Below are positions 1-60,778 of a stretch of DNA of 60,778 nucleotides, piece after piece. A program made the translations under genes and the position numbers. Origin of the DNA: Patescibacteria group bacterium (GTDB lineage Bacteria; Patescibacteriota; Minisyncoccia; UBA6257; 1-14-0-10-40-38); assembly GCA_038064975.1 (NCBI GenBank), contig JBBTRX010000002.1, forward strand, positions 259,278 through 320,055, in the 5' to 3' direction. The notes beneath the pieces were generated by a model that saw nothing but the letters and a program-made list of their open reading frames with translations, was not told the origin of the DNA and made no database searches. How positions within the stretch are numbered: the first letter of the stretch is position 1; every line of letters begins with the position of its first letter.

Positions 1-384
1 GAAGCGTACTACGAAGGTCTCAAAAAAAAGGTATACGCACTTGGTCTTGCTCATAGGGTTTCTTTTTATCTCGGCATTCCTAATAGTAAGACACCCGATC
101 TTTACCATACACACGAAATTTTTGTGAATACTTCACCGCCCGGTATGTTAGATAAAACCATTTTTGAAGCTGCTGCGTCTGGCTGTCATGTTCTTGCCGC
201 TAGCACTGATTTTGCTGAACTTGCTGGTCGTGAATACTATTTTAATTCTAGCGTTGATCTTGCCGAACGCCTCATGTCGGTATTTGTAAATCAGCCTACG
301 CAGTCGCTTCAGGCTTTAGTTGAAAAACATAGTCTTACCGTGCTCGCTAAAAAACTTATTGATGCTATAATGCCAAGGCAGTAA
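1..384 (+). CDS. glycosyltransferase family 1 (GT-B), C-terminal fragment; 5' end lies outside the window
   Basis: Frame 1 is open from base 1 (EAYYEGLKKKVYALGLAHRVSFYLGIPNSKTPDLYHTHEIFVNTSPPGMLDKTIFEAAASGCHVLAAS). This resembles the C-terminal nucleotide-sugar-binding half of GT1/GT4 enzymes. Stop TAA at 382-384. Confidence 0.7.
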   Translation, partial: EAYYEGLKKKVYALGLAHRVSFYLGIPNSKTPDLYHTHEIFVNTSPPGMLDKTIFEAAASGCHVLAASTDFAELAGREYYFNSSVDLAERLMSVFVNQPTQSLQALVEKHSLTVLAKKLIDAIMPRQ

Positions 385-527
385 ATGCTTTATACAAACA
401 TAAACAGCAAAAACGTCATTCAATAATAGTACAATGAGCATATACTATGCGATGCGAAGCATCATTTGAAAAGAGATGAAATACGTTATATGTATTTCAG
501 AAAAAGTCCTAAAATCTTTACATTAGT

Positions 528-1223
528 ATGAAACTATCCATAATTATCCCCGCATACAATGAAGCAAAAACGCTCCGAGAAATTGTGAGTAGGGTTCAGA
601 TTGCTGATATTGGAAATATCGAAAAAGAAATTATTGTCGTTGATAACGGATCTACAGACAATACGGCAGAAGTTTTAAAAAACGTGAAAGGTATACGCGT
701 TCTTTCTTTAAATCCGAATCGTATGAAAGGAGGGGCATTAAAAGCGGGTATAGCTGAAGCAAGTGGGGATATTATTATTTTTCAAGATGCAGATTTAGAA
801 TATGATCCCTCAGACTACAAAGCCGTTATACAACCGATTCTTGAAGGAAAAACAAAAATCACAAATGGAGTACGTATTGGTCCAGGTAGAGAAGGGCGTG
901 ATAATAAATCATTATATTGGTTAAGTTGGCTAGGTAATCATCTTATAACACTGACAACGAATATTTTATATTTCAACAATGCTCGTGAATATGAAGGATG
1001 CTATAAGGCTTTTACTAGAGAAGTATTGCTTTCTGTTCAGATAAAAACAAATGATTTTGATTTTGATAATGAGCTTATCTGTAAATTACTTAAAAAGGGA
1101 AGCAATATTATTGATGTTCCTATTCACTATTATCCGCGAAGCTACGCGGAAGGAAAGCATATTAATTGGAAACATGGCGTTAGGATACTGATGACGATTA
1201 TTAAATATCGTTTCATACGGTAA
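528..1223 (+). CDS. glycosyltransferase family 2
   Basis: N-terminal [24 protein letters not shown] and a [10 protein letters not shown] (DxD-type) motif, typical of the GT-A fold GT2 family. Confidence 0.85.
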
Positions 1224-1352
1224 TAAAGCAATATTAGAAAGCGTGAACTCGAAAATCTTGAATTCCAAGTAATGAGGAGGGCGATGTAACCGCGCTATCT
1301 CTTTTTTCTTGCGCTAAAAGTAAAAACTAAGTATTATAGCAAACAACTTAGC

Positions 1353-2249
1353 ATGCTTAAAAATACTCCAATTCGGAAGCTCGTAATCCCTCTTGCCGGC
1401 TTTGGTACGCGATTTCTTCCGGTATCTAAAAACTATCCTAAAGAGATGATTAATCTGGTTGATCGTCCGGTTATCCAATATCTTGTTGAAGAGGCAAGAG
1501 ATTCCGGAATCACAGAGATTATTTTTGTTTTGAACTATAGTAAGGACGTTATTGCGGAATATTTTTCTTCGTATCAGCATCCGCATCAGCGAAAAGCATA
1601 TCGTAATTCTATGGCGGCCACTGAGAATTTAAAAGAATTACAAGTATTACTGAAGTCAATACGTTTCCATCATATTAAAAAGAGCGTCACGCTCGGAGAC
1701 GGCCATTCCATTTCTTTTGCAAAGAGCAAGATAAAACCCAATGAACCATTTGCCGTTACGATGGGAGATCTTTTAAGTCCGCCAGGAAAGCCTTTTTTGA
1801 AGCAATTAATTGATGTTTATCATAAAGTGCACGCACCTGTTATTTCTGTGGAGCAAGTTCCGCGAAAAGAAGTTTTTAAATATGGCGTTATTGCACCGGA
1901 AAAAACCAATGGGCGATTACATAGAGTAAAAGACTTGGTTGAAAAACCAAATCCAAAAGACGCGCCCAGTAACCTTATTCTGACAGGAAAATATATTTTA
2001 ACGTTTAATATCTTCTCATACCTTGAGAATTTGCGCAGGGAGCATTCAAGCGAAAAAGGGGATTTGCGGCTTGCCGATGCATTAAAAGCATATGCTAAGG
2101 ATCATGACTTATATGCCTATGAATGTGTTGGAAATATACAGGATACTGGAAATAAATTCGATTTTTTAAAAGCAACCGTTTATTTCGGATTGAGTCATCC
2201 TAAATTTGGAAAAGAGTTTAAAAAATTTATTACATCGTTAAAACTATAA
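1353..2249 (+). CDS. galU: UTP--glucose-1-phosphate uridylyltransferase
   Basis: IRKLVIPLAGFGTRFLPVSKNYPKEMINLVDRPVIQYLVEEA matches the GalU G-x-G-T-R-x-LP-x-TK-x-PKEM signature. Length 298 aa. Confidence 0.85.
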   Translation: MLKNTPIRKLVIPLAGFGTRFLPVSKNYPKEMINLVDRPVIQYLVEEARDSGITEIIFVLNYSKDVIAEYFSSYQHPHQRKAYRNSMAATENLKELQVLLKSIRFHHIKKSVTLGDGHSISFAKSKIKPNEPFAVTMGDLLSPPGKPFLKQLIDVYHKVHAPVISVEQVPRKEVFKYGVIAPEKTNGRLHRVKDLVEKPNPKDAPSNLILTGKYILTFNIFSYLENLRREHSSEKGDLRLADALKAYAKDHDLYAYECVGNIQDTGNKFDFLKATVYFGLSHPKFGKEFKKFITSLKL

Positions 2250-2252
2250 AGC

Positions 2253-2876
2253 ATGAAAGGGAGGATTGTTAAAATTAAGTCGATATCGGGAAAGTTTCAT
2301 AACATCTTTCGCTTTACGCGGCGCACTGCGGAAGTGAAGCTTCCTAATGGTTCTACACATCGATTTGATCGCCATGTGCTGGAAACCGGCCCTGCGGTAA
2401 GCGTGCTACCTTATTTTTTTGATAACGAATCTCAAGATTGGCACGTTGTACTTGTTGAGCAATATCGTCCAGCTGTTGACGCAATATGTCTGGAAGCGCC
2501 CGGAGGATTGCTGGAAAAAAGAAAAAAGCCACAACATGAAATGGCTCGTGAGCTTTTTGAGGAAGCTGGTATCGAAGTGCGTCCTCAAGATATTCGCGTG
2601 GTAGATGTTCAGCATCTTGCAAATTCTTTCTGCGACCAAATTGTGCATTTAGGCATTGTTGATTTGAAGATTAAAAATAAAGCGGATCTTCTCAATAAAA
2701 TTAAACGTCACAATGGCGTAGTGAGTGAAAAAGAATTTACGGAAGTAAAAGTTTTACCTCTTTCAGAAATCTTGAAGAAAAAGAATTTAATAACCTATAC
2801 GCTCGCAAAGCATCAAATTCATACTCTTGCCGAGCAGCTTGGTTATTTTTCCGAAAAAAAAGCCACTCAAACGTAG
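2253..2876 (+). CDS. NUDIX hydrolase (nucleoside-diphosphate-sugar/ADP-ribose pyrophosphatase-like)
   Basis: Nudix box GGLLEKRKKPQHEMARELFEEAGIEV (G-x5-E-x7-REUxEExGU). Start lies 4 nt after the galU stop. Confidence 0.8.
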   Translation: MKGRIVKIKSISGKFHNIFRFTRRTAEVKLPNGSTHRFDRHVLETGPAVSVLPYFFDNESQDWHVVLVEQYRPAVDAICLEAPGGLLEKRKKPQHEMARELFEEAGIEVRPQDIRVVDVQHLANSFCDQIVHLGIVDLKIKNKADLLNKIKRHNGVVSEKEFTEVKVLPLSEILKKKNLITYTLAKHQIHTLAEQLGYFSEKKATQT

Positions 2877-2918
2877 GGGTTGTACGTCTGAGTGGTCTTA
2901 GGGTGGCATTCCGGAGGA

Positions 2919-4406
2919 TCATTGCCGCGTGGAACGCAGAATGGAGTCGGGAAGCCCTTGTCCCATGGAGTGATCGTAGAGGATTGGAGCTGCGTCTGTT
3001 TGAAATTCTTGTCCAAGCTTCTTGCGAAGCTCAGCTTCGGTTTCGAAACGGAGAACAGTCAGATTGTCAGCGGTAAGAGCGTCGGTCCACGCATGGAACT
3101 TATTTAGTCCCAATCGATCTCCGCGATCACCTTTGTAATACATAAAATCTTCCGTGTAATCAAAGTTGCGCGAATAAAGTCGGTCACCGTTTTTTGCGGT
3201 AAAAACAAAGACATCTGAGTCGACTTCATGCGGTATCGCCCAATCAAAGTAGGGCGTGCCCGGATACACAGTAATCCGTGTAAGATCAAAAGATTCAGGA
3301 TGGATTTCCAGAATCCAATCCATCGTTTCACGGATTGTCGCTTCTGTCTCTCCTGCATGCCCAATGGACATCAATGCCTTTGTGCGAAGACCATGCCGGC
3401 GGGCAATTGCTACACATCTATTATTATCTTCAAGCGTTGCTTTCTTGTTGATGTTCTCGAGAATACGCGGGGAACCGGATTCAAATCCCGTAAGAATTTC
3501 CCTAAACCCAGCTTCTTTCATTGCTTCCGCCTGGTCATCCGTAAAGAGCTCTGCCTTGATAAATCCTCTGAGTCTCCATTCGACGCCGAGATCTTTTCCT
3601 AAGTGCGCAATAGCTTGCATGAGTTCGATCATGCGAGGGTTGACGTTGAGTTCGTCGTCATAAAGCATTATTGCGCGAAAGCCATACCGTTCATAGATAT
3701 GACGGAATTCAGCAATGACGCTCTCGGTGGACCGAAGCCTTACTTTACGCAAGAAAGGCGACTCGCGTCCTCCACAGAAGGCACAGCCGAAGGGGCAGCC
3801 CAGTTGGCAGATCATGCTAAGAGCAGAGACGCCGTCGATTTTATAGTGATAACTATTGATATCAACGAGGTGTCGTGCCGGCAACGGAAGTTCAGTCAGC
3901 TGATTCTTCGTAAGAAAACTTGTCGATTTCGGATCATCGGCATCAATGATTTTTGGAGAATTTTCTCTGAGGGCATCAAACACTGCAAGTTCGCCATCCC
4001 CCATAACAAAAATATCAAAGTAGGATTCAAGTTGCTTGAATGCGAGTACGCCGCGTCCTTCAATGCCCTTCGCGACTTCGCGTCGGCGGGGAATATTGAC
4101 GAGCGTGATATGAGGTCCGCCCAGAATCAAGCGAATGCTCGGACGAAGCTTTCTGATTTCCTTTGCAATTTCCGTGGCAGCAGGAATTTGGGGGCTAGTA
4201 GCGGTAAATCCAATGTGGGATGGAGTATGCTCCATAACGTAGGATCGAACACTGTCCAGATAATTACCGACACCCGAGAGATCAAGGACGTCTACAAGAA
4301 TGTCCTTTTGTTCAAGTATAGCGGCAACCTTGAGGATGCCGATATGCACAAAGAACCGCTCGTCCGAAAGGATGAGCGACGGCGGAATCACAAGTCCTAT
4401 TCTCAT
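2919..4406 (-). CDS. B12-binding-domain radical SAM protein
   Basis: N-terminal cobalamin-binding-like Rossmann segment (MRIGLVIPP...LILGGPHITL), followed by the radical SAM cluster motif CPFGCAFCGG (CxxxCxxC). Stop is TGA. Sits antisense to the flanking genes. Confidence 0.8.
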   Translation of the reverse strand: MRIGLVIPPSLILSDERFFVHIGILKVAAILEQKDILVDVLDLSGVGNYLDSVRSYVMEHTPSHIGFTATSPQIPAATEIAKEIRKLRPSIRLILGGPHITLVNIPRRREVAKGIEGRGVLAFKQLESYFDIFVMGDGELAVFDALRENSPKIIDADDPKSTSFLTKNQLTELPLPARHLVDINSYHYKIDGVSALSMICQLGCPFGCAFCGGRESPFLRKVRLRSTESVIAEFRHIYERYGFRAIMLYDDELNVNPRMIELMQAIAHLGKDLGVEWRLRGFIKAELFTDDQAEAMKEAGFREILTGFESGSPRILENINKKATLEDNNRCVAIARRHGLRTKALMSIGHAGETEATIRETMDWILEIHPESFDLTRITVYPGTPYFDWAIPHEVDSDVFVFTAKNGDRLYSRNFDYTEDFMYYKGDRGDRLGLNKFHAWTDALTADNLTVLRFETEAELRKKLGQEFQTDAAPILYDHSMGQGLPDSILRSTRQ

Positions 4407-4563
4407 CGTTTTGTCTCCTTGGTTGTAAAAGTACTGGTGAGTCGTTAATTTCCAGCAAGACTATAGCAATTTCGCATTTGTTTTGCAATAAAAACTCATT
4501 CGTTTGAATTTTCCATAAGTCTTTATTGGTATTTTTCTGAAATAAGATAAATACCCGTTTTCT

Positions 4564-4604
4564 TTGACTAAATAGGTTAACGATGAGTTATAATCAATAG
4601 GTTA
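4564..4604 (+). promoter_or_regulatory. candidate sigma70-type promoter (TTGACT ... TATAAT) bracketed by a 9-nt direct repeat
   Basis: TTGACT at 4564-4569 and TATAAT at 4589-4594, with a rather long 19-nt spacer. AATAGGTTA occurs at 4571-4579 and 4596-4604. It lies in the 335-nt AT-rich divergent intergenic region upstream of the 4742 operon. Confidence 0.3.
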
Positions 4605-4741
4605 TATGATTCAGAAATCAATCACGTAATAAGACATCTTTAATGTAAAATAATGGGCATATACTAATTTTTAAATTTTTCTTTCTTAGAGGGTTTTTTC
4701 ATTCATTTTTTAATATATATAAAAATTCTAACAGGCAAGTC

Positions 4742-6106
4742 ATGACATTATTTCATCGTCCATTACTCGTTATTTTTTTAATCATTTTCAGTATTAATAT
4801 TGGCTATGCTCTTTTATATGCCATTGAACCTCGTGTTGACGCAGAAGCGTATGACGAAATTGCTACTAATCTCTTTAAGTATGGAATCTATCAGGCAAAT
4901 CTTGACGGAAGTCCTCTCTTAGACGGTTCAATTACACGAATTGGTCCGGGTTATGAATTTTTTTTGGCGGGAATATATTCAATATTTGGTCGTCGATTTG
5001 TATTTGTATGGATTATCCAGGCGATACTTTATGCCTTATCCATAGTAATGCTAGGAAAGATTACAATCTTTCTTGTTCCAGAATTTGAACGCCATCAAAA
5101 ATGGTTTTTTGGGCTCTTGATTTTTTTCGGTGTTTTTATTGATGCTATTCAGTTGAATGCGATGCTCATGACAGAGTCGCTTACGATTTTTCTCATAACT
5201 CTTGTTTTTTATATTTTTACTCATCATTTCCAAAAGAAAAATTATAGTATTTGGGAAGGCATGCTTATCGGTCTTGTGGCTGGTATTTTGATGCTCGTTC
5301 GGCCCATGGGTTTTCTGATACTGCTAACTTGTTTAGGGGCAGTATTTTTTATACGCAGAAAGCACGCTATCTCGTATGCTCTTGCCGCAGTGCTTGTTTT
5401 CGGCGCTATTCAAATCCCTTGGATATATCGAAATTATAATATCTTTGGAACCTTTCTCTTTCATACTGCCGCTGGGGGGATGAATCTTTTAAGTGGAAAT
5501 TATCCTGGAAATCATGGTGAATTTACTGCCGACTTCCTTCTGTTTGAAGACTTGAAATCATTGTACCCAGCACCCGTTGATTTTTCTCGTGCAGCAGAAG
5601 ATTGGTATCGGGATTTTTTCTTTCATCATCCGTTTCAGGCATTAGGGATTTTATTTGAAAAAACTATGATCTTTTTCTCACTCACCAAAACATCGGGTTT
5701 CTGGTTTCACTATTTTGGTTCCTTTGATAAAGCAGTAACTGTCGTGATTTCGGTTATTCAAAATTTTCTTATTCTTGGTACTATTTTTGCATTCATGATT
5801 ATGACCATTTTGAGATATATTCGTGAACGCAGTATTTCCAAACGAGATATTTTCTTTTTTTGCATTATTGCGGTTATGATTGCTATTCCGATATTGACTG
5901 TCGTAGCTAATCGTCATCGCTTACCTCTCGCCGTCCTTTCATTACCTCTTTTTGGTATTGTTTTTATGAATGTCGTTTCTTGGGTTTCTCAAAAGAAAGT
6001 AAAATTTTTTAGTATTGTTGCTATTCCTCTTATTGTCACGACATTCATTGATTTGAGTTTGCAGTTTGATAAATTTAAATCTCATCTTAGTAAATTACTA
6101 TCATAA
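4742..6106 (+). CDS. GT-C fold membrane glycosyltransferase (PMT_2/ArnT-like, GT39/GT83-like)
   Basis: Polytopic membrane protein. The N-terminal loop DAEAYDEIATNLFKYGIYQ...GPGYEFFLAGIYSIFG resembles the ArnT/PMT_2 family first periplasmic loop. Confidence 0.7.
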   Translation: MTLFHRPLLVIFLIIFSINIGYALLYAIEPRVDAEAYDEIATNLFKYGIYQANLDGSPLLDGSITRIGPGYEFFLAGIYSIFGRRFVFVWIIQAILYALSIVMLGKITIFLVPEFERHQKWFFGLLIFFGVFIDAIQLNAMLMTESLTIFLITLVFYIFTHHFQKKNYSIWEGMLIGLVAGILMLVRPMGFLILLTCLGAVFFIRRKHAISYALAAVLVFGAIQIPWIYRNYNIFGTFLFHTAAGGMNLLSGNYPGNHGEFTADFLLFEDLKSLYPAPVDFSRAAEDWYRDFFFHHPFQALGILFEKTMIFFSLTKTSGFWFHYFGSFDKAVTVVISVIQNFLILGTIFAFMIMTILRYIRERSISKRDIFFFCIIAVMIAIPILTVVANRHRLPLAVLSLPLFGIVFMNVVSWVSQKKVKFFSIVAIPLIVTTFIDLSLQFDKFKSHLSKLLS

Positions 6107-6112
6107 GTTGGT

Positions 6113-7801
6113 ATGTATATTATCAAAAAATATATTCACGATCTTGTTCGCGCCCCGATCTTTTGGATTATTGTTTTAGCGCTTATTATGCGTCTTCCGG
6201 GAATTTTATATGGACTACCTCTTTGGCTTTTTGGCGATGAGCCATCACTTATACTTGCGGCACTGAAAATGATTCAATTGAGGACTCTTGTACCCGCTTT
6301 TCATGTAAGCGAATTTTGGCCACTCCTTTATTATCCTCCTTATTTGGCTTATATTTATTTACCTTTTTTCTCTCTCGTCGCGGTATTAAAATTCATAAGT
6401 TTCGGAACTAATCTAGATATTTTCCAGAATTTAATTGCAAGTAACGTATCAAGTTTTTTTATCGTTGCGAGATTTTTAAACGTCATATTTGCCGCAGTTT
6501 CTATTTTTCTTATCTATCGTACTGCAGAATCATTACTTAAAAACCGGATCGGAGCATTAGCAGCGGCATTTCTTGTTTCAACGAGCATGCTTCATGTCAT
6601 GCTCTCATTCACTGCACGTCATTGGCTTGCGGTATTCACTCTCCTCTCTACTGTCTTGTATTTTCTTTCGCATGAAAAATTAAAATTTAAACAACGTTAT
6701 TTTTTTGCTACTGTTGCCGCAGGTTTCAGTATTGGTGTGAGTACGATCGGCATAATAAATGGCCTGCTTATAATACTATGGTATCTCTGTATTGATCGTA
6801 GAACATTATTATCAATGTTAAGAGAAAAAATTTTCTATCAGTGCCTCGTTGTTTTTCTTGGTCTTGCAATTTTGCCAATTATCCTCTATCCGCTTAGTTT
6901 CGGTTTTGCGCCGGATACGACGATCCATGGATTTAAAAATTTAGTAGGAGCATTGCTGAGTCCAATAAATTTTCTGCAATCGCTCGCTGTTTCCGAACCA
7001 ATAATAATGAGCCTATTCGTTGTGGGATTATTTGCGCTATTTAAAATGAATCGGCGACTTTTTATTACTTTCGTAACTTTCGTTTTCGCATACAGTCTAA
7101 TTTTCTATGCATTCTTTCGTTTTGAGCATCGTTTTATTCTGCCGCTTATGGCAATAATCGCCATCGTTAGTGGGCTTGGCTTTCAATCAGTTTTTGAAAT
7201 TTTAAGTCGTCATCGTCTTCGTTGGATTGGTATACTACTGCTTATTATTCCACTTTTTTTTACGACTCGGATGGCGTTACTTGCCTCTCGTAACGATTCC
7301 AGGGTCCTCGCCATGCGTTATTTAGAGCAAGTTGCTCCGAGTGGCGAGAGGGTGATAGTGTATGCTAATCTCATGAGATTGCCGACGACCAAAGAGGCGA
7401 TTATTGAACAGACGGTGATTGATTCGAAATCTTTACGAACCGTCGATCGGGCTGAAGCTGAATTACCAAAAGAGTATCGATCAAAGCGGGTTTTCCATGC
7501 CCTCAATCTTTATACAGTCAGTAATACAGAATTTTATAATAATATTGAGGATTACGTTCGTAAGAACGACTATCGTTATTTAATTGTTGCCACAAAAGAC
7601 TTTTTGAATAACCAAACACAGACTGATAAGGTTCTTAATTTAAGAACTCAAGGGGAATTAGTCGCCGTTTTTGGTTCGGAGGGAGGTAATTATTCAATTG
7701 CTGAATCAGATATAAATGGTAATCCGTTCAAGCTTTTTGCTTTACAAGAATTCGGTCCGCGCATAGAAATATATAGAATGAATTATGAAATACGGCCATA
7801 A
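6113..7801 (+). CDS. GT-C fold membrane glycosyltransferase (PMT_2/ArnT-like) with soluble C-terminal domain
   Basis: About 11 predicted TM segments. Has an early LPLWLFGDEPSLILAALKM loop and a roughly 170-aa hydrophilic C-terminal domain. Starts 7 nt after the previous gene. Confidence 0.65.
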   Translation: MYIIKKYIHDLVRAPIFWIIVLALIMRLPGILYGLPLWLFGDEPSLILAALKMIQLRTLVPAFHVSEFWPLLYYPPYLAYIYLPFFSLVAVLKFISFGTNLDIFQNLIASNVSSFFIVARFLNVIFAAVSIFLIYRTAESLLKNRIGALAAAFLVSTSMLHVMLSFTARHWLAVFTLLSTVLYFLSHEKLKFKQRYFFATVAAGFSIGVSTIGIINGLLIILWYLCIDRRTLLSMLREKIFYQCLVVFLGLAILPIILYPLSFGFAPDTTIHGFKNLVGALLSPINFLQSLAVSEPIIMSLFVVGLFALFKMNRRLFITFVTFVFAYSLIFYAFFRFEHRFILPLMAIIAIVSGLGFQSVFEILSRHRLRWIGILLLIIPLFFTTRMALLASRNDSRVLAMRYLEQVAPSGERVIVYANLMRLPTTKEAIIEQTVIDSKSLRTVDRAEAELPKEYRSKRVFHALNLYTVSNTEFYNNIEDYVRKNDYRYLIVATKDFLNNQTQTDKVLNLRTQGELVAVFGSEGGNYSIAESDINGNPFKLFALQEFGPRIEIYRMNYEIRP

Positions 7802-8384
7802 AATTTTCTTTGAAAAAAAACTGCGCAACATCGCGGATAATGCCGATTATATTTTGGATATTGGCGGTGGTCGTCCTTTCCAAAAGTATCTAAAACCTTA
7901 TAAAGAATGGTTTGCTCATAAACGCTATGAAACTATTGATTCCGTTGCGGATTACAAACCAACAATTGTTGGAGATGCTCACAATTTGCCACTAAAGAAC
8001 GATTCAGTTGATGCAATTATTTGTTGTTCAGTACTTGAACATCTCTACGATCCGAAACGTGCCATTCAAGAGATGTATCGTGTTTTAAAACCAGGCGGAC
8101 AGATCCTTGCTTATACTCATTTTATCTATCCCTATCACGCGCGCAATGGGGTTTATAGTGATTATTTTCGTTTTACGGACGAAGGTTTAACTAATCTCTT
8201 CAGTCAATTTAAGACCGTTGAGCTTAAAAAACAAGGAGGGTATTTCACTGCCCTTGGTTTTTTTATGCCCTTTCAGGCGCGTTTTAGGCCTATCTGGGAG
8301 CCAGTTGCTTATAGTCTTGATCAGTTTTTTAAAACTGAACAGCGAAGCACTACGGCGGCTTTCTATATCTATGGCGTCAAATAG
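7785..8384 (+). CDS. class I SAM-dependent methyltransferase (Methyltransf_11-like)
   Basis: ILDIGGGRP (motif I) and VDAIICCSVLEHLYDPKRAIQEMYRVLKPGG (post-I/II region). Overlaps the upstream gene by 17 nt. Confidence 0.8.
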   Translation: MKYGHKIFFEKKLRNIADNADYILDIGGGRPFQKYLKPYKEWFAHKRYETIDSVADYKPTIVGDAHNLPLKNDSVDAIICCSVLEHLYDPKRAIQEMYRVLKPGGQILAYTHFIYPYHARNGVYSDYFRFTDEGLTNLFSQFKTVELKKQGGYFTALGFFMPFQARFRPIWEPVAYSLDQFFKTEQRSTTAAFYIYGVK

Positions 8385-9750
8385 TTCTGCTCCAAGTTTT
8401 ACTAAAATACTCGTTGCGGGTGAGACATTGTTGGGTTTTTGGAATGCTACGAGCAAGGTTCTTGGGCTTATAAATTCATTTTTTATAATTTATTCTCTTT
8501 CGCTCTTTCAATACGGCTTGTATCAACTTATTCTTGCTTTCATCGGTCTTGTTTCAGTCGGTTTGTTTGATGGAATAAACGGAGTTGTTTTGAATGATAT
8601 TATTCGGAGGGAAAACGAAGAAAAACAGGAAACGGCTAAAGCTCTTTTTCGTGATTTTGTAAAAATCAAACTTGCATTGGGGTTATTGCTTTCGACCGGA
8701 GTTTTTCTGAGCGCTAACTTTATTGCAAGCATCTATGATAAGGATATTGGTACGTTTATTCGAATTGTTTCAATTATTTTTATTTTTGATGCTATTATTT
8801 CGTCCTTCGATGTCTTTCTGCGGGTCAAATTGCGACTTCGTTCAATCGCTATTCAATCTTTTATTCGCGAAGTAGCAAAAACTATCACTCTTGGTTTTTT
8901 TCTAAGTATTGGTACGGTTCTTATTCGCGAAGTGCTTATCGCTCATGTGATTTCCATTTTCACTCTCGTGATTTTCTTGTTTATAGTCAGCCACCGGGAT
9001 TTTTTTTATTATTTAAAATCAAAAACCAATTCTGGTCTGCTTGGCATACTAAACGAGTATGGTAAGTGGGCTATTCTTAAAGAATATAGTAAGCGATTTG
9101 GATCAGGTTTGAGACCATGGTTCATTAAAGTGTTTATTTCAACCGAAGCAGTTGCCTTATTTTCTGTTGCCATGAGTATTATTAGTTTTCTGCAAAGCTA
9201 TTTTCCTGGTAATTTTCTTACCAGTCTCGTTCCCCGCGAGTTATCTGATCCAGTACGTTTAAGAAGAATTTTTGTTCGCGGCCTAAAGTATCTAAATCTC
9301 ATCGGCCTCTTCTTTGCTGTAGTTGGTATGTTGCTTGTTCCTATTGCAATCACATACTTTCTTCCGAAGTATACGTCAGCATTACCATATTTTATACTCC
9401 TTACGCTCATGCTACCCCTCTATGGTATAAGTAAAATGACTGGATCTATGCTTGTTGCATATCGAGAACAACGCTCTATATTTTTTCGCACCATATTTTT
9501 TGTCATTCTTCTCCTTGGGCTATCTCCAATTCTTTTTACGACCTTAGGTCTTTACGGCGTGGTTTTAGTTGTACTTATTGACTATTTGACGAGCACGCTT
9601 TATTTTCTTATTCGGGTTTGGAAAATTAAACCAGCCTTACGTTTTCAAATGAGTGAATTATTTATTTTTGACGCTTATGATAGAAATTTTATCGGGAACG
9701 TTATAAGAGAATTTTTTATCACAATAAAGCGGTGGTTTTTTAAAGTATGA
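8371..9750 (+). CDS. MOP-superfamily polysaccharide flippase (Wzx-like)
   Basis: Polytopic (about 12-14 TM) protein of Wzx/polysaccharide-biosynthesis type. I place the start at ATG 8371 (MASNSSAPSF...), not at the ORF-track start 8218, which lies inside the methyltransferase gene. Stop TGA overlaps the next start (ATGA). Confidence 0.7.
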   Translation: MASNSSAPSFTKILVAGETLLGFWNATSKVLGLINSFFIIYSLSLFQYGLYQLILAFIGLVSVGLFDGINGVVLNDIIRRENEEKQETAKALFRDFVKIKLALGLLLSTGVFLSANFIASIYDKDIGTFIRIVSIIFIFDAIISSFDVFLRVKLRLRSIAIQSFIREVAKTITLGFFLSIGTVLIREVLIAHVISIFTLVIFLFIVSHRDFFYYLKSKTNSGLLGILNEYGKWAILKEYSKRFGSGLRPWFIKVFISTEAVALFSVAMSIISFLQSYFPGNFLTSLVPRELSDPVRLRRIFVRGLKYLNLIGLFFAVVGMLLVPIAITYFLPKYTSALPYFILLTLMLPLYGISKMTGSMLVAYREQRSIFFRTIFFVILLLGLSPILFTTLGLYGVVLVVLIDYLTSTLYFLIRVWKIKPALRFQMSELFIFDAYDRNFIGNVIREFFITIKRWFFKV

Positions 9751-11093
9751 AAACTATTTTTATTAGCAGTTTCCATGGGTTAATTTCTCGAGTCCTTGCG
9801 TCTGGTCTTATCGATCAGCTTATTGAAAATAATATTCGTATCGTATTATTTGTCCCGTCTCAAAAAATAGATTATTTCAAAGAAAACTTTAAACACAACA
9901 ATATTATCATAGAGCCAGTGAATTTTATTCCATCTCGCATTGATCGTTTTCTAACAAGTATGGCATTTGTACTTACTCCATCACGGGCGATGGAAATTAA
10001 ATGGCGTTGCGATATTAAAAATTCTACTGGTTTATTGTTAAATCGATTAATCAAGCCGCTTCCATTCGTTCGGAATTTCTTAGGAATCGTTATTCGCTTT
10101 ATGAGTCAATTTAGTACATTGAGAAAACAATTCAGTTTCTATTTCAAAAAATATGAACCCGAACTTGTTTTTTCGACTGATATTCAAAATCCGTTTGATG
10201 TCACATTATTGCACGCTGGTCGGCGCTATGGATCAAAAAGCATCGGTATGATTCGTTCCTGGGATAATCCTACGTGTAAAGGGATAATGAGATTTTTTCC
10301 AGATCAGCTTCTTGTTGCAAACAATATTTTATTAAAAGAAGTTATTCATTTTAATCGTTATCCTAAAAATAAAATAAGAATAGTAGGAGTTCCTCATTAC
10401 GATATCTACGTCAAGGAGCCTCGTATTTCACGCGAGGAATTCCTCAAACAACATGGATTGAATAACCAAAAGAAGATAATTTTCTTTGCTCCAGCAGGTG
10501 ATCGTTATATTGATACTGACTGGCAGATGATCCAATTATTTGATCAGTGGATTAAAGATTCTGTTTTTGAGTACCCCGTCCAATTATTTGTGCGTCTCCC
10601 TCCGGGGGACACCGTTCAGCTTCGCGATTATGAACCTTCTGCAAATATTGTCATATACCAATCTGGCGTTGCATCTTCCGATCAAGAGATGAAGCATCGA
10701 GAAATGTCAATAACCGACGTGAGATCTCTTGCGGATCAGCTGTATCACGCAGATGTAGTGATTAGTGGTCCATCAACCATTCTTGTTGATGCCGCCGCGC
10801 TCAATAGGCCGACTATCCTATATGCAATCAATGGTTATGAATTACATAGGCCCTTGTGTCGTAGTTTGGAGCGTTATCTTGAATACGAACACTTGCAAAA
10901 CATCATAGCGACCGGAGGTATTCGGGTTTCCAAAGATTCTAAAACATTAGTCCAATACATAAATCTTTATCTCAAAAATACTACTATAGATCGATCGTAT
11001 CAAAAGCGCATCGTTGAGGAGCAATGTGCTAATATGATCGGATTTTCAATTCAGAAGACGATCCAAGCGATTATGCAACTACTTCGTATCTAG
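9747..11093 (+). CDS. GT-B fold transferase, TagF-like (CDP-glycerol glycerophosphotransferase-like) family, paralogue A
   Basis: Shares motifs with the ORFs at 15887 and 17233: SWDN(P), VGVPHYDIY, IIFFAPAGDRY and ADVVISGPSTILVDAAALNRPTI. This layout resembles TagF/Glyphos_transf (GYPRxD, YAPTxR, DYSS). The family assignment is by eye only. Confidence 0.5.
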   Translation: MKTIFISSFHGLISRVLASGLIDQLIENNIRIVLFVPSQKIDYFKENFKHNNIIIEPVNFIPSRIDRFLTSMAFVLTPSRAMEIKWRCDIKNSTGLLLNRLIKPLPFVRNFLGIVIRFMSQFSTLRKQFSFYFKKYEPELVFSTDIQNPFDVTLLHAGRRYGSKSIGMIRSWDNPTCKGIMRFFPDQLLVANNILLKEVIHFNRYPKNKIRIVGVPHYDIYVKEPRISREEFLKQHGLNNQKKIIFFAPAGDRYIDTDWQMIQLFDQWIKDSVFEYPVQLFVRLPPGDTVQLRDYEPSANIVIYQSGVASSDQEMKHREMSITDVRSLADQLYHADVVISGPSTILVDAAALNRPTILYAINGYELHRPLCRSLERYLEYEHLQNIIATGGIRVSKDSKTLVQYINLYLKNTTIDRSYQKRIVEEQCANMIGFSIQKTIQAIMQLLRI

Positions 11094-11879
11094 TTCTTCG
11101 TATGGTGAGGGTTTGATGGATAATTTTGTATCGGCAATAATGAGGGCGTCTGTTGAACTTACCTGCAAATTAGTACGTTCAAAAATCGTAAAGTCATCAC
11201 CTTTTTCTAAGATGCGGATATAGCGAGAAAGATAGCGATTTATTTTGTTAGCTGAAGAACGCCTCCCGTCAATAAAAATTTTTCCACCCGGCTTAATATA
11301 TGGAATCAGTCGGAATATATCTCCCGCGTCTAATGTTACTAATTTCTTATTCTGGATCCAGGCAGCTGGTCCATCAACAAGTATGAAATCGAAGAGAGAA
11401 TCTTTTGAAGGCATCCAATCGTAACCGCAAAAATATTCAAACTCTGATACAGTAGAAATTTTAAAAACAGCAGGTTTGACATGTTTGATGTCAATGAATG
11501 ATTGCAATTCTTGCGGAATAAGTTCATTTGCAATACGGATACATTTTAATGACTGCTCTAATGAAAGAATATTTCCAACAGTATTTTCTCTAAGCGCAGA
11601 AGCCATAACCGCGCTTGAAAGCCCAACGCCAGTTCCAAGTTCTAGAATTTTTTTCGGCTTATCACGGCGAATGAGTTTATAAAGGCGAAGAACGTCTTCT
11701 TTTGAGATTGTCCATTGAGATTCAGGGGATTCAGCAAACGTTTCGTATGTTTTCTTGAGGAATGGGAGGCGGCTTAATTCGTATTCTTGCATTAATCGTA
11801 TAATGTCCCTGCTCATTTTAGATAATAATGCTCCGATAAAAGAAATTACATTGGCGATACCCGTTATTATGTATGTCAT
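11079..11879 (-). CDS. class I SAM-dependent methyltransferase
   Basis: KILELGTGVGLSSAVMA (motif I GxGxG) and FILVDGPA...GGKIFIDG. Convergent with the previous gene; the 3' ends overlap by 15 nt. Confidence 0.7.
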   Translation of the reverse strand: MTYIITGIANVISFIGALLSKMSRDIIRLMQEYELSRLPFLKKTYETFAESPESQWTISKEDVLRLYKLIRRDKPKKILELGTGVGLSSAVMASALRENTVGNILSLEQSLKCIRIANELIPQELQSFIDIKHVKPAVFKISTVSEFEYFCGYDWMPSKDSLFDFILVDGPAAWIQNKKLVTLDAGDIFRLIPYIKPGGKIFIDGRRSSANKINRYLSRYIRILEKGDDFTIFERTNLQVSSTDALIIADTKLSIKPSPYEELDTK

Positions 11880-11902
11880 ATATTTTAATCAATGAGGCTA
11901 TT

Positions 11903-12973
11903 TCAATTATGTGCAGGTTTTTTATGTTCTCGGATATTTACAATATTGATCACAAACATTCCAATAAGCTGAGCTATTATATACCATGCATGGAATATCT
12001 CAACTAAAAAATATAATATGCCCAAATTAATCACGAGCTCGATCAAATTTTTTCTTAAAAAAATAAAAACTTTTTCAGAAAAGTTTTTGTCTAGTTTTTT
12101 ATCAAAAACCAAGACTTTCTTTAAAAGAAAAGAAAATGCCACGGTCATAACAAATGCGATTATGGCTGAATAGATATAAAATAATTTTAAAAACTCAACA
12201 AAGAAAAATAATATTGTTACATTAACTATTACGCCGATTGAACTCACAGCAAAAAATTTTAAAAATGAAGTCTGGGTGTCGCGTCGTAAAAAAAGATAAC
12301 CCCAAATATTTTGGAGGTACCAGAAAATTTCTTGCAAACCAGCCTTACTGGATCCATAGGTGCGATTAGTGAATGTGATGGGGATTTCAACTACGTCCCG
12401 TATTTTTGATTTTATGAGAAGTTCAAGTAAAATTTTAAACCCACGGGGATTGAGATCATGAGTTGGTATACGATTTTTTCTAATCATAAAAAAACCAGAC
12501 ATCGTATCTTGAGTATTCGTAAAAATCTTAGAAATTATAATTGCTCCACGAGACATCATCCTGCGATACATGTTCCATCCCTCAATTTTGCCACCGAGGA
12601 TATATCTACTCCCGATAACTAAATGAACATTGTCATTCTTAAATGTATTAAACATTTCTGGAATTTTTTCCGGTGGATGACTCAAATCAGCGTCCATTAC
12701 TCCAATAATCTTACCGTTCGCAACTTGAAAACCTGCTATCACCGCAGAAGAAAGCCCCATTTTCCTGGGTCGCTCCAAGAGACTAAGATGGCGATATGTC
12801 GTTTTGAGTAATAAAACTGCTTTTGCCGTTCCATCGGGAGAATTATCATCTACTATAATAATTTCGCCATGAATATTATGTTCTTTTAAAATAAGAAAAA
12901 TACGGGGTATAAGTTTTTCAATGTTTATTCTTTCATTATACGTTGGGATGATAATTGAAAGCTCTGTTTGCAT
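11903..12973 (-). CDS. polyprenyl-phosphate glycosyltransferase (DPM1/GtrB-like GT2) fused to a GtrA-like C-terminal membrane domain
   Basis: LSIIIPTYNERINI, IIIVDDNSPDGT and MDADLSHPP are the Dpm1/Ppm1/GtrB signature. The C-terminal roughly 130 aa has 4 TM with a GtrA-like FLKFFAVSSIGVIVN...LLKKVLVF pattern. Confidence 0.8.
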   Translation of the reverse strand: MQTELSIIIPTYNERINIEKLIPRIFLILKEHNIHGEIIIVDDNSPDGTAKAVLLLKTTYRHLSLLERPRKMGLSSAVIAGFQVANGKIIGVMDADLSHPPEKIPEMFNTFKNDNVHLVIGSRYILGGKIEGWNMYRRMMSRGAIIISKIFTNTQDTMSGFFMIRKNRIPTHDLNPRGFKILLELLIKSKIRDVVEIPITFTNRTYGSSKAGLQEIFWYLQNIWGYLFLRRDTQTSFLKFFAVSSIGVIVNVTILFFFVEFLKLFYIYSAIIAFVMTVAFSFLLKKVLVFDKKLDKNFSEKVFIFLRKNLIELVINLGILYFLVEIFHAWYIIAQLIGMFVINIVNIREHKKPAHN

Positions 12974-13003
12974 ACATCGTTATGGTATCGTAGTTGCTAT
13001 TTG

Positions 13004-13720
13004 ATGCGCAAGCTGATATATATGCATGGTATGCATTTTTTAAAATATGTTTTGAAAAGAACACTACATTATTTCGGCTATTCTCTCATAAGAAATAGTA
13101 CGGCTCTTGATTTTGTGCGTTGGGCGAATGACAGTGATTTCCAGTACGTATATGGGAAGGTGAAGTCTAGAACTCTTTTAAGCGTTGATCGTCTTTATGT
13201 TCTTTGGGAGACTGCTCGGGCTATTAAGGCAATATCTGGCGACGTTGCTCAAGTCGGTGTTTTTCGAGGCGGATCAGCAGAGCTTATCGCAGAAGCCTTT
13301 CGAGGAAATGGGAGAACGGTGCACCTCTTTGATACTTTTGCTGGAATGCCAAAAGTTGATCATGCGATTGACATGCATCAAGAGGGGGATTTTGCTTTAA
13401 CTTCTTTAGAAGAAGTTAAAGCAAATCTTAGAGAATATAATAATATAAATTTTTATCCTGGAACATTTCCTGAAACAGCGATTACAATAAGAGATAATCG
13501 GTTTGCCTTTGTCTATATTGACGTTGATATTTATCAATCAACGAAGGCGAGCTTAGAATTTTTCTATCCACGCCTTGTTAGAGGAGGGTTCATGATTATT
13601 GACGATTATCGTGGCAAAAACACTCCAGGCGTTGAAAAGGCGTTGCGTGAATTTTTACATGATAAGCCGGAAATCCCCATAGTGACCACAATTGCTCAGT
13701 GCTTGGTTATTAAGCAATAA
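13004..13720 (+). CDS. TylF/MycF-family (macrocin-O-methyltransferase-like) SAM methyltransferase
   Basis: GDVAQVGVFRGGSAELIA and FVYIDVDIYQSTKASLEFFYPRLVRGGFMIIDDY match the TylF family. The ORF-track start (TTG 12968) would overlap the divergent gene, so ATG 13004, 13022 or 13031 is more likely. Confidence 0.75.
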   Translation: MRKLIYMHGMHFLKYVLKRTLHYFGYSLIRNSTALDFVRWANDSDFQYVYGKVKSRTLLSVDRLYVLWETARAIKAISGDVAQVGVFRGGSAELIAEAFRGNGRTVHLFDTFAGMPKVDHAIDMHQEGDFALTSLEEVKANLREYNNINFYPGTFPETAITIRDNRFAFVYIDVDIYQSTKASLEFFYPRLVRGGFMIIDDYRGKNTPGVEKALREFLHDKPEIPIVTTIAQCLVIKQ

Positions 13721-13723
13721 AAC

Positions 13724-14869
13724 ATGAATCGTTATCGTTTTTTACGTTTTTTTTTACTCTCCATATTTTTCTGGCCTTATTATGTAATACGAATAAAACA
13801 TCGATCAGTTGATTCTACTTTGAAAAATCGTTTTTTAATTGTTCCTCAAAACAATCGTCTTGGAGATTTAATGTGCGCAACTCCGGTTTTGCGTGCAATC
13901 AGAAATAAATATCCTCAATGTTATATTGCCGTTCTTGTTTCTGAATCAAAAGGATCGTGGATGATACTAAAAAATAATCCGCATATTGATGAAATTATTT
14001 TCTATGAAACTCCGAATCTTTTGAAAAAAATCCGTGCGGAAAAATTCTCCTGGAGTTTCCATTTAACAACCTATCCAATCGCAAGCGTTATTGCTTTTCT
14101 CGGACTCATTCCTCATCGCATAAAAACAGTAGTTCGTGAACGTTCCTTGAGTGAGATTTTAACCGACTGGTTGAATACGAGAAAATATATTTATGAACAT
14201 CACACTTCGGTTCCCCTGCACTACCTCCGTCTTTTGGAGCAAATTAATATTCATAATCCTTCAACTCTTAAGGAGGTTTTCGTAAGCCAGATGGGAGAAT
14301 TAAAAGCCACAGAATTTTTATCAAATCTTGAAATTCAAGAAGATGATTTTCTTATTGGAATGAGTATAACTGCGGGTAACAAAATCAAAGAGTGGGGTGA
14401 TGATCGTTTTGTTGAACTTGCACAGCGTCTTATTGCAACTTTTAAAGCGAAGATTGTTCTTATTGGAAGTCCACATGACGGTACTCGACTCATGCAAACA
14501 AGAAATTCCATCACTGGATCAGATAGGGTTTTTATCGCTAGTAATTTTTCTATTGAAGAACTACCCTCAATCTTGCGCCGCTTTAAATTATATATTGCGG
14601 TTGATACAGGACCGATCTATGTTGCCCATGCTCTCCGCATACCGCTTATAGATATTTCAGGGCCTTGCGACACGCGAGAACAACCGCCGTCTGATGAGTT
14701 GAGTTTGTGCATAACACCCGATAGTATTCCTCCTTCGTCCTTTGTTTTTAAACATCCTGGCTCGCTTCTTGAGCGCCGAAGAGCAATTGAGGCAATTAGT
14801 GTTGATCAAGTTTTTTCTTCTATTCAGATATTTATCAAGCGTCTAGGTTTTAGAGAAATCAAACATTGA
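13724..14869 (+). CDS. glycosyltransferase family 9 (heptosyltransferase-like)
   Basis: RFLIVPQNNRLGDLMCATPVLRAIRNKYPQCYIAVLV is the GT9 N-terminal signature. C-terminal LYIAVDTGPIYVAHALRIPLIDISGP matches the D-[TS]-G-x-x-H-[LI]-A motif. Confidence 0.8.
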   Translation: MNRYRFLRFFLLSIFFWPYYVIRIKHRSVDSTLKNRFLIVPQNNRLGDLMCATPVLRAIRNKYPQCYIAVLVSESKGSWMILKNNPHIDEIIFYETPNLLKKIRAEKFSWSFHLTTYPIASVIAFLGLIPHRIKTVVRERSLSEILTDWLNTRKYIYEHHTSVPLHYLRLLEQINIHNPSTLKEVFVSQMGELKATEFLSNLEIQEDDFLIGMSITAGNKIKEWGDDRFVELAQRLIATFKAKIVLIGSPHDGTRLMQTRNSITGSDRVFIASNFSIEELPSILRRFKLYIAVDTGPIYVAHALRIPLIDISGPCDTREQPPSDELSLCITPDSIPPSSFVFKHPGSLLERRRAIEAISVDQVFSSIQIFIKRLGFREIKH

Positions 14870-14906
14870 ATTACGCTATTTATCTGATAAAATAAATCAA
14901 ATTACT

Positions 14907-15884
14907 ATGTCTTCATTTCCCTACGATCAAGCCGATTACGAGGAAGTTCCTTGCAATTTTTGTGGTAATAATCGTGATTTTAAAATAATTGCCATTCGAG
15001 ACAAGGATAATTTACCAACTCGCACGTGTCTTTGTCGCCGGTGCGGTTTAATTTTCATTAATCCTCGAATGACCAAAGATTGGTACAATCGGTACTATGA
15101 CGAAGAATATCGCGAACGAGATCGGATGAAAAAAAAGCCCGCCGGTAATAACTTAGAAAGACAATTTGGTGCTGGGGAGCATTTTGGAGAAAGTCTTGTA
15201 AAACTTATTTCACCATATTTAAAACCCGGCGTAATAATTGACGTTGGTTCTGGTGTTGGGGGGGGTTTAAGTGGATTTAAAAAATATCGACCAGATCTTC
15301 AGCTTATCGGTATTGAGCCTTCAGCCAAAGAAAGTGCCTATGCCAATGTGCGCGGCATAAAAACCCACAATACTCTTTTTGAGAGTTTCACAAACTCAAT
15401 TTTGTCACCAGCGAATATTATGAATACTCGAGCATTGAATCATCTCCTTGATCCTCAAGGATTCATAAAGCGTGCTCATGATTATCTTATGCCCGATGGC
15501 CGGCTTATTCTTGCTGTTCAAAATTTCAGACTCTCTTCAAAAAAAATTGGTCGCATTGTGCCCCAGATTGACCATGTTTATATGTTTACGCCAGAAATCC
15601 TTTTACCGATGATTGAATCAGTGGGTTTTGAGATAGTATTTTTTAGTGATCCAGAAAAGATGACTATACATGAACAGCGAGAGTTGAAGTCTTTAGGGCT
15701 TACTAATCATTTAAAGCTTGTAGCAAAAAAAATAAATAGGCCTAATAATTTTAATCCAATCTCAATACAACGATCCGTAAAAATTAGTAAATCCCTTAAT
15801 CCTATTCGTATTAAATCTTTTTACTGGCGTCATAGATTCGCTTCTCTTCTTTTGAAGAGAGTATCTCATAAGTTTCTTATATAA
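14907..15884 (+). CDS. class I SAM-dependent methyltransferase with N-terminal Cys4 zinc-ribbon
   Basis: CNFCG...CRRCG zinc ribbon, then IIDVGSGVGGGL (motif I) and a GRLILAVQN region. Confidence 0.7.
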   Translation: MSSFPYDQADYEEVPCNFCGNNRDFKIIAIRDKDNLPTRTCLCRRCGLIFINPRMTKDWYNRYYDEEYRERDRMKKKPAGNNLERQFGAGEHFGESLVKLISPYLKPGVIIDVGSGVGGGLSGFKKYRPDLQLIGIEPSAKESAYANVRGIKTHNTLFESFTNSILSPANIMNTRALNHLLDPQGFIKRAHDYLMPDGRLILAVQNFRLSSKKIGRIVPQIDHVYMFTPEILLPMIESVGFEIVFFSDPEKMTIHEQRELKSLGLTNHLKLVAKKINRPNNFNPISIQRSVKISKSLNPIRIKSFYWRHRFASLLLKRVSHKFLI

Positions 15885-15886
15885 TT

Positions 15887-17236
15887 ATGAAAACTGTTTT
15901 TCTTTTTGTTTCAAACTATGTCTATTCATCAGATTTCTTGCGCACCGAGTATATTCGCTATTTAAGTGTATATTATCGAGTTATTGTTTTTGCTCCGAGC
16001 GGGCTATTTGAAGGTGGTAAGCCCTATTTCGTGAGTCCGAACGTTGTTTACGTGAAATGGAATGTACAGTCGCCTCGTTTTTGGAGTATTTTTGGCAAAT
16101 TATTCCGTTATTCTTTAATTAGAAAATATGATTTTGAACCGGTTGTAAAACGAAATCGCGAACGTGGACTAAAAAACTGGCATAGAAAAATGCTCTGGTT
16201 TTTTTCTCATCTTTTTCCTAAAAATTTTTGGAACCCAGATTTTTTCTTACGACTTGAAATCCTTCTCGCCCCCAGGTCATTTTCATTTGAGCGCTCTATA
16301 GAAAAATATAAACCAGCTATCGTTCTTACGGCGAGCCCGGGCTTCAACCACTTTGATGCTGAAGCGATTGTTCTTGCGAAACGTGCCGGAATAAAAACTG
16401 CAGCTATTAATTTCAGTTGGGATAACCTTCATAACGGTGGTATTCATTTTCGTCGCACCGATTACCTTTTGGTATGGAATGAAGTTATAAGACAAACGGC
16501 AATCAATGAGTACGGCTACTCTCCTCACCGTGTTTTAGTATCGGGTATCATTCGTTTCGACCACTATTTCAAATCACCGCCAAACAACAACAATCGAGAG
16601 GCATTTTTAAAATCAAAAGGCTTAAACCCAGATGCTAAGACTATCTTACTCACAACTACAACTGATGGAAATTATCCAGATGAAGACATTGTTTTAGATA
16701 ATCTTATCCAAGCTCGTATGGCGGGACGTTTTCCAAATTTTCCAAATATTTTCGTTCGTATGCATCCGAAGGAAAATATAACAAAATTCATGCGTTTTTC
16801 TCATGACTCATCTTTTCAGAATATTTGCATAGAGAAAGCTGGGACGGATCGAGAAGTTAATCTTGGCAGCGCCACTGAACTCAGTGAAGAAGATCTTGAT
16901 AATCTTAAATACACACTTGAGTACAGTGATGTGATTGTAAATTACGCATCCACTATTACTCTAGAAGCCTTTGCATTTGATAAGCCGGTTATCAATATTA
17001 ATTATCCGCAACAATACGAGCGAGCATATTCTTTTCGGCATTATAAGCCAATTGTTGATGCGGGTGCTGTGCGTCTCCCAAAAAGTTTCAACGATCTTGT
17101 GAGCGACATTAATTCTTATTTAAAGAATCCTGAAAAAGATAAATTTGCACGCGAGAGCATTGTTGAAAAACTTATTGGCCATCGCGATGGTTTATCCTAT
17201 AAAAGGAGCGTAGATCTGTTATTAAACATTATATGA
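15887..17236 (+). CDS. GT-B fold transferase, TagF-like family, paralogue B
   Basis: FSWDNLHNGG, VSGIIRFDHYF, FVRMHPKEN and SDVIVNYASTITLEAFAFDKPVININ. Paralogous by eye to 9747 and 17233. It is the only copy with His-Pro at the aligned VRxxP position. Confidence 0.5.
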   Translation: MKTVFLFVSNYVYSSDFLRTEYIRYLSVYYRVIVFAPSGLFEGGKPYFVSPNVVYVKWNVQSPRFWSIFGKLFRYSLIRKYDFEPVVKRNRERGLKNWHRKMLWFFSHLFPKNFWNPDFFLRLEILLAPRSFSFERSIEKYKPAIVLTASPGFNHFDAEAIVLAKRAGIKTAAINFSWDNLHNGGIHFRRTDYLLVWNEVIRQTAINEYGYSPHRVLVSGIIRFDHYFKSPPNNNNREAFLKSKGLNPDAKTILLTTTTDGNYPDEDIVLDNLIQARMAGRFPNFPNIFVRMHPKENITKFMRFSHDSSFQNICIEKAGTDREVNLGSATELSEEDLDNLKYTLEYSDVIVNYASTITLEAFAFDKPVININYPQQYERAYSFRHYKPIVDAGAVRLPKSFNDLVSDINSYLKNPEKDKFARESIVEKLIGHRDGLSYKRSVDLLLNII

Positions 17237-18612
17237 GGACAATTTTCATCACGCTTTTTCAGGGAATTGAGGTTAAAAATATTATGCGTACAAACGTTTA
17301 TCGCGAACTTATTTCGCATTCCGATACGCGCCTAATTTGTTTTTTAGACAATCAGAAACGGGTAGATATTTGCAGGCGGGAGTTTAATCACGATCGCATT
17401 ATTTATGAAACGGTAGAACACTTTCGCCCTGCTTTCCTAGACTCGTTTTTTCAGGCGGTAAGTTTTTATTTTATTAATACAGAGACGATCCGTCTCAAGC
17501 GTTTCATGGCTTGGGAAGAAACTAAGAATCCGATACATTTTCTTACCGCCTTAATTAATCTTGTGGTGGCTCACGGTTTTGTCCGGCGATGTATCCGTAT
17601 ACTTGATTACGTGCTCGTTAGAGATACTAATTTTAAGAAGTTTTTTGAACAATACAAACCCGACGTTGTACTACTCGCGCATCTTTTTGAGAGACGTGAA
17701 GTCAACTTATTGCGTGAAGCAAAACGTCAAAAGGTGCCAACTGTTGGGTTCATTAATTCATGGGATAAGGTTACTGGGAGGTGTGGCATCCGACTTCTAC
17801 CGGATCGCATGGCGGTTTTTAACTCCCTAGTCAGGCAGGAGGTGATTGAACACGTTGATATGCCAGAATCTCAAGTTGTTGTGATCGGTCTTCCTCAATA
17901 TGATATTTATACCAAACGTGAACCTCATAATAGAAAGAAAGTATGGGATGAGTTTAATATTGATATTCAAAAAAGGATTATTGTTTATGCCCCAATGGGA
18001 AGAACGTATAGTAATTCTGATTGGGACATTATCGATTTTCTTCAGGGTGCCATAGAAAATAACAGCATTCAAAATGCGGCTCTCTTAGTCAGATTTCAGC
18101 CCAATGATTTTTTTGATGAAACGGAGCTTAAGAAGCGACCATGGTTAAAGTATGACCATCCTGGCATCCGTTTTTCCACGGAACGAGGCGTAGATTGGGA
18201 TATGAGTTTTAAGGATATTGACAATCTTCGTCATATACTCGAAAGTCTTTCCGTTCTTGTTTGCTACGCTTCCAGTATGAGTATAGACGCGGCTGTTTTC
18301 AATAAACCGGTAATTAATATTGATTTTGAAACACGAAAAGAAAAATTGTTACGAAAATCTCCAACGGCTTTTTACCGTTTCAGTCATTATCGAAAAATGC
18401 TTGAAGCAGATGGTGTAGCGCTTGTTAAAACATCGCAGGAATTGATAGATAGAATTAACGAATATCTAAACAATCCATTACTGCACAGCGATAAAAGAGC
18501 TCTTCTTGTGAAAGAACAGTGTGGGATTTTTGATGGTCGATCTGGAGAACGATTGGCAAAACTTGTTACCGATACAGCTAAAAATACATATTCTAGTACT
18601 AATGTAGCTTGA
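17233..18612 (+). CDS. GT-B fold transferase, TagF-like family, paralogue C
   Basis: INSWDKVTGRCG, VIGLPQYDIY, IIVYAPMGRTY and VLVCYASSMSIDAAVFNKPVINID. Start overlaps the stop of paralogue B (ATGA). Confidence 0.5.
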   Translation: MRTIFITLFQGIEVKNIMRTNVYRELISHSDTRLICFLDNQKRVDICRREFNHDRIIYETVEHFRPAFLDSFFQAVSFYFINTETIRLKRFMAWEETKNPIHFLTALINLVVAHGFVRRCIRILDYVLVRDTNFKKFFEQYKPDVVLLAHLFERREVNLLREAKRQKVPTVGFINSWDKVTGRCGIRLLPDRMAVFNSLVRQEVIEHVDMPESQVVVIGLPQYDIYTKREPHNRKKVWDEFNIDIQKRIIVYAPMGRTYSNSDWDIIDFLQGAIENNSIQNAALLVRFQPNDFFDETELKKRPWLKYDHPGIRFSTERGVDWDMSFKDIDNLRHILESLSVLVCYASSMSIDAAVFNKPVINIDFETRKEKLLRKSPTAFYRFSHYRKMLEADGVALVKTSQELIDRINEYLNNPLLHSDKRALLVKEQCGIFDGRSGERLAKLVTDTAKNTYSSTNVA

Positions 18613-18674
18613 CTCATGAAACTTTTATTCGATGATAAAGGTTATTCATGGCCAGGTGCTGGATATTAATATAT

Positions 18675-19934
18675 ATGCAACAAAAGAAGAAAGTTTTAGT
18701 CCCTATTCTTAACAGAGCTCACTACGGAAGACTTCGTTCAGTGTTGAAATCCATACAATCTCACGAGAGCCTTGAATTGCAAATTGTCGTGGGAATATCT
18801 AACGCTTACGGTAGCTTTTGGGAGATGATACGGTACAGTAAGCCGTATTCTTGGCGCATAGCTTTGGCGTGGTATGTGCGTGCAAAACTAATTTTTCTAA
18901 AAAGCATTTTTTGGCCAAATGCTCTTGGTCATGATTTTTTAGTTCGTAATATTACCAAAGACGGTTTTACCGTTAACGCAACAGTCCCTTTATTTTTAGA
19001 CGGAGGATCTTCAGAGACTATGGCTAATGTTGTAGGGCTTGGAATTCCTAAAATCGTTCGTATTTTTACAAAACTTAAACCCGATGTCGTTTTTATTAAT
19101 GCTGATAGATTTGAGATGATGGCAATCACTATTGCCGCCGCGTATCTCAACATTCCGATAGCTCATAATGAAGGAGGGGACGTAACGGGAACGATTGATG
19201 AAAGTATTCGTCATGCTATTACAAAATTTGCTCATTATCATTTTACTTCAACATTTAAAAGTAGGGATCGTGTTATTCGTATGGGAGAAAATCCAGAATA
19301 TGTTTTTGCGGTTGGGTCGCCAGCTATAGACGTTATCCAAAATATTAGCAGGACACCGAATCAAGATATTATTCCAGGACATGATTTTGAGAAGCCTTAT
19401 CTTGTCGTCTTATTGCATTCTGTAGCAACCGAGAATCATGAACAAAATAAAATTCTTGTGCAAAGCGTTGTTGATGCTGTGGATGAGATACGTATGCCTA
19501 CTATTTTTCTGGGATCCAATATGGATGCTGGATCAAATGTCATTGGTGAAATTACTCGGAATTGGCAAGCAACTAAAGATACATCCTATGTTGTTTTTAA
19601 AAAACATCTTCCTCCTGATGATTTTTACCAAATATTATCGAGCGCCGCGTGCGCCGTGGGCAATTCATCAAGTTTTATTCGTGAAGCCGCTTTTTTTGGA
19701 ACACCAGTCGTCTTAATTGGTTCTCGGCAATCTAGGCGTGAACGAGGAAAAAACGTTGTTGATGTCATTATTCCCGAGAAAAGACAGATTGTAGAGACTA
19801 TACAGGGCCAGATCCAACGGGGACGCTATGAACCTGATTATATTTTTGGTGAGGGTCGTGCTGGTGAAAAAATTGCAACACTTCTTGCAAATCTCAAGGT
19901 TCCACCAATACAGAAAAATTTTTATGAATCGTAA
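18675..19934 (+). CDS. neuC: UDP-N-acetylglucosamine 2-epimerase (hydrolysing), NeuC-type
   Basis: KVLVPILNRAHYGRL, ADRFEMMAITIAAAYLNIPIAHNEGGDVTGTIDESIRHAITKFAHYHF and GNSSSFIREAAFFGTPVVLIG match the NeuC/SiaA family. There is an apparent extra segment of about 35 aa after the first strand-helix. An alternative start is ATG 18648. Confidence 0.8.
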   Translation: MQQKKKVLVPILNRAHYGRLRSVLKSIQSHESLELQIVVGISNAYGSFWEMIRYSKPYSWRIALAWYVRAKLIFLKSIFWPNALGHDFLVRNITKDGFTVNATVPLFLDGGSSETMANVVGLGIPKIVRIFTKLKPDVVFINADRFEMMAITIAAAYLNIPIAHNEGGDVTGTIDESIRHAITKFAHYHFTSTFKSRDRVIRMGENPEYVFAVGSPAIDVIQNISRTPNQDIIPGHDFEKPYLVVLLHSVATENHEQNKILVQSVVDAVDEIRMPTIFLGSNMDAGSNVIGEITRNWQATKDTSYVVFKKHLPPDDFYQILSSAACAVGNSSSFIREAAFFGTPVVLIGSRQSRRERGKNVVDVIIPEKRQIVETIQGQIQRGRYEPDYIFGEGRAGEKIATLLANLKVPPIQKNFYES

Positions 19935-20658
19935 TGTGCGTATTCTGGGAGTAATTACTGCCCGTGGAGGATCAAAAGGTATTCCTGGAAAGAACATAAA
20001 GCCCCTCTTGGGAAAACCTCTACTTGCATATACTATTGAAGCCGCAAAAAAGTCGGGTGTGTTTGATCGCCTCGTTCTTTCCACGGACGATCAGATAATT
20101 GCAAATGTAGCTAAGGAATACGGATGTGAAGTTCCGTTTCTGCGTCCTAAAACAGAGGAACTTGCTGGTGACAAGGCCTCACATTTAGAAGTAATGAAAC
20201 ACGCGGTCCAGTGGCTGAAATCCAATGAAGAATATGAGCCGGATTACGTGATGATTCTTCAGCCGACTTCGCCGCTCCGCCAACCGGAACAGATTAAGGA
20301 ATCGGTCGATCTGATTCAAAAAACCGGAGTTGATTCGGTTTTAAGCGTTTCGGAAATATCAGAAAATTTTCACTATAGAAAAGCTATGGTATTAAATGGC
20401 GAAGGAATTCTGAAGTTGATTACTCCAACCGGAGAACCTATCTATAAAAGAATTGCCCGACGGCAGGATTTGGAAAAAATTTATTGGAGCGTCGGGTCCA
20501 TCTATCTTTTTAAAACATCTCTTCTTGAGAAGGGGAATTTTTATGGAGAAAAGACCGCGCCAATTTTTATCGATCCTAAATTCGTTTGCGATATTAATGT
20601 TCCAGCTGACTGGGAGGTTGCGGAAAAGATGATGCGCGATTTGCAGTCCAGAAAATAA
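19924..20658 (+). CDS. neuA: acylneuraminate cytidylyltransferase (CMP-sialic acid synthetase)
   Basis: RILGVITARGGSKGIPGKNIKPLLGKPLLAYTIEAA is the CMP-NeuAc/CMP-Kdo synthetase P-loop-like signature. ATG 19924 overlaps the neuC stop by 11 nt; the upstream ORF-track extension is not credible. Confidence 0.85.
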   Translation: MNRNVRILGVITARGGSKGIPGKNIKPLLGKPLLAYTIEAAKKSGVFDRLVLSTDDQIIANVAKEYGCEVPFLRPKTEELAGDKASHLEVMKHAVQWLKSNEEYEPDYVMILQPTSPLRQPEQIKESVDLIQKTGVDSVLSVSEISENFHYRKAMVLNGEGILKLITPTGEPIYKRIARRQDLEKIYWSVGSIYLFKTSLLEKGNFYGEKTAPIFIDPKFVCDINVPADWEVAEKMMRDLQSRK

Positions 20659-20686
20659 TAGTTCGACAAGCTCGCTATAAAAAAAT

Positions 20687-21658
20687 ATGAAATTCGTAAC
20701 TTTAATTACCGAGCCAAAGGATTACTCACCAAAAGCGTTAGATCTTTATCAATCTATCGGCGAGGTTTATGAATTATCTGAAGCCGAGGCAGTGAAAAAA
20801 GAAGGGCCAAAATTCAATGCCGATATTTTAGTATTACGTCTCAAATACCTGATCGATAAATCCTGGCTGGATAAACTACCGAATCTTAAGGTGATTGCCA
20901 CTCCGACTACTGGCTTAAATCATGTGGATATGGCCGAAGCCGAGAAGCGGGGCATCAAGATAATTTCTCTTCGGGGCCACGCCTCATTTTTAGATAAGAT
21001 TACTTCTACGGCCGAAGAAACGGTAGGTTTGATGATTGCCCTAGTCCGGAAACTTCCTTGGGCTTTTGAATATGTTAAACAGGGCGGTTGGGTAGATCGC
21101 GATCGTTTTCGGGGACGACAACTCGTCGGAAAAACTATCGGCATATTAGGCTTGGGCCGCTTGGGTAAGATGGTGGCGCGATATGCGCAGGCGATGGGAA
21201 TGAAAGTTATTGCCGCCGATCCAAATATCAGTGAATCGGCCATGAAAGAGCTCGGAGTGGAAAAAGTAGAGACGGATCAACTCTTTAAAGTTTCGGATAT
21301 TGTGTCTGTCCATGTTTTATTGACTGACGAAACGAAAAATATTTTCAAAGAAGCCCACCTTAAAATGATGAAGCCGACCGCGTATTTAATTAACACGGCC
21401 CGCGCCGAGATTATCGAAAAGGGTGCTCTCGAAAAAGCGCTTGAAGAAAGGTGGATCGCGGGAGCAGCAATTGATGTGATGTGGGGGGAAGAAGGTGGTC
21501 TTGGATTCGAGCAGGTTTTAAAAAACGAACCTCTTTGGCAGTACGCGCAGAGCCACGACAATTTACTGATTGTTCCGCATATCGGAGGCGCGGCTTACGA
21601 AGCAATGTGGGCGACTGAAGAATTCATTGCTGATCTGGTGCGGAAAGCGATGAAATAA
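20687..21658 (+). CDS. D-isomer-specific 2-hydroxyacid dehydrogenase (NAD-binding; PGDH/glycerate dehydrogenase-like)
   Basis: GKTIGILGLGRLGKMVARYA dinucleotide fold, NTARAEIIE and IVPHIGGA catalytic Arg/Glu/His pattern. Confidence 0.8.
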   Translation: MKFVTLITEPKDYSPKALDLYQSIGEVYELSEAEAVKKEGPKFNADILVLRLKYLIDKSWLDKLPNLKVIATPTTGLNHVDMAEAEKRGIKIISLRGHASFLDKITSTAEETVGLMIALVRKLPWAFEYVKQGGWVDRDRFRGRQLVGKTIGILGLGRLGKMVARYAQAMGMKVIAADPNISESAMKELGVEKVETDQLFKVSDIVSVHVLLTDETKNIFKEAHLKMMKPTAYLINTARAEIIEKGALEKALEERWIAGAAIDVMWGEEGGLGFEQVLKNEPLWQYAQSHDNLLIVPHIGGAAYEAMWATEEFIADLVRKAMK

Positions 21659-21660
21659 AT

Positions 21661-21861
21661 ATGGGAGCCTATATTCCAAAAAACGAAATTGAGAGGGCGC
21701 TTTCGAATATTCCGGTGAAAGGAAAAAAGTTGCTTGAGCCGATAAAATCATTTTTAGTGAAAGCCGTAATCGACACGCCCGGGAAGGTTTCAATTTACAC
21801 TCCGGTATACAGTGGGGTTTTTTGTTTTAAATTAGATTTATGTTGCTCTGGTTTGTTTTAG
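21661..21861 (+). CDS. hypothetical small protein (66 aa), doubtful
   Basis: ATG lies 3 nt after the dehydrogenase stop and the ORF fills the otherwise 181-nt gap. Its end overlaps the DMT transporter start by 22 nt. No recognisable motif. Confidence 0.25.
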   Translation: MGAYIPKNEIERALSNIPVKGKKLLEPIKSFLVKAVIDTPGKVSIYTPVYSGVFCFKLDLCCSGLF

Positions 21862-22742
21862 CGCTTGGTTCGGCGGTTTCCAATTCCGCCGTACAGGCAA
21901 TCCAAAAGTGGGCGGTGGCGAGTAGTCGTTACTCTAAGTTCACAATCGGATTAGCAGTACATCTTTTGGCCGGATTTATATTATTAATTGCGACCTATTT
22001 TTTTCTTGGCGTGCCAGTCTTGCAGGAAGGTTTTTGGTTCGCGGCCGTCGTAACATCGATCTTGAATGTACTTGCCTTTCCGATCATGTTACGGGCCTAT
22101 GAGCTGGGAGAATTTTCCGCCGTATATTCAATGATTTTGCTGACGCCCGCTTTTCTGCTCGTGACCTCGTTTTTATTTCTGGGAGAGATTCCGTCATTGA
22201 TGGGTTTGGTGGGAGTTCTACTGACTATTCTCGGCCTTTGGGTAGTGAGCCGAAGTAATTATATTCATTCTGCCGTTCCCGATTTTGCTAAGGGAAATTG
22301 GCTTGGGATTATAGTTGCCCTAATCTACTCGATCACGGTCAATTTCGATAAATTAGCTGCTTCTCGCTCCAGCGCTTTTTTCGCTCCCGCCGTTGAGTTG
22401 CTTATAATGTCGGTCGGTTTCGCAGTCTATTTGCTACTACGACACAAAAAATTAGTAGTTTGTCTGCCTCACGCCGAGGCCACGGTTAACGGCCAAACGG
22501 TGAGAGCGGTACCAAAGGCCTTCATTTTACTATTGCTCGGAGTGGTGATGGCCGGCGCTCTTATTTTGCACAACGCCGCATTGTTAACAGGTCTCGCCTC
22601 GTATACTATAGCTATCAAGCGAGTGGGCGTTTTGCTCGGCGTTATTTGGGGTTGGCTGTTTTTTAAAGAGAAATATTTAGGAAAGAAACTGCTTGGTTCT
22701 GCTATTGCTATTGTCGGTGTAGTTATTATATTGTGGTCATGA
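21840..22742 (+). CDS. EamA/DMT-superfamily transporter
   Basis: A 300-aa protein with about 10 TM in two similar halves (EamA-like), ending ...GSAIAIVGVVIILWS. Confidence 0.7.
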   Translation: MLLWFVLALGSAVSNSAVQAIQKWAVASSRYSKFTIGLAVHLLAGFILLIATYFFLGVPVLQEGFWFAAVVTSILNVLAFPIMLRAYELGEFSAVYSMILLTPAFLLVTSFLFLGEIPSLMGLVGVLLTILGLWVVSRSNYIHSAVPDFAKGNWLGIIVALIYSITVNFDKLAASRSSAFFAPAVELLIMSVGFAVYLLLRHKKLVVCLPHAEATVNGQTVRAVPKAFILLLLGVVMAGALILHNAALLTGLASYTIAIKRVGVLLGVIWGWLFFKEKYLGKKLLGSAIAIVGVVIILWS

Positions 22743-22751
22743 ATTAGCGCC

Positions 22752-23867
22752 ATGAATTCCAATCAAATTTGGGACAAAATTCAAAAAGGAGTATTTATAA
22801 TCGCAGAGATTGGTAAGAACTTTATCCAAACCGAGGAGCCCCAATCAGTAGAGGTTTATTTGGAGAACGCAAAAAAGTTAGTTGATCGGGCGGTGGAGGC
22901 TGGAGTGGACGCGGTAAAATTCCAAACCCACAATGTTGAGGACGAGCAATTGAATATCAACGTGACCTCGTCGCATTTTAAAGGAAGCGATCGTTATAGC
23001 TGGGTGATGCGCAACACCCTCGCTACTCCAGTGGACAAATTTTGGAAACCGCTAAAAGAATATTGCGAAAAAAGGGGGATTATTTTTTTCTCCACTCCGA
23101 TGAGTCGGGGTGCGGCGAAAATTCTCAATGAGCAGGTTGGCGTCGAGTTTTGGAAAATTGGCTCGGGAGATATTTTGGATTTTGTGATGCTAGACTATCT
23201 CCGCGAGACCGGAAAGCCGATTATTATTTCTTCTGGCATGAGTACGCTTGAAGAGGTGGAAAAAGCAGTCAATTTTCTTTTAGAAAAAAATCCTCAAGTT
23301 GCTTTATTGCATTGTGTTTCTAAATACCCTTGCCCACCAGAAGAATTGCATCTGCGAACGATTGATTTTTATCAAAAGCGATTTAACTTGCCGATCGGAT
23401 TCTCTGATCATTCGGTGGGCATCGAGTCTTCGATTGTAGCTGTTGCTATGGGCGCAAAAGTTCTAGAAAAACATTTTTCGATGTCCCGTGATCTCTGGGG
23501 CTCGGATCACAAAGTTTCAATGACCCCTCAAGAATTAAAAGATTTAGTTGTCGGAACCAAAGAAGTTGTCGTGAATGCTGCTAAGCGCAACGAAGTTTTA
23601 AACAGCGATTTTGCCAAACGCAGTCTGGTGGGCGAGGGTAAGGTTTTGCAGGAAGGCGAGGCGGTGTTCCGTCCGTTATTTAGAAAATCACTTATGGCCG
23701 GAAGAGATATCCCCGTAGGTACGATTCTGACATCGGAAATGATATATGCTATGCGCCCCCAACAATATGCAGACGGTTTGCCATCGGAGCAATATGAGGC
23801 CGTACTGGGAAAACGGACGCGTGTTGAACTTAAAAAATACGATCCTATTAAGATGGGGACTTTTTAA
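22752..23867 (+). CDS. neuB: N-acetylneuraminate (nonulosonate) synthase, NeuB family with C-terminal SAF domain
   Basis: FIIAEIGKNF, VDAVKFQTH, GFSDHSVG and LEKHFS (metal-binding His residues), plus a C-terminal SAF/antifreeze-like domain (GRDIPVGTILTSEMIYAMRP). The usual N-H of IAEIGxNH is replaced by N-F. Confidence 0.8.
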   Translation: MNSNQIWDKIQKGVFIIAEIGKNFIQTEEPQSVEVYLENAKKLVDRAVEAGVDAVKFQTHNVEDEQLNINVTSSHFKGSDRYSWVMRNTLATPVDKFWKPLKEYCEKRGIIFFSTPMSRGAAKILNEQVGVEFWKIGSGDILDFVMLDYLRETGKPIIISSGMSTLEEVEKAVNFLLEKNPQVALLHCVSKYPCPPEELHLRTIDFYQKRFNLPIGFSDHSVGIESSIVAVAMGAKVLEKHFSMSRDLWGSDHKVSMTPQELKDLVVGTKEVVVNAAKRNEVLNSDFAKRSLVGEGKVLQEGEAVFRPLFRKSLMAGRDIPVGTILTSEMIYAMRPQQYADGLPSEQYEAVLGKRTRVELKKYDPIKMGTF

Positions 23868-23923
23868 TAGAGAGGTTTCTTTTTTAAAACAAATCAGATA
23901 GTATGACGGTTATATAAGATATC

Positions 23924-24859
23924 ATGGAAAATCCTAAAATTGGCATCATCGGACTTGGTTGGATAGGAATGCAGTTCAAGCGATATTTTGAAGAGGTACA
24001 AAAACATACTCGCGGAGCTGATCTTTTTTTGTACGATACTGATATAAAAAAGGATTTTTTTGATGACATTGGAAAGGCAGATGTTGTATTTTTATGTTTG
24101 CCCACACCCCGGAATTCAAAGGACGGTTCATGTGATACGTCTATTGTTGAAGATGGTATTCGTCGTTTGGAAGGCTCTGGAGAAAAAGTTGTCGTAATCA
24201 AGTCAACGGTATCTCCTGGGACGACGGAGGGATTTCAAAATAAATATCCCCAACATAAATTTCTTTTTAGCCCCGAATTTTTAACGGAAAGTCGTGCATG
24301 GGAAGATATGCTGAGACCTGATCGTCAGATAGTCGGATTTACTAAGAAAAGTCTTGATGCTGCTCATTTTATTTTATCGCTTTTACCAAAAGCTCCCTTT
24401 ATGTCTCCGTGGGGAATAAATACGTATAAACAGACCCGTATCACAGCAACTGAAGCGGAATTTATCAAGTATGCGGCAAATGTATATTTTGTAAGAAAGG
24501 TGAATTGGGCAAATGCGCTTGCGGCGGCTGCAGAGAAGTTGGGGGTGAGCTATGAACATATTCGTCAGGGCATGTCGGCAGATCATCGAATTGGCGATTC
24601 TCATTTGGATGTGACACACGGTGGGTATCGTGGTTGGGGAGGATATTGTTTCCCAAAAGATCTTGACGCGTTTATTAGTTTTGCAAGATCAAATAAGCTC
24701 GATATGACTACTGCTTTGCTTTCGGCAGATAAATCTTTTAATGAAGAACTTCTAAGGAGTCAAGAATTAACGCTTGAACAGGTCAGTGCTCATATTAATA
24801 TTCTTGAAGACCGTTTAAAGGGATTACGTGAACAGCGTGAAAAATTTGGATTGAAATAG
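23924..24859 (+). CDS. UDP-glucose/GDP-mannose dehydrogenase-family protein, short form without the C-terminal UDP-binding domain
   Basis: KIGIIGLGWIG Rossmann motif, CLPTP, SPEFLTESRAWEDMLRPDRQIVG and the catalytic-Cys motif GGYCFPKD. The protein ends about 55 aa after that motif in a predicted coiled tail, at 311 aa. Confidence 0.65.
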   Translation: MENPKIGIIGLGWIGMQFKRYFEEVQKHTRGADLFLYDTDIKKDFFDDIGKADVVFLCLPTPRNSKDGSCDTSIVEDGIRRLEGSGEKVVVIKSTVSPGTTEGFQNKYPQHKFLFSPEFLTESRAWEDMLRPDRQIVGFTKKSLDAAHFILSLLPKAPFMSPWGINTYKQTRITATEAEFIKYAANVYFVRKVNWANALAAAAEKLGVSYEHIRQGMSADHRIGDSHLDVTHGGYRGWGGYCFPKDLDAFISFARSNKLDMTTALLSADKSFNEELLRSQELTLEQVSAHINILEDRLKGLREQREKFGLK

Positions 24860-24874
24860 AAGATTGAAATAGAA
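24849..24874. repeat. perfect 13-nt tandem duplication GATTGAAATAGAA x2 spanning the stop codon
   Basis: Copies at 24849-24861 and 24862-24874 are identical. The TAG stop of the preceding gene (24857-24859) lies inside copy 1. Confidence 0.8.
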
Positions 24875-24988
24875 GGTTGTTGAATTTCTATAAAATATTG
24901 GAAAGATTAGTATTAAAATGATCCCTTGTTTCATTAAAGTTCCTCTTGTTATTCTTTCGTACCTTGATATACTACTGACTATTCTGAC

Positions 24989-27229
24989 ATGAACAACAAT
25001 ATTCTTCTTTCAATATATCTGAACAGCATTAAGGCATTACTATTTTCTGTCGCTTTCTTGCCCTTACTGATTTCACAATCAATGCTGTTCCCCTATATTA
25101 CGGGAAGAAATTTTGGATTCCGTATTTTAGTTGAAATTGCTTTAGTGCTCTGGGTTGGGCTTGTAGTTTTGAATCGTGATTATCTTCCAAAAAAATCAAT
25201 CCTGCTTTGGGCTATAGTATTGTTTTTAGCCATCATCGGTATCGCAAACCTTCTTGGCGTTGATAGTTACGATAGCTTTTGGTCCCGTTATGAACGGATG
25301 GAGGGATACATAGGACTTCTTCATTTTGGAGTTTATTTTATAATCGCTTCTTCGGTATTACGATCCAAGAAAGATTGGAAGATATTTTTTACCTTCATTC
25401 TTTTCGCCGGATTTTTGGTTGGAATTTTTGCTTTACAGCAAAAAATAAGCGGAACAGGCTCAATTCAAGGAGGGAGTCGCGTTGATGGGACGATCGGAAA
25501 TCCAACGTACCTTGCTGCGTATTCATTGTTCTTACTTGGTCTTAGTCTTGTGATGTGGCACAATGCACGCCAAAAATGGCTACGCTATATTTTTACCGGA
25601 GGAGCTTTGTTTTTTCTTCTTATTATCTATCTTACGGCAAGCCGTGGCCCTCTTTTAGCGTTAGGGGGAGTCGCATTTCTTTTCCCTATTTTATTTCTTT
25701 TATTTGGCGAAAGTGAACAGCGGAGAAAGTATAAAAAATACGCATTCGGGCTCCTTGCAGGACTCATTCTTCTCATAGGTGGCTTCTGGTTTATCAAAGA
25801 TTCTATGTTTGTTGAGTCAAGTCCGATTCTTTCCAGATTCGCGAGTATTTCTCTTACAGATAAAACAACACGATCGCGCCTTATGATTTGGAATATGGCG
25901 TGGCAAGGATTTAAAGAACGGCCAGTTTTTGGTTGGGGTCAGGAGAATTATATTCATGTTTTCGCAAAATATTACAATCCGAAATTATTTGATCAGGAAC
26001 CATGGTTTGATCGCGCCCATAGTGTCGTTTTTGATTGGATGATTAATGGCGGATTTTTAGGTATTGTTTCATATTTTTCTTTATTTGGTGTCGCATTTAT
26101 GCTGTTATGGAAATTAAAAAAGAAGGGCACACTCTCTTTTTTTGAGGCAGTTATTTTTGCACTTACCCTACTTGCTTATTTTACTCAAAATCTTCTTGTC
26201 TTTGATAATTTTACGACGTACTTTTTATTCTTTTCTGTGTTGGCATATCTCCATGCGCTTTCTCATGATTCGGATACGAAGATAGATATTCATCGAAGCG
26301 TCATGGCAGTGCCATCACTTCTTGCTTCTGGCACAATGTTAGTTGTCATACTATTGCCATTTTATTTTATTAATGTCCGACCCATTCTTGCTTCCCAGAA
26401 ATTAATTGGCGTACTACAATCTCTCACGTCGTCGGAAACAACTCCAGCGAGTGTCCGTAAATCTCTTGAAGATGCTCTCGCGTATAATTCATTTGGTAAC
26501 ACAGAGATTAATGATCAAATGGCGCGTTTGGCAGTTCAACTTTCTCGTGTAGAAAAAATTTCAATCCAAGAAAAGGTTGAGTTTGCAAAATTCACGATCA
26601 TGAGCTTAGAGTCAAGGATTGAACGGCATCCCAACGATCTACGAACCCATCTTATGTTGGGAGATCTCTATAATCAGTTCGCGACCATTGATCCGAGCTA
26701 TCCCAAAAAAGGAGAGGATCATATTCGTAAAGCGATTACATTAAGTCCAAATCGACAGACCACATATTTTCTCCTAGCGGATAATCTCATTTTACAGAAT
26801 AATTCTAATGAGGCTATTAATGTATTGCGTGAAGCAGTTGATTTAGAGCCAACATTTATCGTTGCTCAAGCGAACCTCGCTTTTATTGCGGAAAATTTTA
26901 ACAGATCGGATGTAGCAAACGAAGTACTCGCAGACCTTTATGAAATTATTGGATCAGATTACCGTTCTTATGATGCTGCGGTCGCGCTCAAGCGTATGGG
27001 GGATTTCTATATTAGCCAACAAAGATTCTCCAATGCTCTACAATGGTATAAATTAGTAATTCAGACCGATCCTGGACAAGCTGAGACTAGAGCCAATATT
27101 GCTGCACTTTATCTTAAAAATGGCGATAAAGAGGAGGCGATTTTTCAAGCGAAAAAAGCAGCTGAACTTGACCCACAAAATTACGCGGCGCAAACAAAGG
27201 AATTTCTTAAGAATATTGGCGCTAATTAA
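24989..27229 (+). CDS. O-antigen ligase/polymerase-like (Wzy_C) membrane protein fused to a C-terminal TPR-repeat domain
   Basis: Polytopic N-terminal roughly 450 aa with YLTASRGPLLALGG (Wzy_C core) and a large loop (RSRLMIWNMAWQGFKERPVFGWGQENY). The C-terminal roughly 280 aa carries TPR-like repeats (...AITLSPNRQTTYFLLADNLILQNNSNEAINVLREAVDLEP...). Confidence 0.75.
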   Translation: MNNNILLSIYLNSIKALLFSVAFLPLLISQSMLFPYITGRNFGFRILVEIALVLWVGLVVLNRDYLPKKSILLWAIVLFLAIIGIANLLGVDSYDSFWSRYERMEGYIGLLHFGVYFIIASSVLRSKKDWKIFFTFILFAGFLVGIFALQQKISGTGSIQGGSRVDGTIGNPTYLAAYSLFLLGLSLVMWHNARQKWLRYIFTGGALFFLLIIYLTASRGPLLALGGVAFLFPILFLLFGESEQRRKYKKYAFGLLAGLILLIGGFWFIKDSMFVESSPILSRFASISLTDKTTRSRLMIWNMAWQGFKERPVFGWGQENYIHVFAKYYNPKLFDQEPWFDRAHSVVFDWMINGGFLGIVSYFSLFGVAFMLLWKLKKKGTLSFFEAVIFALTLLAYFTQNLLVFDNFTTYFLFFSVLAYLHALSHDSDTKIDIHRSVMAVPSLLASGTMLVVILLPFYFINVRPILASQKLIGVLQSLTSSETTPASVRKSLEDALAYNSFGNTEINDQMARLAVQLSRVEKISIQEKVEFAKFTIMSLESRIERHPNDLRTHLMLGDLYNQFATIDPSYPKKGEDHIRKAITLSPNRQTTYFLLADNLILQNNSNEAINVLREAVDLEPTFIVAQANLAFIAENFNRSDVANEVLADLYEIIGSDYRSYDAAVALKRMGDFYISQQRFSNALQWYKLVIQTDPGQAETRANIAALYLKNGDKEEAIFQAKKAAELDPQNYAAQTKEFLKNIGAN

Positions 27230-28995
27230 GTTTGGATTCTAGAATTTTTTCTAAAGACCAAAAACTTTATTCCTAAGAAATTCCAGACAAGAGAAATTGG
27301 TGTGGCGATAATCTTTGCAATATTAAGCCATGTCTGAGGATTGGTTGTGGGAGGCTCGACAAAGGTTGTGAAGAGAAAAACAATTCCGCTATTGAGCATG
27401 GTTCCTCCTACGTATATTCCGAAGTAAATAAATATCTCTTTGAGCGAAGTTTTGCTTGTATATCTAAATGTCCATTTTTTATTAAAAAAATAACTATTTG
27501 TTACGGCGATAAAAAATGATGCAGTATTAAGAATAATAATTTTTGGACCAGAGTAAATTTGAAAAACAGAACTTAAGATATTTAAAAAACCAAAGTCAAT
27601 AATAAAGCTCGTCGTACCAACGATTAAAAATTTAGTCAGTTGTTTCGTATAATGATTACTGCGGAGAAGAATTAGGATGCGCTCTACTAAACTGCGCATG
27701 CCTTCAAATATTCCATATAATGAAAGATTATTTATTTTTTTAATTGACCGCCAAATAAGTATGTTAGTGATGAGTTGAGTGAGTGCAGTAGCAATCGCTG
27801 ATCCTGCAATGCCAAAGCGAGGAATAAGCAAAAAATTAAAAATAATATTGCCGATAAGAGCGACAACGACAAAAAGAATAAATTTTCTCTGTTGGTTATA
27901 TGCAAAAATTGCATTACCTAATAGCGTTGAAGGATATACGATTAAAATAGTGAGCATGAGTATTTCAAATGATACGATAGCCGGGGTATACGTTGGCCCG
28001 AAGAGAATTACGATAATATGTCGTGCAAAAACTAAGCCGAGGATTGTGACCGGAACTGCGAGAAGAGTAACTCCCCCAATCATTTGTTCCAGTATTTTTC
28101 TTGCTTTTTCTTGATTATTTCGTGCAAAGAAAGCTAGAGTTGGAAAAACGCTGGTGCTGAGAAGAGCGGGGATGACGTAGAGTAATTGCATAACCTTCTG
28201 AGCAACGGAGTAGTAGCCGACATCTTCAGCGTTACGAAGCCAACCAATCATAATGATGTCCGTATTGAGCATGATGATGCCCATAATACCCAAGAGTCCA
28301 AATGGCCATGCGTTTTTGATAATAGGAAGAATAAGGCTTATCTGAAGAGATGAGAGCATTCCCGTTAAATGTTTCCGTAAAGCGAAAAATACAATAGCAA
28401 ACCCAATGCCGGATCCGATGGCATAGCCGATTCCTAGAGAGCGGCCTGTAGGAAGGATAGCGATCATAATAAGACTTGCTACTACAATTGCTGCGTTGGT
28501 AACTATCTGGCTCATCGCTTCCAGTTCCATACGTTGCAGTGAACGGGCTATCGCGGTGCCAAGATCTCGAAACGTATCAAATGCAAATACGATGAGAAGA
28601 ACTGCAAGTATTGAGCCCGATGACGGGATCGTTGCTATTTTAGGGAGAAGAAAAAGTGTAATAAGTGTGATACTAATCACAAGCCCTGCTTTAATCCAAA
28701 ACGCAGTAGAAAGATACCGAGCTCGCATTGCTGGTGATTGGACAGACTCTCTCGTAATAAGCGCGTTCATACCCACATCAGAAAAAATAGTGAGAAACGT
28801 TGCGATTCCAAGGGCGTAAGAAAAAGCCCCCCATCCTTCTACGCCTAAAACGCGTGCGGCGTAAATAACGATGATTGCTCGTAACATTCTACTAATAAGT
28901 TGCCCGCTAAAAAGCCAAATCGTATTTTTTATGATTTTTTGCGAGAATGGCAAATTTTCATTTGTATCCAAAAGAAACGCAGTGATGTGTGACAT
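27226..28995 (-). CDS. MOP-superfamily flippase (Wzx-like) fused to a C-terminal GtrA-like domain
   Basis: N-terminal roughly 430 aa is a 12-14 TM polysaccharide-biosynthesis-protein type region. C-terminal LTKFLIVGTTSFIIDFGFLNIL...NSYFFNKKWTFRY is a GtrA-family signature. Its stop overlaps the stop of the convergent gene. Confidence 0.75.
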   Translation of the reverse strand: MSHITAFLLDTNENLPFSQKIIKNTIWLFSGQLISRMLRAIIVIYAARVLGVEGWGAFSYALGIATFLTIFSDVGMNALITRESVQSPAMRARYLSTAFWIKAGLVISITLITLFLLPKIATIPSSGSILAVLLIVFAFDTFRDLGTAIARSLQRMELEAMSQIVTNAAIVVASLIMIAILPTGRSLGIGYAIGSGIGFAIVFFALRKHLTGMLSSLQISLILPIIKNAWPFGLLGIMGIIMLNTDIIMIGWLRNAEDVGYYSVAQKVMQLLYVIPALLSTSVFPTLAFFARNNQEKARKILEQMIGGVTLLAVPVTILGLVFARHIIVILFGPTYTPAIVSFEILMLTILIVYPSTLLGNAIFAYNQQRKFILFVVVALIGNIIFNFLLIPRFGIAGSAIATALTQLITNILIWRSIKKINNLSLYGIFEGMRSLVERILILLRSNHYTKQLTKFLIVGTTSFIIDFGFLNILSSVFQIYSGPKIIILNTASFFIAVTNSYFFNKKWTFRYTSKTSLKEIFIYFGIYVGGTMLNSGIVFLFTTFVEPPTTNPQTWLNIAKIIATPISLVWNFLGIKFLVFRKNSRIQT

Positions 28996-28997
28996 GG

Positions 28998-30326
28998 TTA
29001 CGCCGAAACGAAGATGTGGCGGATTGTTTTCATGAGGATGCTGATATCAAGCAATATCGCCCGATGTTTTAAGTAGTATAAGTCATATTCCAACTTTTGA
29101 TATGAGTCTTCAAACGAAGATCCATAAGGATAGTTGATCTGTGCCCATCCGGTAAGTCCGGGACGAATCATGTGTCGGAAATCATAATAGGGAATTTTTT
29201 CTTCCAGCGTTGCAGTAAATTCGGGCCGCTCGGGTCGTGGGCCGACGAAGGAAAGATCTCCCCAGAGAATATTCCAAAGCTGGGGAAGTTCATCAAGGTG
29301 CGTTTTGCGTAGTATTTTTCCTATCGGGGTTACGCGTACGTCATCCGGCTTTGCCCATTTGGGGCCGAATTGTTCCGCATTCAGCATCATGGTTCTAAAC
29401 TTCCAAAGCGTAAATTTTCTGCCCCGTACTCCCACACGCGTTTGTGTAAAAAATGCCGATCCATGAGCGGTCATTTTGATGGCAAAAACGATAACGAGAG
29501 CTATCGGAAGTAGAAGCGCTGAAAGTAAGCAAGCGAGCATAATATCCAAAGGACGTTTCAAAATCTCATAGATATTTTTATCCTCGGAAATTCCTTCTCC
29601 AAACCAATTTGATCCCAATTCTTCTAGAGGAATTTTATTGAATATTTCTTCATAGATTGTTTTTAAATCAATGAAGTGTGCATGATCAAGTTTCTGTCCC
29701 AACGCTTCATATGCTGTTTTATCTTCTTTAATGTGACGGGGCACGACTACAAGATGAGCGTTTTGTTCTTGGAGGGCATTCAAAAGCCTTTCTTTATTGC
29801 TATATATTTCTTGACTTGTGATAGTTTCGGCTATTTCATAACCAAGTTGAGAGTGTTCCTGAAGATAATGTGCCAATTCTTGGGCAAGTTTTGTGTTTCC
29901 AAGAATAATAATTCTTTTAAGCGGTCCTCTAAATTGGATATTAGTATTATATGTTGATCTCCATACGTATGCGGCACTTCCGAAAATAGCGAGGAAAATG
30001 AGCAGGTTTGCGCGAGGAGTAATTTCATACAGAGGGAGAAAATAGAAAAAGAGAGCTGCTAGAAAGAAATTGAGCGTAAGTGCTAAGCCAAATCGAGCAT
30101 TGAATTTTTTACTGTTACGAAGTGCTGATGGATCATAAAGTCCCACAATATAGAAAATAATGATCCAAAACGCAAAAATAATTGAAAAGGGAAGGAAGTG
30201 ACTTCTCGGAAGCTGGGCGGCAAGGTTTCCATAACGGATAAAAAGCATGAGAACAAGAGAAATATAGAGGACAATGATGTCCCCCGCGAGAACTGAAAAT
30301 TGTTGTAGTTTGACATACCTCCTCAT
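28998..30326 (-). CDS. polyprenyl-phosphate glycosyl-1-phosphate transferase (WbaP/bacterial sugar transferase family)
   Basis: C-terminal KRPLDIMLACLLSALLLPIALVIV, FFTQTRVGVRGRKFTLWKFRTM and DELPQLWNILWGDLSFVGPRPERPEF match the Bac_transf signature. N-terminal 4 TM plus a central Rossmann-like domain, as in WbaP. Confidence 0.9.
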   Translation of the reverse strand: MRRYVKLQQFSVLAGDIIVLYISLVLMLFIRYGNLAAQLPRSHFLPFSIIFAFWIIIFYIVGLYDPSALRNSKKFNARFGLALTLNFFLAALFFYFLPLYEITPRANLLIFLAIFGSAAYVWRSTYNTNIQFRGPLKRIIILGNTKLAQELAHYLQEHSQLGYEIAETITSQEIYSNKERLLNALQEQNAHLVVVPRHIKEDKTAYEALGQKLDHAHFIDLKTIYEEIFNKIPLEELGSNWFGEGISEDKNIYEILKRPLDIMLACLLSALLLPIALVIVFAIKMTAHGSAFFTQTRVGVRGRKFTLWKFRTMMLNAEQFGPKWAKPDDVRVTPIGKILRKTHLDELPQLWNILWGDLSFVGPRPERPEFTATLEEKIPYYDFRHMIRPGLTGWAQINYPYGSSFEDSYQKLEYDLYYLKHRAILLDISILMKTIRHIFVSA

Positions 30327-30392
30327 GCTTTTCTATTATGGTATATAATCATTAAAAACGAGTCGCCTCAATCTACACCCTTTTCGCACGTT

Positions 30393-31085
30393 ATGGAAGA
30401 AAAAAAGAAAGATAATTTTCTCGGGATGAGTATTGTTCTCGCGGCTCTTATTATCGGAGGTGCTCTAGTCTATAGCTCCGGAGCGAAAGGGAACCCCACA
30501 CAAGCCGCTAATCTTGGTAATACCGTCGCTGGCACTAATACCGGCTCTATTAGTAACATTTCTGTAGACGATGATGTCATTCTCGGTGATCCGGAAGCTC
30601 CGGTTACTCTAGTGTTTTTTGGCGATTTCCAATGCCCATATTGCAAAAAGCTTTTTGATGAGACGGAAATCAAGCTTCGTGATGCCTACGTTAAAACTGG
30701 CAAAGTAAGAATGGTATACCGCGATTTCCCTTTGGATAGCATTCATCCGTTTGCTCGCCCAACTGCTATTGTCGCAGAGTGTGCGCGCGATCAGGGAAAG
30801 TATTGGATGTATCATGATGAGCTATTTACACGCCAAAGTGAGATTCCAACGATGGACTTTATCGCACTTGCAAGTTCATTAGGCATGAATACTCAACAGT
30901 TTCGTTCGTGTGTAGAGAGTCAAAAATATGCGAACGAAGTTCAGGGGGATTACGAGGATGGCGTTGCTGCTGGAGTACGTGGAACACCTGCAACGTTTGT
31001 AAATGGCAGACTTGTTTCCGGAGCGGTTCCTTATGAAGAATTTGAGCGAGTCATTGAAGAAGAGCTTGCGAAAACGAATAAGTAA
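30393..31085 (+). CDS. DsbA-family thiol:disulfide oxidoreductase, membrane-anchored
   Basis: N-terminal TM helix, VTLVFFGDFQCPYCKKLF (CxxC) and a GTPATFVNG cis-Pro loop. Confidence 0.85.
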   Translation: MEEKKKDNFLGMSIVLAALIIGGALVYSSGAKGNPTQAANLGNTVAGTNTGSISNISVDDDVILGDPEAPVTLVFFGDFQCPYCKKLFDETEIKLRDAYVKTGKVRMVYRDFPLDSIHPFARPTAIVAECARDQGKYWMYHDELFTRQSEIPTMDFIALASSLGMNTQQFRSCVESQKYANEVQGDYEDGVAAGVRGTPATFVNGRLVSGAVPYEEFERVIEEELAKTNK

Positions 31086-31111
31086 AGTAATAAGATATCA
31101 TTAATAAAAAA

Positions 31112-31274
31112 AATGCGTTGGATAGGGAAAGTTCAAATCATTCTTGGAATCTGGATCCTCGTTTCTCCCTGGATTCTTGGATTTGCGGAATTTAGTCCCG
31201 CGCTTTGGAACAGCGTTGTTGCTGGAACGCTTACTGCCGTGCTTGGGCTTTGGACACTTTTCGGTGAAGAGTAA
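31112..31274 (+). pseudogene. SPW-repeat small membrane protein, interrupted by an apparent 1-nt insertion (or sequencing indel)
   Basis: ATG 31112 gives MRWIGKVQII, then the frame must shift at the T-run 31140-31142 to continue as LGIWILVSPWILGFAEFSPALWNSVVAGTLTAVLGLWTLFGEE (stop 31272-31274). The second frame has no ATG/GTG/TTG after its upstream stop at 31122. It falls below the 60-aa ORF-track cut-off. Confidence 0.45.
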
Positions 31275-31345
31275 AATAAAAAACAATAGACGATGGAAAA
31301 TTCATTGGAAATTGATTATTGTAAATTACCCTATATACTACTTAT

Positions 31346-31582
31346 ATGAAAACAGTAAAAATGTATACGACTCCGACGTGTGTATATTGCAAGATGGCAA
31401 AAGAATTCTTTAAGAAGAATGGTGTTGAATATGAAGAGCACGATGTTGCAAACGATGAGAAGGCTCGCGAAGAAATGATTCAGAAGTCTCATCAGATGGG
31501 CGTTCCCGTTATTGATATCGGCGGAGAAGTATTTGTCGGTTTCAATCAGAGAGAAATAGCAAAAGCGTTAGATATAAAATAA
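31346..31582 (+). CDS. glutaredoxin-like protein (YruB/NrdH-like)
   Basis: VKMYTTPTCVYCKMAKEFFKKNGVEYEEHDV with a CxxC motif, and GVPVIDIGGEVFVGF. 78 aa. Confidence 0.85.
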   Translation: MKTVKMYTTPTCVYCKMAKEFFKKNGVEYEEHDVANDEKAREEMIQKSHQMGVPVIDIGGEVFVGFNQREIAKALDIK

Positions 31583-31590
31583 AGAGTAAT

Positions 31591-31616
31591 TAGGGATTAG
31601 GGTTTAGCCACTAGCA
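31591..31616 (+). repeat. dispersed intergenic repeat R1, copy a (TAGGGATTAGGGTTTAGCCACTAG..)
   Basis: About 22 of the first 24 nt are identical to 42125-42148 (TAGGGTTTAGGGTATAGCCACTAG) in the same orientation. Both are intergenic. Confidence 0.65.
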
Positions 31617-31630
31617 CTAAAGGAAGAACA

Positions 31631-31663
31631 CTACTAATTTCTAAATACTAGTTTCTAGATACT
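31631..31663 (-). repeat. dispersed intergenic repeat R2, copy a (inverted relative to copy b)
   Basis: The reverse complement AGTATCTAGAAACTAGTATTTAGAAATTAGTAG matches 43243-43275 (AGTATTTAGAAACTAGTATCTAGAAATTAGTAG) at 31 of 33 positions. The two differences are a reciprocal C/T swap. Confidence 0.75.
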
Positions 31664-31671
31664 GAGTTTTT

Positions 31672-32655
31672 ATGAATTACGATTACATCATTCTTGGAGG
31701 AGGTCCTGCTGGAGTTGCTGCTGCGGTGTATGCCGCTCGCAAGCAAATGAAGACACTCCTTATTACCGAATCATTCGGTGGGCAGTCTATTGTATCCGCG
31801 GATATTCAGAACTGGATTGGAGACGCTCATATTTCAGGGCTTGCGCTTGCAGAGAAACTGGAAAATCACGTCCGGTCTTTTCCCGACATGGTTGACGTGA
31901 AAATAGGTGAACGTGCAGTTTCTATTCAAAAAACTCATTGTACTGATCCAAAGCGGCCTTGCGACTTTGAAGTTACTACAGCAAGCGGAGAAACATTTGC
32001 GGGTAAAGCGATCATGCTTGCGATTGGAGCTCGCCGCCGCCGCCTTGGGATTCCCGGCGAGGATCGTCTTGATGGAAAAGGTGTTGCGTTTTGCAGTACG
32101 TGCGACGCCCCAATTTTTAAGGGAATGCCGGTCGCTGTTGTAGGAGGCGGTAACGCCGGACTTGAAGCTGTTATTGATCTTTTACCCTACGCGACAAAAA
32201 TTTATCTTCTGCAATACAACGAAACATTGAAAGGAGATCCTTCAACTCAGGAGAAAATAAAGGCTCATCCTAATGTGGAGATTCTCTTTAATGCTCAAAC
32301 CAAAGAAGTGCTTGGTGATGCGATGGTTTCCGGGCTTGCCTATACGGATCGGAAAACCAACGAAGAAAAGAAGCTGGACGTAAAAGGAGTTTTTGTGGAA
32401 ATAGGATCAGTCCCCAATTCTGAAATTGTAAAAAATATCGTGGATCTTGATACGTATGGACAAGTTGTCATTGACTCCAAGCATGGAACAACTTCCCAGC
32501 CGGGAATATTCGCCGCCGGAGATATTACGGATGATCCCTATAAGCAGAATAATATTTCTGTCGGTGATGCGGTAAAAGCAACGCTTGCCGCCTATGGGTA
32601 TCTCTTAAATCGCGAAAAAAAGAGTCCTGCAACCGAACAAAAAACGGCATCATAA
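31672..32655 (+). CDS. trxB: thioredoxin-disulfide reductase
   Basis: DYIILGGGPAGVAAAVYAAR FAD motif, redox-active CSTCDAPIF, VVGGGNAGLEA NADPH motif and GIFAAGDITD. Confidence 0.85.
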   Translation: MNYDYIILGGGPAGVAAAVYAARKQMKTLLITESFGGQSIVSADIQNWIGDAHISGLALAEKLENHVRSFPDMVDVKIGERAVSIQKTHCTDPKRPCDFEVTTASGETFAGKAIMLAIGARRRRLGIPGEDRLDGKGVAFCSTCDAPIFKGMPVAVVGGGNAGLEAVIDLLPYATKIYLLQYNETLKGDPSTQEKIKAHPNVEILFNAQTKEVLGDAMVSGLAYTDRKTNEEKKLDVKGVFVEIGSVPNSEIVKNIVDLDTYGQVVIDSKHGTTSQPGIFAAGDITDDPYKQNNISVGDAVKATLAAYGYLLNREKKSPATEQKTAS

Positions 32656-32671
32656 TTCGTAAAGCATTCGT

Positions 32672-34066
32672 ATGGTGAATAAGCTGATTGCAATTGGTAT
32701 CGCCGCCGCCGCGCTTGGAATTATTACAAGCTACGCTTTATTGGAGTGGAGCAGAGGGAACATTGCAACTGCTGATATTAAGAGTGAGGAACTCTTCACC
32801 GCGGAAGTAACATCTCAAATTTTTGAGGGGAAAAAGGAAAACGCTAATAAAGGGCGTTTTTCTTTTGTTGCAAGCGAAACTAAAGAATCAGAATCTAAGT
32901 CAGTGGTGAAAATAGTAGAGGTACCTCCAGGGCCTTCCTTTTGTCCGTTCAACTCCCTGGGCGCGAGAACTCCAGCTACCGTGCGTATGAATGAAATAGC
33001 ATGGATGGGAAATAGTGCGGGTGGAGCTGATGCGGAATGGATTGAGCTGTATAACACGGGAGATACCGAGATTAATCTTTCGGGCTGGCAAGTAATCGAT
33101 TTGAGAGAACAGATACAAATTGCCTTTACGCGCCGCGATAGCATACCTCCACAGGATTTTTTTCTTTTAGAGCGGGATAGTGATGACACGGTAAAAACGC
33201 TCACTGCGGATTTTATATATACGGGCTCACTTGCGAACGAAGATGAAGGACTTCGTCTTTTTACTGCTAATTGCACGCTTGCAGACGAAGCGCTCGCGAG
33301 TCCAAAATGGCCTGCGGGGGATAATGGTGAAAAGAAAACGATGGAACGAAGGTCCGATGGCCTGGCATGGCAAACTTCGTACGTGACCGAAGGGACTCCA
33401 AAAGCAAAAAATTCTGAGCCACCCCCGCCTCCACCACCACCGCCACCTCCAGTTTCCGGAATTGAAGAGGGCGAAGAGATTGAAGAAGTTCCGGAACCAG
33501 GGTCCGTCGTAAGCAACGTTTCACATATTGTGATAAGCGAATTTCAAACGAGCGGTGGTGCGGGTCAAACGACCGATGATTTTATTGAACTCTATAATCC
33601 GCTTTCCACTCCTTTTAACTTAAAAGGCCATCGCTTAGTGAAGCGATCGGCAAATGCGACAAAAGATACATCTATAAAATCATGGACTGCAGATACTTTC
33701 ATTCCCGCGCACGGATTCTATCTCTGGGCGAACAGTGAATTTACGAGCTTAGGAACAGTACCCGATACTACAACCACAGCAAGTATTGCAGACGATAACG
33801 GAATTGCATTGCGGGAGGGTCCCGCTGATACCGGTACTATCGTAGACTCTATCGCGTGGGGAACTGCCTCAAATGGATTTGGCGAAGGAGTTCTTCTCCC
33901 TAATGCAAATCCAAACGAAAGCTTTGAACGTAAAGCGTGGGACGTGGCATGTATAGATCCGGCAGGAGAAAAAGGTAATGGATGTGACACGGAGGACAAT
34001 ACTAACGACTTCATGGTCGTCACCGTACCTAATCCGCAAAACACAGGGAGTAACCCCGAACCGTAA
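32672..34066 (+). CDS. membrane-anchored protein with two lamin-tail domains (LTD) joined by a poly-proline linker
   Basis: N-terminal TM. LTD 1: VRMNEIAWMGNSAGGADAEWIELYNTGDTEINLSGWQV. Eleven consecutive Pro codons at 33419-33451. LTD 2: IVISEFQTSGGAGQTTDDFIELYNPLSTPFNLKGHRLV. Confidence 0.8.
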   Translation: MVNKLIAIGIAAAALGIITSYALLEWSRGNIATADIKSEELFTAEVTSQIFEGKKENANKGRFSFVASETKESESKSVVKIVEVPPGPSFCPFNSLGARTPATVRMNEIAWMGNSAGGADAEWIELYNTGDTEINLSGWQVIDLREQIQIAFTRRDSIPPQDFFLLERDSDDTVKTLTADFIYTGSLANEDEGLRLFTANCTLADEALASPKWPAGDNGEKKTMERRSDGLAWQTSYVTEGTPKAKNSEPPPPPPPPPPPVSGIEEGEEIEEVPEPGSVVSNVSHIVISEFQTSGGAGQTTDDFIELYNPLSTPFNLKGHRLVKRSANATKDTSIKSWTADTFIPAHGFYLWANSEFTSLGTVPDTTTTASIADDNGIALREGPADTGTIVDSIAWGTASNGFGEGVLLPNANPNESFERKAWDVACIDPAGEKGNGCDTEDNTNDFMVVTVPNPQNTGSNPEP

Positions 34067-34069
34067 ATT

Positions 34070-34129
34070 AGAATCTAGAAGCTGGAAAATAGAATCTAGA
34101 ATGTGGTAACTAAAAAACAGAATTTAGAA
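34070..34129 (+). repeat. left flank of the four-helix-bundle cassette: AGAATCTAGAA x2 plus one degenerate copy
   Basis: AGAATCTAGAA at 34070-34080 and 34091-34101; AGAATTTAGAA at 34119-34129. Confidence 0.75.
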
Positions 34130-34148
34130 TTTTAAGAGAGAAAAATAG

Positions 34149-34487
34149 CTAACGGAGAAAGTTATTAAGTATGCGCATAACTTCAGACAGCAATTCCTCG
34201 GCTTTTGCATAGTTTTGCTGTGGAAATAAAACTTTTGCAACTTCAATCTGGCTTTCAAGTTCTGCTCCTGAGCCAAAAGCAATAGCAAGAAATTGACGCT
34301 TTTCTTTTTCGTGGAAACGGTGATAACTTTCGGCAATATTTGATGAAATAGAAATTGCTGCCCTTCTCATTTGAGAAGTCAGTCCGTAAAGTTCTGATTG
34401 AGGAAAATCTTGAGTAAGCGAATAAACTTCAACGGCAATATCTTTTGCTTTCTGCCAAACAACCAATTCCTTAAAAGATTTCGTCAT
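34149..34487 (-). CDS. four-helix-bundle protein (23S rRNA intervening-sequence protein / Avd-like family)
   Basis: ELVVWQKAKDIAVEVYSLTQDFPQSELYGLTSQMRRAAISISSNIAESYHRF and LAIAFGSGAELESQIEVA match the family signature by eye (TIGR02436-type, recalled from memory). 112 aa. Confidence 0.85.
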   Translation of the reverse strand: MTKSFKELVVWQKAKDIAVEVYSLTQDFPQSELYGLTSQMRRAAISISSNIAESYHRFHEKEKRQFLAIAFGSGAELESQIEVAKVLFPQQNYAKAEELLSEVMRILNNFLR

Positions 34488-34500
34488 CTTTATCTTACTT

Positions 34501-34530
34501 CCAGATTCTACTTACTATTTTCTAGATTCT
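34501..34530 (-). repeat. right flank of the four-helix-bundle cassette: inverted copies of the AGAATCTAGAA motif
   Basis: TTCTAGATTCT at 34520-34530 is the exact reverse complement of AGAATCTAGAA. CCAGATTCTAC at 34501-34511 is a degenerate inverted copy. Confidence 0.7.
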
Positions 34531-34531
34531 G

Positions 34532-34921
34532 TTATTGAGGTTCACACGTCACCGCAGGTTTTCGCGAAATAAGCGTCTCAATAATTTTACCCTTAGCGAT
34601 TTCCGCGAATGATGCTTCATCGTTCTTTTTCTTAAGCTCGGCTAAAATGCGCTCACCTTCGGTGATAAGACTTTCGTCTTCCGGTGCGAGCTTTTCTTTT
34701 ACTACTTCAAGTTGAGTACTTAGATCCGCGACAAGCTTCGCGCGCTCTTCCTGAGGGGTAAGAAGTAATTCTTCTGCCTCTGCTTTCCAGGTTTCCGGAA
34801 TACGTTCTACGATAAAATCCGTTCCTTTGATTTTTGCCGAAGCGGGTAGAAAATAGAATACGGCTCCCGCAATCGCAACGAGCATAACAAGCGAAAAGAA
34901 AAGTTTAAAAAATCCAAACAT
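34532..34921 (-). CDS. hypothetical membrane-anchored protein
   Basis: N-terminal TM (FFKLFFSLVMLVAIAGAVFYFL), then an acidic/helical region. No recognised motif. Confidence 0.5.
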   Translation of the reverse strand: MFGFFKLFFSLVMLVAIAGAVFYFLPASAKIKGTDFIVERIPETWKAEAEELLLTPQEERAKLVADLSTQLEVVKEKLAPEDESLITEGERILAELKKKNDEASFAEIAKGKIIETLISRKPAVTCEPQ

Positions 34922-35022
34922 ATCATATATATTATACCATTTATCCCGTTACCATGCGCTCATATCTACGATGATGATAGAAATATTCTATTGAAAAACA
35001 AAATCTTCTTATAACTAGGATT

Positions 35023-35520
35023 ATGGTATATGGTAATGGGATGGAAATCGTCTGTATTTTAGATAACGTAAGAAGCGTGCATAACGTAGGGTCCATATTC
35101 CGCACGGCGGATGCCGCTCACGTGTCTAAGCTCTATCTTACGGGTATTACCCCGAAACCACATGACCGGTTGGGAATTGTTCGCGAACCATTCCGCAAAG
35201 TCGCGCTGGGGGCGGAGAAGAGCGTGGTATGGGAAAAAGTGCCCTCCGCGAGCCGCCTCATAACCAATTTGCGCAAGAATGGATTTCTTATTATTTCGGC
35301 CGAACAAAGCTCTCGTTCAGAGAACTATCGTGCGTATGCTAAAAAGGTTAAGCCCAAAAAAATAGCAATTATTTTCGGCAATGAGGTTTCCGGGGTTCCT
35401 GTAAGTATCCTTAAAAAGTCAGACAGGGTAGTGGAGATTCCGATGCGGGGCAAGAAGGAGTCGCTGAATATTGCCGTAGCTTTTGGTATTATAGTATTTG
35501 AGTTCCAAAACTATGCGTAA
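35023..35520 (+). CDS. SpoU/TrmH-family RNA 2'-O-methyltransferase
   Basis: LDNVRSVHNVGSIFRTADAA, IIFGNEVSGV and VEIPMRGKKESLNIAVAFGIIVFE (SPOUT motifs 1-3). The start could instead be ATG 35041. Confidence 0.8.
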   Translation: MVYGNGMEIVCILDNVRSVHNVGSIFRTADAAHVSKLYLTGITPKPHDRLGIVREPFRKVALGAEKSVVWEKVPSASRLITNLRKNGFLIISAEQSSRSENYRAYAKKVKPKKIAIIFGNEVSGVPVSILKKSDRVVEIPMRGKKESLNIAVAFGIIVFEFQNYA

Positions 35521-35971
35521 AGGACTACTTATAATCATCGCAGTCTTTATCGGTGGATATCTTTTTATTTCCGCTTTCCAAAACAATGACACAAATATGA
35601 AAGGCACGGGAGAAGTAACGGTGCGGTCTCAAATTTTTGCGGTAGAAATTGCGGACACCGTAGAAAAACAAGCCAAGGGGCTATCGGAACGCGACGCTTT
35701 GCCGGAAAATCGTGGCATGGTCTTTTTATTTACTGAGAAGGCAAGCTACCCTTTTTGGATGAAAGGCATGCGCTTCCCCTTGGATATTATTTGGATAAGC
35801 GATGGAAAGGTTGTTGGAGTGCATAAAAACCTTCCGCCGGACGATAGCGCTTTCCCTGAACTTTATTATCCCCCCGGTCCTATTGATACCGTCTTTGAAA
35901 TTAATGCTGGCATTGCTGAGGCGATTGGTATTCAAGAAGGAGACAAAGTTGAGATCCGCATTCCGCGATAA
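35513..35971 (+). CDS. DUF192 domain protein
   Basis: N-terminal TM, then GMVFLF...YPFWMKGMRFPLDIIWISDGKVVGV, typical of DUF192. ATG 35513 overlaps the upstream stop (ATGCGTAA). Confidence 0.75.
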   Translation: MRKGLLIIIAVFIGGYLFISAFQNNDTNMKGTGEVTVRSQIFAVEIADTVEKQAKGLSERDALPENRGMVFLFTEKASYPFWMKGMRFPLDIIWISDGKVVGVHKNLPPDDSAFPELYYPPGPIDTVFEINAGIAEAIGIQEGDKVEIRIPR

Positions 35972-35993
35972 GAGTGATATAATAAACAAACAC

Positions 35994-37010
35994 ATGACAC
36001 GAATCGCAATTAATGGTTTCGGAAGGATCGGAAGGATTTTTTTTCGTCAGGCGTATGTATTACCAGGTATTGAAATCGTAGCGATTAATGATTTAGGCGA
36101 TAAAGAAAATCTTGCGTACCTTCTCCAATACGACACGGTATATGGCAGGTTGGGAACCAAAGTTGATCTCGTGGACGGAAATCTCGTCGTTGCAGGGAAA
36201 ACAGTGCGATGTATACAAGAAAAGGATCCAACAAAGCTTCCGTGGAAAGATCTGGGTATTGATATTGTTGTTGAATCGTCAGGTGCTTTTACGGAATACG
36301 AGAAAGCGGGCATGCATCTTACTGCTGGCGCGAAACGCGTTGTAATCACAGCACCTGCAAAAGGCGGGGAGGGAACGCTTGGAAAAACGATTCTGATGGG
36401 CATTAATGATGGAGAGTTGAAAACAGTACAGCTTTCATCTAACGCATCCTGCACGACAAATGCCGCCTCTCCGGTGATTCAAATCCTCTCCGAAAATCCG
36501 GGAATTGAAAAAGCTATTTTAAATACCGTGCATGCTATAACCGCGACGCAGTCTGTAGTAGATAGTCCGGTTAAAGATCATGATATGCGTCGAGGCAGGG
36601 CCGCGGCGCATAATATTGTTCCTTCAACGACAGGGGCGGCGCTTGCCGTAACGCTTGCCGTAAAAGAGTTGGCAGGGAAGTTTGATGGCGTTGCAATGCG
36701 CGTCCCTGTGATCGCCGGGTCAGTTGCTGATATCACTTTTATTTCTAAACGAAATGTTACCGCTGAAGAAATCAATTCCATTCTCACTACCGCGGCAAAT
36801 GATCCTCGCTGGAAAGGAATTGTAAAAGTTACTAAGGATCAAATCGTTTCCTCAGACATCGTCGGCGAACCCTATGGAGCCGTCGTAGATCTTCAGTTTA
36901 CAAAAGTGGTTGACGGCAATCTCGTCAAAGTTCTCTCCTGGTACGATAATGAATGGGGATATGTTGCAACCCTTATGAAACACGTGGAAGCGGTAGCGAA
37001 ACTTTTATAA
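35994..37010 (+). CDS. gap: type I glyceraldehyde-3-phosphate dehydrogenase
   Basis: MTRIAINGFGRIGRIFFRQA, active-site SNASCTTNAASP and WYDNEWGY. The ORF-track N-terminal extension from 35802 overlaps the DUF192 gene and is not credible. Confidence 0.9.
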   Translation: MTRIAINGFGRIGRIFFRQAYVLPGIEIVAINDLGDKENLAYLLQYDTVYGRLGTKVDLVDGNLVVAGKTVRCIQEKDPTKLPWKDLGIDIVVESSGAFTEYEKAGMHLTAGAKRVVITAPAKGGEGTLGKTILMGINDGELKTVQLSSNASCTTNAASPVIQILSENPGIEKAILNTVHAITATQSVVDSPVKDHDMRRGRAAAHNIVPSTTGAALAVTLAVKELAGKFDGVAMRVPVIAGSVADITFISKRNVTAEEINSILTTAANDPRWKGIVKVTKDQIVSSDIVGEPYGAVVDLQFTKVVDGNLVKVLSWYDNEWGYVATLMKHVEAVAKLL

Positions 37011-37020
37011 ACTCAAAAAT

Positions 37021-37698
37021 ATGAATAATCGAAAAGGCATTACACTAATTAACATCATTTTTGTCGTTATTGGGATTTTAATCATCGGTGGGGGTGGATA
37101 TTATGTGTTAGGAGAACGGACAGTGAGTCCTTTAGATACTCCTCAAAATAGTGTTCCAGATGATTGGAAAACCTATTCTAATCCAAAATATTCAATTGAA
37201 TTTAAATATCCATTAATTGCGACTGCGACGGATATCATGGAGAAAGAACCACTGGGCAATTATGAATCAAGCTTTGTTCAATTTGTTCAACTTGGCATTA
37301 TGAGTTCGACTGGGCTTTCTTCTCAAGAAAATTGCAATCTTGATCCGTCATACCCAAGCTTTGTCCCTTGTCCTCCTGAGGAGGAAGATATTTTAAGGAT
37401 GGGCTTTGTTTCCGCAGATGAACTCCAGAAAGAAATTAAAATACTTACAGAATATAGCGAGCCTAATGGAGGAATTCAAGCGTTCATGCCGGTTAAAATT
37501 GCTGGAAAAGAAAGTTCTGTCTTTGGATTCGCACTACCTGGCGCCGGCATTGCTTATATTAAGTATTTTTTATTCGTTACCCCAGAAAGAGGATTTATTA
37601 TTACTCGATTTCTTGGTACTCGAAGTACAAATGCTAGTGAAAAAATGGATGTTCTAGTTCAGGATATTTTCGAAACTTTTAAATTCTCTGAAACATAA
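37021..37698 (+). CDS. hypothetical membrane-anchored/secreted protein
   Basis: N-terminal TM (ITLINIIFVVIGILIIGGGGYYVL). No recognised motif. Confidence 0.5.
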   Translation: MNNRKGITLINIIFVVIGILIIGGGGYYVLGERTVSPLDTPQNSVPDDWKTYSNPKYSIEFKYPLIATATDIMEKEPLGNYESSFVQFVQLGIMSSTGLSSQENCNLDPSYPSFVPCPPEEEDILRMGFVSADELQKEIKILTEYSEPNGGIQAFMPVKIAGKESSVFGFALPGAGIAYIKYFLFVTPERGFIITRFLGTRSTNASEKMDVLVQDIFETFKFSET

Positions 37699-37773
37699 TT
37701 ATAATTTCGACACTTTAAATTATATTTAGTAAGAGCTCTACCTTCTTCCTCTTCTTTGCGCTAAGGTGGTCTT

Positions 37774-38793
37774 GTGCGATTTATACGAACAATTCTCGTT
37801 ATAGTGCTCCTTGGGGTGAGTTTCATGGGCGGAGCGACTGTGCGTGGTCTTCATGATGCTTTGCGTAATGCAACGGCTGATTTAGGGAACGCCGTAGCGG
37901 ATACTCTCCGCGAACTTCCCGGCTACACCCTAGCCCCTACGCCCTATACCCTCCTCTTCGTAGGCGACATTATGCTCTCTCGTGCGGTTGGAAGGATTAT
38001 GGAAAAACAGGATGATTATCTTTTTTCTTTCCGGCATATTGCGGACGAAATCAAATCCGCGGATATTGCGTTTGGAAATTTAGAAAATCCAATCTCGGGT
38101 CGTGGAAAAAATCAGGGAAGTATCTATTCATTTCGTGCCGATCCGCGCACGGTAGAAGGTTTGGAATTCGCGGGCTTTGACGTACTCTCGCTTGCTAATA
38201 ATCATATGTGGGATTGGGGAGCGGACGCGCTTCAAGATACTGTTACTCTACTTACAACAAATAACATCCAATCTGTGGGAGCAGGGATAGATTATGCTCA
38301 TGCGAATAATCCTGTATTTTTACAAGCAGACAATACTCGGGTAGCATTTCTTGCGTATACCAATCTTCTTCCGAAATCTTTAAACGCGACTTTGGAAAGT
38401 CCTGGATTAAGTGATTTTAATCTGGAAAAAATAAAACAAACCATAGCGCAAATCCGAGCGCAGGCGGATATTATTGTGATTTCTCTCCATTGGGGCGAGG
38501 AATATGAAACTTCAGCGAATGATGAACAAAAGGAAATTGCCCATGCCCTTATTGATGCTGGAGCAGATATTATCGCGGGGCATCATTCCCATGTAGTACA
38601 GGAGCTGGAGCACTATCGGGGCGGTGTTATCGCCTACAGTCTCGGAAACTTTGTGTTCGATCAGTATTTTAGAAAGGACACCATGCAGGGAGCGATGCTC
38701 AAAGTTATAGTAGAAAATAAGAAAGTGACCGCCGCGGAACTTGTACCCGTGATTTTGAACCAATCTTTTCAACCAGGCATTCCTGCGTCATAA
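37774..38793 (+). CDS. CapA-family (PGA_cap) metallophosphatase-fold protein
   Basis: LLFVGDIMLSR, ADIAFGNLENPIS, SLANNHMWDWG, VISLHWGEEY and IIAGHHSHVVQ match CapA/PGA_cap. Has a GTG start and an N-terminal signal/anchor. Confidence 0.8.
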   Translation: MRFIRTILVIVLLGVSFMGGATVRGLHDALRNATADLGNAVADTLRELPGYTLAPTPYTLLFVGDIMLSRAVGRIMEKQDDYLFSFRHIADEIKSADIAFGNLENPISGRGKNQGSIYSFRADPRTVEGLEFAGFDVLSLANNHMWDWGADALQDTVTLLTTNNIQSVGAGIDYAHANNPVFLQADNTRVAFLAYTNLLPKSLNATLESPGLSDFNLEKIKQTIAQIRAQADIIVISLHWGEEYETSANDEQKEIAHALIDAGADIIAGHHSHVVQELEHYRGGVIAYSLGNFVFDQYFRKDTMQGAMLKVIVENKKVTAAELVPVILNQSFQPGIPAS

Positions 38794-38800
38794 TAGGAAT

Positions 38801-39244
38801 ATGAAGATCTACCTCGCAACTGATCACGCAGGATTTGAACTAAAGGAAAAAATCAAAAAAATATTGGATGACGAAAGATACGAGGTCCACGATTGTGGAG
38901 CCTTATCGCATGAGGAGGGAGATGATTATCCTGATTTCATTAAGAAAGCTGCGGAGGCGGTATCACGCGATCCGGAAAATGCGAAAGCAATTATTTTTGG
39001 CGGAACAGGACAAGGGGAAGCAATCGTTGCAAATCGTTTCCCTCATGTGCGGGCAATTGTTTTCTATGGAGGGCTGGAAACAATCCTTCAACTCTCTCGT
39101 GAACATAATGATGCAAACGTCTTATCACTAGGTGCCCGCTTTTTAACTCCTGATGGCGCGGAACGCGCGATTAAGCTTTGGCTCGAAACTCCTTTCTCCC
39201 GCGAAGATCGCCACAGACGGAGAATCGAAAAAATCGAAAAGTAA
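38801..39244 (+). CDS. rpiB: ribose-5-phosphate isomerase B
   Basis: MKIYLATDHAGFELKEKIKK and GTGQGEAIVANRFPHVRA match the RpiB/LacAB family. Confidence 0.85.
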   Translation: MKIYLATDHAGFELKEKIKKILDDERYEVHDCGALSHEEGDDYPDFIKKAAEAVSRDPENAKAIIFGGTGQGEAIVANRFPHVRAIVFYGGLETILQLSREHNDANVLSLGARFLTPDGAERAIKLWLETPFSREDRHRRRIEKIEK

Positions 39245-39300
39245 GACTTTAAAATATCGCCCACAATGTGAGGCGATATTTATATTGTATACTTAGTACT

Positions 39301-39948
39301 ATGCAAGTTATTCCTGCCATCAATGCAGCTTCGTACGAAGAAGCGAAAGAACATCTCCAAAAAATCGCGCGTACGGGAGCGCAAATGATTCATATTGATA
39401 TCGTTGACGGCAAATTCGCGCCGAATGTTACGTGGGGAAGCCCCGAGGAACTGAATCGCCTTTTTGCTGAAATCGGATTTCATCCGAATTTTGAATTACA
39501 TCTCATGACAGAAAATACCGAGCGCAGTTTGGAAACGTGGTGCTCGGTTCATCCTCATCGCGTCATTGTACACGCGGAAGGATTAAGTGATGTCCGTTTC
39601 GCGGCGAATGCGTGCAACGGATGCGATGCAGAACTTATGATCGCAATCCGCCCGGGAACGCCCGTTGAGGTATTGATGAGTTTCGGCGAGATGACGAATG
39701 CGTTTCAAGTACTTGCTGTTGATCCCGGAAAGGCTGGGCAAAAATTTCAGGAAGGAGTTATTCACAAAATTGAAACGTTACGAAAGCAGTATCCCGGTGC
39801 TATAATTGAAGTAGATGGAGGCATTACGCCCGATATTGCTCGGCGTTGCAAAAGTGCCGGAGCGAATAATTTTGTTTCTGCGTCGTTCATTATGAATCAT
39901 AGCGATCCGAAGGTCGCGTATGAAACCTTACTCGCTACGATCGGATAA
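39301..39948 (+). CDS. rpe: ribulose-phosphate 3-epimerase (divergent)
   Basis: VIPAINAASY, MIHIDIVDGKFAPNVTWG, ELHLM and IEVDGGIT follow the Rpe TIM-barrel pattern. ATG 39301 is preferred over the GTG at 39268. Confidence 0.7.
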   Translation: MQVIPAINAASYEEAKEHLQKIARTGAQMIHIDIVDGKFAPNVTWGSPEELNRLFAEIGFHPNFELHLMTENTERSLETWCSVHPHRVIVHAEGLSDVRFAANACNGCDAELMIAIRPGTPVEVLMSFGEMTNAFQVLAVDPGKAGQKFQEGVIHKIETLRKQYPGAIIEVDGGITPDIARRCKSAGANNFVSASFIMNHSDPKVAYETLLATIG

Positions 39949-39958
39949 ATCACTGTGT

Positions 39959-40822
39959 ATGATAGAAGTACTTCACGACGAAAAAGTAAAATTTCTGGAA
40001 GAGAAAGCGAACGAAATCCGCCAGGATATTATTGCGATGCTCGTTGAAGCCGGATCGGGCCATTCAGCCGGACCGTTGGGTATGGCGGATGTTTTTACGG
40101 CATTGTATTTTCATGTTTTGAATCACAATCCGCAGAATCCCGAGTGGCCGGATAGAGATCGTCTCGTTCTTTCTAACGGACACATTTGCCCAGTGCTCTA
40201 TGTTACGCTCGCGCACGCAGGATATTTCCCTACGTCAGAATTAAAAACGTTGCGTAAGTTTGGCACACGGCTCCAAGGGCATCCGCACCGAGGAGCTTTG
40301 CCTGGAATAGAAACAACTTCCGGTCCCTTAGGATCTGGTCTTTCCCAATCCGCGGGTATGGCGCTTGCCGCACGCATGGACAATAAAAAGCATCGCATCT
40401 ATTGTTTAACCTCTGACGGAGAACACGATGCGGGGAATATTTGGGAAGCAGTAATGTTCGCCGGCAAATATCGGCTGAATAATCTGATTCAGATTATGGA
40501 TCGTAATAACATTCAAATTGATGGCTATACGGAAGACATTATGCCGCTCGAGCCATTGCGCGCGAAATACGAAGCTTTTAATTGGAATGTTATTGATGTT
40601 GATGGTCACAACGTCCGCGACATCGTTTCTGCGGCGCACGAAGCGAAAGCAATTTACGAAAAGCCAACGCTCGTAATTGCACACACAATTCCCGGGAAGG
40701 GAGTAAGTTTTATGGAATCAGATTATACTTGGCATGGGAAGCCGCCCAATGCTGAAGAGGCGAAAAAAGCGCTTGTAGAATTAAGAACGCTTGCCGGAAG
40801 AATAAAGTCGGAGCATGAATAG
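39959..40822 (+). CDS. transketolase, N-terminal (thiamine-diphosphate-binding) subunit
   Basis: GSGHSAGPLGMADVFTALYF, LSNGHICPVLY, GPLGSGLSQSAGMA and LTSDGEHDAGNIWEA are split-type transketolase N-subunit motifs. Confidence 0.9.
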   Translation: MIEVLHDEKVKFLEEKANEIRQDIIAMLVEAGSGHSAGPLGMADVFTALYFHVLNHNPQNPEWPDRDRLVLSNGHICPVLYVTLAHAGYFPTSELKTLRKFGTRLQGHPHRGALPGIETTSGPLGSGLSQSAGMALAARMDNKKHRIYCLTSDGEHDAGNIWEAVMFAGKYRLNNLIQIMDRNNIQIDGYTEDIMPLEPLRAKYEAFNWNVIDVDGHNVRDIVSAAHEAKAIYEKPTLVIAHTIPGKGVSFMESDYTWHGKPPNAEEAKKALVELRTLAGRIKSEHE

Positions 40823-40882
40823 GGTATACTATAGATAGTCCACTTCACAGATTCATCACTTCATTGATTTATCATTAATTAC

Positions 40883-41809
40883 ATGAAAAGCACACCAAAA
40901 GACGTATTTCTCCATCTGCTTGCGATTATCACACTGTATGTTTCGGCGGTGAGCCTTCTCATACTTCTTTTTCAATATATTAACGTTGCGTTTCCTGACG
41001 CGCTCAATTCCTACAGGGACTATGGTGGAATGATCCGTTCGGCGCTTGCCGCGCTGATTATTGTATTCCCGGTATTCTTCTGGGTTTCTACACTACTTGA
41101 ACGGGAACGTACGAAGAATCCTGAGCGCGCAAATCTCTGGATTCGCCGCTGGCTCATTTCATTTACATTATTTGTTGCAGCTCTCGCCATCATCGGAGAC
41201 TTAATAACCCTGATTAGATTCTTTCTGGAAGGAGAAATTACGATCCGTTTTATTCTAAAAGTACTCGCGGTCTTCGCGGTTGCCGGATCTATCTTTGGAT
41301 ATTATCTTGCGGATTTTCGTAGGCAAGGTTCTGCTGCGATGCCGGCTCGGTCTAAAATGCTGGTATGGATTGCTACGGGAGGAGTGTGCCTTGCTATCAT
41401 CTCCGGATTTTTTGTCGCAGGGTCCCCGTTTCGCCAGCGCGAAATTAGGTTTGACCAAACAAGAGTTGCTAACTTACAGGAGATTCAATGGAGAATCGTG
41501 AATTACTGGCAACAAAAAGATGTTTTGCCAAAAACCCTTGCTGATTTAGAGGACAGCATTTCAGGATTCATCGTTCCACAGGATCCGGAGACAGGACTGC
41601 CGTATGAATATAACGTCCAAGGAGCGCTCTCGTTTGAACTCTGTGCGGACTTTCTGCGACCTGCCACCGATGCGGTTATAGGTCGTTCAACTCCTTTTCC
41701 TGCAGTGCCGGGCGAAGGTTTGGACACATGGAATCATCCCGCTGGATACTTTTGTTTTGAACGGACGATTGACCCGGATTTATACGGAAATCCTCCTCAA
41801 AAATTATAA
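40883..41809 (+). CDS. DUF5671-family membrane protein
   Basis: N-terminal KDVFLHLLAIITLYVSAVSLLILLFQYINVAFPD and a 5-6 TM core, typical of the DUF5671 proteins common in CPR. C-terminal soluble domain. Confidence 0.65.
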   Translation: MKSTPKDVFLHLLAIITLYVSAVSLLILLFQYINVAFPDALNSYRDYGGMIRSALAALIIVFPVFFWVSTLLERERTKNPERANLWIRRWLISFTLFVAALAIIGDLITLIRFFLEGEITIRFILKVLAVFAVAGSIFGYYLADFRRQGSAAMPARSKMLVWIATGGVCLAIISGFFVAGSPFRQREIRFDQTRVANLQEIQWRIVNYWQQKDVLPKTLADLEDSISGFIVPQDPETGLPYEYNVQGALSFELCADFLRPATDAVIGRSTPFPAVPGEGLDTWNHPAGYFCFERTIDPDLYGNPPQKL

Positions 41810-41863
41810 CAAGGTCGCAGTAGCACATTTATAATCCTAATATTCTAAATTTCGTAATTGTTT

Positions 41864-42127
41864 ATGGCTAAGAAAACCGTGAAGCATCCTCCGTGCGGAT
41901 GGAGTTGTGGGTGTTGGAACGCGTTTGGCATGGTGTTGTGGGTTGCAGCTTTTGTCTCACTTGTCTTTGCATGGCTTTCGGGGAATGGGGAAATGATTTT
42001 TGGTTTTGATGAAGGGGAATGGTTCGGGAACGCTCTCATTTTAGGAATTCTCGCGATTCCGTTACAACTCAAAGCAACGGCAGCATGTAGTGGAATTTGT
42101 TTTCCAGAAATGGAAAGAAAGGAATAG
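41864..42127 (+). CDS. hypothetical Cys-rich small membrane protein
   Basis: MAKKTVKHPPCGWSCGCWNAF..., two TM segments, and a C-terminal CSGICF. ATG 41864 is preferred over TTG 41858. Confidence 0.45.
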   Translation: MAKKTVKHPPCGWSCGCWNAFGMVLWVAAFVSLVFAWLSGNGEMIFGFDEGEWFGNALILGILAIPLQLKATAACSGICFPEMERKE

Positions 42128-42150
42128 GGTTTAGGGTATAGCCACTAGGT
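42125..42150 (+). repeat. dispersed intergenic repeat R1, copy b
   Basis: TAGGGTTTAGGGTATAGCCACTAGGT; see copy a at 31591. It begins at the stop codon of the preceding small gene. Confidence 0.65.
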
Positions 42151-42247
42151 GCTAGGGTTAAAGAGTGGACAGTTAATGAGTTAAACAGTTTATTCAATTA
42201 TCCTCTGTTGTTAGTTATATGTTGTAAGTAGTTAAGTAATCTCAGAC

Positions 42248-43240
42248 ATGTTGCATCCTGATTCACGATTAAATACGCATATCTTTGATGACGATGTTGA
42301 GCAGGTCCCCGTCCGTAACGGATACGGCGAGGGCTTGCTTCTTGCCGGTGAGGAAAATGAAAATGTCGTAGTGCTCTGTGCTGATCTTACGGAATCAACG
42401 CGCTCCGAAGGATTCGCAAAAAAGTTTCCCAAACGTTTCGTTGAAATGGGAGTCGCGGAACAGAATCTTGCCACTGTCGCTGCCGGGATGGCGATGAGTG
42501 GCAAGGTCCCATTTATTTCTTCATATGCTTCTTTTTCTCCGGGTAGAAATTGGGAGCAAATCCGTACTACTGCGGCATATAATAATGCGAACGTTAAAAT
42601 CGCGGGTGCACATGCGGGTATTTCCGTTGGACCCGATGGAGCAACGCATCAGGCGGTTGAAGACGTTGCTATCATGCGCGTAATTGCCGGCATGAAAGTA
42701 TTTGTTCCGTGCGACGTCCATGAAGCCCGAAAGGCAACAGCTACCGCGGCAAAGATTTTGGGTCCGGTATATATGCGCTTTGCGCGGGAGAAAACTCCAG
42801 TGATCACGACGCGAGAAACACCTTTTGTTCCAGGTAAGGCAATCTTGCTCTGGCAGGGCAAAAAACCTGAATGTCTTATTGTAGGAGCAGGTCCTTTGCT
42901 CTACCAAGCACTCAAAGCTGCGCATGCACTGGAAGAAGAAGGTCTAAGTGTTGTGGTTCTCAATATGCATACAATAAAGCCGCTTGATGAAGAGAAGCTA
43001 GTTCAATTCGCAAAAAAATGCGGAGCGGTTGTTACGGTGGAGGAGCATCAAGTGTTGGGTGGGCTTGGCGGAGCAGTTGCAGAACTCTTAGGTAAGAAGT
43101 GTCCTGTCCCTATTGAATACATCGGCATGCAGGACACCTTCGGAGAATCGGGCCAGCCTGCAGAACTTATCATAAAGTATGGAATGGATACGAAAGATAT
43201 TATGCGCGCAGTAAAACGCGCAGTGAAAAGAAAAGAGTAG
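42248..43240 (+). CDS. transketolase, C-terminal (pyrimidine-binding plus C-terminal domain) subunit
   Basis: NGYGEGLLLAGEENENVVVLCADLTESTRSEGFAKKFPKRFVEMGVAEQNLATVAAGMA and GATHQAVEDVAIMRVIAGM. Confidence 0.9.
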   Translation: MLHPDSRLNTHIFDDDVEQVPVRNGYGEGLLLAGEENENVVVLCADLTESTRSEGFAKKFPKRFVEMGVAEQNLATVAAGMAMSGKVPFISSYASFSPGRNWEQIRTTAAYNNANVKIAGAHAGISVGPDGATHQAVEDVAIMRVIAGMKVFVPCDVHEARKATATAAKILGPVYMRFAREKTPVITTRETPFVPGKAILLWQGKKPECLIVGAGPLLYQALKAAHALEEEGLSVVVLNMHTIKPLDEEKLVQFAKKCGAVVTVEEHQVLGGLGGAVAELLGKKCPVPIEYIGMQDTFGESGQPAELIIKYGMDTKDIMRAVKRAVKRKE

Positions 43241-43242
43241 CT

Positions 43243-43275
43243 AGTATTTAGAAACTAGTATCTAGAAATTAGTAG
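43243..43275 (+). repeat. dispersed intergenic repeat R2, copy b
   Basis: AGTATTTAGAAACTAGTATCTAGAAATTAGTAG. Matches the reverse complement of 31631-31663 at 31 of 33 positions. Confidence 0.75.
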
Positions 43276-43306
43276 AATTGAAAATTTAAAATTGATAATT
43301 GGAAAT

Positions 43307-43334
43307 CATTGTTTATTGTCCATTGTTTATTGTT
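43307..43334 (+). repeat. 14-nt tandem direct repeat CATTGTTTATTGT(C/T) x2 upstream of the pfkB-family kinase
   Basis: Copies at 43307-43320 and 43321-43334 differ only at the last base. They lie 18 nt upstream of ATG 43352. Confidence 0.7.
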
Positions 43335-43351
43335 TGCTGTATATTTATAGT

Positions 43352-44338
43352 ATGGATCATGATTTTCTCGCAATTGGAGACACGGTCACTGATGCTTTTA
43401 TTAAATTAAATACGGATGCCGCGCATGTTGATATTGATCGCGGAACACGGGAGATTTGCATGCGCTTCGCGGACAAGATTCCGTACGAAGATGTTTTTAT
43501 TATTCCTGCAGTAGGTAATAGCGCGAATGCCGCAGTTGCTGCCGCCCGCCTGGGACTTAAAAGCGCTCTTGTTACGAATATTGGTGATGATGTTTTCGGC
43601 AGAGAATGTTTGGAGACGCTTCGGGGAGAGCGCATAGCAACTGATTTCGTAAGAATTCATAACGGCAAAAAAACGAATTATCACTATGTGTTGTGGTTTG
43701 AAGACGATCGGACAATTCTCGTGAAGCATCAAGCGTACGACTATGCATTGCCGAATATCGGGAATCCACGATGGATATATTTATCATCGCTCGGAGAAGC
43801 GGCGGAAGGGCTGTATGACAAAATCGCCGACTACGTAGAGTCGCATTCCGACACCAAGCTCGCGTTCCAGCCAGGAACATTTCAAATGAAATTAGGCGTA
43901 AATCGTTTGAAACGTATTTATGCCCGTACTGACATATTTTTCTGCAACAAAGAAGAATCGCAGAGGATTTTAAATACCACCGATCAAGATATTAAAGTGC
44001 TACTAGGTGGTATTCGAGCGTTAGGACCGAAAACGGTAATCATTACTGATGGACCAAAAGGCGCATATGCTTACGAAGGTGAGGAAATGTTTTTCATGCG
44101 GAGTTATCCCGATCCTAAGCCCCCATTGGAACGCACAGGAGCGGGAGATTCCTTCTCTTCAACAGTTGTTGCCGCGCTTGCGATGCGCATGCCCCTTAGC
44201 GAGGCATTGCGGTGGGGACCGGTTAATTCTATGTCGGTCGTGCAATATGTTGGTGCGAGAGAGGGGCTCTTTACTCGGGAGCAAATTGAAGAACATCTCA
44301 AATGGGCGCCCAAAGATTATTACCCGACTAAAATATAA
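43352..44338 (+). CDS. PfkB-family carbohydrate kinase (ribokinase superfamily)
   Basis: DFLAIGDTVTDAF, GNSANAAVAAARLG and the C-terminal anion-hole motif TGAGDSFSSTVVAAL. ATG 43352 is preferred over the ORF-track start 43292. Confidence 0.8.
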   Translation: MDHDFLAIGDTVTDAFIKLNTDAAHVDIDRGTREICMRFADKIPYEDVFIIPAVGNSANAAVAAARLGLKSALVTNIGDDVFGRECLETLRGERIATDFVRIHNGKKTNYHYVLWFEDDRTILVKHQAYDYALPNIGNPRWIYLSSLGEAAEGLYDKIADYVESHSDTKLAFQPGTFQMKLGVNRLKRIYARTDIFFCNKEESQRILNTTDQDIKVLLGGIRALGPKTVIITDGPKGAYAYEGEEMFFMRSYPDPKPPLERTGAGDSFSSTVVAALAMRMPLSEALRWGPVNSMSVVQYVGAREGLFTREQIEEHLKWAPKDYYPTKI

Positions 44339-44343
44339 CTATC

Positions 44344-45213
44344 ATGATTTCGCTGAAAGATGTTTTGCGTGAGGCGCGAGAAGGGCATCGGGCTATCGGA
44401 CATTTCAATATTTCAGATACGGTAACCTTGAAAGCTATTTTTCAATCTGCGAAGAAGTTCGGCGTTCCCGTGCTTATCGGAGTATCGGAAGGTGAGCGTT
44501 CTTTTATCGGAACGCGTGAAGCGGCGGTGCTTGTGCGAAGTTTGCGAGAAGAACATGATTTTCCGATTTATTTGAACGCGGATCATACGCACTCTGCAGA
44601 CAAAATTAAAGAAGCAGTCGCGGCGGGATTTGATGCCGTGCTCTTTGACGGTGGGAAGCTTTCCTTTGAAGAAAATATTGCTCAAACGAAAGCTGTTGTG
44701 GAATACGTGAAATCAAAAAATCCGAACATCCTTGTAGAAGGAGAGTTGGGATATATCGGCAGTTCTTCAGAAATTTTTGATAAGCTGCCTGAAGGAGCAG
44801 CTATCCGTCCGGAGGATCTTACGAAGCCCGAAGATGCAGCTCGATTTGTTCGAGAAACGGGAGTGGATCTTTTGGCTCCTGCCGTAGGTAATGTCCATGG
44901 CATGTTTAAAAATGCTCCGAACCCGCGCCTTGATATTGAAAGAATCCGCATGATTTGCGAAATATCCGGAGTCCCCATGGTCCTCCATGGAGGGTCGGGG
45001 ACGAGCGATGATGATTTCCGAGCGGCGATTACCGCAGGGGTAAGCATTATTCATATCAATACGGAAATCCGCCTTGCATGGAAGGAGGGGCTTGCGGCAG
45101 GACTTGCCGAACATCCCAACGAAGTGGCGCCGTATAAGCTCCTCGAGAAAGCTCTAGACAAAGTAAGTGAAGTCGTCTACAATAGACTAACTTTATTCAG
45201 CCGCAAGTCATAG
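44344..45213 (+). CDS. fba: class II fructose-bisphosphate aldolase family protein
   Basis: AIGHFNISD, LNADHTHS and PMVLHGGSGTSDDD follow the class II (metal-dependent) ketose-bisphosphate aldolase pattern. Confidence 0.8.
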   Translation: MISLKDVLREAREGHRAIGHFNISDTVTLKAIFQSAKKFGVPVLIGVSEGERSFIGTREAAVLVRSLREEHDFPIYLNADHTHSADKIKEAVAAGFDAVLFDGGKLSFEENIAQTKAVVEYVKSKNPNILVEGELGYIGSSSEIFDKLPEGAAIRPEDLTKPEDAARFVRETGVDLLAPAVGNVHGMFKNAPNPRLDIERIRMICEISGVPMVLHGGSGTSDDDFRAAITAGVSIIHINTEIRLAWKEGLAAGLAEHPNEVAPYKLLEKALDKVSEVVYNRLTLFSRKS

Positions 45214-45231
45214 GTAATTGTTTATTTTTAT

Positions 45232-45891
45232 ATGAAACTTATCGTTCAGAAAAGAGAAATACCGGGAAAGAAACCAAAACAGCTTCGCGAAGAAGGCTTA
45301 ATTCCTGGCGAGCTCTACGGCTATGGTACTGAAAATATCCACGTGAGCATTCCAGAAAAGGATTTTGCCCGTGTTTTTAAAGCAGCAGGAGAAAGCTCTC
45401 TTGTCGACATTGAGATTGCTGGAAAATCACATTCCGTGGTTATCCATGACGTAGTCCATGATTCAGTTACTGATAAAGTTATTGCCGTTGATTTTTATCA
45501 AGTGAACTTAAATGAGCCGGTTGAAGTCTCTATTCCATTTAATTTTATCGGCATTCCGCCTGCGGTAAAGGATTTTGGAGGAAACCTCGTCAAAACGCTT
45601 CACGAACTCGCGGTTAAAGTGCTTCCTAATAATATTCCTCATGCTATAGACGTGGATCTTTCGGCCCTTCGCGAAATTGGCAATAGTGTTCATATTAAAG
45701 ATATTGTAATTCCTAAAGGAGTTCAGGTTTTAATTTCTGAAGAAACGGTTCTCGCGACCGTTACTCCTCCGGTCGCTGAAGAAGAGCCGGTACAGGAAAT
45801 CTCTATTGATTCTGTTAAAGTTGAAACTGAAGAGAAGAAGGCAGAGCGTGTAGCGAAAAAAGAAGCTGAAGCAGGGGAATCTGCAAGCTAG
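45232..45891 (+). CDS. rplY: 50S ribosomal protein L25/Ctc (general stress protein form)
   Basis: REIPGKKPKQLREEGLIPGELYG and a two-domain Ctc length (219 aa) with an acidic C-terminal tail. Confidence 0.85.
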   Translation: MKLIVQKREIPGKKPKQLREEGLIPGELYGYGTENIHVSIPEKDFARVFKAAGESSLVDIEIAGKSHSVVIHDVVHDSVTDKVIAVDFYQVNLNEPVEVSIPFNFIGIPPAVKDFGGNLVKTLHELAVKVLPNNIPHAIDVDLSALREIGNSVHIKDIVIPKGVQVLISEETVLATVTPPVAEEEPVQEISIDSVKVETEEKKAERVAKKEAEAGESAS

Positions 45892-45926
45892 AGCTCCGTC
45901 ACGGCTTCGTGGTAATATAGGTTATA

Positions 45927-45948
45927 CCTAGCATAGGCTAGGTTTTTT
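45927..45948 (+). terminator. rho-independent terminator after rplY
   Basis: CCTAGC-ATAG-GCTAGG 6-bp stem followed by TTTTTT at 45943-45948. Confidence 0.55.
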
Positions 45949-45951
45949 GTT

Positions 45952-47301
45952 ATGCGAGCACTATTACATAAGCTATTTTCTATTAGCGTGGGCATTGCTG
46001 TGGGAGCGATGCTTTTTATGCCGTTTATTGGCATGTATCCTTCTCTCGTGCATGCAGACGAAGATCGCGCACTACTCGAACAGCAGCTTGCCGAATTGGA
46101 AGATCAAATTGTTAAGCACGAAGCAACGATTGCTGGCTTAAAAACGCAGGGAAAATCCTTGCAGTCGGAAATTAGCCGTCTAAACGCACAGGTTGATAAA
46201 ATAAACTTGCAAATCAAAGCGGTTAATTTGCAGATTTCAAAATTAGATTCTGAAATTAACGAAAAAGAATACCAGATTAAGGATACAGAAAAGAAAATTG
46301 ATTTTAATAAAGACGCGCTGACTCAAGCGTTGCAAAAAGTATACGTAACCGAACAGAGCGGTCTTATGGAGGTGTTATTGGAAAATCCAAAACTCTCTGA
46401 TTTCTTCGGCGATGTTAACAATCTCTTGAATGTCCAAAATAGCTTAGTGGTTACCATAGATAAGATTACTGATTTAAAGACCAATCTTACTGACCAAAAA
46501 GAAACGCTCTCCCTCCAGAGAGAAGATGCCGCCGCGCTTAAGAGGTATCAGGATGCGCAGAGAATGCAGGCTCAAAATGTGAAAAAAGAAAAAGCGACTT
46601 TGCTCTCCGTAACTAAGGGTAAAGAAGTAGAATTCCAAAAAGTATTGCAGGAAACAAAGAAGACTGCTGCTGAAATCAGAGGCAGAATCTTTAAACTCCT
46701 TGGCGGCGGACAACTTACCTTTGAAGAAGCATATGAATTCGCAAAATTAGCGGAGGGGACTACGGGCATCCGAGCAGCACTTGTTCTTGCGGTGTTGGAT
46801 CAAGAATCCGCGCTCGGAAAAAATGTCGGAAAATGCAATTACAAGACCGCGATGCATCCAACACGCGACATCCCGATTTTCCTTACCCTTGTTGCTGAAC
46901 TTGGGCTAAACCCCGACCAGATGATGGTTTCATGTGCTATTTCTGCTCATGGTGCGTATGGGGGTGCTATGGGTCCCGCGCAATTTATTCCTTCCACGTG
47001 GAATTTATATAAATCCAGCATCGCTGCAGTTACCGGAAACAATCCTCCTTCTCCATGGCGGAATGCGGATGCTTTTATCGCAACCTCGCTATATCTCAAA
47101 GATTCGTATAGCTCTGCAAGTTGTGTGAAATATGGCAATGACTATAGCCATATTCTTCCGAAGCAAATGTTGCAAGAGCGTTGTGCTGCAGCAAAATACT
47201 ACGCTGGCGGACGATGGTTTACCTATCGTTTCATTTATGGAGATCCCGTATTAGAACGTGCAAATCGCTTTGAACAGGATATAGCGATCCTTACTGGGTA
47301 A
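45952..47301 (+). CDS. secreted coiled-coil protein with C-terminal lytic-transglycosylase-like domain
   Basis: Signal/anchor sequence, about 230 aa of heptad-rich coiled coil, then [11 protein letters not shown]...[17 protein letters not shown], resembling the MltB/SLT_2 GxMGxxQFxPSTW motif. Confidence 0.6.
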
Positions 47302-48028
47302 TTCCTTTTTCTGCTTCTTGAAGCGCATCTACAATCTTTCCCATATCTCCTTCTAGGATTGTTTGAATATTTCTCCACTTTTTTCCGATGCGATGATCCG
47401 TAATGCGATCGTCGGGGAAGTTATAGGTTCTAATTTTTTCTGAACGGTCTCCGGTGCCAACTTGAGCTTTACGGTTTGCCCCTAGGGAAGATTCTTCTTT
47501 TCTGCGCTGTTCGTCGTAGAGTTTTGCGCGGAGAATAGTCATTGCAGCTTCTCTATTCGCGTGCTGTGAACGCTCGGCTCGGGAGGAAACGACAATTCCG
47601 GTTGGTTTATGGAGTACGCGCACAGCAGTTTCAACTTTATTGACGTTCTGGCCGCCTGGACCTCCGGCGCGGGAAAAAGTAACTTCAATATCGCCTTGGT
47701 TAATCGTGACGTCTTGAGGAGGAATCTCGGGAAGCACGGCAACGGTTGCGGTTGAAGTGTGTACACGGCCCGATTTTTCGGTTGCAGGGACTCGCTGAAC
47801 GCGATGCACTCCGGATTCGTGTTTGAGAGCATCGTAGGTGCCCATTCCCGAGATGCGGGCAATAAAGGTTTTATATCCCCCTAAACTTGTTTCGTTATAG
47901 TCCGAAATGCTAAATTTCCATCCGCGGACAGCGGCATAGCGTTGGTACATGCGTGCCAAATCGCCAGCAAACATAGCCGCTTCATCTCCTCCCGCACCTG
48001 CCCGTATTTCTAAAATAATGTTATTCAT
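47291..48028 (-). CDS. prfA: peptide chain release factor 1 lacking the N-terminal domain 1
   Basis: [26 protein letters not shown] (the RF1-type P-A-T anticodon tripeptide), [16 protein letters not shown] (GGQ) and [11 protein letters not shown]. Only 245 aa; begins at the [12 protein letters not shown] segment. An in-frame stop lies about 50 nt upstream of the ATG. Confidence 0.8.
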
Positions 48029-48134
48029 ATGACAACTTGAGAATAGTGAAAAGTTATAAGAGTATTTGTTTGCCCTTCAGCGTCCTCTAGAGTATCATTA
48101 GAGGAGTAAGGGATGCAATCAGGTTTTAGCTCCT

Positions 48135-48539
48135 ATGAACAACCCCCCTCTTCTTCTCATCATAGATGATGATCGTGAGTTTCAGGAAGTGCTCGTCTCA
48201 AAATTCAAGGCGAGCGGATTTCAAGTTCAAATCGCAAATGATGGAGAAGAGGCAGTTAAAAAAGCAAAAGAGTTTTTACCCGATCTCATTTTAATGGATG
48301 TTAAGATGCCAAAAATGGATGGCGTAGGAGCACTCTTAAAAATGAAAGATGATCCTCAAGTCAAAAATATTAAGGTGATCCTTTTGACCGCATTTGGGGA
48401 TCCTCAGCAGGAAATTTATTCTACAGACAAGCGTTTCGCGCAGGAACTCGGTGCCCATGAATATCTTTTAAAGACGCAAGATTTGGATGATATTGTGGCG
48501 CGCGTTAAGGCGTCTCTCGCGGAAGCAGGGAAAAAATAA
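48135..48539 (+). CDS. stand-alone response-regulator receiver (CheY-like) protein
   Basis: LLIIDDDREF, phospho-acceptor DLILMDVKMPKMDG, LLTAF and YLLK. No output domain. Confidence 0.85.
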   Translation: MNNPPLLLIIDDDREFQEVLVSKFKASGFQVQIANDGEEAVKKAKEFLPDLILMDVKMPKMDGVGALLKMKDDPQVKNIKVILLTAFGDPQQEIYSTDKRFAQELGAHEYLLKTQDLDDIVARVKASLAEAGKK

Positions 48540-48547
48540 TTTTAATT

Positions 48548-48943
48548 ATGCACAATCCGCCGGTCATCTTGATAGCCGACGATGACCCGGGATTCCAGGA
48601 AATCGTTGGCACGAAATTAAAACGCAACGGCTTTGCCGTTGCGGAGGCTCATGATGGAAAAGAGGCCGTTGAAAAAGCCAAAAATCTTCACCCAGATTTA
48701 ATTGTGATGGATATTAATATGCCGAACGAAAACGGGACGGAGGCGGTTTTAGATATGAAAGCAAATCCGGAAACGAGAGATATCAAGATAGTTTTTTTCA
48801 CGAGTGAAGAAGATCCATGGCCGGGACTGAAGGGCGAGAGACAGCATTCTGCTGTGGATCTCGGAGCGCAGGATTTTATTCGCAAGAATGACGATCTTGA
48901 CGTTATGGTAGAAAAAATAAAATCCTTCTTAAAAGGTAAATAG
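48548..48943 (+). CDS. stand-alone response-regulator receiver (CheY-like) protein
   Basis: ILIADDDPGF, DLIVMDINMPNENG, VFFTSE and FIRK. No output domain. Starts 8 nt after the previous receiver gene. Confidence 0.85.
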   Translation: MHNPPVILIADDDPGFQEIVGTKLKRNGFAVAEAHDGKEAVEKAKNLHPDLIVMDINMPNENGTEAVLDMKANPETRDIKIVFFTSEEDPWPGLKGERQHSAVDLGAQDFIRKNDDLDVMVEKIKSFLKGK

Positions 48944-49051
48944 AACATTAGGAAAGGGCTTCGAGGAGCGAAGAGCGACGAAGATGTCGCGACTTAGTAA
49001 AGTGCGACGTACAATATTCATTTCTTCTGTTATAAGTTGTATAGTTTATAT

Positions 49052-50047
49052 ATGAAGCAACGCATTTTGACGGGAGATCGGCCGACCGGTCCGCTCCACC
49101 TCGGACATTATTTAGGTTCTTTGAAGCGCCGCGTTGAATTGCAGCACCAATACGAAACATTCATTCTCATCGCGGATATGCAGGGGCTTACGGATAATGC
49201 TCACGACCCGCAAAAAATAGGAGGGAACGTGTTGGAGGTTGCACTTGATTATCTTGCGACAGGTATTGACCCGGACGCAGCAACGATAGTAGTGCAATCG
49301 GAGGTTCCTGAAATTGCGGAGCTTGCGCTTTTGTATATGAATATCGTTACGCTCTCAAGACTCAAGCAAAACCCAACGCTTAAAACCGAGATGAAGCAGA
49401 AAGGATTCGGAGAATCTGTTCCGTTTGGTTTTCTTGCATATCCGGTGAGTCAGGCGGCAGATATTACGGCATTTCAAGCAAATCTTGTTCCTGTAGGTGA
49501 GGATCAACTGCCGATGATAGAGCAGGCACGGGATATTGTTAAAAAATTTAATGGCCTGTATGGCAAAACACTTGTAGAGCCGGAAGCGATGCTATCGGCT
49601 TATCCTCGCCTCTTGGGAACGGACGGGAAAGAAAAAATGTCTAAATCGCTGGGTAACGTGATTAATCTTTCGGATAGCGCGGAGGCAGTTCGCATGAAAG
49701 TAATGAAAATGTATACCGATCCTGCGCGGAAGCGTGCCACCGATCCCGGAAAAGTTGAAGGGAATCCGGTATTCACATATTTAGACGCTTTTGATCCATA
49801 TGAACGCGATGTCGCGGAACTTAAGGACCGCTATCGCAAAGGCTTGGTAGGGGACGTGGAAGTTAAAGAGCGTCTCGTACAAAGTTTGAATTTATTTTTA
49901 GAGCCGATGCGTCGGCGGAGAGAGGAATACGCAAATCATCCGAAAAAAGTTTGGAAAATCCTAAGAAGCGGTTCGGAGCACGGACGCGAAGTCGCGAGCG
50001 AAACTCTCTCTCTCGTCAAAAAAGCAATGCACATTAAGTATTGGTAA
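49052..50047 (+). CDS. trpS: tryptophan--tRNA ligase
   Basis: [20 protein letters not shown] (HIGH region), [17 protein letters not shown] and KMSKS. ATG 49052 is preferred over 49037. Confidence 0.9.
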
Positions 50048-50049
50048 AT

Positions 50050-51102
50050 ATGGAAGAACTTTCTCGTTCTTATTTGAAACAATTTTCGGAATTTAAAAAT
50101 CATAAAGCGGTTTATCGATTTGAAGATGCGGCTACGGAACTCAAGGGTTTTATTGCGATTCATAACGATAATCTAGGGCCCGCAACTGGGGGAACACGAA
50201 TGTTTCCATACCCCTCAGAGGAAGATGCATTGCGGGACGTTCTCAAGCTTTCTCGCGCGATGACTTATAAATGCACTATGGCAGGTGTGCGGCATGGTGG
50301 GGGGAAAGCGGTTATTATTGGAAATCCTAATACAGACAAAACAGAGCGATTAATTCGTGCGTATGCGCGAAAAATTGGAGAACTCAAAGGTGTGTATTCC
50401 ACCGGAGAAGATGTTGGTATTAGTGAAGCCGATGTGCAAATTATGATGCAGGAGGCGCCTTGTTTTGTTGGTAAGACTGGTGTTGCCGGCGATCCATCCC
50501 CGTTTGCTTCTAAGAGCACATTTCTTGCGATGCAGTCGGCAAGCGAAGAAGTTTTTGGCGGTTCTCTTCAGGGTAAGCGAATCGCAGTTAAGGGTATAGG
50601 GAAAGTAGGTGGAGAACTTATTCGCTTGCTTGTTGGGGCGGGCGCGCATGTTACTGTTGCTGATATTCGGGATGAAGCCGTACAGAAACTTGCTTCATCT
50701 CCCTCTATTAATAAAGGAGATACCCGAACTATTCATGCGATTGAGGCGGATATCTTTGCGCCGTGTGCGATGGGTGGAGACTTAACGCTTTCATCGATTC
50801 AAGGAATTAAAGCAAAACTAATTTGCGGTGCGGCAAATAATCAGCTTGCATCTGACGAAATTGGAGATGCGCTCTGGAACATGGGGAAAATATATATTCC
50901 CGATTATGTCGCAAACATGGGTGGGCTCATCAATGTCGTTGACGAACTTGAACAAGGTGGATATAGTCGAGATCGTGTTGAAGAACGTATCCAAAGTGTT
51001 GTGAAAAAAGTGAAAACCATCCTCCGTGTAGCTAAAGAAAAAAATATCTCCCCGCATCGGATAGCCGATACAATGGCGGAGAGTATCTTTATGAATGTCT
51101 AA
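50050..51102 (+). CDS. Glu/Leu/Phe/Val dehydrogenase-family enzyme (leucine dehydrogenase-like)
   Basis: GPATGGTRMFPY, the catalytic-Lys region MAGVRHGGGKAVI and the GIGKVGGELIRLL NAD fold. ATG 50050 follows the trpS stop. Confidence 0.8.
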   Translation: MEELSRSYLKQFSEFKNHKAVYRFEDAATELKGFIAIHNDNLGPATGGTRMFPYPSEEDALRDVLKLSRAMTYKCTMAGVRHGGGKAVIIGNPNTDKTERLIRAYARKIGELKGVYSTGEDVGISEADVQIMMQEAPCFVGKTGVAGDPSPFASKSTFLAMQSASEEVFGGSLQGKRIAVKGIGKVGGELIRLLVGAGAHVTVADIRDEAVQKLASSPSINKGDTRTIHAIEADIFAPCAMGGDLTLSSIQGIKAKLICGAANNQLASDEIGDALWNMGKIYIPDYVANMGGLINVVDELEQGGYSRDRVEERIQSVVKKVKTILRVAKEKNISPHRIADTMAESIFMNV

Positions 51103-51148
51103 GAGGCGTGATTTTTCAGACTGAATTTGCTACACTTTGAGATGATTT

Positions 51149-51166
51149 AGTTCGTTTTAACGAACT
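51149..51166. promoter_or_regulatory. perfect 18-nt palindrome AGTTCGTTTTAACGAACT immediately upstream of the PaaK-like gene
   Basis: AGTTCGTT/AACGAACT half-sites separated by TT. It ends 9 nt before ATG 51176, occupying the expected ribosome-binding region. Confidence 0.45.
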
Positions 51167-51175
51167 ATTGGATCT

Positions 51176-52684
51176 ATGCTTTATTCCGGTAACGAACAGA
51201 TTTCCGCTCACGACATTCTCCAGTCTATTAAAAGCAAGAAGAGTGCTTTTTGGGAAACAGAGCGCGAACAGCGCGCTTTGGAGCTTTTTCATGCCGCTGC
51301 AAAGCGCGTTCCCGCATATAAAGATTTTTTAAAGAAAAATAGCATTCAACCGGCAAAGATAAAAACGTTTTCAGATTTTCAGTCAGTCCCTATTGTTAGT
51401 AAAAAAGACTATCTCAAAGAATATCCGTTGGAAGCGGTGTGCTGGGACGGAACACTTAAAAAGCCGTTGGTTTTTACTTCTACTTCGGGCTCCACGGGAG
51501 ATCCTTTTTATTTTCCTCGTGGACATGAATTGGATTGGGAAGCATCAGTCGCTCATGAGATATTTCTTTCTCATCATCTGCAAAAAAACGATGATTCTAC
51601 CCTTGTTATTGTCGGATTTGGTATGGGTGTTTGGATTGGAGGATTAATTACTTATGAGGCATTTAACTTAGCGAGTAATAGAAAAAAACATCCCGTATCC
51701 ATTCTTACGACCGGTATTAACAAAAAAGAAATTTTTAATGCCCTTAAGAATATAGCTCCAAATTTTAAACAAGTTATTTTAGCGGGCTATCCACCGTTCT
51801 TAAAAGATATCTTAGACGAAGCAGAAAATCATGGTATTAATTTGCATAAATTAAATATTCGCCTTCTCTTTGCTGCAGAATCATTTCCAGAGACATTCCG
51901 AGATTATGTTTCTAAAAAAGCAGGGATTAGAAATCCGTATCTCGATACTTTAAATGTCTATGGCACAGCCGACATTGGAGCGATGGCATGGGAGACGCCG
52001 ACCGCGATTTTAATGCGTCGTCTAGCGATGAAGAAGAAAAAACTTTTTAATGAACTCTTTACTCCACTTGAAAAGACGCCAACGCTTACTCAATACAATC
52101 CAATGTTTGTTACCTTTGAAGAACAGAATGGGCAAGTTCTTCTCACGGGCAACAATACGATTCCGCTTGTTCGCTATGCTGTAGGCGATCACGGCGGGGT
52201 CATGAGCTATACAGAGGCAGAATATGCCATCAAAGAAAATGGATTTGATTTAAAAAAAGAAGCGGGAAAAGCGGGGATTAAAGATATTTACGAATTGCCG
52301 TTTGTATACGTGTACGAACGGAATGATTTCTCCACAACGCTATATGGTTTACAGGTATATCCGGAACCGATTCGCGAAGCCCTCTTAGAAAAGCCGATCA
52401 ATCAGTTTCTTACTGGTAAATTTACGATGCTTACAAAGTTTAGTAAAAATCATGATCAGTATTTAGAAATCAATCTTGAACTTAAGAATGGAAAAAAGCC
52501 GACAACATATTTAGAAAAGGCAACACTTCTTCGTATTGTTGCGACACTGCGTGCAAAAAATTCAGAATACCGCGAACTTTCGGATTATTTAAAAAAGCGC
52601 GCATATCCGCGACTTCATTTCTGGCCGAATGAACACCCACTCTATTTTAAATTAGGCATTAAGCAGAAGTGGGTTAAGAAATAA
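51176..52684 (+). CDS. PaaK-like adenylate-forming enzyme (phenylacetate-CoA ligase / F390-synthetase / CapK family)
   Basis: VPIVSKKDYLKEYP, then FTSTSGSTGDPFYFPR (ANL-superfamily P-loop-like motif in the PaaK arrangement), YGTADIG and LVRYAVGD. Confidence 0.7.
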   Translation: MLYSGNEQISAHDILQSIKSKKSAFWETEREQRALELFHAAAKRVPAYKDFLKKNSIQPAKIKTFSDFQSVPIVSKKDYLKEYPLEAVCWDGTLKKPLVFTSTSGSTGDPFYFPRGHELDWEASVAHEIFLSHHLQKNDDSTLVIVGFGMGVWIGGLITYEAFNLASNRKKHPVSILTTGINKKEIFNALKNIAPNFKQVILAGYPPFLKDILDEAENHGINLHKLNIRLLFAAESFPETFRDYVSKKAGIRNPYLDTLNVYGTADIGAMAWETPTAILMRRLAMKKKKLFNELFTPLEKTPTLTQYNPMFVTFEEQNGQVLLTGNNTIPLVRYAVGDHGGVMSYTEAEYAIKENGFDLKKEAGKAGIKDIYELPFVYVYERNDFSTTLYGLQVYPEPIREALLEKPINQFLTGKFTMLTKFSKNHDQYLEINLELKNGKKPTTYLEKATLLRIVATLRAKNSEYRELSDYLKKRAYPRLHFWPNEHPLYFKLGIKQKWVKK

Positions 52685-52688
52685 ATTT

Positions 52689-53729
52689 ATGGCTCATCTT
52701 GGATATGAAATAAGAAATATTAATCCAAAGGATTTTTTTCTCCAATCCTCTTCTGAGGCAAAAATTAAGTTTTTACTTCGGTATGCAGTTTTTGCGCCTT
52801 CTACACATAATAGTCAGCCATGGCTTTTTGAAATTCGAGGAAATTCATGCAAAATCTACAACGATCCAAACATTCAACTCAAAGAAGCGGATCCGATTAA
52901 TCGTGATTTATATATTAGTTTTGGATGTTTGATTGAAAATTTAATCATAACTGCGAAATATTTTGGAGTTTTGCTGGAAATAAAGTATTCAAATGAAAAA
53001 ACCCAAGAAGATTTGATTGCCGAGATTTTCTTTCAAAATCTTAATACTGTCCAAGTAACAAATATTGACCCATCACTTGAACCACTTCTCATTGCAATAA
53101 CAAAACGAGTCAATGCCCGGGGAATTTTTGAACCAACACTAATTTCCGAAGAGATAAAAAATAAGATTTCATCATTGAGCGATTTCTCAAATATCGCAAT
53201 CCATCTTGTTCAAAATAAAGAACAAATACAACACATTGCAGAGCTTACTGCAGAGGGACTGAAGCAGGCATATGCGAATCCTAGTTTTCGAAAGGAGATG
53301 TCAGAATGGATGCATAATAGTCTTTCAAAAAAAAGACGTGGTATACCAGGATATTCGCTGCGCATGCCCACGATTATATCCTTCTTCTTTCCAGCATTTA
53401 TTCGACGTTTTAATTTAAGTAAAAAAGTTGCGCAATTAAATATTAAAAGTATTGGATCGGCTCCAATAATCGCTGTTATTACGTCAAATCAGAATAGTAA
53501 GCAGGCATGGCTCGATATTGGAAGGTTATTTGAACGTATCACGCTTAATTTAAATATTCTTGGCATTAAGACGTCAATATTTGTTGCGTCTATAGAAATG
53601 GGATTTGGTGAACAAATAAAAGAAATTATTGGATCAAACAACAATCCTCAGTTTCTCTTTTGCATTGGGTATATGAATTACGAACAAAAACCAAATCTTC
53701 GCATGTCCGTTGAGGAGCGAATGAAATAG
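52689..53729 (+). CDS. nitroreductase-fold FMN oxidoreductase, Acg/Rv2032-like tandem-domain type
   Basis: LLRYAVFAPSTHNSQPWLFEIRGN resembles the Acg-family N-terminus. At 346 aa it is about twice a single nitroreductase domain. Start lies 4 nt after the upstream stop. Confidence 0.6.
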   Translation: MAHLGYEIRNINPKDFFLQSSSEAKIKFLLRYAVFAPSTHNSQPWLFEIRGNSCKIYNDPNIQLKEADPINRDLYISFGCLIENLIITAKYFGVLLEIKYSNEKTQEDLIAEIFFQNLNTVQVTNIDPSLEPLLIAITKRVNARGIFEPTLISEEIKNKISSLSDFSNIAIHLVQNKEQIQHIAELTAEGLKQAYANPSFRKEMSEWMHNSLSKKRRGIPGYSLRMPTIISFFFPAFIRRFNLSKKVAQLNIKSIGSAPIIAVITSNQNSKQAWLDIGRLFERITLNLNILGIKTSIFVASIEMGFGEQIKEIIGSNNNPQFLFCIGYMNYEQKPNLRMSVEERMK

Positions 53730-53743
53730 TATATAATCATTAT

Positions 53744-54874
53744 ATGGATAATCTTATTTCTCACCTCAAAGAAAAAGCAGAATCAGTAAATAACCCTTCC
53801 TACGAACCACCGATTTTTTTTGATCTACAAAACGTAGATGATGAAAAAAAATTAAGCGTACTCATAGATGAGAAAAAGGATATTAAAATTATTGATAGTT
53901 ATAGTGATCAGATTAAAGAATTAATTGCAGTTAACCGTCCTTCATTGCTGAAAAATCCAAAGAATATCCAAGAAGTTTTTGAAAAAACAAATAAGGATTC
54001 GCGTGATGGAGTTTGGGTATATTTTCCATGGCGTAATACCATCGTGCACATACTAAAAGAAGCCGACTATCAAAAGCTGCGTGTTTCACGAAATTATAAT
54101 CTTATTACTCGAGCTGAACAGAAAAAATTTGCTGCGGCAAAAATTGCTGTTGCTGGTCTAAATGTTGGGAATCCTGGAGCGATCTGCATCGCTCTTGAGG
54201 GTGGCGCAAGAAAGCTCATGAAGCTTGCTGATAACGATATTTTGTCTGTTTCAAATTTAAATAGGTATCGAGCAGGACTTTCCGATCTTGGGGCGAATAA
54301 AGCAGTTATTTCTGCACAGCAGGTTCATGAAACTGATCCGTATATGGGAGTTGAAGTATTTTCGCGTGGCATTAATCCAGAAAATCTTGATCAATTTTTA
54401 ATAAAACCAAGAATTGATCTTTTAATTGAAGAAATGGATAGTTTACCTCTTAAGATTGCCATTAGAGAATCTGCGCGCAAGCATCGTATCCCAACAATTA
54501 TGGTAACGGGTAACGGAGCAGGGCTCATTCTTGATGTTGAACGGTTTGATCAAAAGAAAGATTTGCCGTTGTTAAATAAATATTTGTCGGAGCGGGTGAT
54601 CGCGATGGTAAGAGGAGGTAATCTTGCAAAGTTAGGTTTCGAAGAAAAAGTTCTTCTTGCACGTGACTTTATGGGAAAAAAATATCTTACAAAACGATTA
54701 CAGACTTCTTTTATAGAAATTGGAAAAACATTAGCAAGTATCCCTCAGCTTGCAGAAGCTTCCTATTTGCGAGGATCGGTACTCGCATACGTCGCTCGTC
54801 AGATTATAGTAGGAGGTAAAATGTCCTCAGGAAGATATATTATCCAAGTTGGAGATTCTCTAAAGAAGATTTAA
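53744..54874 (+). CDS. ThiF/MoeB/E1-like adenylyltransferase-family protein (Rv1355c-like)
   Basis: WVYFPWRNTIVHIL...RNYNLITRAEQKKFAAAKIAVAGLNVGNPGA (nucleotide loop) and LADNDILSVSNLNRY (the E1 D-x-D-x-V-x-x-S-N-L-N-R motif). Confidence 0.7.
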   Translation: MDNLISHLKEKAESVNNPSYEPPIFFDLQNVDDEKKLSVLIDEKKDIKIIDSYSDQIKELIAVNRPSLLKNPKNIQEVFEKTNKDSRDGVWVYFPWRNTIVHILKEADYQKLRVSRNYNLITRAEQKKFAAAKIAVAGLNVGNPGAICIALEGGARKLMKLADNDILSVSNLNRYRAGLSDLGANKAVISAQQVHETDPYMGVEVFSRGINPENLDQFLIKPRIDLLIEEMDSLPLKIAIRESARKHRIPTIMVTGNGAGLILDVERFDQKKDLPLLNKYLSERVIAMVRGGNLAKLGFEEKVLLARDFMGKKYLTKRLQTSFIEIGKTLASIPQLAEASYLRGSVLAYVARQIIVGGKMSSGRYIIQVGDSLKKI

Positions 54875-54883
54875 AAAGAATAA

Positions 54884-54920
54884 GACCCCAACAAGCGAAT
54901 GCTCGTCGGGGTCTTTTGTT
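54884..54920. terminator. bidirectional hairpin terminator between convergent genes
   Basis: GACCCCAACAAGC-GAAT-GCTCGTCGGGGTC imperfect 13-position stem (2 mismatches), then TTTTGTTT. An A-rich run lies on the other side. Confidence 0.55.
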
Positions 54921-54922
54921 TA

Positions 54923-55858
54923 TTAGCGAAGGTTCTCGCGGAGGAATCTCTGGAAGTTCTGACCCATGATGCCTGGGAGCGTGTGCTCCGGAACGATCTC
55001 GCGAATCACGGATTCCAGAATTCGCATTCGCTCGGGACTATTCAGTTCAGCTGGTTGATCGGGGGAACGAGCCCCGATTTTTCCATCGGGATCGATCTTC
55101 GCTTTCATGAATCCAAATTGCTCTCGGAGAGCGACTGGATTCTGTTCTTGGTACGCTCCATCACTTCCGATTCCGAGATTTTCATACCCTGCAACGAGGA
55201 GAAAATACTCGAGATGATCTTGGAATGCAGCAAGAGAATTGTCCCAACCGCTCAATCCGAAGGTGATCGTGTAGAGACCCACGTATCCTCTGTTCTGGAT
55301 ACGCATTAAGGTACTCATGGGGAGATTCCTCGGATTCGGATGTTTTTCATAGATACCGGTGTGAGAAACACACACAGCTCCCATGAAGTGGTCGAGCGCC
55401 TCGGATGCAGTCCGATGTCCGGCATGCGAGAGATCGAGGATGAACCCAATATCTTCGCAATAGGACAGGAATTCTTTACCTTCACGCGTGAGCGGCAGAT
55501 CGGGATGCAGGAGTCCTCCTCCGTAGGGATTAGAATCTTGATACGCGATCTGCATGATGCGGACACCTGCATCATAGAGCATCTTGAGGTTTGAGGGCGT
55601 TGCGTCGTGCGGTGGACCTTGGAGCCCGAGCACGATACCGAGACCGTTGCCATCCACACTGTCACGCGAGGTGATGATGCGAATGCTCTGCCGCTCAAGA
55701 TCTCGTCGGAAATTCCGGACTGCGCTCAGGATTTCTTCTGTTTTCGTAAACCACGGCGGAGCCGCGGTCACGTGAGCGAGATCAAGATTGATCTCCGGGT
55801 CCAGAATCGGTGATTTTCCTTGGGGACCAAGAAAAGCGAGAGAATCTGCGTAGAACAC
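54923..55858 (-). CDS. membrane-dipeptidase (peptidase M19)-like amidohydrolase-fold protein
   Basis: GVRIMQIAYQDSNPYGGG, FILDLSHAGHRT, VCVSHTG and LGIGSDG resemble renal-dipeptidase family blocks. The N-terminal H-x-D metal motif is not evident. GTG start. Visibly more GC-rich than its neighbours. Confidence 0.55.
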   Translation of the reverse strand: MFYADSLAFLGPQGKSPILDPEINLDLAHVTAAPPWFTKTEEILSAVRNFRRDLERQSIRIITSRDSVDGNGLGIVLGLQGPPHDATPSNLKMLYDAGVRIMQIAYQDSNPYGGGLLHPDLPLTREGKEFLSYCEDIGFILDLSHAGHRTASEALDHFMGAVCVSHTGIYEKHPNPRNLPMSTLMRIQNRGYVGLYTITFGLSGWDNSLAAFQDHLEYFLLVAGYENLGIGSDGAYQEQNPVALREQFGFMKAKIDPDGKIGARSPDQPAELNSPERMRILESVIREIVPEHTLPGIMGQNFQRFLRENLR

Positions 55859-55988
55859 GATGTTTTACCTTTCTGTTAAAGAGCTTTACTACCTCGTATC
55901 ATTATAGCATATATATATCGGAAAGTCAAATACTATGCTTTTAAGATCAAGTATCGTTATTTAAATTGAAAAATAGTATAATAGATAC

Positions 55989-56333
55989 ATGAAAACATTA
56001 AGAATATTACTTTTTATTATTTTCTTTGTGGAAGGCGTAACGAAACTTATTGGCCTCCAATTTCAAACTGATTTTTTTACGGCGTGGGGTTATCCGCTTT
56101 GGTTTATGTATGTTGTTGGTGTTTTAGAACTAGCGGGAGCATTGGGGCTTCTTATGTCCAAATATAGATTGTGTGCAACTATAGGATTGCTCGGTATTAT
56201 GGTTGGCGCTTTCTATACTCATATATCTCGTAATGACCCGCCTCAAATGATGGGATTAGCGATTCTTGCTTCTACTCTTCTATCTCTCCATCTTTTTTTT
56301 CTTATAAAAAAGAATAAAGAGATTTCTATTTAG
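55989..56333 (+). CDS. DoxX-family membrane protein
   Basis: 114 aa with 4 TM: FFVEGVTKLIG...GVLELAGALGLL... Confidence 0.65.
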   Translation: MKTLRILLFIIFFVEGVTKLIGLQFQTDFFTAWGYPLWFMYVVGVLELAGALGLLMSKYRLCATIGLLGIMVGAFYTHISRNDPPQMMGLAILASTLLSLHLFFLIKKNKEISI

Positions 56334-56342
56334 AATGTTAAA

Positions 56343-57932
56343 ATGTCTATCGATTTAGCGATTACGTTAGTTGCAGCTTTCGGCATATTTTTTCTTGGAA
56401 GTATTGTATATTTTCATGATCGTAAAAGTTTTAGCAACGTACTCTTTTTTCTCATAAGTCTCTCAACTGTTTTTTGGTCATTAGCTAATTATTTTTCTTT
56501 AAATTTTGATCCCGAGCGAGTCCTATTCTGGATTAGGATGGTGCTCTTTTTTGCCGCCCCTCATGCTGTCTTATTTTCTTTATTCGCTCATAATTTTCCA
56601 AACTCAAAAATATTAATAGATAAAAAGATTCTCATATCTAGTCTAGTTTTACTTGTACTGACTATGGCTGCGACTCTTTCTCCTTTCGTTTTTTCTAATG
56701 TTGAATTTGATGGAAATCGAGTTGTACCCATACCTGGACCGCTAATGCCTCTATTTGCATTAGTTGTTTTAGGGTCATTAATATCCGGTATTTTTTTAAT
56801 TATCAAGAAATACGTGAAGGCAAAATCATCAGAAAAGATGCAATGGCGAATGATGCTTATTGGAGTTTTAACAAGCTATCTGTTCCTAATAGTAACTAAC
56901 TTTGTTTTGGTAATTTTTTTCAAAAACACATCTTTTGTTATTTTCGGTCCCTTGTACATGCTACCAACGATTATTGGTATGACGTATGCAATATTGAGAC
57001 ATCGTTTATTAAATGTTAAGACTATCGCAACCGAAGTTTTGATCTTTATTATCTTATCAATATCCCTTTTTGATATTTTTACTGCGAAGGAAGCGACGGA
57101 GATAATAATGAAAATTGCTATTTTTATTACTTTCTTTATATTCGGCCTTTTTCTTGTTCGAAGCGTTCTTCGAGAAGTCGAGCAACGTGAGAAACTGGAA
57201 TTATTAACCAAAGAGCTGGAAGAAAAGAACGAGAAGCTTGCGCTGGCGGATAAAATTAAATCGGAATTCCTTGGGTTTGCGGCTCATCAGGTTAAATCTC
57301 CAATGGCGGTTGTGAAGGGTTATGCTACGTTGATTTTTGACGGTACGTTAGGCCCGGTTTCGGAGGAGATTAAAAATAAGGCGCATAAAATTAAAGAGAC
57401 GGCAGATCGTCTCATCGCGCTCGTAACCAATTTGCTTGATATGCGGAAAATGGAAGAAGGCAAGTTGGAAATTAGGTTCGCACCGATGGATGTTTCAAAA
57501 CTTCTGCGTGAGATGGTGGAGGAGTATAAAATAGTAGGCAAAGAGAAAGGCTTAGACGTCCAGTTCGAAACGAATAAAGAATTAATTGAAATAGAAGGGG
57601 ATGAGCAAAAACTGCGCCAGGTGTTTCAGAATCTGATTGATAACTCAATTAAATACACCCCCAAAGGGTATGTGAAAATCAGCGTTAAAGACGAGGGTCA
57701 GCAAATTTTAGTTACGCTTCAAGATTCCGGCAGGGGAATGTCTCAAGAGTTACAAAGAAAGCTTTTCCAGCAATTCGTGCGAGATGAAAAGACGAAGAAT
57801 CAAGTAGATGGAACCGGTCTTGGGCTCTATTTAGCAAAACAAATCGTACTTGCGCACCATGGCGAGATTAAAGGATTTTCCGCAGGGGAAAACATGGGCA
57901 GTACGTTTACGGTACGCTTGGGTAAAAAGTAA
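56343..57932 (+). CDS. sensor histidine kinase with a polytopic N-terminal membrane domain
   Basis: About 7-8 TM, a coiled linker, H-box FLGFAAHQVKSPM, N-box NLIDNSIKYT, G1 DSGRGM and G2 GTGLGLYLAK. Confidence 0.85.
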   Translation: MSIDLAITLVAAFGIFFLGSIVYFHDRKSFSNVLFFLISLSTVFWSLANYFSLNFDPERVLFWIRMVLFFAAPHAVLFSLFAHNFPNSKILIDKKILISSLVLLVLTMAATLSPFVFSNVEFDGNRVVPIPGPLMPLFALVVLGSLISGIFLIIKKYVKAKSSEKMQWRMMLIGVLTSYLFLIVTNFVLVIFFKNTSFVIFGPLYMLPTIIGMTYAILRHRLLNVKTIATEVLIFIILSISLFDIFTAKEATEIIMKIAIFITFFIFGLFLVRSVLREVEQREKLELLTKELEEKNEKLALADKIKSEFLGFAAHQVKSPMAVVKGYATLIFDGTLGPVSEEIKNKAHKIKETADRLIALVTNLLDMRKMEEGKLEIRFAPMDVSKLLREMVEEYKIVGKEKGLDVQFETNKELIEIEGDEQKLRQVFQNLIDNSIKYTPKGYVKISVKDEGQQILVTLQDSGRGMSQELQRKLFQQFVRDEKTKNQVDGTGLGLYLAKQIVLAHHGEIKGFSAGENMGSTFTVRLGKK

Positions 57933-57938
57933 ACAATA

Positions 57939-57974
57939 CGACATACCAACATACTTGAGGATGTTGGTATGTCG
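57939..57974 (+). terminator. perfect 14-bp hairpin after the histidine kinase (no U-tract)
   Basis: CGACATACCAACAT-ACTTGAGG-ATGTTGGTATGTCG, beginning 7 nt after the stop codon. Confidence 0.45.
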
Positions 57975-58034
57975 TAGGAGGGGATGTATCTAGGCTAATT
58001 TGAAAAAAGCCGGATTATTTTGCATCATAAAAGC

Positions 58035-58178
58035 ATGAACAAATTCCTTGGCGTTATCACTGTTATCGTACTTATCGCCGTTGGGTACTTAGTATATGTG
58101 GTTGCCACAAAAGACGATAAAGGATTGTCTATGATTAGTGGTAATTCGTATTCGTTCTTAAGTAATCCACAGGGGTAG
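58035..58178 (+). CDS. hypothetical 47-aa single-TM peptide (doubtful)
   Basis: MNKFLGVITVIVLIAVGYLVYVVATKDDKGLSMISGNSYSFLSNPQG. No clear Shine-Dalgarno sequence. Falls below the ORF-track cut-off. Confidence 0.25.
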   Translation: MNKFLGVITVIVLIAVGYLVYVVATKDDKGLSMISGNSYSFLSNPQG

Positions 58179-58299
58179 AGTAGCGTAGTAGAAGATAGTG
58201 ATACAATTCATATCCTGGCGTCGCGATACGATTTGCGAGTCAGGATAGTTATTATAAATAGATACTCTTCTTGTGGAGAGTAATTTTTTTCCCCTTTCT

Positions 58300-59394
58300 A
58301 TGACAAAAAAACCACTACATATCGCACTTATTATGGGCGGGCCTTCACACGAACATGATGTTTCACTTAAAACAGGGGAGCAAATTCAGAAGTACTTAAG
58401 CCAAACAGCTCATACGGTTATGCCTGTTATTGTTTCTCATAAAAAAGAGTGGCAATTTTCAGATGGTACTAAACACCACGTTGGGAAAGCAATTCAGTAT
58501 CTTAAAGAGAATAATATTGATATGGCTTTTATAGCCATGCATGGCGCATACGGAGAGGACGGTACTATTCAAGGGCTTTTAGAAGCTGCACATATTCCTT
58601 ACACTGGTTCCGGCGTTCTTGCGAGCGCGGTTGCTATGGATAAAGTAAAGTCATCGGAACTTTTCCATAGTACTGGGCTTGCGATTCCTGAATACGTGAT
58701 GTGCACCACGAAACAATGGAAACGCAAATCAGATATGGTTATTGACTCAATAGAATCTCGACTTTCCCTTCCTCTTATCGTAAAACCAATAAACCTTGGT
58801 TCCAGTATCGGAATTACTCTCGTAAAGCGAACGCGCGATCTTCGGAAAGCCATTCAAAAAACGCTTGATGTTGCAGAGAGCGCTATTATTCAAGAATATA
58901 TTTCCGGGAGAGAACTTACATGCGCGATTTTAGATGACGGGGCGGGTACGCTTTCTGCTCTTTTGCCAACAGAAATTATTCCAAAGAATGCTCATTTTTT
59001 TGACTATTCGGCAAAGTACACAGTAGGAGCTTCTCGAGAAGTAACGCCAGCATTAATTTCCGAAGCGCTTACGTGGGAGGTGCAAAATGCCGCGCTTAAA
59101 GCACACGTGCTTTTGGGGTGTTCGGGAATGTCGCGAACAGATTTTATCTTAGGGGAACGGAAAACAAATAATGAACAACAGATAATAAACAAGAAACAGT
59201 CATTTGTGAACAATCAGGAAGAAAAAACAAAACTATATGTTTTAGAAACGAATACTATTCCCGGTATGACGGAAACGAGTCTACTGCCGCAAGCGGCACT
59301 CGCTGTTGGTATATCTTTCCCGGAGCTTTTAGAGCGCATCCTTAAAGCGGGTCTTACTCGTCACGAGCGTAAAGCAAAAGGAATATATGAATAA
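58300..59394 (+). CDS. ddl: D-alanine--D-alanine ligase
   Basis: HIALIMGGPSHEHDVSLKTGEQI, AMHGAYGEDGTIQGLLE, IVKPINLGSSIGI and LETNTIPGMTETSLLP. ATG 58300 is preferred over GTG 58273. A low-complexity insert lies before the LETNTIPG block. Confidence 0.85.
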   Translation: MTKKPLHIALIMGGPSHEHDVSLKTGEQIQKYLSQTAHTVMPVIVSHKKEWQFSDGTKHHVGKAIQYLKENNIDMAFIAMHGAYGEDGTIQGLLEAAHIPYTGSGVLASAVAMDKVKSSELFHSTGLAIPEYVMCTTKQWKRKSDMVIDSIESRLSLPLIVKPINLGSSIGITLVKRTRDLRKAIQKTLDVAESAIIQEYISGRELTCAILDDGAGTLSALLPTEIIPKNAHFFDYSAKYTVGASREVTPALISEALTWEVQNAALKAHVLLGCSGMSRTDFILGERKTNNEQQIINKKQSFVNNQEEKTKLYVLETNTIPGMTETSLLPQAALAVGISFPELLERILKAGLTRHERKAKGIYE

Positions 59395-59425
59395 AAAAAT
59401 CCCGCCTACTGGCGGGGATTTTTTT
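59393..59425. terminator. bidirectional rho-independent terminator shared by ddl and rpmE
   Basis: AAAAAAA-TCCCGCC-TACT-GGCGGGG-ATTTTTTT. A GC stem flanked by an A-run and a T-run, sitting between convergent genes. Confidence 0.8.
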
Positions 59426-59681
59426 ATTTCTTCGTTTGTTTCTTTGCGCGGGTTTTGGTCTTTTTTTCTGGCGCTTGCCCTGCTTTTGCTTGGCGTGCTT
59501 TGAACTTCTCTACCTTTCCTGCTGTATCCAAGACTTTTTCTTTTCCGGTATAGAAGGGGTGGCAGTCGTAGCACAATTCAACCGCGAGTTCTTTTTTAGT
59601 AGAACCGACGGTAAAGGTGTTCCCGCATGCGCAGGTTACTTTTACGTTTTCGTGGTATTGAGGGTGGATTTGCGCTTTCAT
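59424..59681 (-). CDS. rpmE: 50S ribosomal protein L31 (Zn-ribbon type A) with a Lys-rich C-terminal tail
   Basis: [28 protein letters not shown]...[11 protein letters not shown] (CxC...CxxC). Confidence 0.9.
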
Positions 59682-59794
59682 ATTCCTATTGGAGAGAAGA
59701 TACCAAAGAACGAGAAACTTGGCAAGTACGCTTCATGTGCTATAGTTCTTCCTGGGTTAGGTCATGGTTCTGTACCCAAGAAACGGAGGAGGTC

Positions 59795-60076
59795 ATGCTT
59801 TTTCTGATTCGAGTTCCTGAATCATACCGTGGAACGTCAGATAACTCTCGGGATTGTTTCAATATCGTGCATGAATTTGATGCCGAATCTCTTGATGAGG
59901 CGGTAGATCTTTTTGGGGCATGGATCAGGGAGTCTCGGAGGATGTGTTCAAACAAAAAGATTGAGCTCATCCCAGTTTCCCCGATCGCGATCATGAGAAA
60001 TGGAGTGTTGGAAAACTACGCTCCTCGCGCGTCAACATCACAAGCCAAAAATGTTCGTCTGAACGGACACAAGTAG
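59795..60076 (+). CDS. hypothetical protein (93 aa)
   Basis: ATG 59795 is preceded by GGAGGAGG with a 4-nt spacer and followed by a strong terminator. The ORF-track extension to 59627 overlaps rpmE and is unlikely. Confidence 0.55.
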   Translation: MLFLIRVPESYRGTSDNSRDCFNIVHEFDAESLDEAVDLFGAWIRESRRMCSNKKIELIPVSPIAIMRNGVLENYAPRASTSQAKNVRLNGHK

Positions 60077-60084
60077 GTATTTCG

Positions 60085-60107
60085 CCCCCGCAAACGCGGG
60101 GGTTTTT
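60085..60107 (+). terminator. rho-independent terminator
   Basis: CCCCCGC-AAAC-GCGGGGG 7-bp GC stem followed by TTTTT. Confidence 0.8.
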
Positions 60108-60124
60108 AATGACCCTTTTTTCGC

Positions 60125-60152
60125 TTGACAGTATTGTGGGGACGGCTATACT
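60125..60152 (+). promoter_or_regulatory. candidate rRNA operon promoter (TTGACA-16 nt-TATACT)
   Basis: Consensus -35 TTGACA at 60125-60130 and TATACT at 60147-60152. A T-rich run lies upstream. It sits about 255 nt upstream of the 16S 5' end. Confidence 0.5.
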
Positions 60153-60404
60153 AGTAGCCGGATGCAGAACTAGAGCCTTTCTAGAGATATTCAGAATTGA
60201 AGAGGTACATCCATCCTTATTCCACGGAGAAAGTTGAACGGGATAAGCGGGTGTATTATTTTTCTCTCTAGTACTGTATGAACTTTGATAATTTGATAGT
60301 AATACAACTATAGAAGTGCAAACTTTACAGTTGTCCCAATGTTCTATGAGTTTTTGTTGTTCGTGTACAGCATTCGTGCAGGACATGAATAACAGAATAC
60401 TTTT

Positions 60405-60778
60405 TATATGAGGATTTGATCCTGGTCCAGGATGAACGCTGGCGGCGTGGATAAGGCATGCAAGTCGAACGAAACTATTTTTGAAGGAGTTTGAGATTAC
60501 ATCAAGAGCAACGGATGGGATAGTTTAGTGGCGAACGAGTTAGTAATACCTTAGTTACATACCCTAGAGACGGGCACAGCTCGCCGAAAGGCGGGGTAAT
60601 ACCCGATGATCTCGCAAGAGCAAACGACGCAAGTCGCTCTAGGATTGGCTTCGGTCCTATCAGCTAGTTGGTGTGGTAAAGGCGCACCAAGGCTACGACG
60701 GGTAGGGGGGCTGAGAGGCTGACCCCCAACGACGGAACTGAGACACGGTCCGTACACCTACGGGTGGCAGCAGTCGAG
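60405..60778 (+). rRNA. rrs: 16S ribosomal RNA, 5' portion (continues beyond the window)
   Basis: AGGATTTGATCCTGGTCCAGGATGAACGCTGGCGGCGTG...GCATGCAAGTCGAACG...GAACTGAGACACGGTCCGTACACCTACGGGTGGCAGCAGTCGAG aligns to E. coli positions about 5-360. The exact 5' end is uncertain by a few nt. Confidence 0.95.

Follow-up and report, generated by a model that had tools for sequence, protein, structure and literature searches.

The window analysed here, a stretch of 60.8 kb from a contig no shorter than 381.7 kb, carries on its plus strand a run of six genes whose order, from open reading frames and their Pfam and NCBIfam matches, is NeuC – CMP-transferase – 2-hydroxyacid dehydrogenase (2HADH) – EamA permease – NeuB with a SAF domain – short UDP-sugar-dehydrogenase-like protein; all six had been correctly named in the original prediction. 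Given the shared strand and the short gaps, the genes are probably co-transcribed, and the NeuC and CMP-transferase genes share 11 nt at their junction; a promoter and terminator scan gave nothing above shuffled sequences. The segment from 18.6 to 23.9 kb is a genuine gene set for an activated nine-carbon, sialic-acid-like surface sugar in an ultrasmall bacterium of the CPR/Patescibacteria type, in keeping with the predicted set for nonulosonate (NulO) biosynthesis and activation within a CPR-type glycan locus. This version of the pathway is distinct and widely conserved, with a dedicated fourth enzyme, the 2HADH.

The first gene (18648..19934, +, with the internal Met10 at 18675 a likelier start than 18648) encodes a NeuC-type hydrolysing UDP-GlcNAc 2-epimerase of the Epimerase_2 family. 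It passes the TIGR03568 NeuC_NnaA model (325.8 bits, cut-off 235.9) and reaches only 65.4 bits with the wecB model, which supports the hydrolysing type and sets the protein apart from the non-hydrolysing WecB enzymes. Its best solved relative is the epimerase domain of human GNE (195 bits), followed by LegG (162 bits). An extra segment, at first put at some 35 aa, measures about 38 aa (residues 62-98, encoded at about 18831-18941) and is found in just two of 46 other NeuC homologues, those of loci L003 and L026; the NeuC of the window is a member of a rare sub-lineage with this 38-aa insertion.

The synthase gene (22752..23867, +) encodes a NeuB TIM barrel (PF03102, 250 bits) followed by the SAF domain. 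Its scores against the NCBIfam NeuB_NnaB and PseI models, 273.7 and 219.2, are below the respective cut-offs of 399.65 and 340.25, and it stands equally far from the NeuB of N. meningitidis, the SpsE of B. subtilis and PseI (142, 140 and 138 bits). The CMP-nonulosonate synthetase (19924..20658, +; CTP_transf_3, PF02348) has NeuA enzymes as its best solved relatives (134, 119 and 104 bits) and scores 191.7 with the PseF model, short of the 205.7 cut-off. With both proteins below all equivalog cut-offs, neither is an equivalog, and as NeuB also forms a clade of its own, the claim of a canonical route to CMP-Neu5Ac did not hold up. In a neighbour-joining tree this clade is monophyletic and does not group with SpsE. 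The NeuB of the window has the motif IAEIGKNF, noted from the start and indeed present: among homologues in which the motif is detectable, 'NF' occurs in all 64 with at least 45% identity, and 'NH' or 'SH' takes its place in more distant paralogues. This NF clade comprises more than 120 clusters, and those with source names all come from Patescibacteria-type MAGs. The catalytic Glu/Asp/Glu and the SAF Arg are kept, E19, D140, E239 and R335 aligning with E25, E134, E234 and R314 of the N. meningitidis enzyme (NmNeuB). The clade has an E134D change (NmNeuB numbering), which synthases of archaea and eukaryotes are reported to show as well (PMC8208679).

Between these two genes lies that of the D-2-hydroxyacid-dehydrogenase-family oxidoreductase (20687..21658, +; PF02826, 2-Hacid_dh_C, and PF00389, 2-Hacid_dh). 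The protein passes no equivalog cut-off (199.6 against 454 for PGDH), its nearest models being phosphoglycerate dehydrogenase and glyoxylate/hydroxypyruvate reductase. Its catalytic residues Arg239, Asp263, Glu268 and His298 do not vary among 138 members of what is a large family, in which every source name given is a Patescibacteria/Parcubacteria-type MAG. We examined 6-kb neighbourhoods of NeuB in 15 close loci (NeuB identity of at least 60%) and 10 distant ones. Near the close NeuB genes there are 11 cases of 2HADH, 11 of NeuC, 12 of the CMP-transferase and 10 of EamA; 2HADH also occurs in 6 of the 10 distant loci. Moreover, it is fused to the CMP-transferase in at least 11 diverged clusters, a triple fusion (P0462) joins NeuC, CMP-transferase and 2HADH, and in L097 a NeuB–NeuC fusion is followed by a CMP-transferase–2HADH fusion. 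The 2HADH had been viewed as an interleaved partner outside the textbook pathway; this conservation and repeated fusion point instead to a core fourth enzyme of the module, conserved beside NeuB as much as NeuC is, although cassettes without it exist (L008, L028 and L032) and count against such a reading.

More than 10 independent loci, with protein identities of 47-80%, show the gene order of this run again, so that the arrangement is far beyond chance. In L001-3, L007, L009, L011 and L016 the order reads CMP-transferase – 2HADH – (cupin) – EamA – NeuB – (X) – short UDP-sugar dehydrogenase – Wzy_C-TPR – ... – flippase – Bac_transf – DsbA. The EamA/DMT 10-TM-type permease of the window (21840..22742, +; two PF00892 repeats), for which a sequence search for a solved homologue gave none, is in relatives usually encoded directly upstream of NeuB; EamA-like genes are present in 4 of the 10 distant loci as well, and the permease is a recurrent accessory of the module. 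Just before it, a 66-aa cupin remnant (21661..21861, +) was detected by tblastn with the L012 cupin (41% identity over 34 aa). The intact gene, of 146 aa, lies between 2HADH and EamA in relatives and is carried by L001, L009, L016 and L008.

The last of the six genes (23924..24859, +) matches PF03721 and PF00984 only. Like UGDH/Ugd, its product combines an NAD domain with the central dimerisation domain and the catalytic Cys (GGxCFPKD, here GGYCFPKD), and its Lys, Asn, Asp and Glu residues are presumably those of UGDH in S. pyogenes numbering. It differs in the absence of the entire C-terminal UDP-binding domain, the alignment to UGDH ending at about residue 318 of 444. The protein had been described as truncated, but this is a trait of a large family (244 representative clusters, nearly all of 250-350 aa) and not decay, nor is it specific to the NulO pathway: the gene adjoins Wzy_C-TPR in every examined locus with both genes, and in L095 it does so with the NulO genes absent from the 8 kb downstream. 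It belongs to a family of proteins that are short by nature, and its ties are to the adjacent Wzy_C-TPR module and not to the sugar pathway.

That neighbour (24989..27229, +; PF04932 and TPR families) is a Wzy_C (O-antigen ligase/polymerase-like) membrane protein with a C-terminal TPR and is the conserved downstream partner in L001-3, L009, L011 and L012. It is followed on the minus strand by a Wzx/MurJ-type flippase fused to a GtrA-like domain (27226..28995; PF01943, PF13440, PF04138), conserved in related loci, and by an initiating phosphoglycosyl transferase, Bac_transf (28998..30326; PF02397, 215 bits), conserved in L003, L009, L011 and L014. Upstream of NeuC, the plus strand encodes three paralogous TagB/TagF-like GT-B proteins matching PF04464 (Glyphos_transf). 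The first (9747..11093, 29.0 bits) is a candidate CMP-NulO-dependent transferase whose family recurs beside the cassette in 30 loci. The second (15887..17236, 30.6 bits) has a 42%-identity orthologue between NeuC and the CMP-transferase in L003, and the third (17233..18612, 44.6 bits), directly upstream of NeuC, matches NF046086 (BFO_1060-family glycosyltransferase) weakly, at 52.6 bits against a cut-off of 200.

With respect to base composition, the CMP-transferase, 2HADH, EamA and NeuB genes have a GC content of 0.42-0.46 (GC3 0.39-0.48), and the genes at 0.5-19.9 kb have one of 0.33-0.39, bar a radical-SAM gene at 0.48. The originally predicted GC step is real, but the GC-richer block is not an odd or possibly foreign part, since the housekeeping genes of the window's right half have the same composition (0.43-0.48). 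It is the AT-rich part, including NeuC (GC 0.39, GC3 0.29), that is variable.

We think it probable that the 18.6-23.9 kb segment is a conserved module of four enzymes and one transporter that leads to a CMP-activated NulO for the cell-envelope glycan of a Parcubacteria-like member of the Patescibacteria; in the literature we found no description of an NF-NeuB/2HADH cassette. NeuC would hydrolyse and epimerise UDP-GlcNAc to ManNAc, the NF-clade synthase would turn ManNAc and PEP into a Neu5Ac-type 5-acetamido nonulosonate, and the CTP_transf_3 enzyme would yield the CMP-sugar. The 2HADH would contribute an NAD(P)-linked reaction to this pathway; its repeated fusion to the CMP-transferase makes a tailoring of the NulO around activation the likeliest role. 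Enzymes of this kind require an alpha-hydroxy or alpha-keto carboxylate, and a pyranose CMP-NulO has neither, so such a role is without clean chemical precedent. EamA may bring in a precursor or transport the (CMP-)sugar, and the three TagB-like transferases would probably use the CMP-NulO. For the glycan itself, Bac_transf would start synthesis on a lipid carrier, the Wzx-like protein flip the product and Wzy_C-TPR ligate or polymerise it.

The sugar backbone is most likely ManNAc-derived (Neu5Ac-type). Pfam searches of all large open reading frames, together with tblastn, found no DegT-type aminotransferase, SDR 4,6-dehydratase or PglD-type acetyltransferase in the 60.8-kb window, as had been predicted for the Pse/Leg upstream enzymes. 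Where Leg or Pse enzymes do occur near the cassette, they usually come with a second NeuB/NeuC pair of their own that passes the NeuB_NnaB or PseI cut-offs. Together, these two facts favour a Neu-type backbone, and the proposed preference for a neuraminic-type sugar over Pse or Leg stands. Furthermore, three metagenomic loci (L030, L056 and L059) have canonical Leg-type or Pse-type sets alongside the NF cassette, which makes the cassette a third, separate pathway. It is improbable, then, that NeuC is a LegG and NeuB a LegI acting on a 2,4-diacetamido-2,4,6-trideoxy-hexose, with the dehydratase, aminotransferase and acetyltransferase encoded outside the window. The window being only part of its contig, these enzymes could lie elsewhere, which counts against our preferred explanation, as do, in L011, a DegT gene and a pair of SDR genes that immediately precede NeuC; TIGR03568 and TIGR03569 both span Leg and Neu enzymes, and among the solved relatives of NeuC, LegG ranks second. 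Nevertheless, DegT lies within 6 kb in only 1 of 15 close and 2 of 10 distant loci, L096 has no such genes nearby (neither DegT nor acetyltransferase), L097 lacks both as well and has one SDR epimerase-family gene, the matches of the 'hexapeptide' gene in L011 are to nucleotidyl-transferase C-terminal LbH families and not clearly to PglD, and both NeuC types score higher with GNE than with LegG.

That NeuC, NeuB and NeuA simply make plain CMP-Neu5Ac, with the dehydrogenase, transporter and short UGDH-like protein as unrelated neighbours, also strikes us as unlikely. Such a reading agrees with the NeuC/NnaA score, the NeuA relatives of the CMP-transferase, the lack of Leg/Pse genes in the window and the short UGDH-like gene, which has proved not to be specific to the pathway. 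It accords poorly with a NeuB outside the NeuB_NnaB equivalog and, above all, with the 2HADH, whose conservation and fusions in many lineages make it doubtful that Neu5Ac is the whole story; the characterised Neu5Ac clusters of E. coli K1, N. meningitidis and GBS are not known to contain a 2HADH. Alternatively, the 2HADH could serve supply: EamA would import a host-derived 2-oxo/2-hydroxy acid or sugar, and the dehydrogenase would feed it towards PEP or make a D-lactyl, D-glyceroyl or glycolyl substituent to be added later. CPR bacteria are scavengers, and the models nearest to the 2HADH suit this idea. So does a close variant (L012/L023) in which NeuC and 2HADH are missing and a kinase, a phosphatase and a GFO oxidoreductase take their place; its PGM-like His_Phos_1 phosphatase and APH-type kinase lie beside the same NeuB and EamA. 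This gene content speaks against our preferred explanation, as it suggests that the NF synthase clade may use further aldoses, perhaps phosphorylated ones. In T. forsythia, NulOs bear glyceroyl and possibly glycolyl substituents of unknown genetics (PMC5378307). Yet we rate a supply role as quite unlikely: the module has no conserved enzyme for acyl activation or acyl transfer, the cassette has neither glycerate kinase nor enolase, and fusion to the CMP-transferase and NeuC is more readily understood if the 2HADH acts on the sugar itself.

Returning to the proposed tailoring enzyme, the 2HADH shares with its superfamily (2-ketoaldonate and glyoxylate/hydroxypyruvate reductases, phosphoglycerate dehydrogenases) the fold, the NAD(P) site and the invariant Arg-Glu-His triad, and this superfamily includes reductases of 2-ulosonic sugar acids, for example of 2-ketogluconate. 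The 2HADH differs in being far below every equivalog cut-off and in its family-specific inserts, among them one of 5 aa in the loop with SLRGHASFLDK and an extended loop ahead of the catalytic His; we found no precedent for a 2HADH embedded among and fused to NulO enzymes. The Leg and Pse pathways (C. jejuni LegB/C/H/G/I/F and PseB/C/H/G/I/F, B. subtilis Sps, T. forsythia) have the synthase, NeuC-like (Leg) and CMP-transferase families in common with the window, and B. subtilis spsB is a TagB-like/Glyphos_transf-like putative NulO transferase gene adjoining the pathway genes. So are those of T. forsythia, whose Pse/Leg transferases are TagB-like (PMC5420450). What differs is that the defining dehydratase, aminotransferase and N-acetyltransferase are absent from the window, the canonical sets of other loci being separate from the NF cassette. 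The eukaryotic/archaeal-type NANS and GNE resemble our locus in the GNE-like NeuC and the E134D synthase (PMC8208679), but the window has no ManNAc kinase domain or Neu5Ac-9-P phosphatase, functions found only in the L012/L023 variant. Finally, the bacterial Neu5Ac pathway (NeuC-NeuB-NeuA of E. coli K1, SiaA/SiaC/SiaB of N. meningitidis, group B Streptococcus) has the same three families in one operon-like run, a hydrolysing NeuC, a SAF synthase with the catalytic Glu/Glu and Arg314 equivalents and no dehydratase or aminotransferase steps. The window departs from it in the sub-cut-off scores of its synthase and CMP-transferase and in the AEIGKNF motif, insert of about 9 aa and E134D of the NF clade; its transferases are TagB-like and not GT38/42/52/80 sialyltransferases, and its module has two additions, an EamA permease and a 2HADH that is conserved and often fused.

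Between 17.2 and 27.2 kb of the window, the ORF calls define a run of plus-strand genes without interruption. The run opens with a TagB-like GT-B protein showing Glyphos_transf similarity (17233-18612), followed by NeuC (18648-19934, an internal Met at 18675 being the likelier start), a CTP_transf_3 cytidylyltransferase whose gene overlaps the end of NeuC by 11 nt (19924-20658), a D-2-hydroxyacid dehydrogenase (2HADH; 20687-21658), an EamA permease (21840-22742), a NeuB-type synthase with a SAF domain that starts 9 nt after EamA (22752-23867), a 311-aa UGDH-like protein (23924-24859) and a Wzy_C-TPR membrane protein (24989-27229). Pfam and NCBIfam confirmed each of the domain calls in the original prediction. 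The only sizeable gap in the run holds a 66-aa ORF (21661-21861), the N-terminal third, now decayed, of a 146-aa cupin that occupies the 2HADH-EamA position in relatives and is intact there in the related loci L001, L008, L009 and L016; one more accessory gene of the module has thus been lost here. Promoter and terminator scans of 17-27.5 kb gave counts equal to those of shuffled sequences and so provide no operon evidence for or against, and Rfam and tRNA scans gave no match in the region.

According to Pfam searches of its ORFs, the rest of the left half of the window is also a glycan locus, with two GT2 genes (one fused to GtrA), a GT9-family gene, a PMT_2 GT-C glycosyltransferase, several methyltransferases, a B12-radical-SAM enzyme, two flippases, two more TagB-like genes, Bac_transf and DsbA. 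The B12-binding radical-SAM gene (2919-4406, minus strand) stands out within this AT-rich block by its GC of 0.48. In the related locus L097 (1-85), a 972-aa protein combines B12-binding and Radical_SAM domains with a faint Glyphos_transf signal, a possible sign that radical-SAM chemistry and the TagB-like transferases are connected. The PMT_2 protein and the GT2-GtrA fusion (6113-7801 and 11903-12973, both minus strand) resemble a system that glycosylates outside the membrane from a polyprenyl-phosphate-sugar donor. The right half is housekeeping in character (GAPDH, Rpe, a split transketolase, DUF5671, aldolase, L25, an aminoacyl-tRNA synthetase and Ddl), and the window ends within a bacterial 16S rRNA gene, of which it includes the first 375 nt (60404-60778). 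It also contains a 245-aa release-factor-like ORF (47291-48028, minus strand) that begins in the middle of the PCRF domain; there are stops upstream in all three frames, so this ORF is without the N-terminal ~100 residues of RF1/RF2. Could it be a PrfH-like short form?

The synthase has the expected architecture (PF03102 TIM barrel, 250 bits; SAF, 25 bits), and yet it falls outside the characterised Neu5Ac synthase group. It scores 273.7 against TIGR03569 (NeuB_NnaB, an equivalog that also covers LegI; cut-off 399.65) and 219.2 against TIGR03586 (PseI; cut-off 340.25), whereas the canonical synthase paralogues of related loci reach 416-471 with the NeuB_NnaB model. Similarly, it matches the solved N. 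meningitidis NeuB, B. subtilis SpsE and PseI almost equally (142, 140 and 138 bits), while a canonical synthase of a related locus gives clearly different scores with the three (231, 191 and 172 bits). The catalytic residues of the N. meningitidis enzyme are E25, E134, E234 and the SAF-domain R314 (PMC8208679); in an alignment with 1xuu their equivalents are E19, D140, E239 and R335, the last three of which are invariant across the clade described below. The E-to-D change at D140 matches the one reported for archaeal and eukaryal synthases (PMC8208679). The motif IAEIGKNF, previously noted as a departure from the usual sequence, is indeed present and is moreover a clade signature: all 64 homologues of at least 45% identity with a detectable motif have NF, and the more distant paralogues have NH or SH where the motif can be detected. 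A neighbor-joining tree, crude in that it uses Kimura distances and two solved references and thus indicative of separateness rather than exact placement, unites the NF sequences in one clade (support 66/100) and leaves both NmNeuB and SpsE outside it, so that the grouping with SpsE-like enzymes envisaged as a refutation did not occur. The sister group also has NeuC and CMP-transferase, and in some cases 2HADH, as neighbours.

With 325.8 bits NeuC passes the NeuC/NnaA model TIGR03568 (cut-off 235.9), and with 65.4 bits it is clearly not a WecB (cut-off 210), in agreement with the hydrolysing type originally proposed. Among solved relatives it is closer to GNE (195 bits) than to LegG (162 bits), but the other NeuC lineage found in related loci ranks the two alike, and we discarded this comparison as an uninformative discriminator between neuraminic (Neu) and legionaminic (Leg) routes. 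The gene context favours UDP-GlcNAc as the substrate rather than UDP- or GDP-diNAcBac. The extra segment reported for NeuC is real, though about 38 aa long instead of ~35 (residues 62-98, 18831-18941; ...SKPYSWRIALAWYVRAKLIFLKSIFWP...), and among 47 NeuC homologues an insertion with its SW..AL.WY core occurs only in the window, L003 and L026. Trp, Leu and basic residues abound in it (SWRIALAWYVRAKLIFLKSIFWP), and it resembles an amphipathic helix that may associate with membranes. The close relatives L001, L009, L011 and L016 have a different NeuC lineage, 37% identical, in an otherwise identical gene order. Base composition agrees with an exchange of NeuC: its GC3 is 0.29, like that of the AT-rich genes upstream (0.25-0.34), while the CMP-transferase, 2HADH, EamA and NeuB have 0.39-0.48 and the housekeeping genes 0.35-0.46. 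The GC step seen earlier is real, but it is the GC-rich block that has a housekeeping-like composition; the AT-rich side, including NeuC and the TagB-like genes, is the variable and probably exchanged part.

We compared the cassette with 8 genome loci, 80 metagenome loci and several contigs, fetched by exact protein match. Their ORFs were labelled by best match to the proteins of the window in place of single-linkage clustering, which fusion proteins had caused to merge NeuB, CMP-transferase and 2HADH. The NF synthase turns up very often in public metagenomes (over 120 clusters of 58-81% identity among the matches listed), and where a source is named it is either a Patescibacteria-type MAG (Parcubacteria, Paceibacterota, Harrisonbacteria, Nomurabacteria) or an unclassified bacterial MAG. 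Our taxonomic label draws on the names of such homologous MAG proteins and on neighbours typical of CPR. In plasmid and phage collections there was no cultured carrier of the cassette or of the fusions discussed below, every match being under 36% identity. Seven loci (L001-3, L007, L009, L011 and L016) share the order NeuC – CMP-transferase – 2HADH – (cupin) – EamA – NeuB – (GT-B-like gene) – short UGDH – Wzy_C-TPR – NTP transferase – flippase – Bac_transf – DsbA. Among loci that extend 4 kb or more to either side of the synthase, the 15 whose synthase is 60% or more identical to that of the window have, inside a distance of 6 kb from it, NeuC (11), CMP-transferase (12), 2HADH (11), EamA-like (10), short UGDH (9), Wzy_C-TPR (10) and DegT (1) genes; at 45-60% identity (n=10) the corresponding numbers are 8, 9, 6, 4, 0, 1 and 2.

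The CMP-transferase (PF02348, 94 bits) is a member of the CTP_transf_3 (NeuA/PseF/LegF) family; its best equivalog model is PseF (191.7, cut-off 205.7) and its best solved relatives are NeuA enzymes. Of the canonical CMP-Neu5Ac route initially suggested, then, NeuC passes its cut-off, but both NeuB and the CMP-transferase lie below every equivalog cut-off. The 2HADH (PF02826, 184.7 bits; PF00389, 45.5 bits) is likewise below the equivalogs for PGDH (199.6, cut-off 454) and glyoxylate reductase (191.1, cut-off 455), its best match among solved structures is the P. horikoshii PGDH, and the public names given to the family go no further than “NAD(P)-dependent oxidoreductase”, “hydroxyacid dehydrogenase” and “hypothetical protein”. 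The catalytic residues R239, E268 and H298, together with Asp263, are invariant in 138 family members. The original prediction placed this enzyme outside the textbook pathway; in the related loci 2HADH is linked to the synthase as tightly as NeuC, and it is repeatedly fused to pathway enzymes. A search with the fused ORF of L056 recovered at least 11 diverged clusters of CMP-transferase-2HADH fusions (541-588 aa, 39-63% identity), including one from a Falkowbacteria MAG, as well as a 969-aa NeuC-CMP-transferase-2HADH protein. In L097 a NeuB-NeuC fusion is followed by a CMP-transferase-2HADH fusion, placing all four activities in two proteins, and the triple fusion of L096 comes after a NeuB with the canonical motif, within a polysaccharide locus of the Wza/Wzc type. 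L058 has two full CMP-transferase-2HADH-NeuB-NeuC sets next to each other; the synthase is NmNeuB-like in one and of the NF clade in the other, so the 2HADH partnership extends beyond the NF clade. Given the linkage, the fusions and the invariant catalytic residues, membership of 2HADH in the nonulosonic acid (NulO) pathway is well supported at the sequence level.

With respect to the type of sugar, the 60.8-kb window (part of a contig of at least 381.7 kb) contains no DegT aminotransferase, SDR 4,6-dehydratase or PglD-type acetyltransferase, none of PseB, PseC, PseH and PseG for a pseudaminic (Pse) route, and no Leg set (LegB/PglF, LegC/PglE, LegH/PglD) to feed LegG; the earlier statement that PseB/PseC and LegB/LegC-type genes are missing thus holds for the window. 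DegT and SDR genes do lie upstream of NeuC in L011. In L030, L056 and L059, nearby DegT/SDR genes accompany a second NeuB/NeuC pair, whose synthases pass the NeuB_NnaB (Leg/Neu) or PseI cut-offs, which makes the NF cassette a separate pathway that coexists with canonical Leg/Pse synthesis. The NF cassette itself appears to have no need for the Leg/Pse upstream enzymes, and this is the best available argument that the aldose is ManNAc made directly from UDP-GlcNAc. There is, nevertheless, a variant cassette in L012 (1079-5204) and L023, in which EamA and an NF synthase (the latter 62-71% identical to that of the window) are retained, while the places of NeuC and 2HADH are taken by a GFO_IDH_MocA oxidoreductase, a His_Phos_1 phosphatase, an APH-type kinase and a cupin. 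This variant may be a salvage or sugar-phosphate route, and the NF clade may consequently accept other, possibly phosphorylated, aldoses.

The last of the supposedly unusual partners, the UGDH-like protein, has only PF03721 and PF00984, lacks the C-terminal UDP-binding PF03720, falls below TIGR03026 (138.4, cut-off 189.8), and its alignment with UGDH stops at about residue 318 of 444. It is not, as “truncated” would imply, a broken gene: a full-library search finds 244 representative clusters at E<1e-30, nearly all of 250-350 aa, a natural two-domain family that we flag as large and uncharacterised. The catalytic Cys motif GGYCFPKD is kept and so, presumably, are the Thr, Glu, Lys, Asn and Asp positions of the S. 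pyogenes enzyme. In every examined locus with both genes it adjoins Wzy_C-TPR, including L095, where no NulO genes lie in the 8 kb downstream; it is part of the adjacent envelope module. Relatives are also present in a locus rich in glycosyltransferases and on a phage-terminase-carrying contig (L099, 4988-5824), where the gene adjoins the terminase and DegT, SDR and methyltransferase genes lie nearby. We considered the idea that this enzyme oxidises C9 to create the 2HADH substrate, and dropped it in view of family members with no NulO genes in the stretch of locus covered (L095, L098, L099) and of 2HADH genes without a UGDH-like one.

Taken in order, the proposed reactions would be the conversion of UDP-GlcNAc into ManNAc by NeuC, the joining of ManNAc and PEP by the NF synthase into a Neu5Ac-type nonulosonate, and the formation of the CMP-sugar by the CTP_transf_3 enzyme, with an NAD(P)-dependent 2HADH reaction that the fusions suggest is coupled to activation. 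Enzymes of the 2HADH class act on alpha-hydroxy/alpha-keto carboxylates, and for some of them the substrate reduced is a 2-ulosonic acid, for example 2-ketogluconate; within the pathway itself, the open-chain nonulosonate is the sole substrate of this kind. The main alternative is that 2HADH makes a hydroxy-acid substituent or supplies a precursor; the T. forsythia papers on glyceroyl-NulO name no dehydrogenase for the glyceroyl group. Our joint reading, which we offer tentatively and with more doubt than confidence, is that 2HADH performs an undescribed nonulosonate redox step, that a new sialic-acid-derived sugar is displayed, and that EamA is a bacterial DMT carrier. The redox step would, for example, concern the C1-C2 alpha-keto-acid function or a hydroxy-acid that has been created in the side chain.

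A large part of bacterial diversity belongs to the CPR/Patescibacteria, which live attached to other cells; to our knowledge, almost nothing is known of their surface chemistry. We found no paper on nonulosonate synthesis in Patescibacteria or on this cassette, and no report of a 2HADH in any NulO cluster. The existence of the genes is not new, since public annotation already has “N-acetylneuraminate synthase family protein” and similar names; what we rate as new is a NulO pathway in which the synthase forms its own clade and gene fusions support a fourth enzyme. Many Patescibacteria-type MAGs conserve a module for a sialic-acid-like sugar in their core envelope-glycan locus, and it has simple clade signatures in the AEIGKNF motif and the CMP-transferase-2HADH fusion. 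If the joint reading is true, the new sugar, derived from sialic acid, would be found on the surface of CPR bacteria and of some others that are uncultured. The product of the module would be a candidate for roles in host attachment, as a phage receptor or in immune mimicry, and for a chemical marker of these organisms.

The conserved neighbours suggest that assembly would proceed on a Bac_transf-primed carrier, with Wzx-type flipping and ligation or polymerisation by Wzy_C-TPR. As transferases, the three TagB-like GT-B proteins would be the best candidates. There is a precedent in T. forsythia, whose Pse/Leg transferases are TagB-like (PMC5420450); the 17233-18612 product scores 52.6 bits against NF046086 (the BFO_1060 family; cut-off 200), so that these proteins may work like the BFO_1060 enzymes though they are not family members. 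EamA, for its part, matches PF00892 in two stretches (62.3 bits), the two repeats of EamA/DMT transporters, and a sequence search of the PDB with it gave zero matches even at E=10. Most close loci carry its gene, often twice, directly or almost directly upstream of the synthase, and EamA-like genes are also found within more distant cassettes (L017, L055, L063). As a carrier of the sugar or its CMP form, EamA would be analogous to the eukaryotic CMP-sialate transporters, which belong to the same superfamily.

Follow-up and report, generated by a model that had tools for sequence, protein, structure and literature searches.

Which pathway is served by three neighbouring genes of a patescibacterial genome that encode a ligase, a nitroreductase and an E1-like protein? 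Genes A (51176-52684, 502 aa), B (52689-53729, 346 aa) and C (53744-54874, 376 aa) all lie on the + strand of the window, the whole stretch of 60,778 nucleotides analysed here, with gaps of 4 nt between A and B and 14 nt between B and C. The initial annotation had described this co-oriented trio and its spacing, and both are borne out by the ORF positions and by a second gene caller, which independently called the same genes in the public copy of the contig. Its family calls, a PaaK-like A with the motif FTSTSGSTGDPFYFPR, an Acg-type double nitroreductase B and a ThiF protein C of the Rv1355c type, likewise hold: the motif occurs in A, and all three assignments stand in profile searches and structure matches.

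Conservation of the trio across Patescibacteria, whose genomes are tiny, is strongly supported in both directions, as all three genes are found at 46 of the 50 assessable loci anchored on C and at 29/32 loci anchored on A. They share one orientation, and their arrangement varies among at least 20 gene orders, each of them patescibacterial; B and C are neighbours in nearly all genomes, and in some they are fused. Neighbourhoods were counted over the flanks of 80 C-anchored loci and gene presence over 81 loci. A three-gene extent proved too short, since the module runs on into a membrane histidine kinase with a 7TM region (HK; 56343..57932, + strand; Pfam HisKA_7TM, HisKA and HATPase_c). HK is the conserved last gene, displaced in the window by two inserted genes; it is present in 66/81 loci, and in 50 of these 66 it lies no more than 60 nt from the preceding A, B or C gene (median gap 7.5 nt).

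The upstream dehydrogenase (DH; 50041..51102, + strand), which had been taken for a core gene, belongs to the module as well: it sits inside the module in loci with the order B-C-DH-A-HK, and elsewhere A mostly follows directly. Within the ELFV family (Pfam ELFV_dehydrog_N and ELFV_dehydrog), DH is a short amino acid dehydrogenase of the Leu/Trp/Phe type; it overlaps trpS by 7 nt and ends 73 nt upstream of A. Its nearest solved structures are LeuDH (3vpx, E 1e-81), TrpDH (5b37, 4e-67) and PheDH (2e-44), and its top NCBIfam model is the ScyB Trp dehydrogenase (286 bits, under the cut-off). DH occurs in 29/81 loci, and a HisC-type aminotransferase takes its place in about 13 others, so the two are interchangeable; one or the other immediately precedes A in 35 of 42 cases, the median gap being 3 nt. 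A, B, C and the 7TM histidine kinase, together with a dehydrogenase or aminotransferase in about 55-60% of loci, constitute one co-oriented, tightly spaced module.

C falls in the same ThiF clade as TrzS (Rv1355c). The Rv1355c family model aligns over its positions 12-341 with residues 22-375 of C (304 bits, E 2e-90), whereas the next best model reaches 60 bits, and a natural C-B fusion (locus L056) scores 534 bits against an Rv1355c equivalog cut-off of 476. Pfam places a ThiF match in C, which also carries an N-terminal extension of about 105 aa. The adenylation residues R116, N117, D163, D165, N171, N173, R174, K186 and D232 are invariant and align with those of TcdA, with D232 opposite the Asp of the ThiF motif; replacement of a conserved Asp of the ThiF adenylation motif in TrzS (D217A) abolishes cyclase activity (PMC12856293). 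The structure model (pLDDT 84) has AclA (9egb), ThiF, PaaA, MccB and TcdA as its top PDB matches. By analogy with TrzS, we propose that C would be the ATP-dependent cyclase that closes an oxazolone ring.

B, a flavin-dependent oxidase (FDO), belongs to the same superfamily subgroup as the FDO of TrzS. The FMN-type motif A36-P37-S38-x-x-N41-x-Q43-P44-W45, along with R140 and R144, is invariant among 70 homologues, and we propose B, again by analogy, as the putative C-alpha/C-beta desaturase. B is nearer to the Acg family model NF047509 (192 bits, cut-off 199), a family whose function is unknown, than to the Rv1355c model, whose C-terminal FDO half it matches at 72 bits, and this argues against an oxazolone product. 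With Acg (Rv2032) and Rv3131 it shares its top family match, its nearest solved structure (MsAcg, 2ymv) and the architecture of a monomeric double nitroreductase; however, those proteins have no known substrate and no reported ThiF partner, whereas the Acg-like B is locked to a ThiF cyclase.

The initial annotation had pointed out, correctly, that Rv1355c is a fusion of an E1 and a nitroreductase domain, and it knew of no characterised pathway. The latter statement is outdated, since work from 2021 onwards has shown that the pairing produces small-molecule oxazolones, in the synthetases OxzB (2021; bioRxiv 10.1101/2020.06.11.147165), TyzB/TyzC (2023; PMC10404671) and TrzS, which converts N-acyl-tryptophan to an oxazolone (JBC 2025, PMC12856293). 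Since these enzymes work on N-acyl amino acids and not on peptides, the analogy it drew to TOMM maturation is not the closest one. Among the homologues, ATP-dependent cyclisation and O2-dependent desaturation have been shown for N-acyl-Trp, -Tyr and -Phe.

Together, B and C are homologous to the TrzS-type oxazolone enzyme pair, in split form. Relative to TrzA/TrzS (Rv1356c/Rv1355c), the N-acyl-tryptazolone pathway of M. tuberculosis and its relatives, C corresponds to the ThiF half and B to the FDO half. The N-terminal extension is common to both, and some patescibacterial loci have the ThiF-FDO fusion as well, which passes the family cut-off. Unlike TrzS, the window has separate genes in reverse order (FDO first) and an FDO of the Acg-like subtype. 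The TyzA/TyzB/TyzC system of M. tuberculosis and OxzA/OxzB of Pseudoalteromonas rubra also combine a ThiF-like ATP-dependent cyclase with a nitroreductase-superfamily oxidase to act on a small N-acyl amino acid, and TyzB and TyzC are separate adjacent genes, as B and C are. However, those clusters, hosted by Actinomycetota and Proteobacteria, employ an AHL-synthase-like or GNAT-type acyltransferase with acyl-CoA, and a ligase, dehydrogenase or kinase partner has not been reported for them. Three features of the module are new by comparison: a PaaK-fold adenylating ligase in place of the acyl-CoA N-acyltransferase, of which the TrzA type is absent from the window; a LeuDH-type dehydrogenase or HisC-type aminotransferase directly before A; and a 7TM histidine kinase after the module.

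A is an intact adenylate-forming (ANL) ligase of the PaaK fold. Although it has no match in Pfam and only weak PaaK, FlxY and F390 matches in NCBIfam (E 1e-13 to 1e-7, far under the cut-offs), the ANL motifs S104-G105-S106-x-G108, Y262-G263, E273, D338-x-G340 and K496 are all invariant, and the AlphaFold model (pLDDT 85) matches PaaK1 and BT_0428 best, followed by AjiA1, NatL2, HCL and ClxA. A shares the two-domain ANL fold, the adenylation motifs and the C-terminal catalytic Lys with PaaK1/2, BT_0428, NatL2, AjiA1 and ClxA, but it is about 70 aa longer, is only 14-17% identical to them, and stands in neither a paa catabolic nor a benzoxazole context. Its substrate and acyl acceptor cannot be read from sequence or fold. 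Nevertheless, we propose that A makes an N-acyl amino acid, or at least an activated acyl donor: the invariant motifs and the presence of AjiA1, NatL2 and ClxA among the structural matches point to amide formation, while the top matches, which are true CoA ligases, point away from it. NatL2 and ClxA form an ester or amide bond straight from the adenylate, without CoA (PMC12519233), so that the PaaK fold can support direct coupling between an acyl-adenylate and another small molecule.

Taking these comparisons together, we lean, with caution, towards a CoA-independent route to an oxazolone derived from an N-acyl amino acid, possibly sensed by the kinase. The dehydrogenase or aminotransferase would interconvert an amino acid with a hydrophobic or aromatic side chain and the corresponding 2-oxo acid, supplying a substrate for A. 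A would adenylate a carboxylic acid and transfer its acyl moiety onto an amino acid's amino group, yielding an N-acyl amino acid without acyl-CoA, and would thereby stand in for the acyl-CoA N-acyltransferases (OxzA, TyzA, TrzA) of the known clusters. Attack by the amide oxygen, driven by the ATP-dependent cyclase C, would then give a 5(4H)-oxazolone, which B with FMN would desaturate between C-alpha and C-beta to a conjugated oxazolone; the adjacent 7TM kinase may sense this compound or one derived from it. Several observations count against this route. DH is most similar to leucine dehydrogenase, whereas the known oxazolones of the OxzB/Tyz/Trz type all derive from Tyr, Phe or Trp, and some 40% of loci have neither a dehydrogenase nor an aminotransferase within 5 kb. 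Known FDOs use O2 and many Patescibacteria live without oxygen, which likewise speaks against an oxazolone.

It is rather unlikely that A is instead an ordinary acyl- or aryl-CoA ligase feeding an N-acyltransferase encoded elsewhere, with B and C acting as in OxzAB, TyzACB and TrzAS. Phenylacetate-CoA ligases are indeed the top fold and sequence matches of A, and all characterised oxazolone clusters use acyl-CoA; yet in those clusters the acyltransferase is adjacent, whereas no acyltransferase, GNAT-type N-acyltransferases included, was found in the 60-kb window or recurred among the genes flanking the 80 loci anchored on C. Patescibacteria, moreover, are mostly without fatty-acid and acyl-CoA metabolism. 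We regard as improbable a salvage or catabolic role in place of end-product biosynthesis, whereby an N-acyl amino acid would be cyclised and desaturated, the unsaturated oxazolone hydrolysed to an N-acyl-dehydroamino acid and this broken down to a 2-oxo acid, an acid and ammonia, with the dehydrogenase or aminotransferase returning the 2-oxo acid to the L-amino acid. The tight linkage of that enzyme to the module fits such a route, as does the ready hydrolysis of oxazolones to oxidised N-acyl amino acids. So does an M19 dipeptidase gene between the module and HK in the window and in locus L004; the M19 family includes dehydropeptidase I, which is active on dehydropeptides. However, the dipeptidase is present in just 2/81 loci and looks foreign (GC 0.525), two ATP would be spent per amino acid recovered, and such a route does not account for the dehydrogenase or aminotransferase being attached to A and not to B.

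The TOMM-like model of the initial annotation, or another modification of a peptide or protein C-terminus in which A or C activates a peptide carboxylate and B oxidises an azoline-like ring, seems very improbable. MccB and PaaA, ThiF-like proteins with N-terminal extensions and peptide substrates, are among the structural matches of C, and B has a weak match to the TM1586 nitroreductase model. But the absence of YcaO, a precursor peptide and a ThiS/MoaD-like carrier reported earlier was upheld: neither YcaO nor a ThiS/MoaD-like or precursor-like ORF was found at the locus, and no free-standing ORF of at least 30 aa is conserved in the 81 loci. The score of C for the small-molecule Rv1355c clade far exceeds that for other ThiF families, and B finds its best families in Acg and FDO instead of SagB or McbC. 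It is barely credible that the genes serve a ThiF/MoeB-type pathway for a sulfur carrier or a cofactor, or form ct6A in tRNA in the manner of TcdA. Apart from the Pfam match, this reading draws on TcdA, which among solved structures is nearest in sequence to the ThiF core of C (E 3.5e-11), and on the t6A dehydratase label that some databases give to homologues; TcdA, too, performs an adenylation followed by cyclodehydration of an N-acylated amino-acid moiety (PMC12596934). TcdA nevertheless differs from C in its tRNA substrate and in having neither the N-terminal extension nor an FDO or ligase partner. The ThiF, MoeB and TcdA models give C only 18-60 bits against cut-offs of 150-650 (TcdA 40 against 304), genes for sulfur transfer (rhodanese, cysteine desulfurase or others) do not recur in the regions flanking the loci, and the obligatory partners A and B would have no explanation.

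Returning to the oxazolone route, the 7TM region of HK is as conserved as its kinase core, and HK may sense a product of the module or its derivative. The evidence for this link is adjacency, which could partly be inherited synteny, since trpS and dnaK-dnaJ also recur nearby. With a kinase and an oxazolone enzyme pair in one module, the idea that oxazolones act as signals becomes testable. Two single-domain response regulators (48135..48943, + strand; Pfam Response_reg), co-oriented and upstream of trpS-DH-A-B-C, are possible partners of HK; a regulator of the same cluster lies near the module in 15/81 loci, and their membership is uncertain. Methyltransferase, hydrolase and ABC-exporter genes are optional extras in some loci, a small-molecule context.

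The perfect 18-nt palindrome reported before A is in fact an inverted repeat (51148-51167, assigned to neither strand), TAGTTCGTT-TT-AACGAACTA, whose 9+2+9 layout has two central bases that break self-complementarity. Its last base lies 8 nt 5' of the A start codon; it is single-copy in the window, where 0 matches are expected by chance, and as RNA it folds with -11.8 kcal/mol (z = -4.2). The repeat may serve as an operator or as a hairpin in the RNA. A search of 160 related loci found it in 0/160, and it is genome-specific; being conserved in no related locus, it is no defining part of the system. The block had also been described as an AT-rich accessory island. With a GC of 0.369 it is indeed AT-richer than the genes just upstream (DH 0.445, trpS 0.467), but this value lies inside the range of the window, where 10% of all 3.7-kb segments have a GC no higher than this, and where AT-richness is equal over bases 1-20 kb. 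An accessory island is not supported, given this range and the housekeeping genes that surround the module in many lineages (grpE-dnaK-dnaJ, trpS, another tRNA synthetase and prfB). The hairpin terminator said to close the block was confirmed between C and the convergent dipeptidase gene, as a bidirectional intrinsic-terminator hairpin (54882-54915, no strand assigned) with a 15-bp stem and a folding energy of -19.1 kcal/mol (z = -4.5).

The three ORFs that the initial annotation placed together are reproduced both by an ORF scan and by a gene call publicly available for this contig, packed on the + strand with gaps of 4 and 14 nt: a PaaK-fold adenylating ligase (A; 51176-52684, 502 aa), an Acg-type double nitroreductase, here taken as a flavin-dependent oxidase or FDO (B; 52689-53729, 346 aa), and a ThiF/E1-like protein (C; 53744-54874, 376 aa). 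They had been presented as a trio without a characterised pathway. Judged by homology, the core chemistry encoded by B and C is of an already known kind, that of the oxazolone synthetases TrzS, TyzB/TyzC and OxzB. What is new is the patescibacterial architecture, of which we found no description, with a ligase in place of an acyltransferase, an ELFV-family amino acid dehydrogenase (DH) or an aminotransferase, and a 7TM membrane histidine kinase (HK).

The module is larger than the A-B-C trio, as it also includes DH or an aminotransferase, and HK. We collected 80 loci anchored on C in species-representative genomes and 80 anchored on A in metagenomes, and clustered the flanking ORFs of the 80 C-anchored loci together with the window (81 in all). 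A, B and C lie within 5 kb of each other in 46 of the 50 assessable C-anchored loci and in 29 of the 32 assessable A-anchored loci, in agreement with the proposed co-occurrence of the trio across Patescibacteria; HK is present as well in 45 and 28 of these assessable loci, and DH or the aminotransferase in 27 and 19, respectively. At least 110 species-representative genomes carry the module, as do more than 500 metagenome contigs; its genes are almost always co-oriented despite at least 20 different gene orders, and the loci all stem from Patescibacteria or from bins that are obviously mislabelled. HK, with HisKA_7TM, HisKA and HATPase_c domains, is found in 66 of the 81 clustered loci; in 50 of these 66 it begins no more than 60 nt after the final gene of the module (median gap 7.5 nt). 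Its conservation is as high in the 7TM region as in the kinase core. DH had been counted among the upstream core genes; it belongs to the module, being internal in loci of the order B-C-DH-A-HK. It is nearest to leucine dehydrogenase and then to tryptophan dehydrogenase. In about 13 loci a HisC-type aminotransferase takes its place, and DH or the aminotransferase directly precedes A in 35 of 42 cases. Optional extras with the appearance of tailoring or export functions lie between or after the module and HK, namely a methyltransferase-like ORF of about 312 aa (L014, L035, L071 and L074-L076), a clear SAM methyltransferase (L051:13719-14468), an alpha/beta hydrolase (L001:13454-14335) and an ABC exporter (L038, L072, L076, L078 and L080).

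The known systems provide the frame for reading the core enzymes. TrzS (Rv1355c) converts N-acyl-tryptophan to an oxazolone by ATP-dependent cyclisation followed by O2-dependent desaturation and works with TrzA, an acyl-CoA N-acyltransferase; substitution of a conserved Asp of the ThiF motif (D217A) abolishes its cyclase activity (PMC12856293). Oxazolones do not survive acids or alcohols (PMC12856293). TyzA/B/C (PMC10404671) and OxzA/B (bioRxiv 10.1101/2020.06.11.147165) work in the same mode, and according to a 2025 review OxzB alone among ThiF-like enzymes has known activity on a small molecule (PMC12596934). Like the present module, OxzB, TyzB-TyzC and TrzS combine a ThiF-like cyclase with an FDO, whereas here the adjacent N-acyltransferase is replaced by a PaaK-fold ligase. 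The three oxazolone papers mention neither a ligase partner, nor a kinase partner, nor Patescibacteria, and a literature search for links of Patescibacteria/CPR to oxazolones or PaaK returned nothing relevant.

The assignment of C as ThiF/Rv1355c-like was borne out. Over residues 22-375, C aligns with the N-terminal half (12-341 of 722 positions) of NF005901, the model for the Rv1355c family, at 304 bits (E 2e-90), all remaining ThiF-type models in NCBIfam score at most 60 bits, and C falls in the ThiF-like Rv1355c/OxzB clade. Across 22 homologues there is no variation at R116, N117, D163, D165, N171, N173, R174, K186 or D232. Its adenylation residues align with those of TcdA, the nearest solved sequence relative, with D232 on the TcdA motif Asp, and the adenylation site is intact, including this ThiF-motif Asp; D232 is probably the equivalent of TrzS D217. 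The canonical GxGGxG glycine loop is replaced by an invariant A-G-L-N-V-G (residues 137-142), which is specific enough to pull the family out of 185,579 genomes. An AlphaFold model of C (pLDDT 84) matches AclA, ThiF, PaaA, MccB and TcdA, with AclA (9egb) as the best structural match. The N-terminal domain has the predicted element order beta-alpha-beta-alpha-alpha-alpha-beta-beta, which differs from the canonical RRE order, and we therefore make no peptide-binding claim for C.

The description of B as an Acg-type double nitroreductase is likewise supported: with the Acg family model NF047509 it reaches 192.1 bits (positions 2-317 of 319), just short of the cut-off of 199, compared with 72 bits for the C-terminal (FDO) half of the Rv1355c model, and MsAcg is its nearest structure. 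Across 70 homologues the flavin motif APSxxNxQPW is invariant, as are two arginines. The B gene directly adjoins that of C, and the two lie at most 5 kb apart in 49 of 50 assessable loci. A natural ThiF-FDO (C-B) fusion in L056 (L056:9992-12220) reaches 534 bits, above the whole-protein Rv1355c equivalog cut-off of 476 bits, which is reached by neither of the split proteins. TrzS, OxzB and TyzC belong to the FDO-A subgroup and Acg itself to FDO-B. Two module types can be seen across the related loci (for example in L053, L080 and L056). Window-type modules carry an Acg-like FDO, located ahead of C in 63 of 71 loci, and the second type carries an FDO that is Rv1355c-like by profile score (147-190 bits, against 72 bits for the B of the window), located after C in 61 of 61 loci.

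A was correctly recognised as a PaaK-like adenylating ligase. It is modelled by AlphaFold with a PaaK fold (pLDDT 85) that matches PaaK1, BT_0428, AjiA1, NatL2, HCL and ClxA, and none of the ANL core motifs varies, among them a Lys positioned six residues before the C-terminus. At the level of family models, Pfam gives no hit for A, and the NCBIfam matches, to PaaK, FlxY and F390, are all weak, with 44-49 bits against PaaK models whose equivalog level requires at least 646-700 bits. The resemblance to PaaK is limited to the fold and the ANL motifs; A lacks the context of a paa catabolic operon, with no paaABCDE-type genes in the window or the related loci. It is this ligase that fills the acyltransferase position. 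No family of acyl-CoA-dependent N-acyltransferases of the OxzA/TyzA/TrzA kind recurs in the 80 C-anchored flanks, and when the larger ORFs of the 60-kb window were scanned with Pfam, no GNAT or N-acyl amino acid synthase appeared, nor any other hidden acyltransferase. Two PaaK-fold enzymes, NatL2 and ClxA, join adenylates to a second substrate directly. Given this precedent, the absence of an acyltransferase and the constant presence of A, it is plausible that A itself makes the N-acyl amino acid. A plain CoA ligase working with an unlinked acyltransferase is the less likely explanation; the fold search does not distinguish CoA ligases from direct amide or ester ligases.

Among other readings of the module, a peptide substrate with TOMM-type maturation would match the pairing of an E1-like protein with a nitroreductase-fold partner, and the E1-like, YcaO and SagB/McbC combination is incomplete here: no YcaO is encoded in the window or among the conserved neighbours, and no conserved free-standing precursor ORF of at least 30 aa was found. 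Recurrent small-ORF clusters of this size are shadows of larger genes, except for ribosomal protein L31. Sulfur-carrier or tRNA chemistry would fit the ThiF-like fold of C; in ThiF and MoeB models, however, C scores 18-53 bits against cut-offs of 150-650, and no ORF encodes a ThiS/MoaD-like carrier with a GG tail. The initial annotation had also seen no YcaO, precursor or carrier. Both readings are less likely than oxazolone synthesis, as is a salvage route via dehydroamino acids.

The homology of B and C to a cyclase-oxidase pair, the intact active-site motifs, the intact adenylating enzyme and the strong operon-level linkage lead us to propose oxazolone synthesis by the following route. DH or the aminotransferase would supply a 2-oxo acid or amino acid; A would form an acyl-adenylate and convert it directly to an N-acyl amino acid; C would cyclise this to an oxazolone, which B would desaturate; and HK may sense the product. 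Among the enzymatic steps of the model, the one assigned to A is the weakest, and overall the weakest inference is the link between HK and the product. As to the physiological role of oxazolones, both discovery groups speculated on signalling. It is conceivable, if rather unlikely, that the module is a self-contained signalling cassette that makes a labile N-acyl-(dehydro)amino-acid oxazolone independently of CoA, with the co-transcribed 7TM kinase as its receptor. If so, Patescibacteria would have in it their first conserved system of a small-molecule signal with its sensor, serving quorum sensing or symbiont-host sensing, and oxazolones and Acg-type flavoproteins would gain a physiological role. 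Patescibacteria have genomes of about 1 Mb and very few biosynthetic clusters. Since a five-gene module has been held together through many rearrangements in such reduced genomes, its product probably matters to their lifestyle. A synthase operon with its own sensor kinase makes the oxazolone-signalling hypothesis directly testable, and a PaaK-fold replacement of the acyltransferase would represent a new N-acyl-amino-acid synthetase that depends on ATP and needs no CoA, with potential use as a biocatalyst. Acg (Rv2032) is a dormancy-regulon protein of M. tuberculosis that is needed for virulence; an Acg-like FDO locked to a ThiF cyclase offers a functional lead for it.

The DNA around the trio was partly as first described. 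The expected terminator is a strong hairpin at 54882-54915, between C and a convergent M19 dipeptidase gene. The supposed perfect 18-nt palindrome is imperfect, being instead a 9+2+9 inverted repeat (51148-51167) upstream of A that occurs once in the window and is stable as an RNA fold (z = -4.2); as it is missing from all 160 related loci, it was rejected as a conserved operator. The trio is indeed AT-richer than the genes just upstream (GC 0.369 versus 0.445-0.467; window mean 0.410), but not an accessory island: its GC lies inside the range of the window, where 10% of segments of the same size have no higher GC, and housekeeping genes flank the module in other genomes and are syntenic across lineages.

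HK (56343-57932) is displaced in the window by two inserted genes. One encodes the M19 (renal-dipeptidase family) protein (54923-55858, - strand), with a GC of 0.525 amid a stretch of 0.34-0.39; L004 has a homologue at the equivalent position, on the + strand (L004:12597-13538), and no more than 2 of 81 loci have the gene. Dehydropeptidase I is a member of the M19 family, and hydrolysed unsaturated oxazolones are similar to its substrates. The other encodes a DoxX-family membrane protein (55989-56333) that ends 9 nt ahead of HK and was not found in any related locus. Upstream, trpS (49037-50047) overlaps DH (50041-51102) by 7 nt, and 17 of 81 loci have trpS close to the module, on one side or the other. 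A pair of adjacent single-domain response regulators without an output domain (48135-48943) is co-oriented with and upstream of trpS-DH-A-B-C, and similar regulators adjoin the module or HK in 15 of 81 loci. Elsewhere in the window, N- and C-terminal transketolase genes (39920-40822 and 42248-43240) are split by a DUF5671 gene (40883-41809) inside a run of pentose-phosphate and glycolysis genes. A large AT-rich envelope-glycan cluster (528-30326) encodes GT2 glycosyltransferases, three CDP-glycerol glycerophosphotransferase-like proteins, NeuB, a UDP-GlcNAc 2-epimerase, a cytidylyltransferase, Wzy-TPR and flippases, with a B12-binding radical SAM gene (2919-4406) on the opposite strand.
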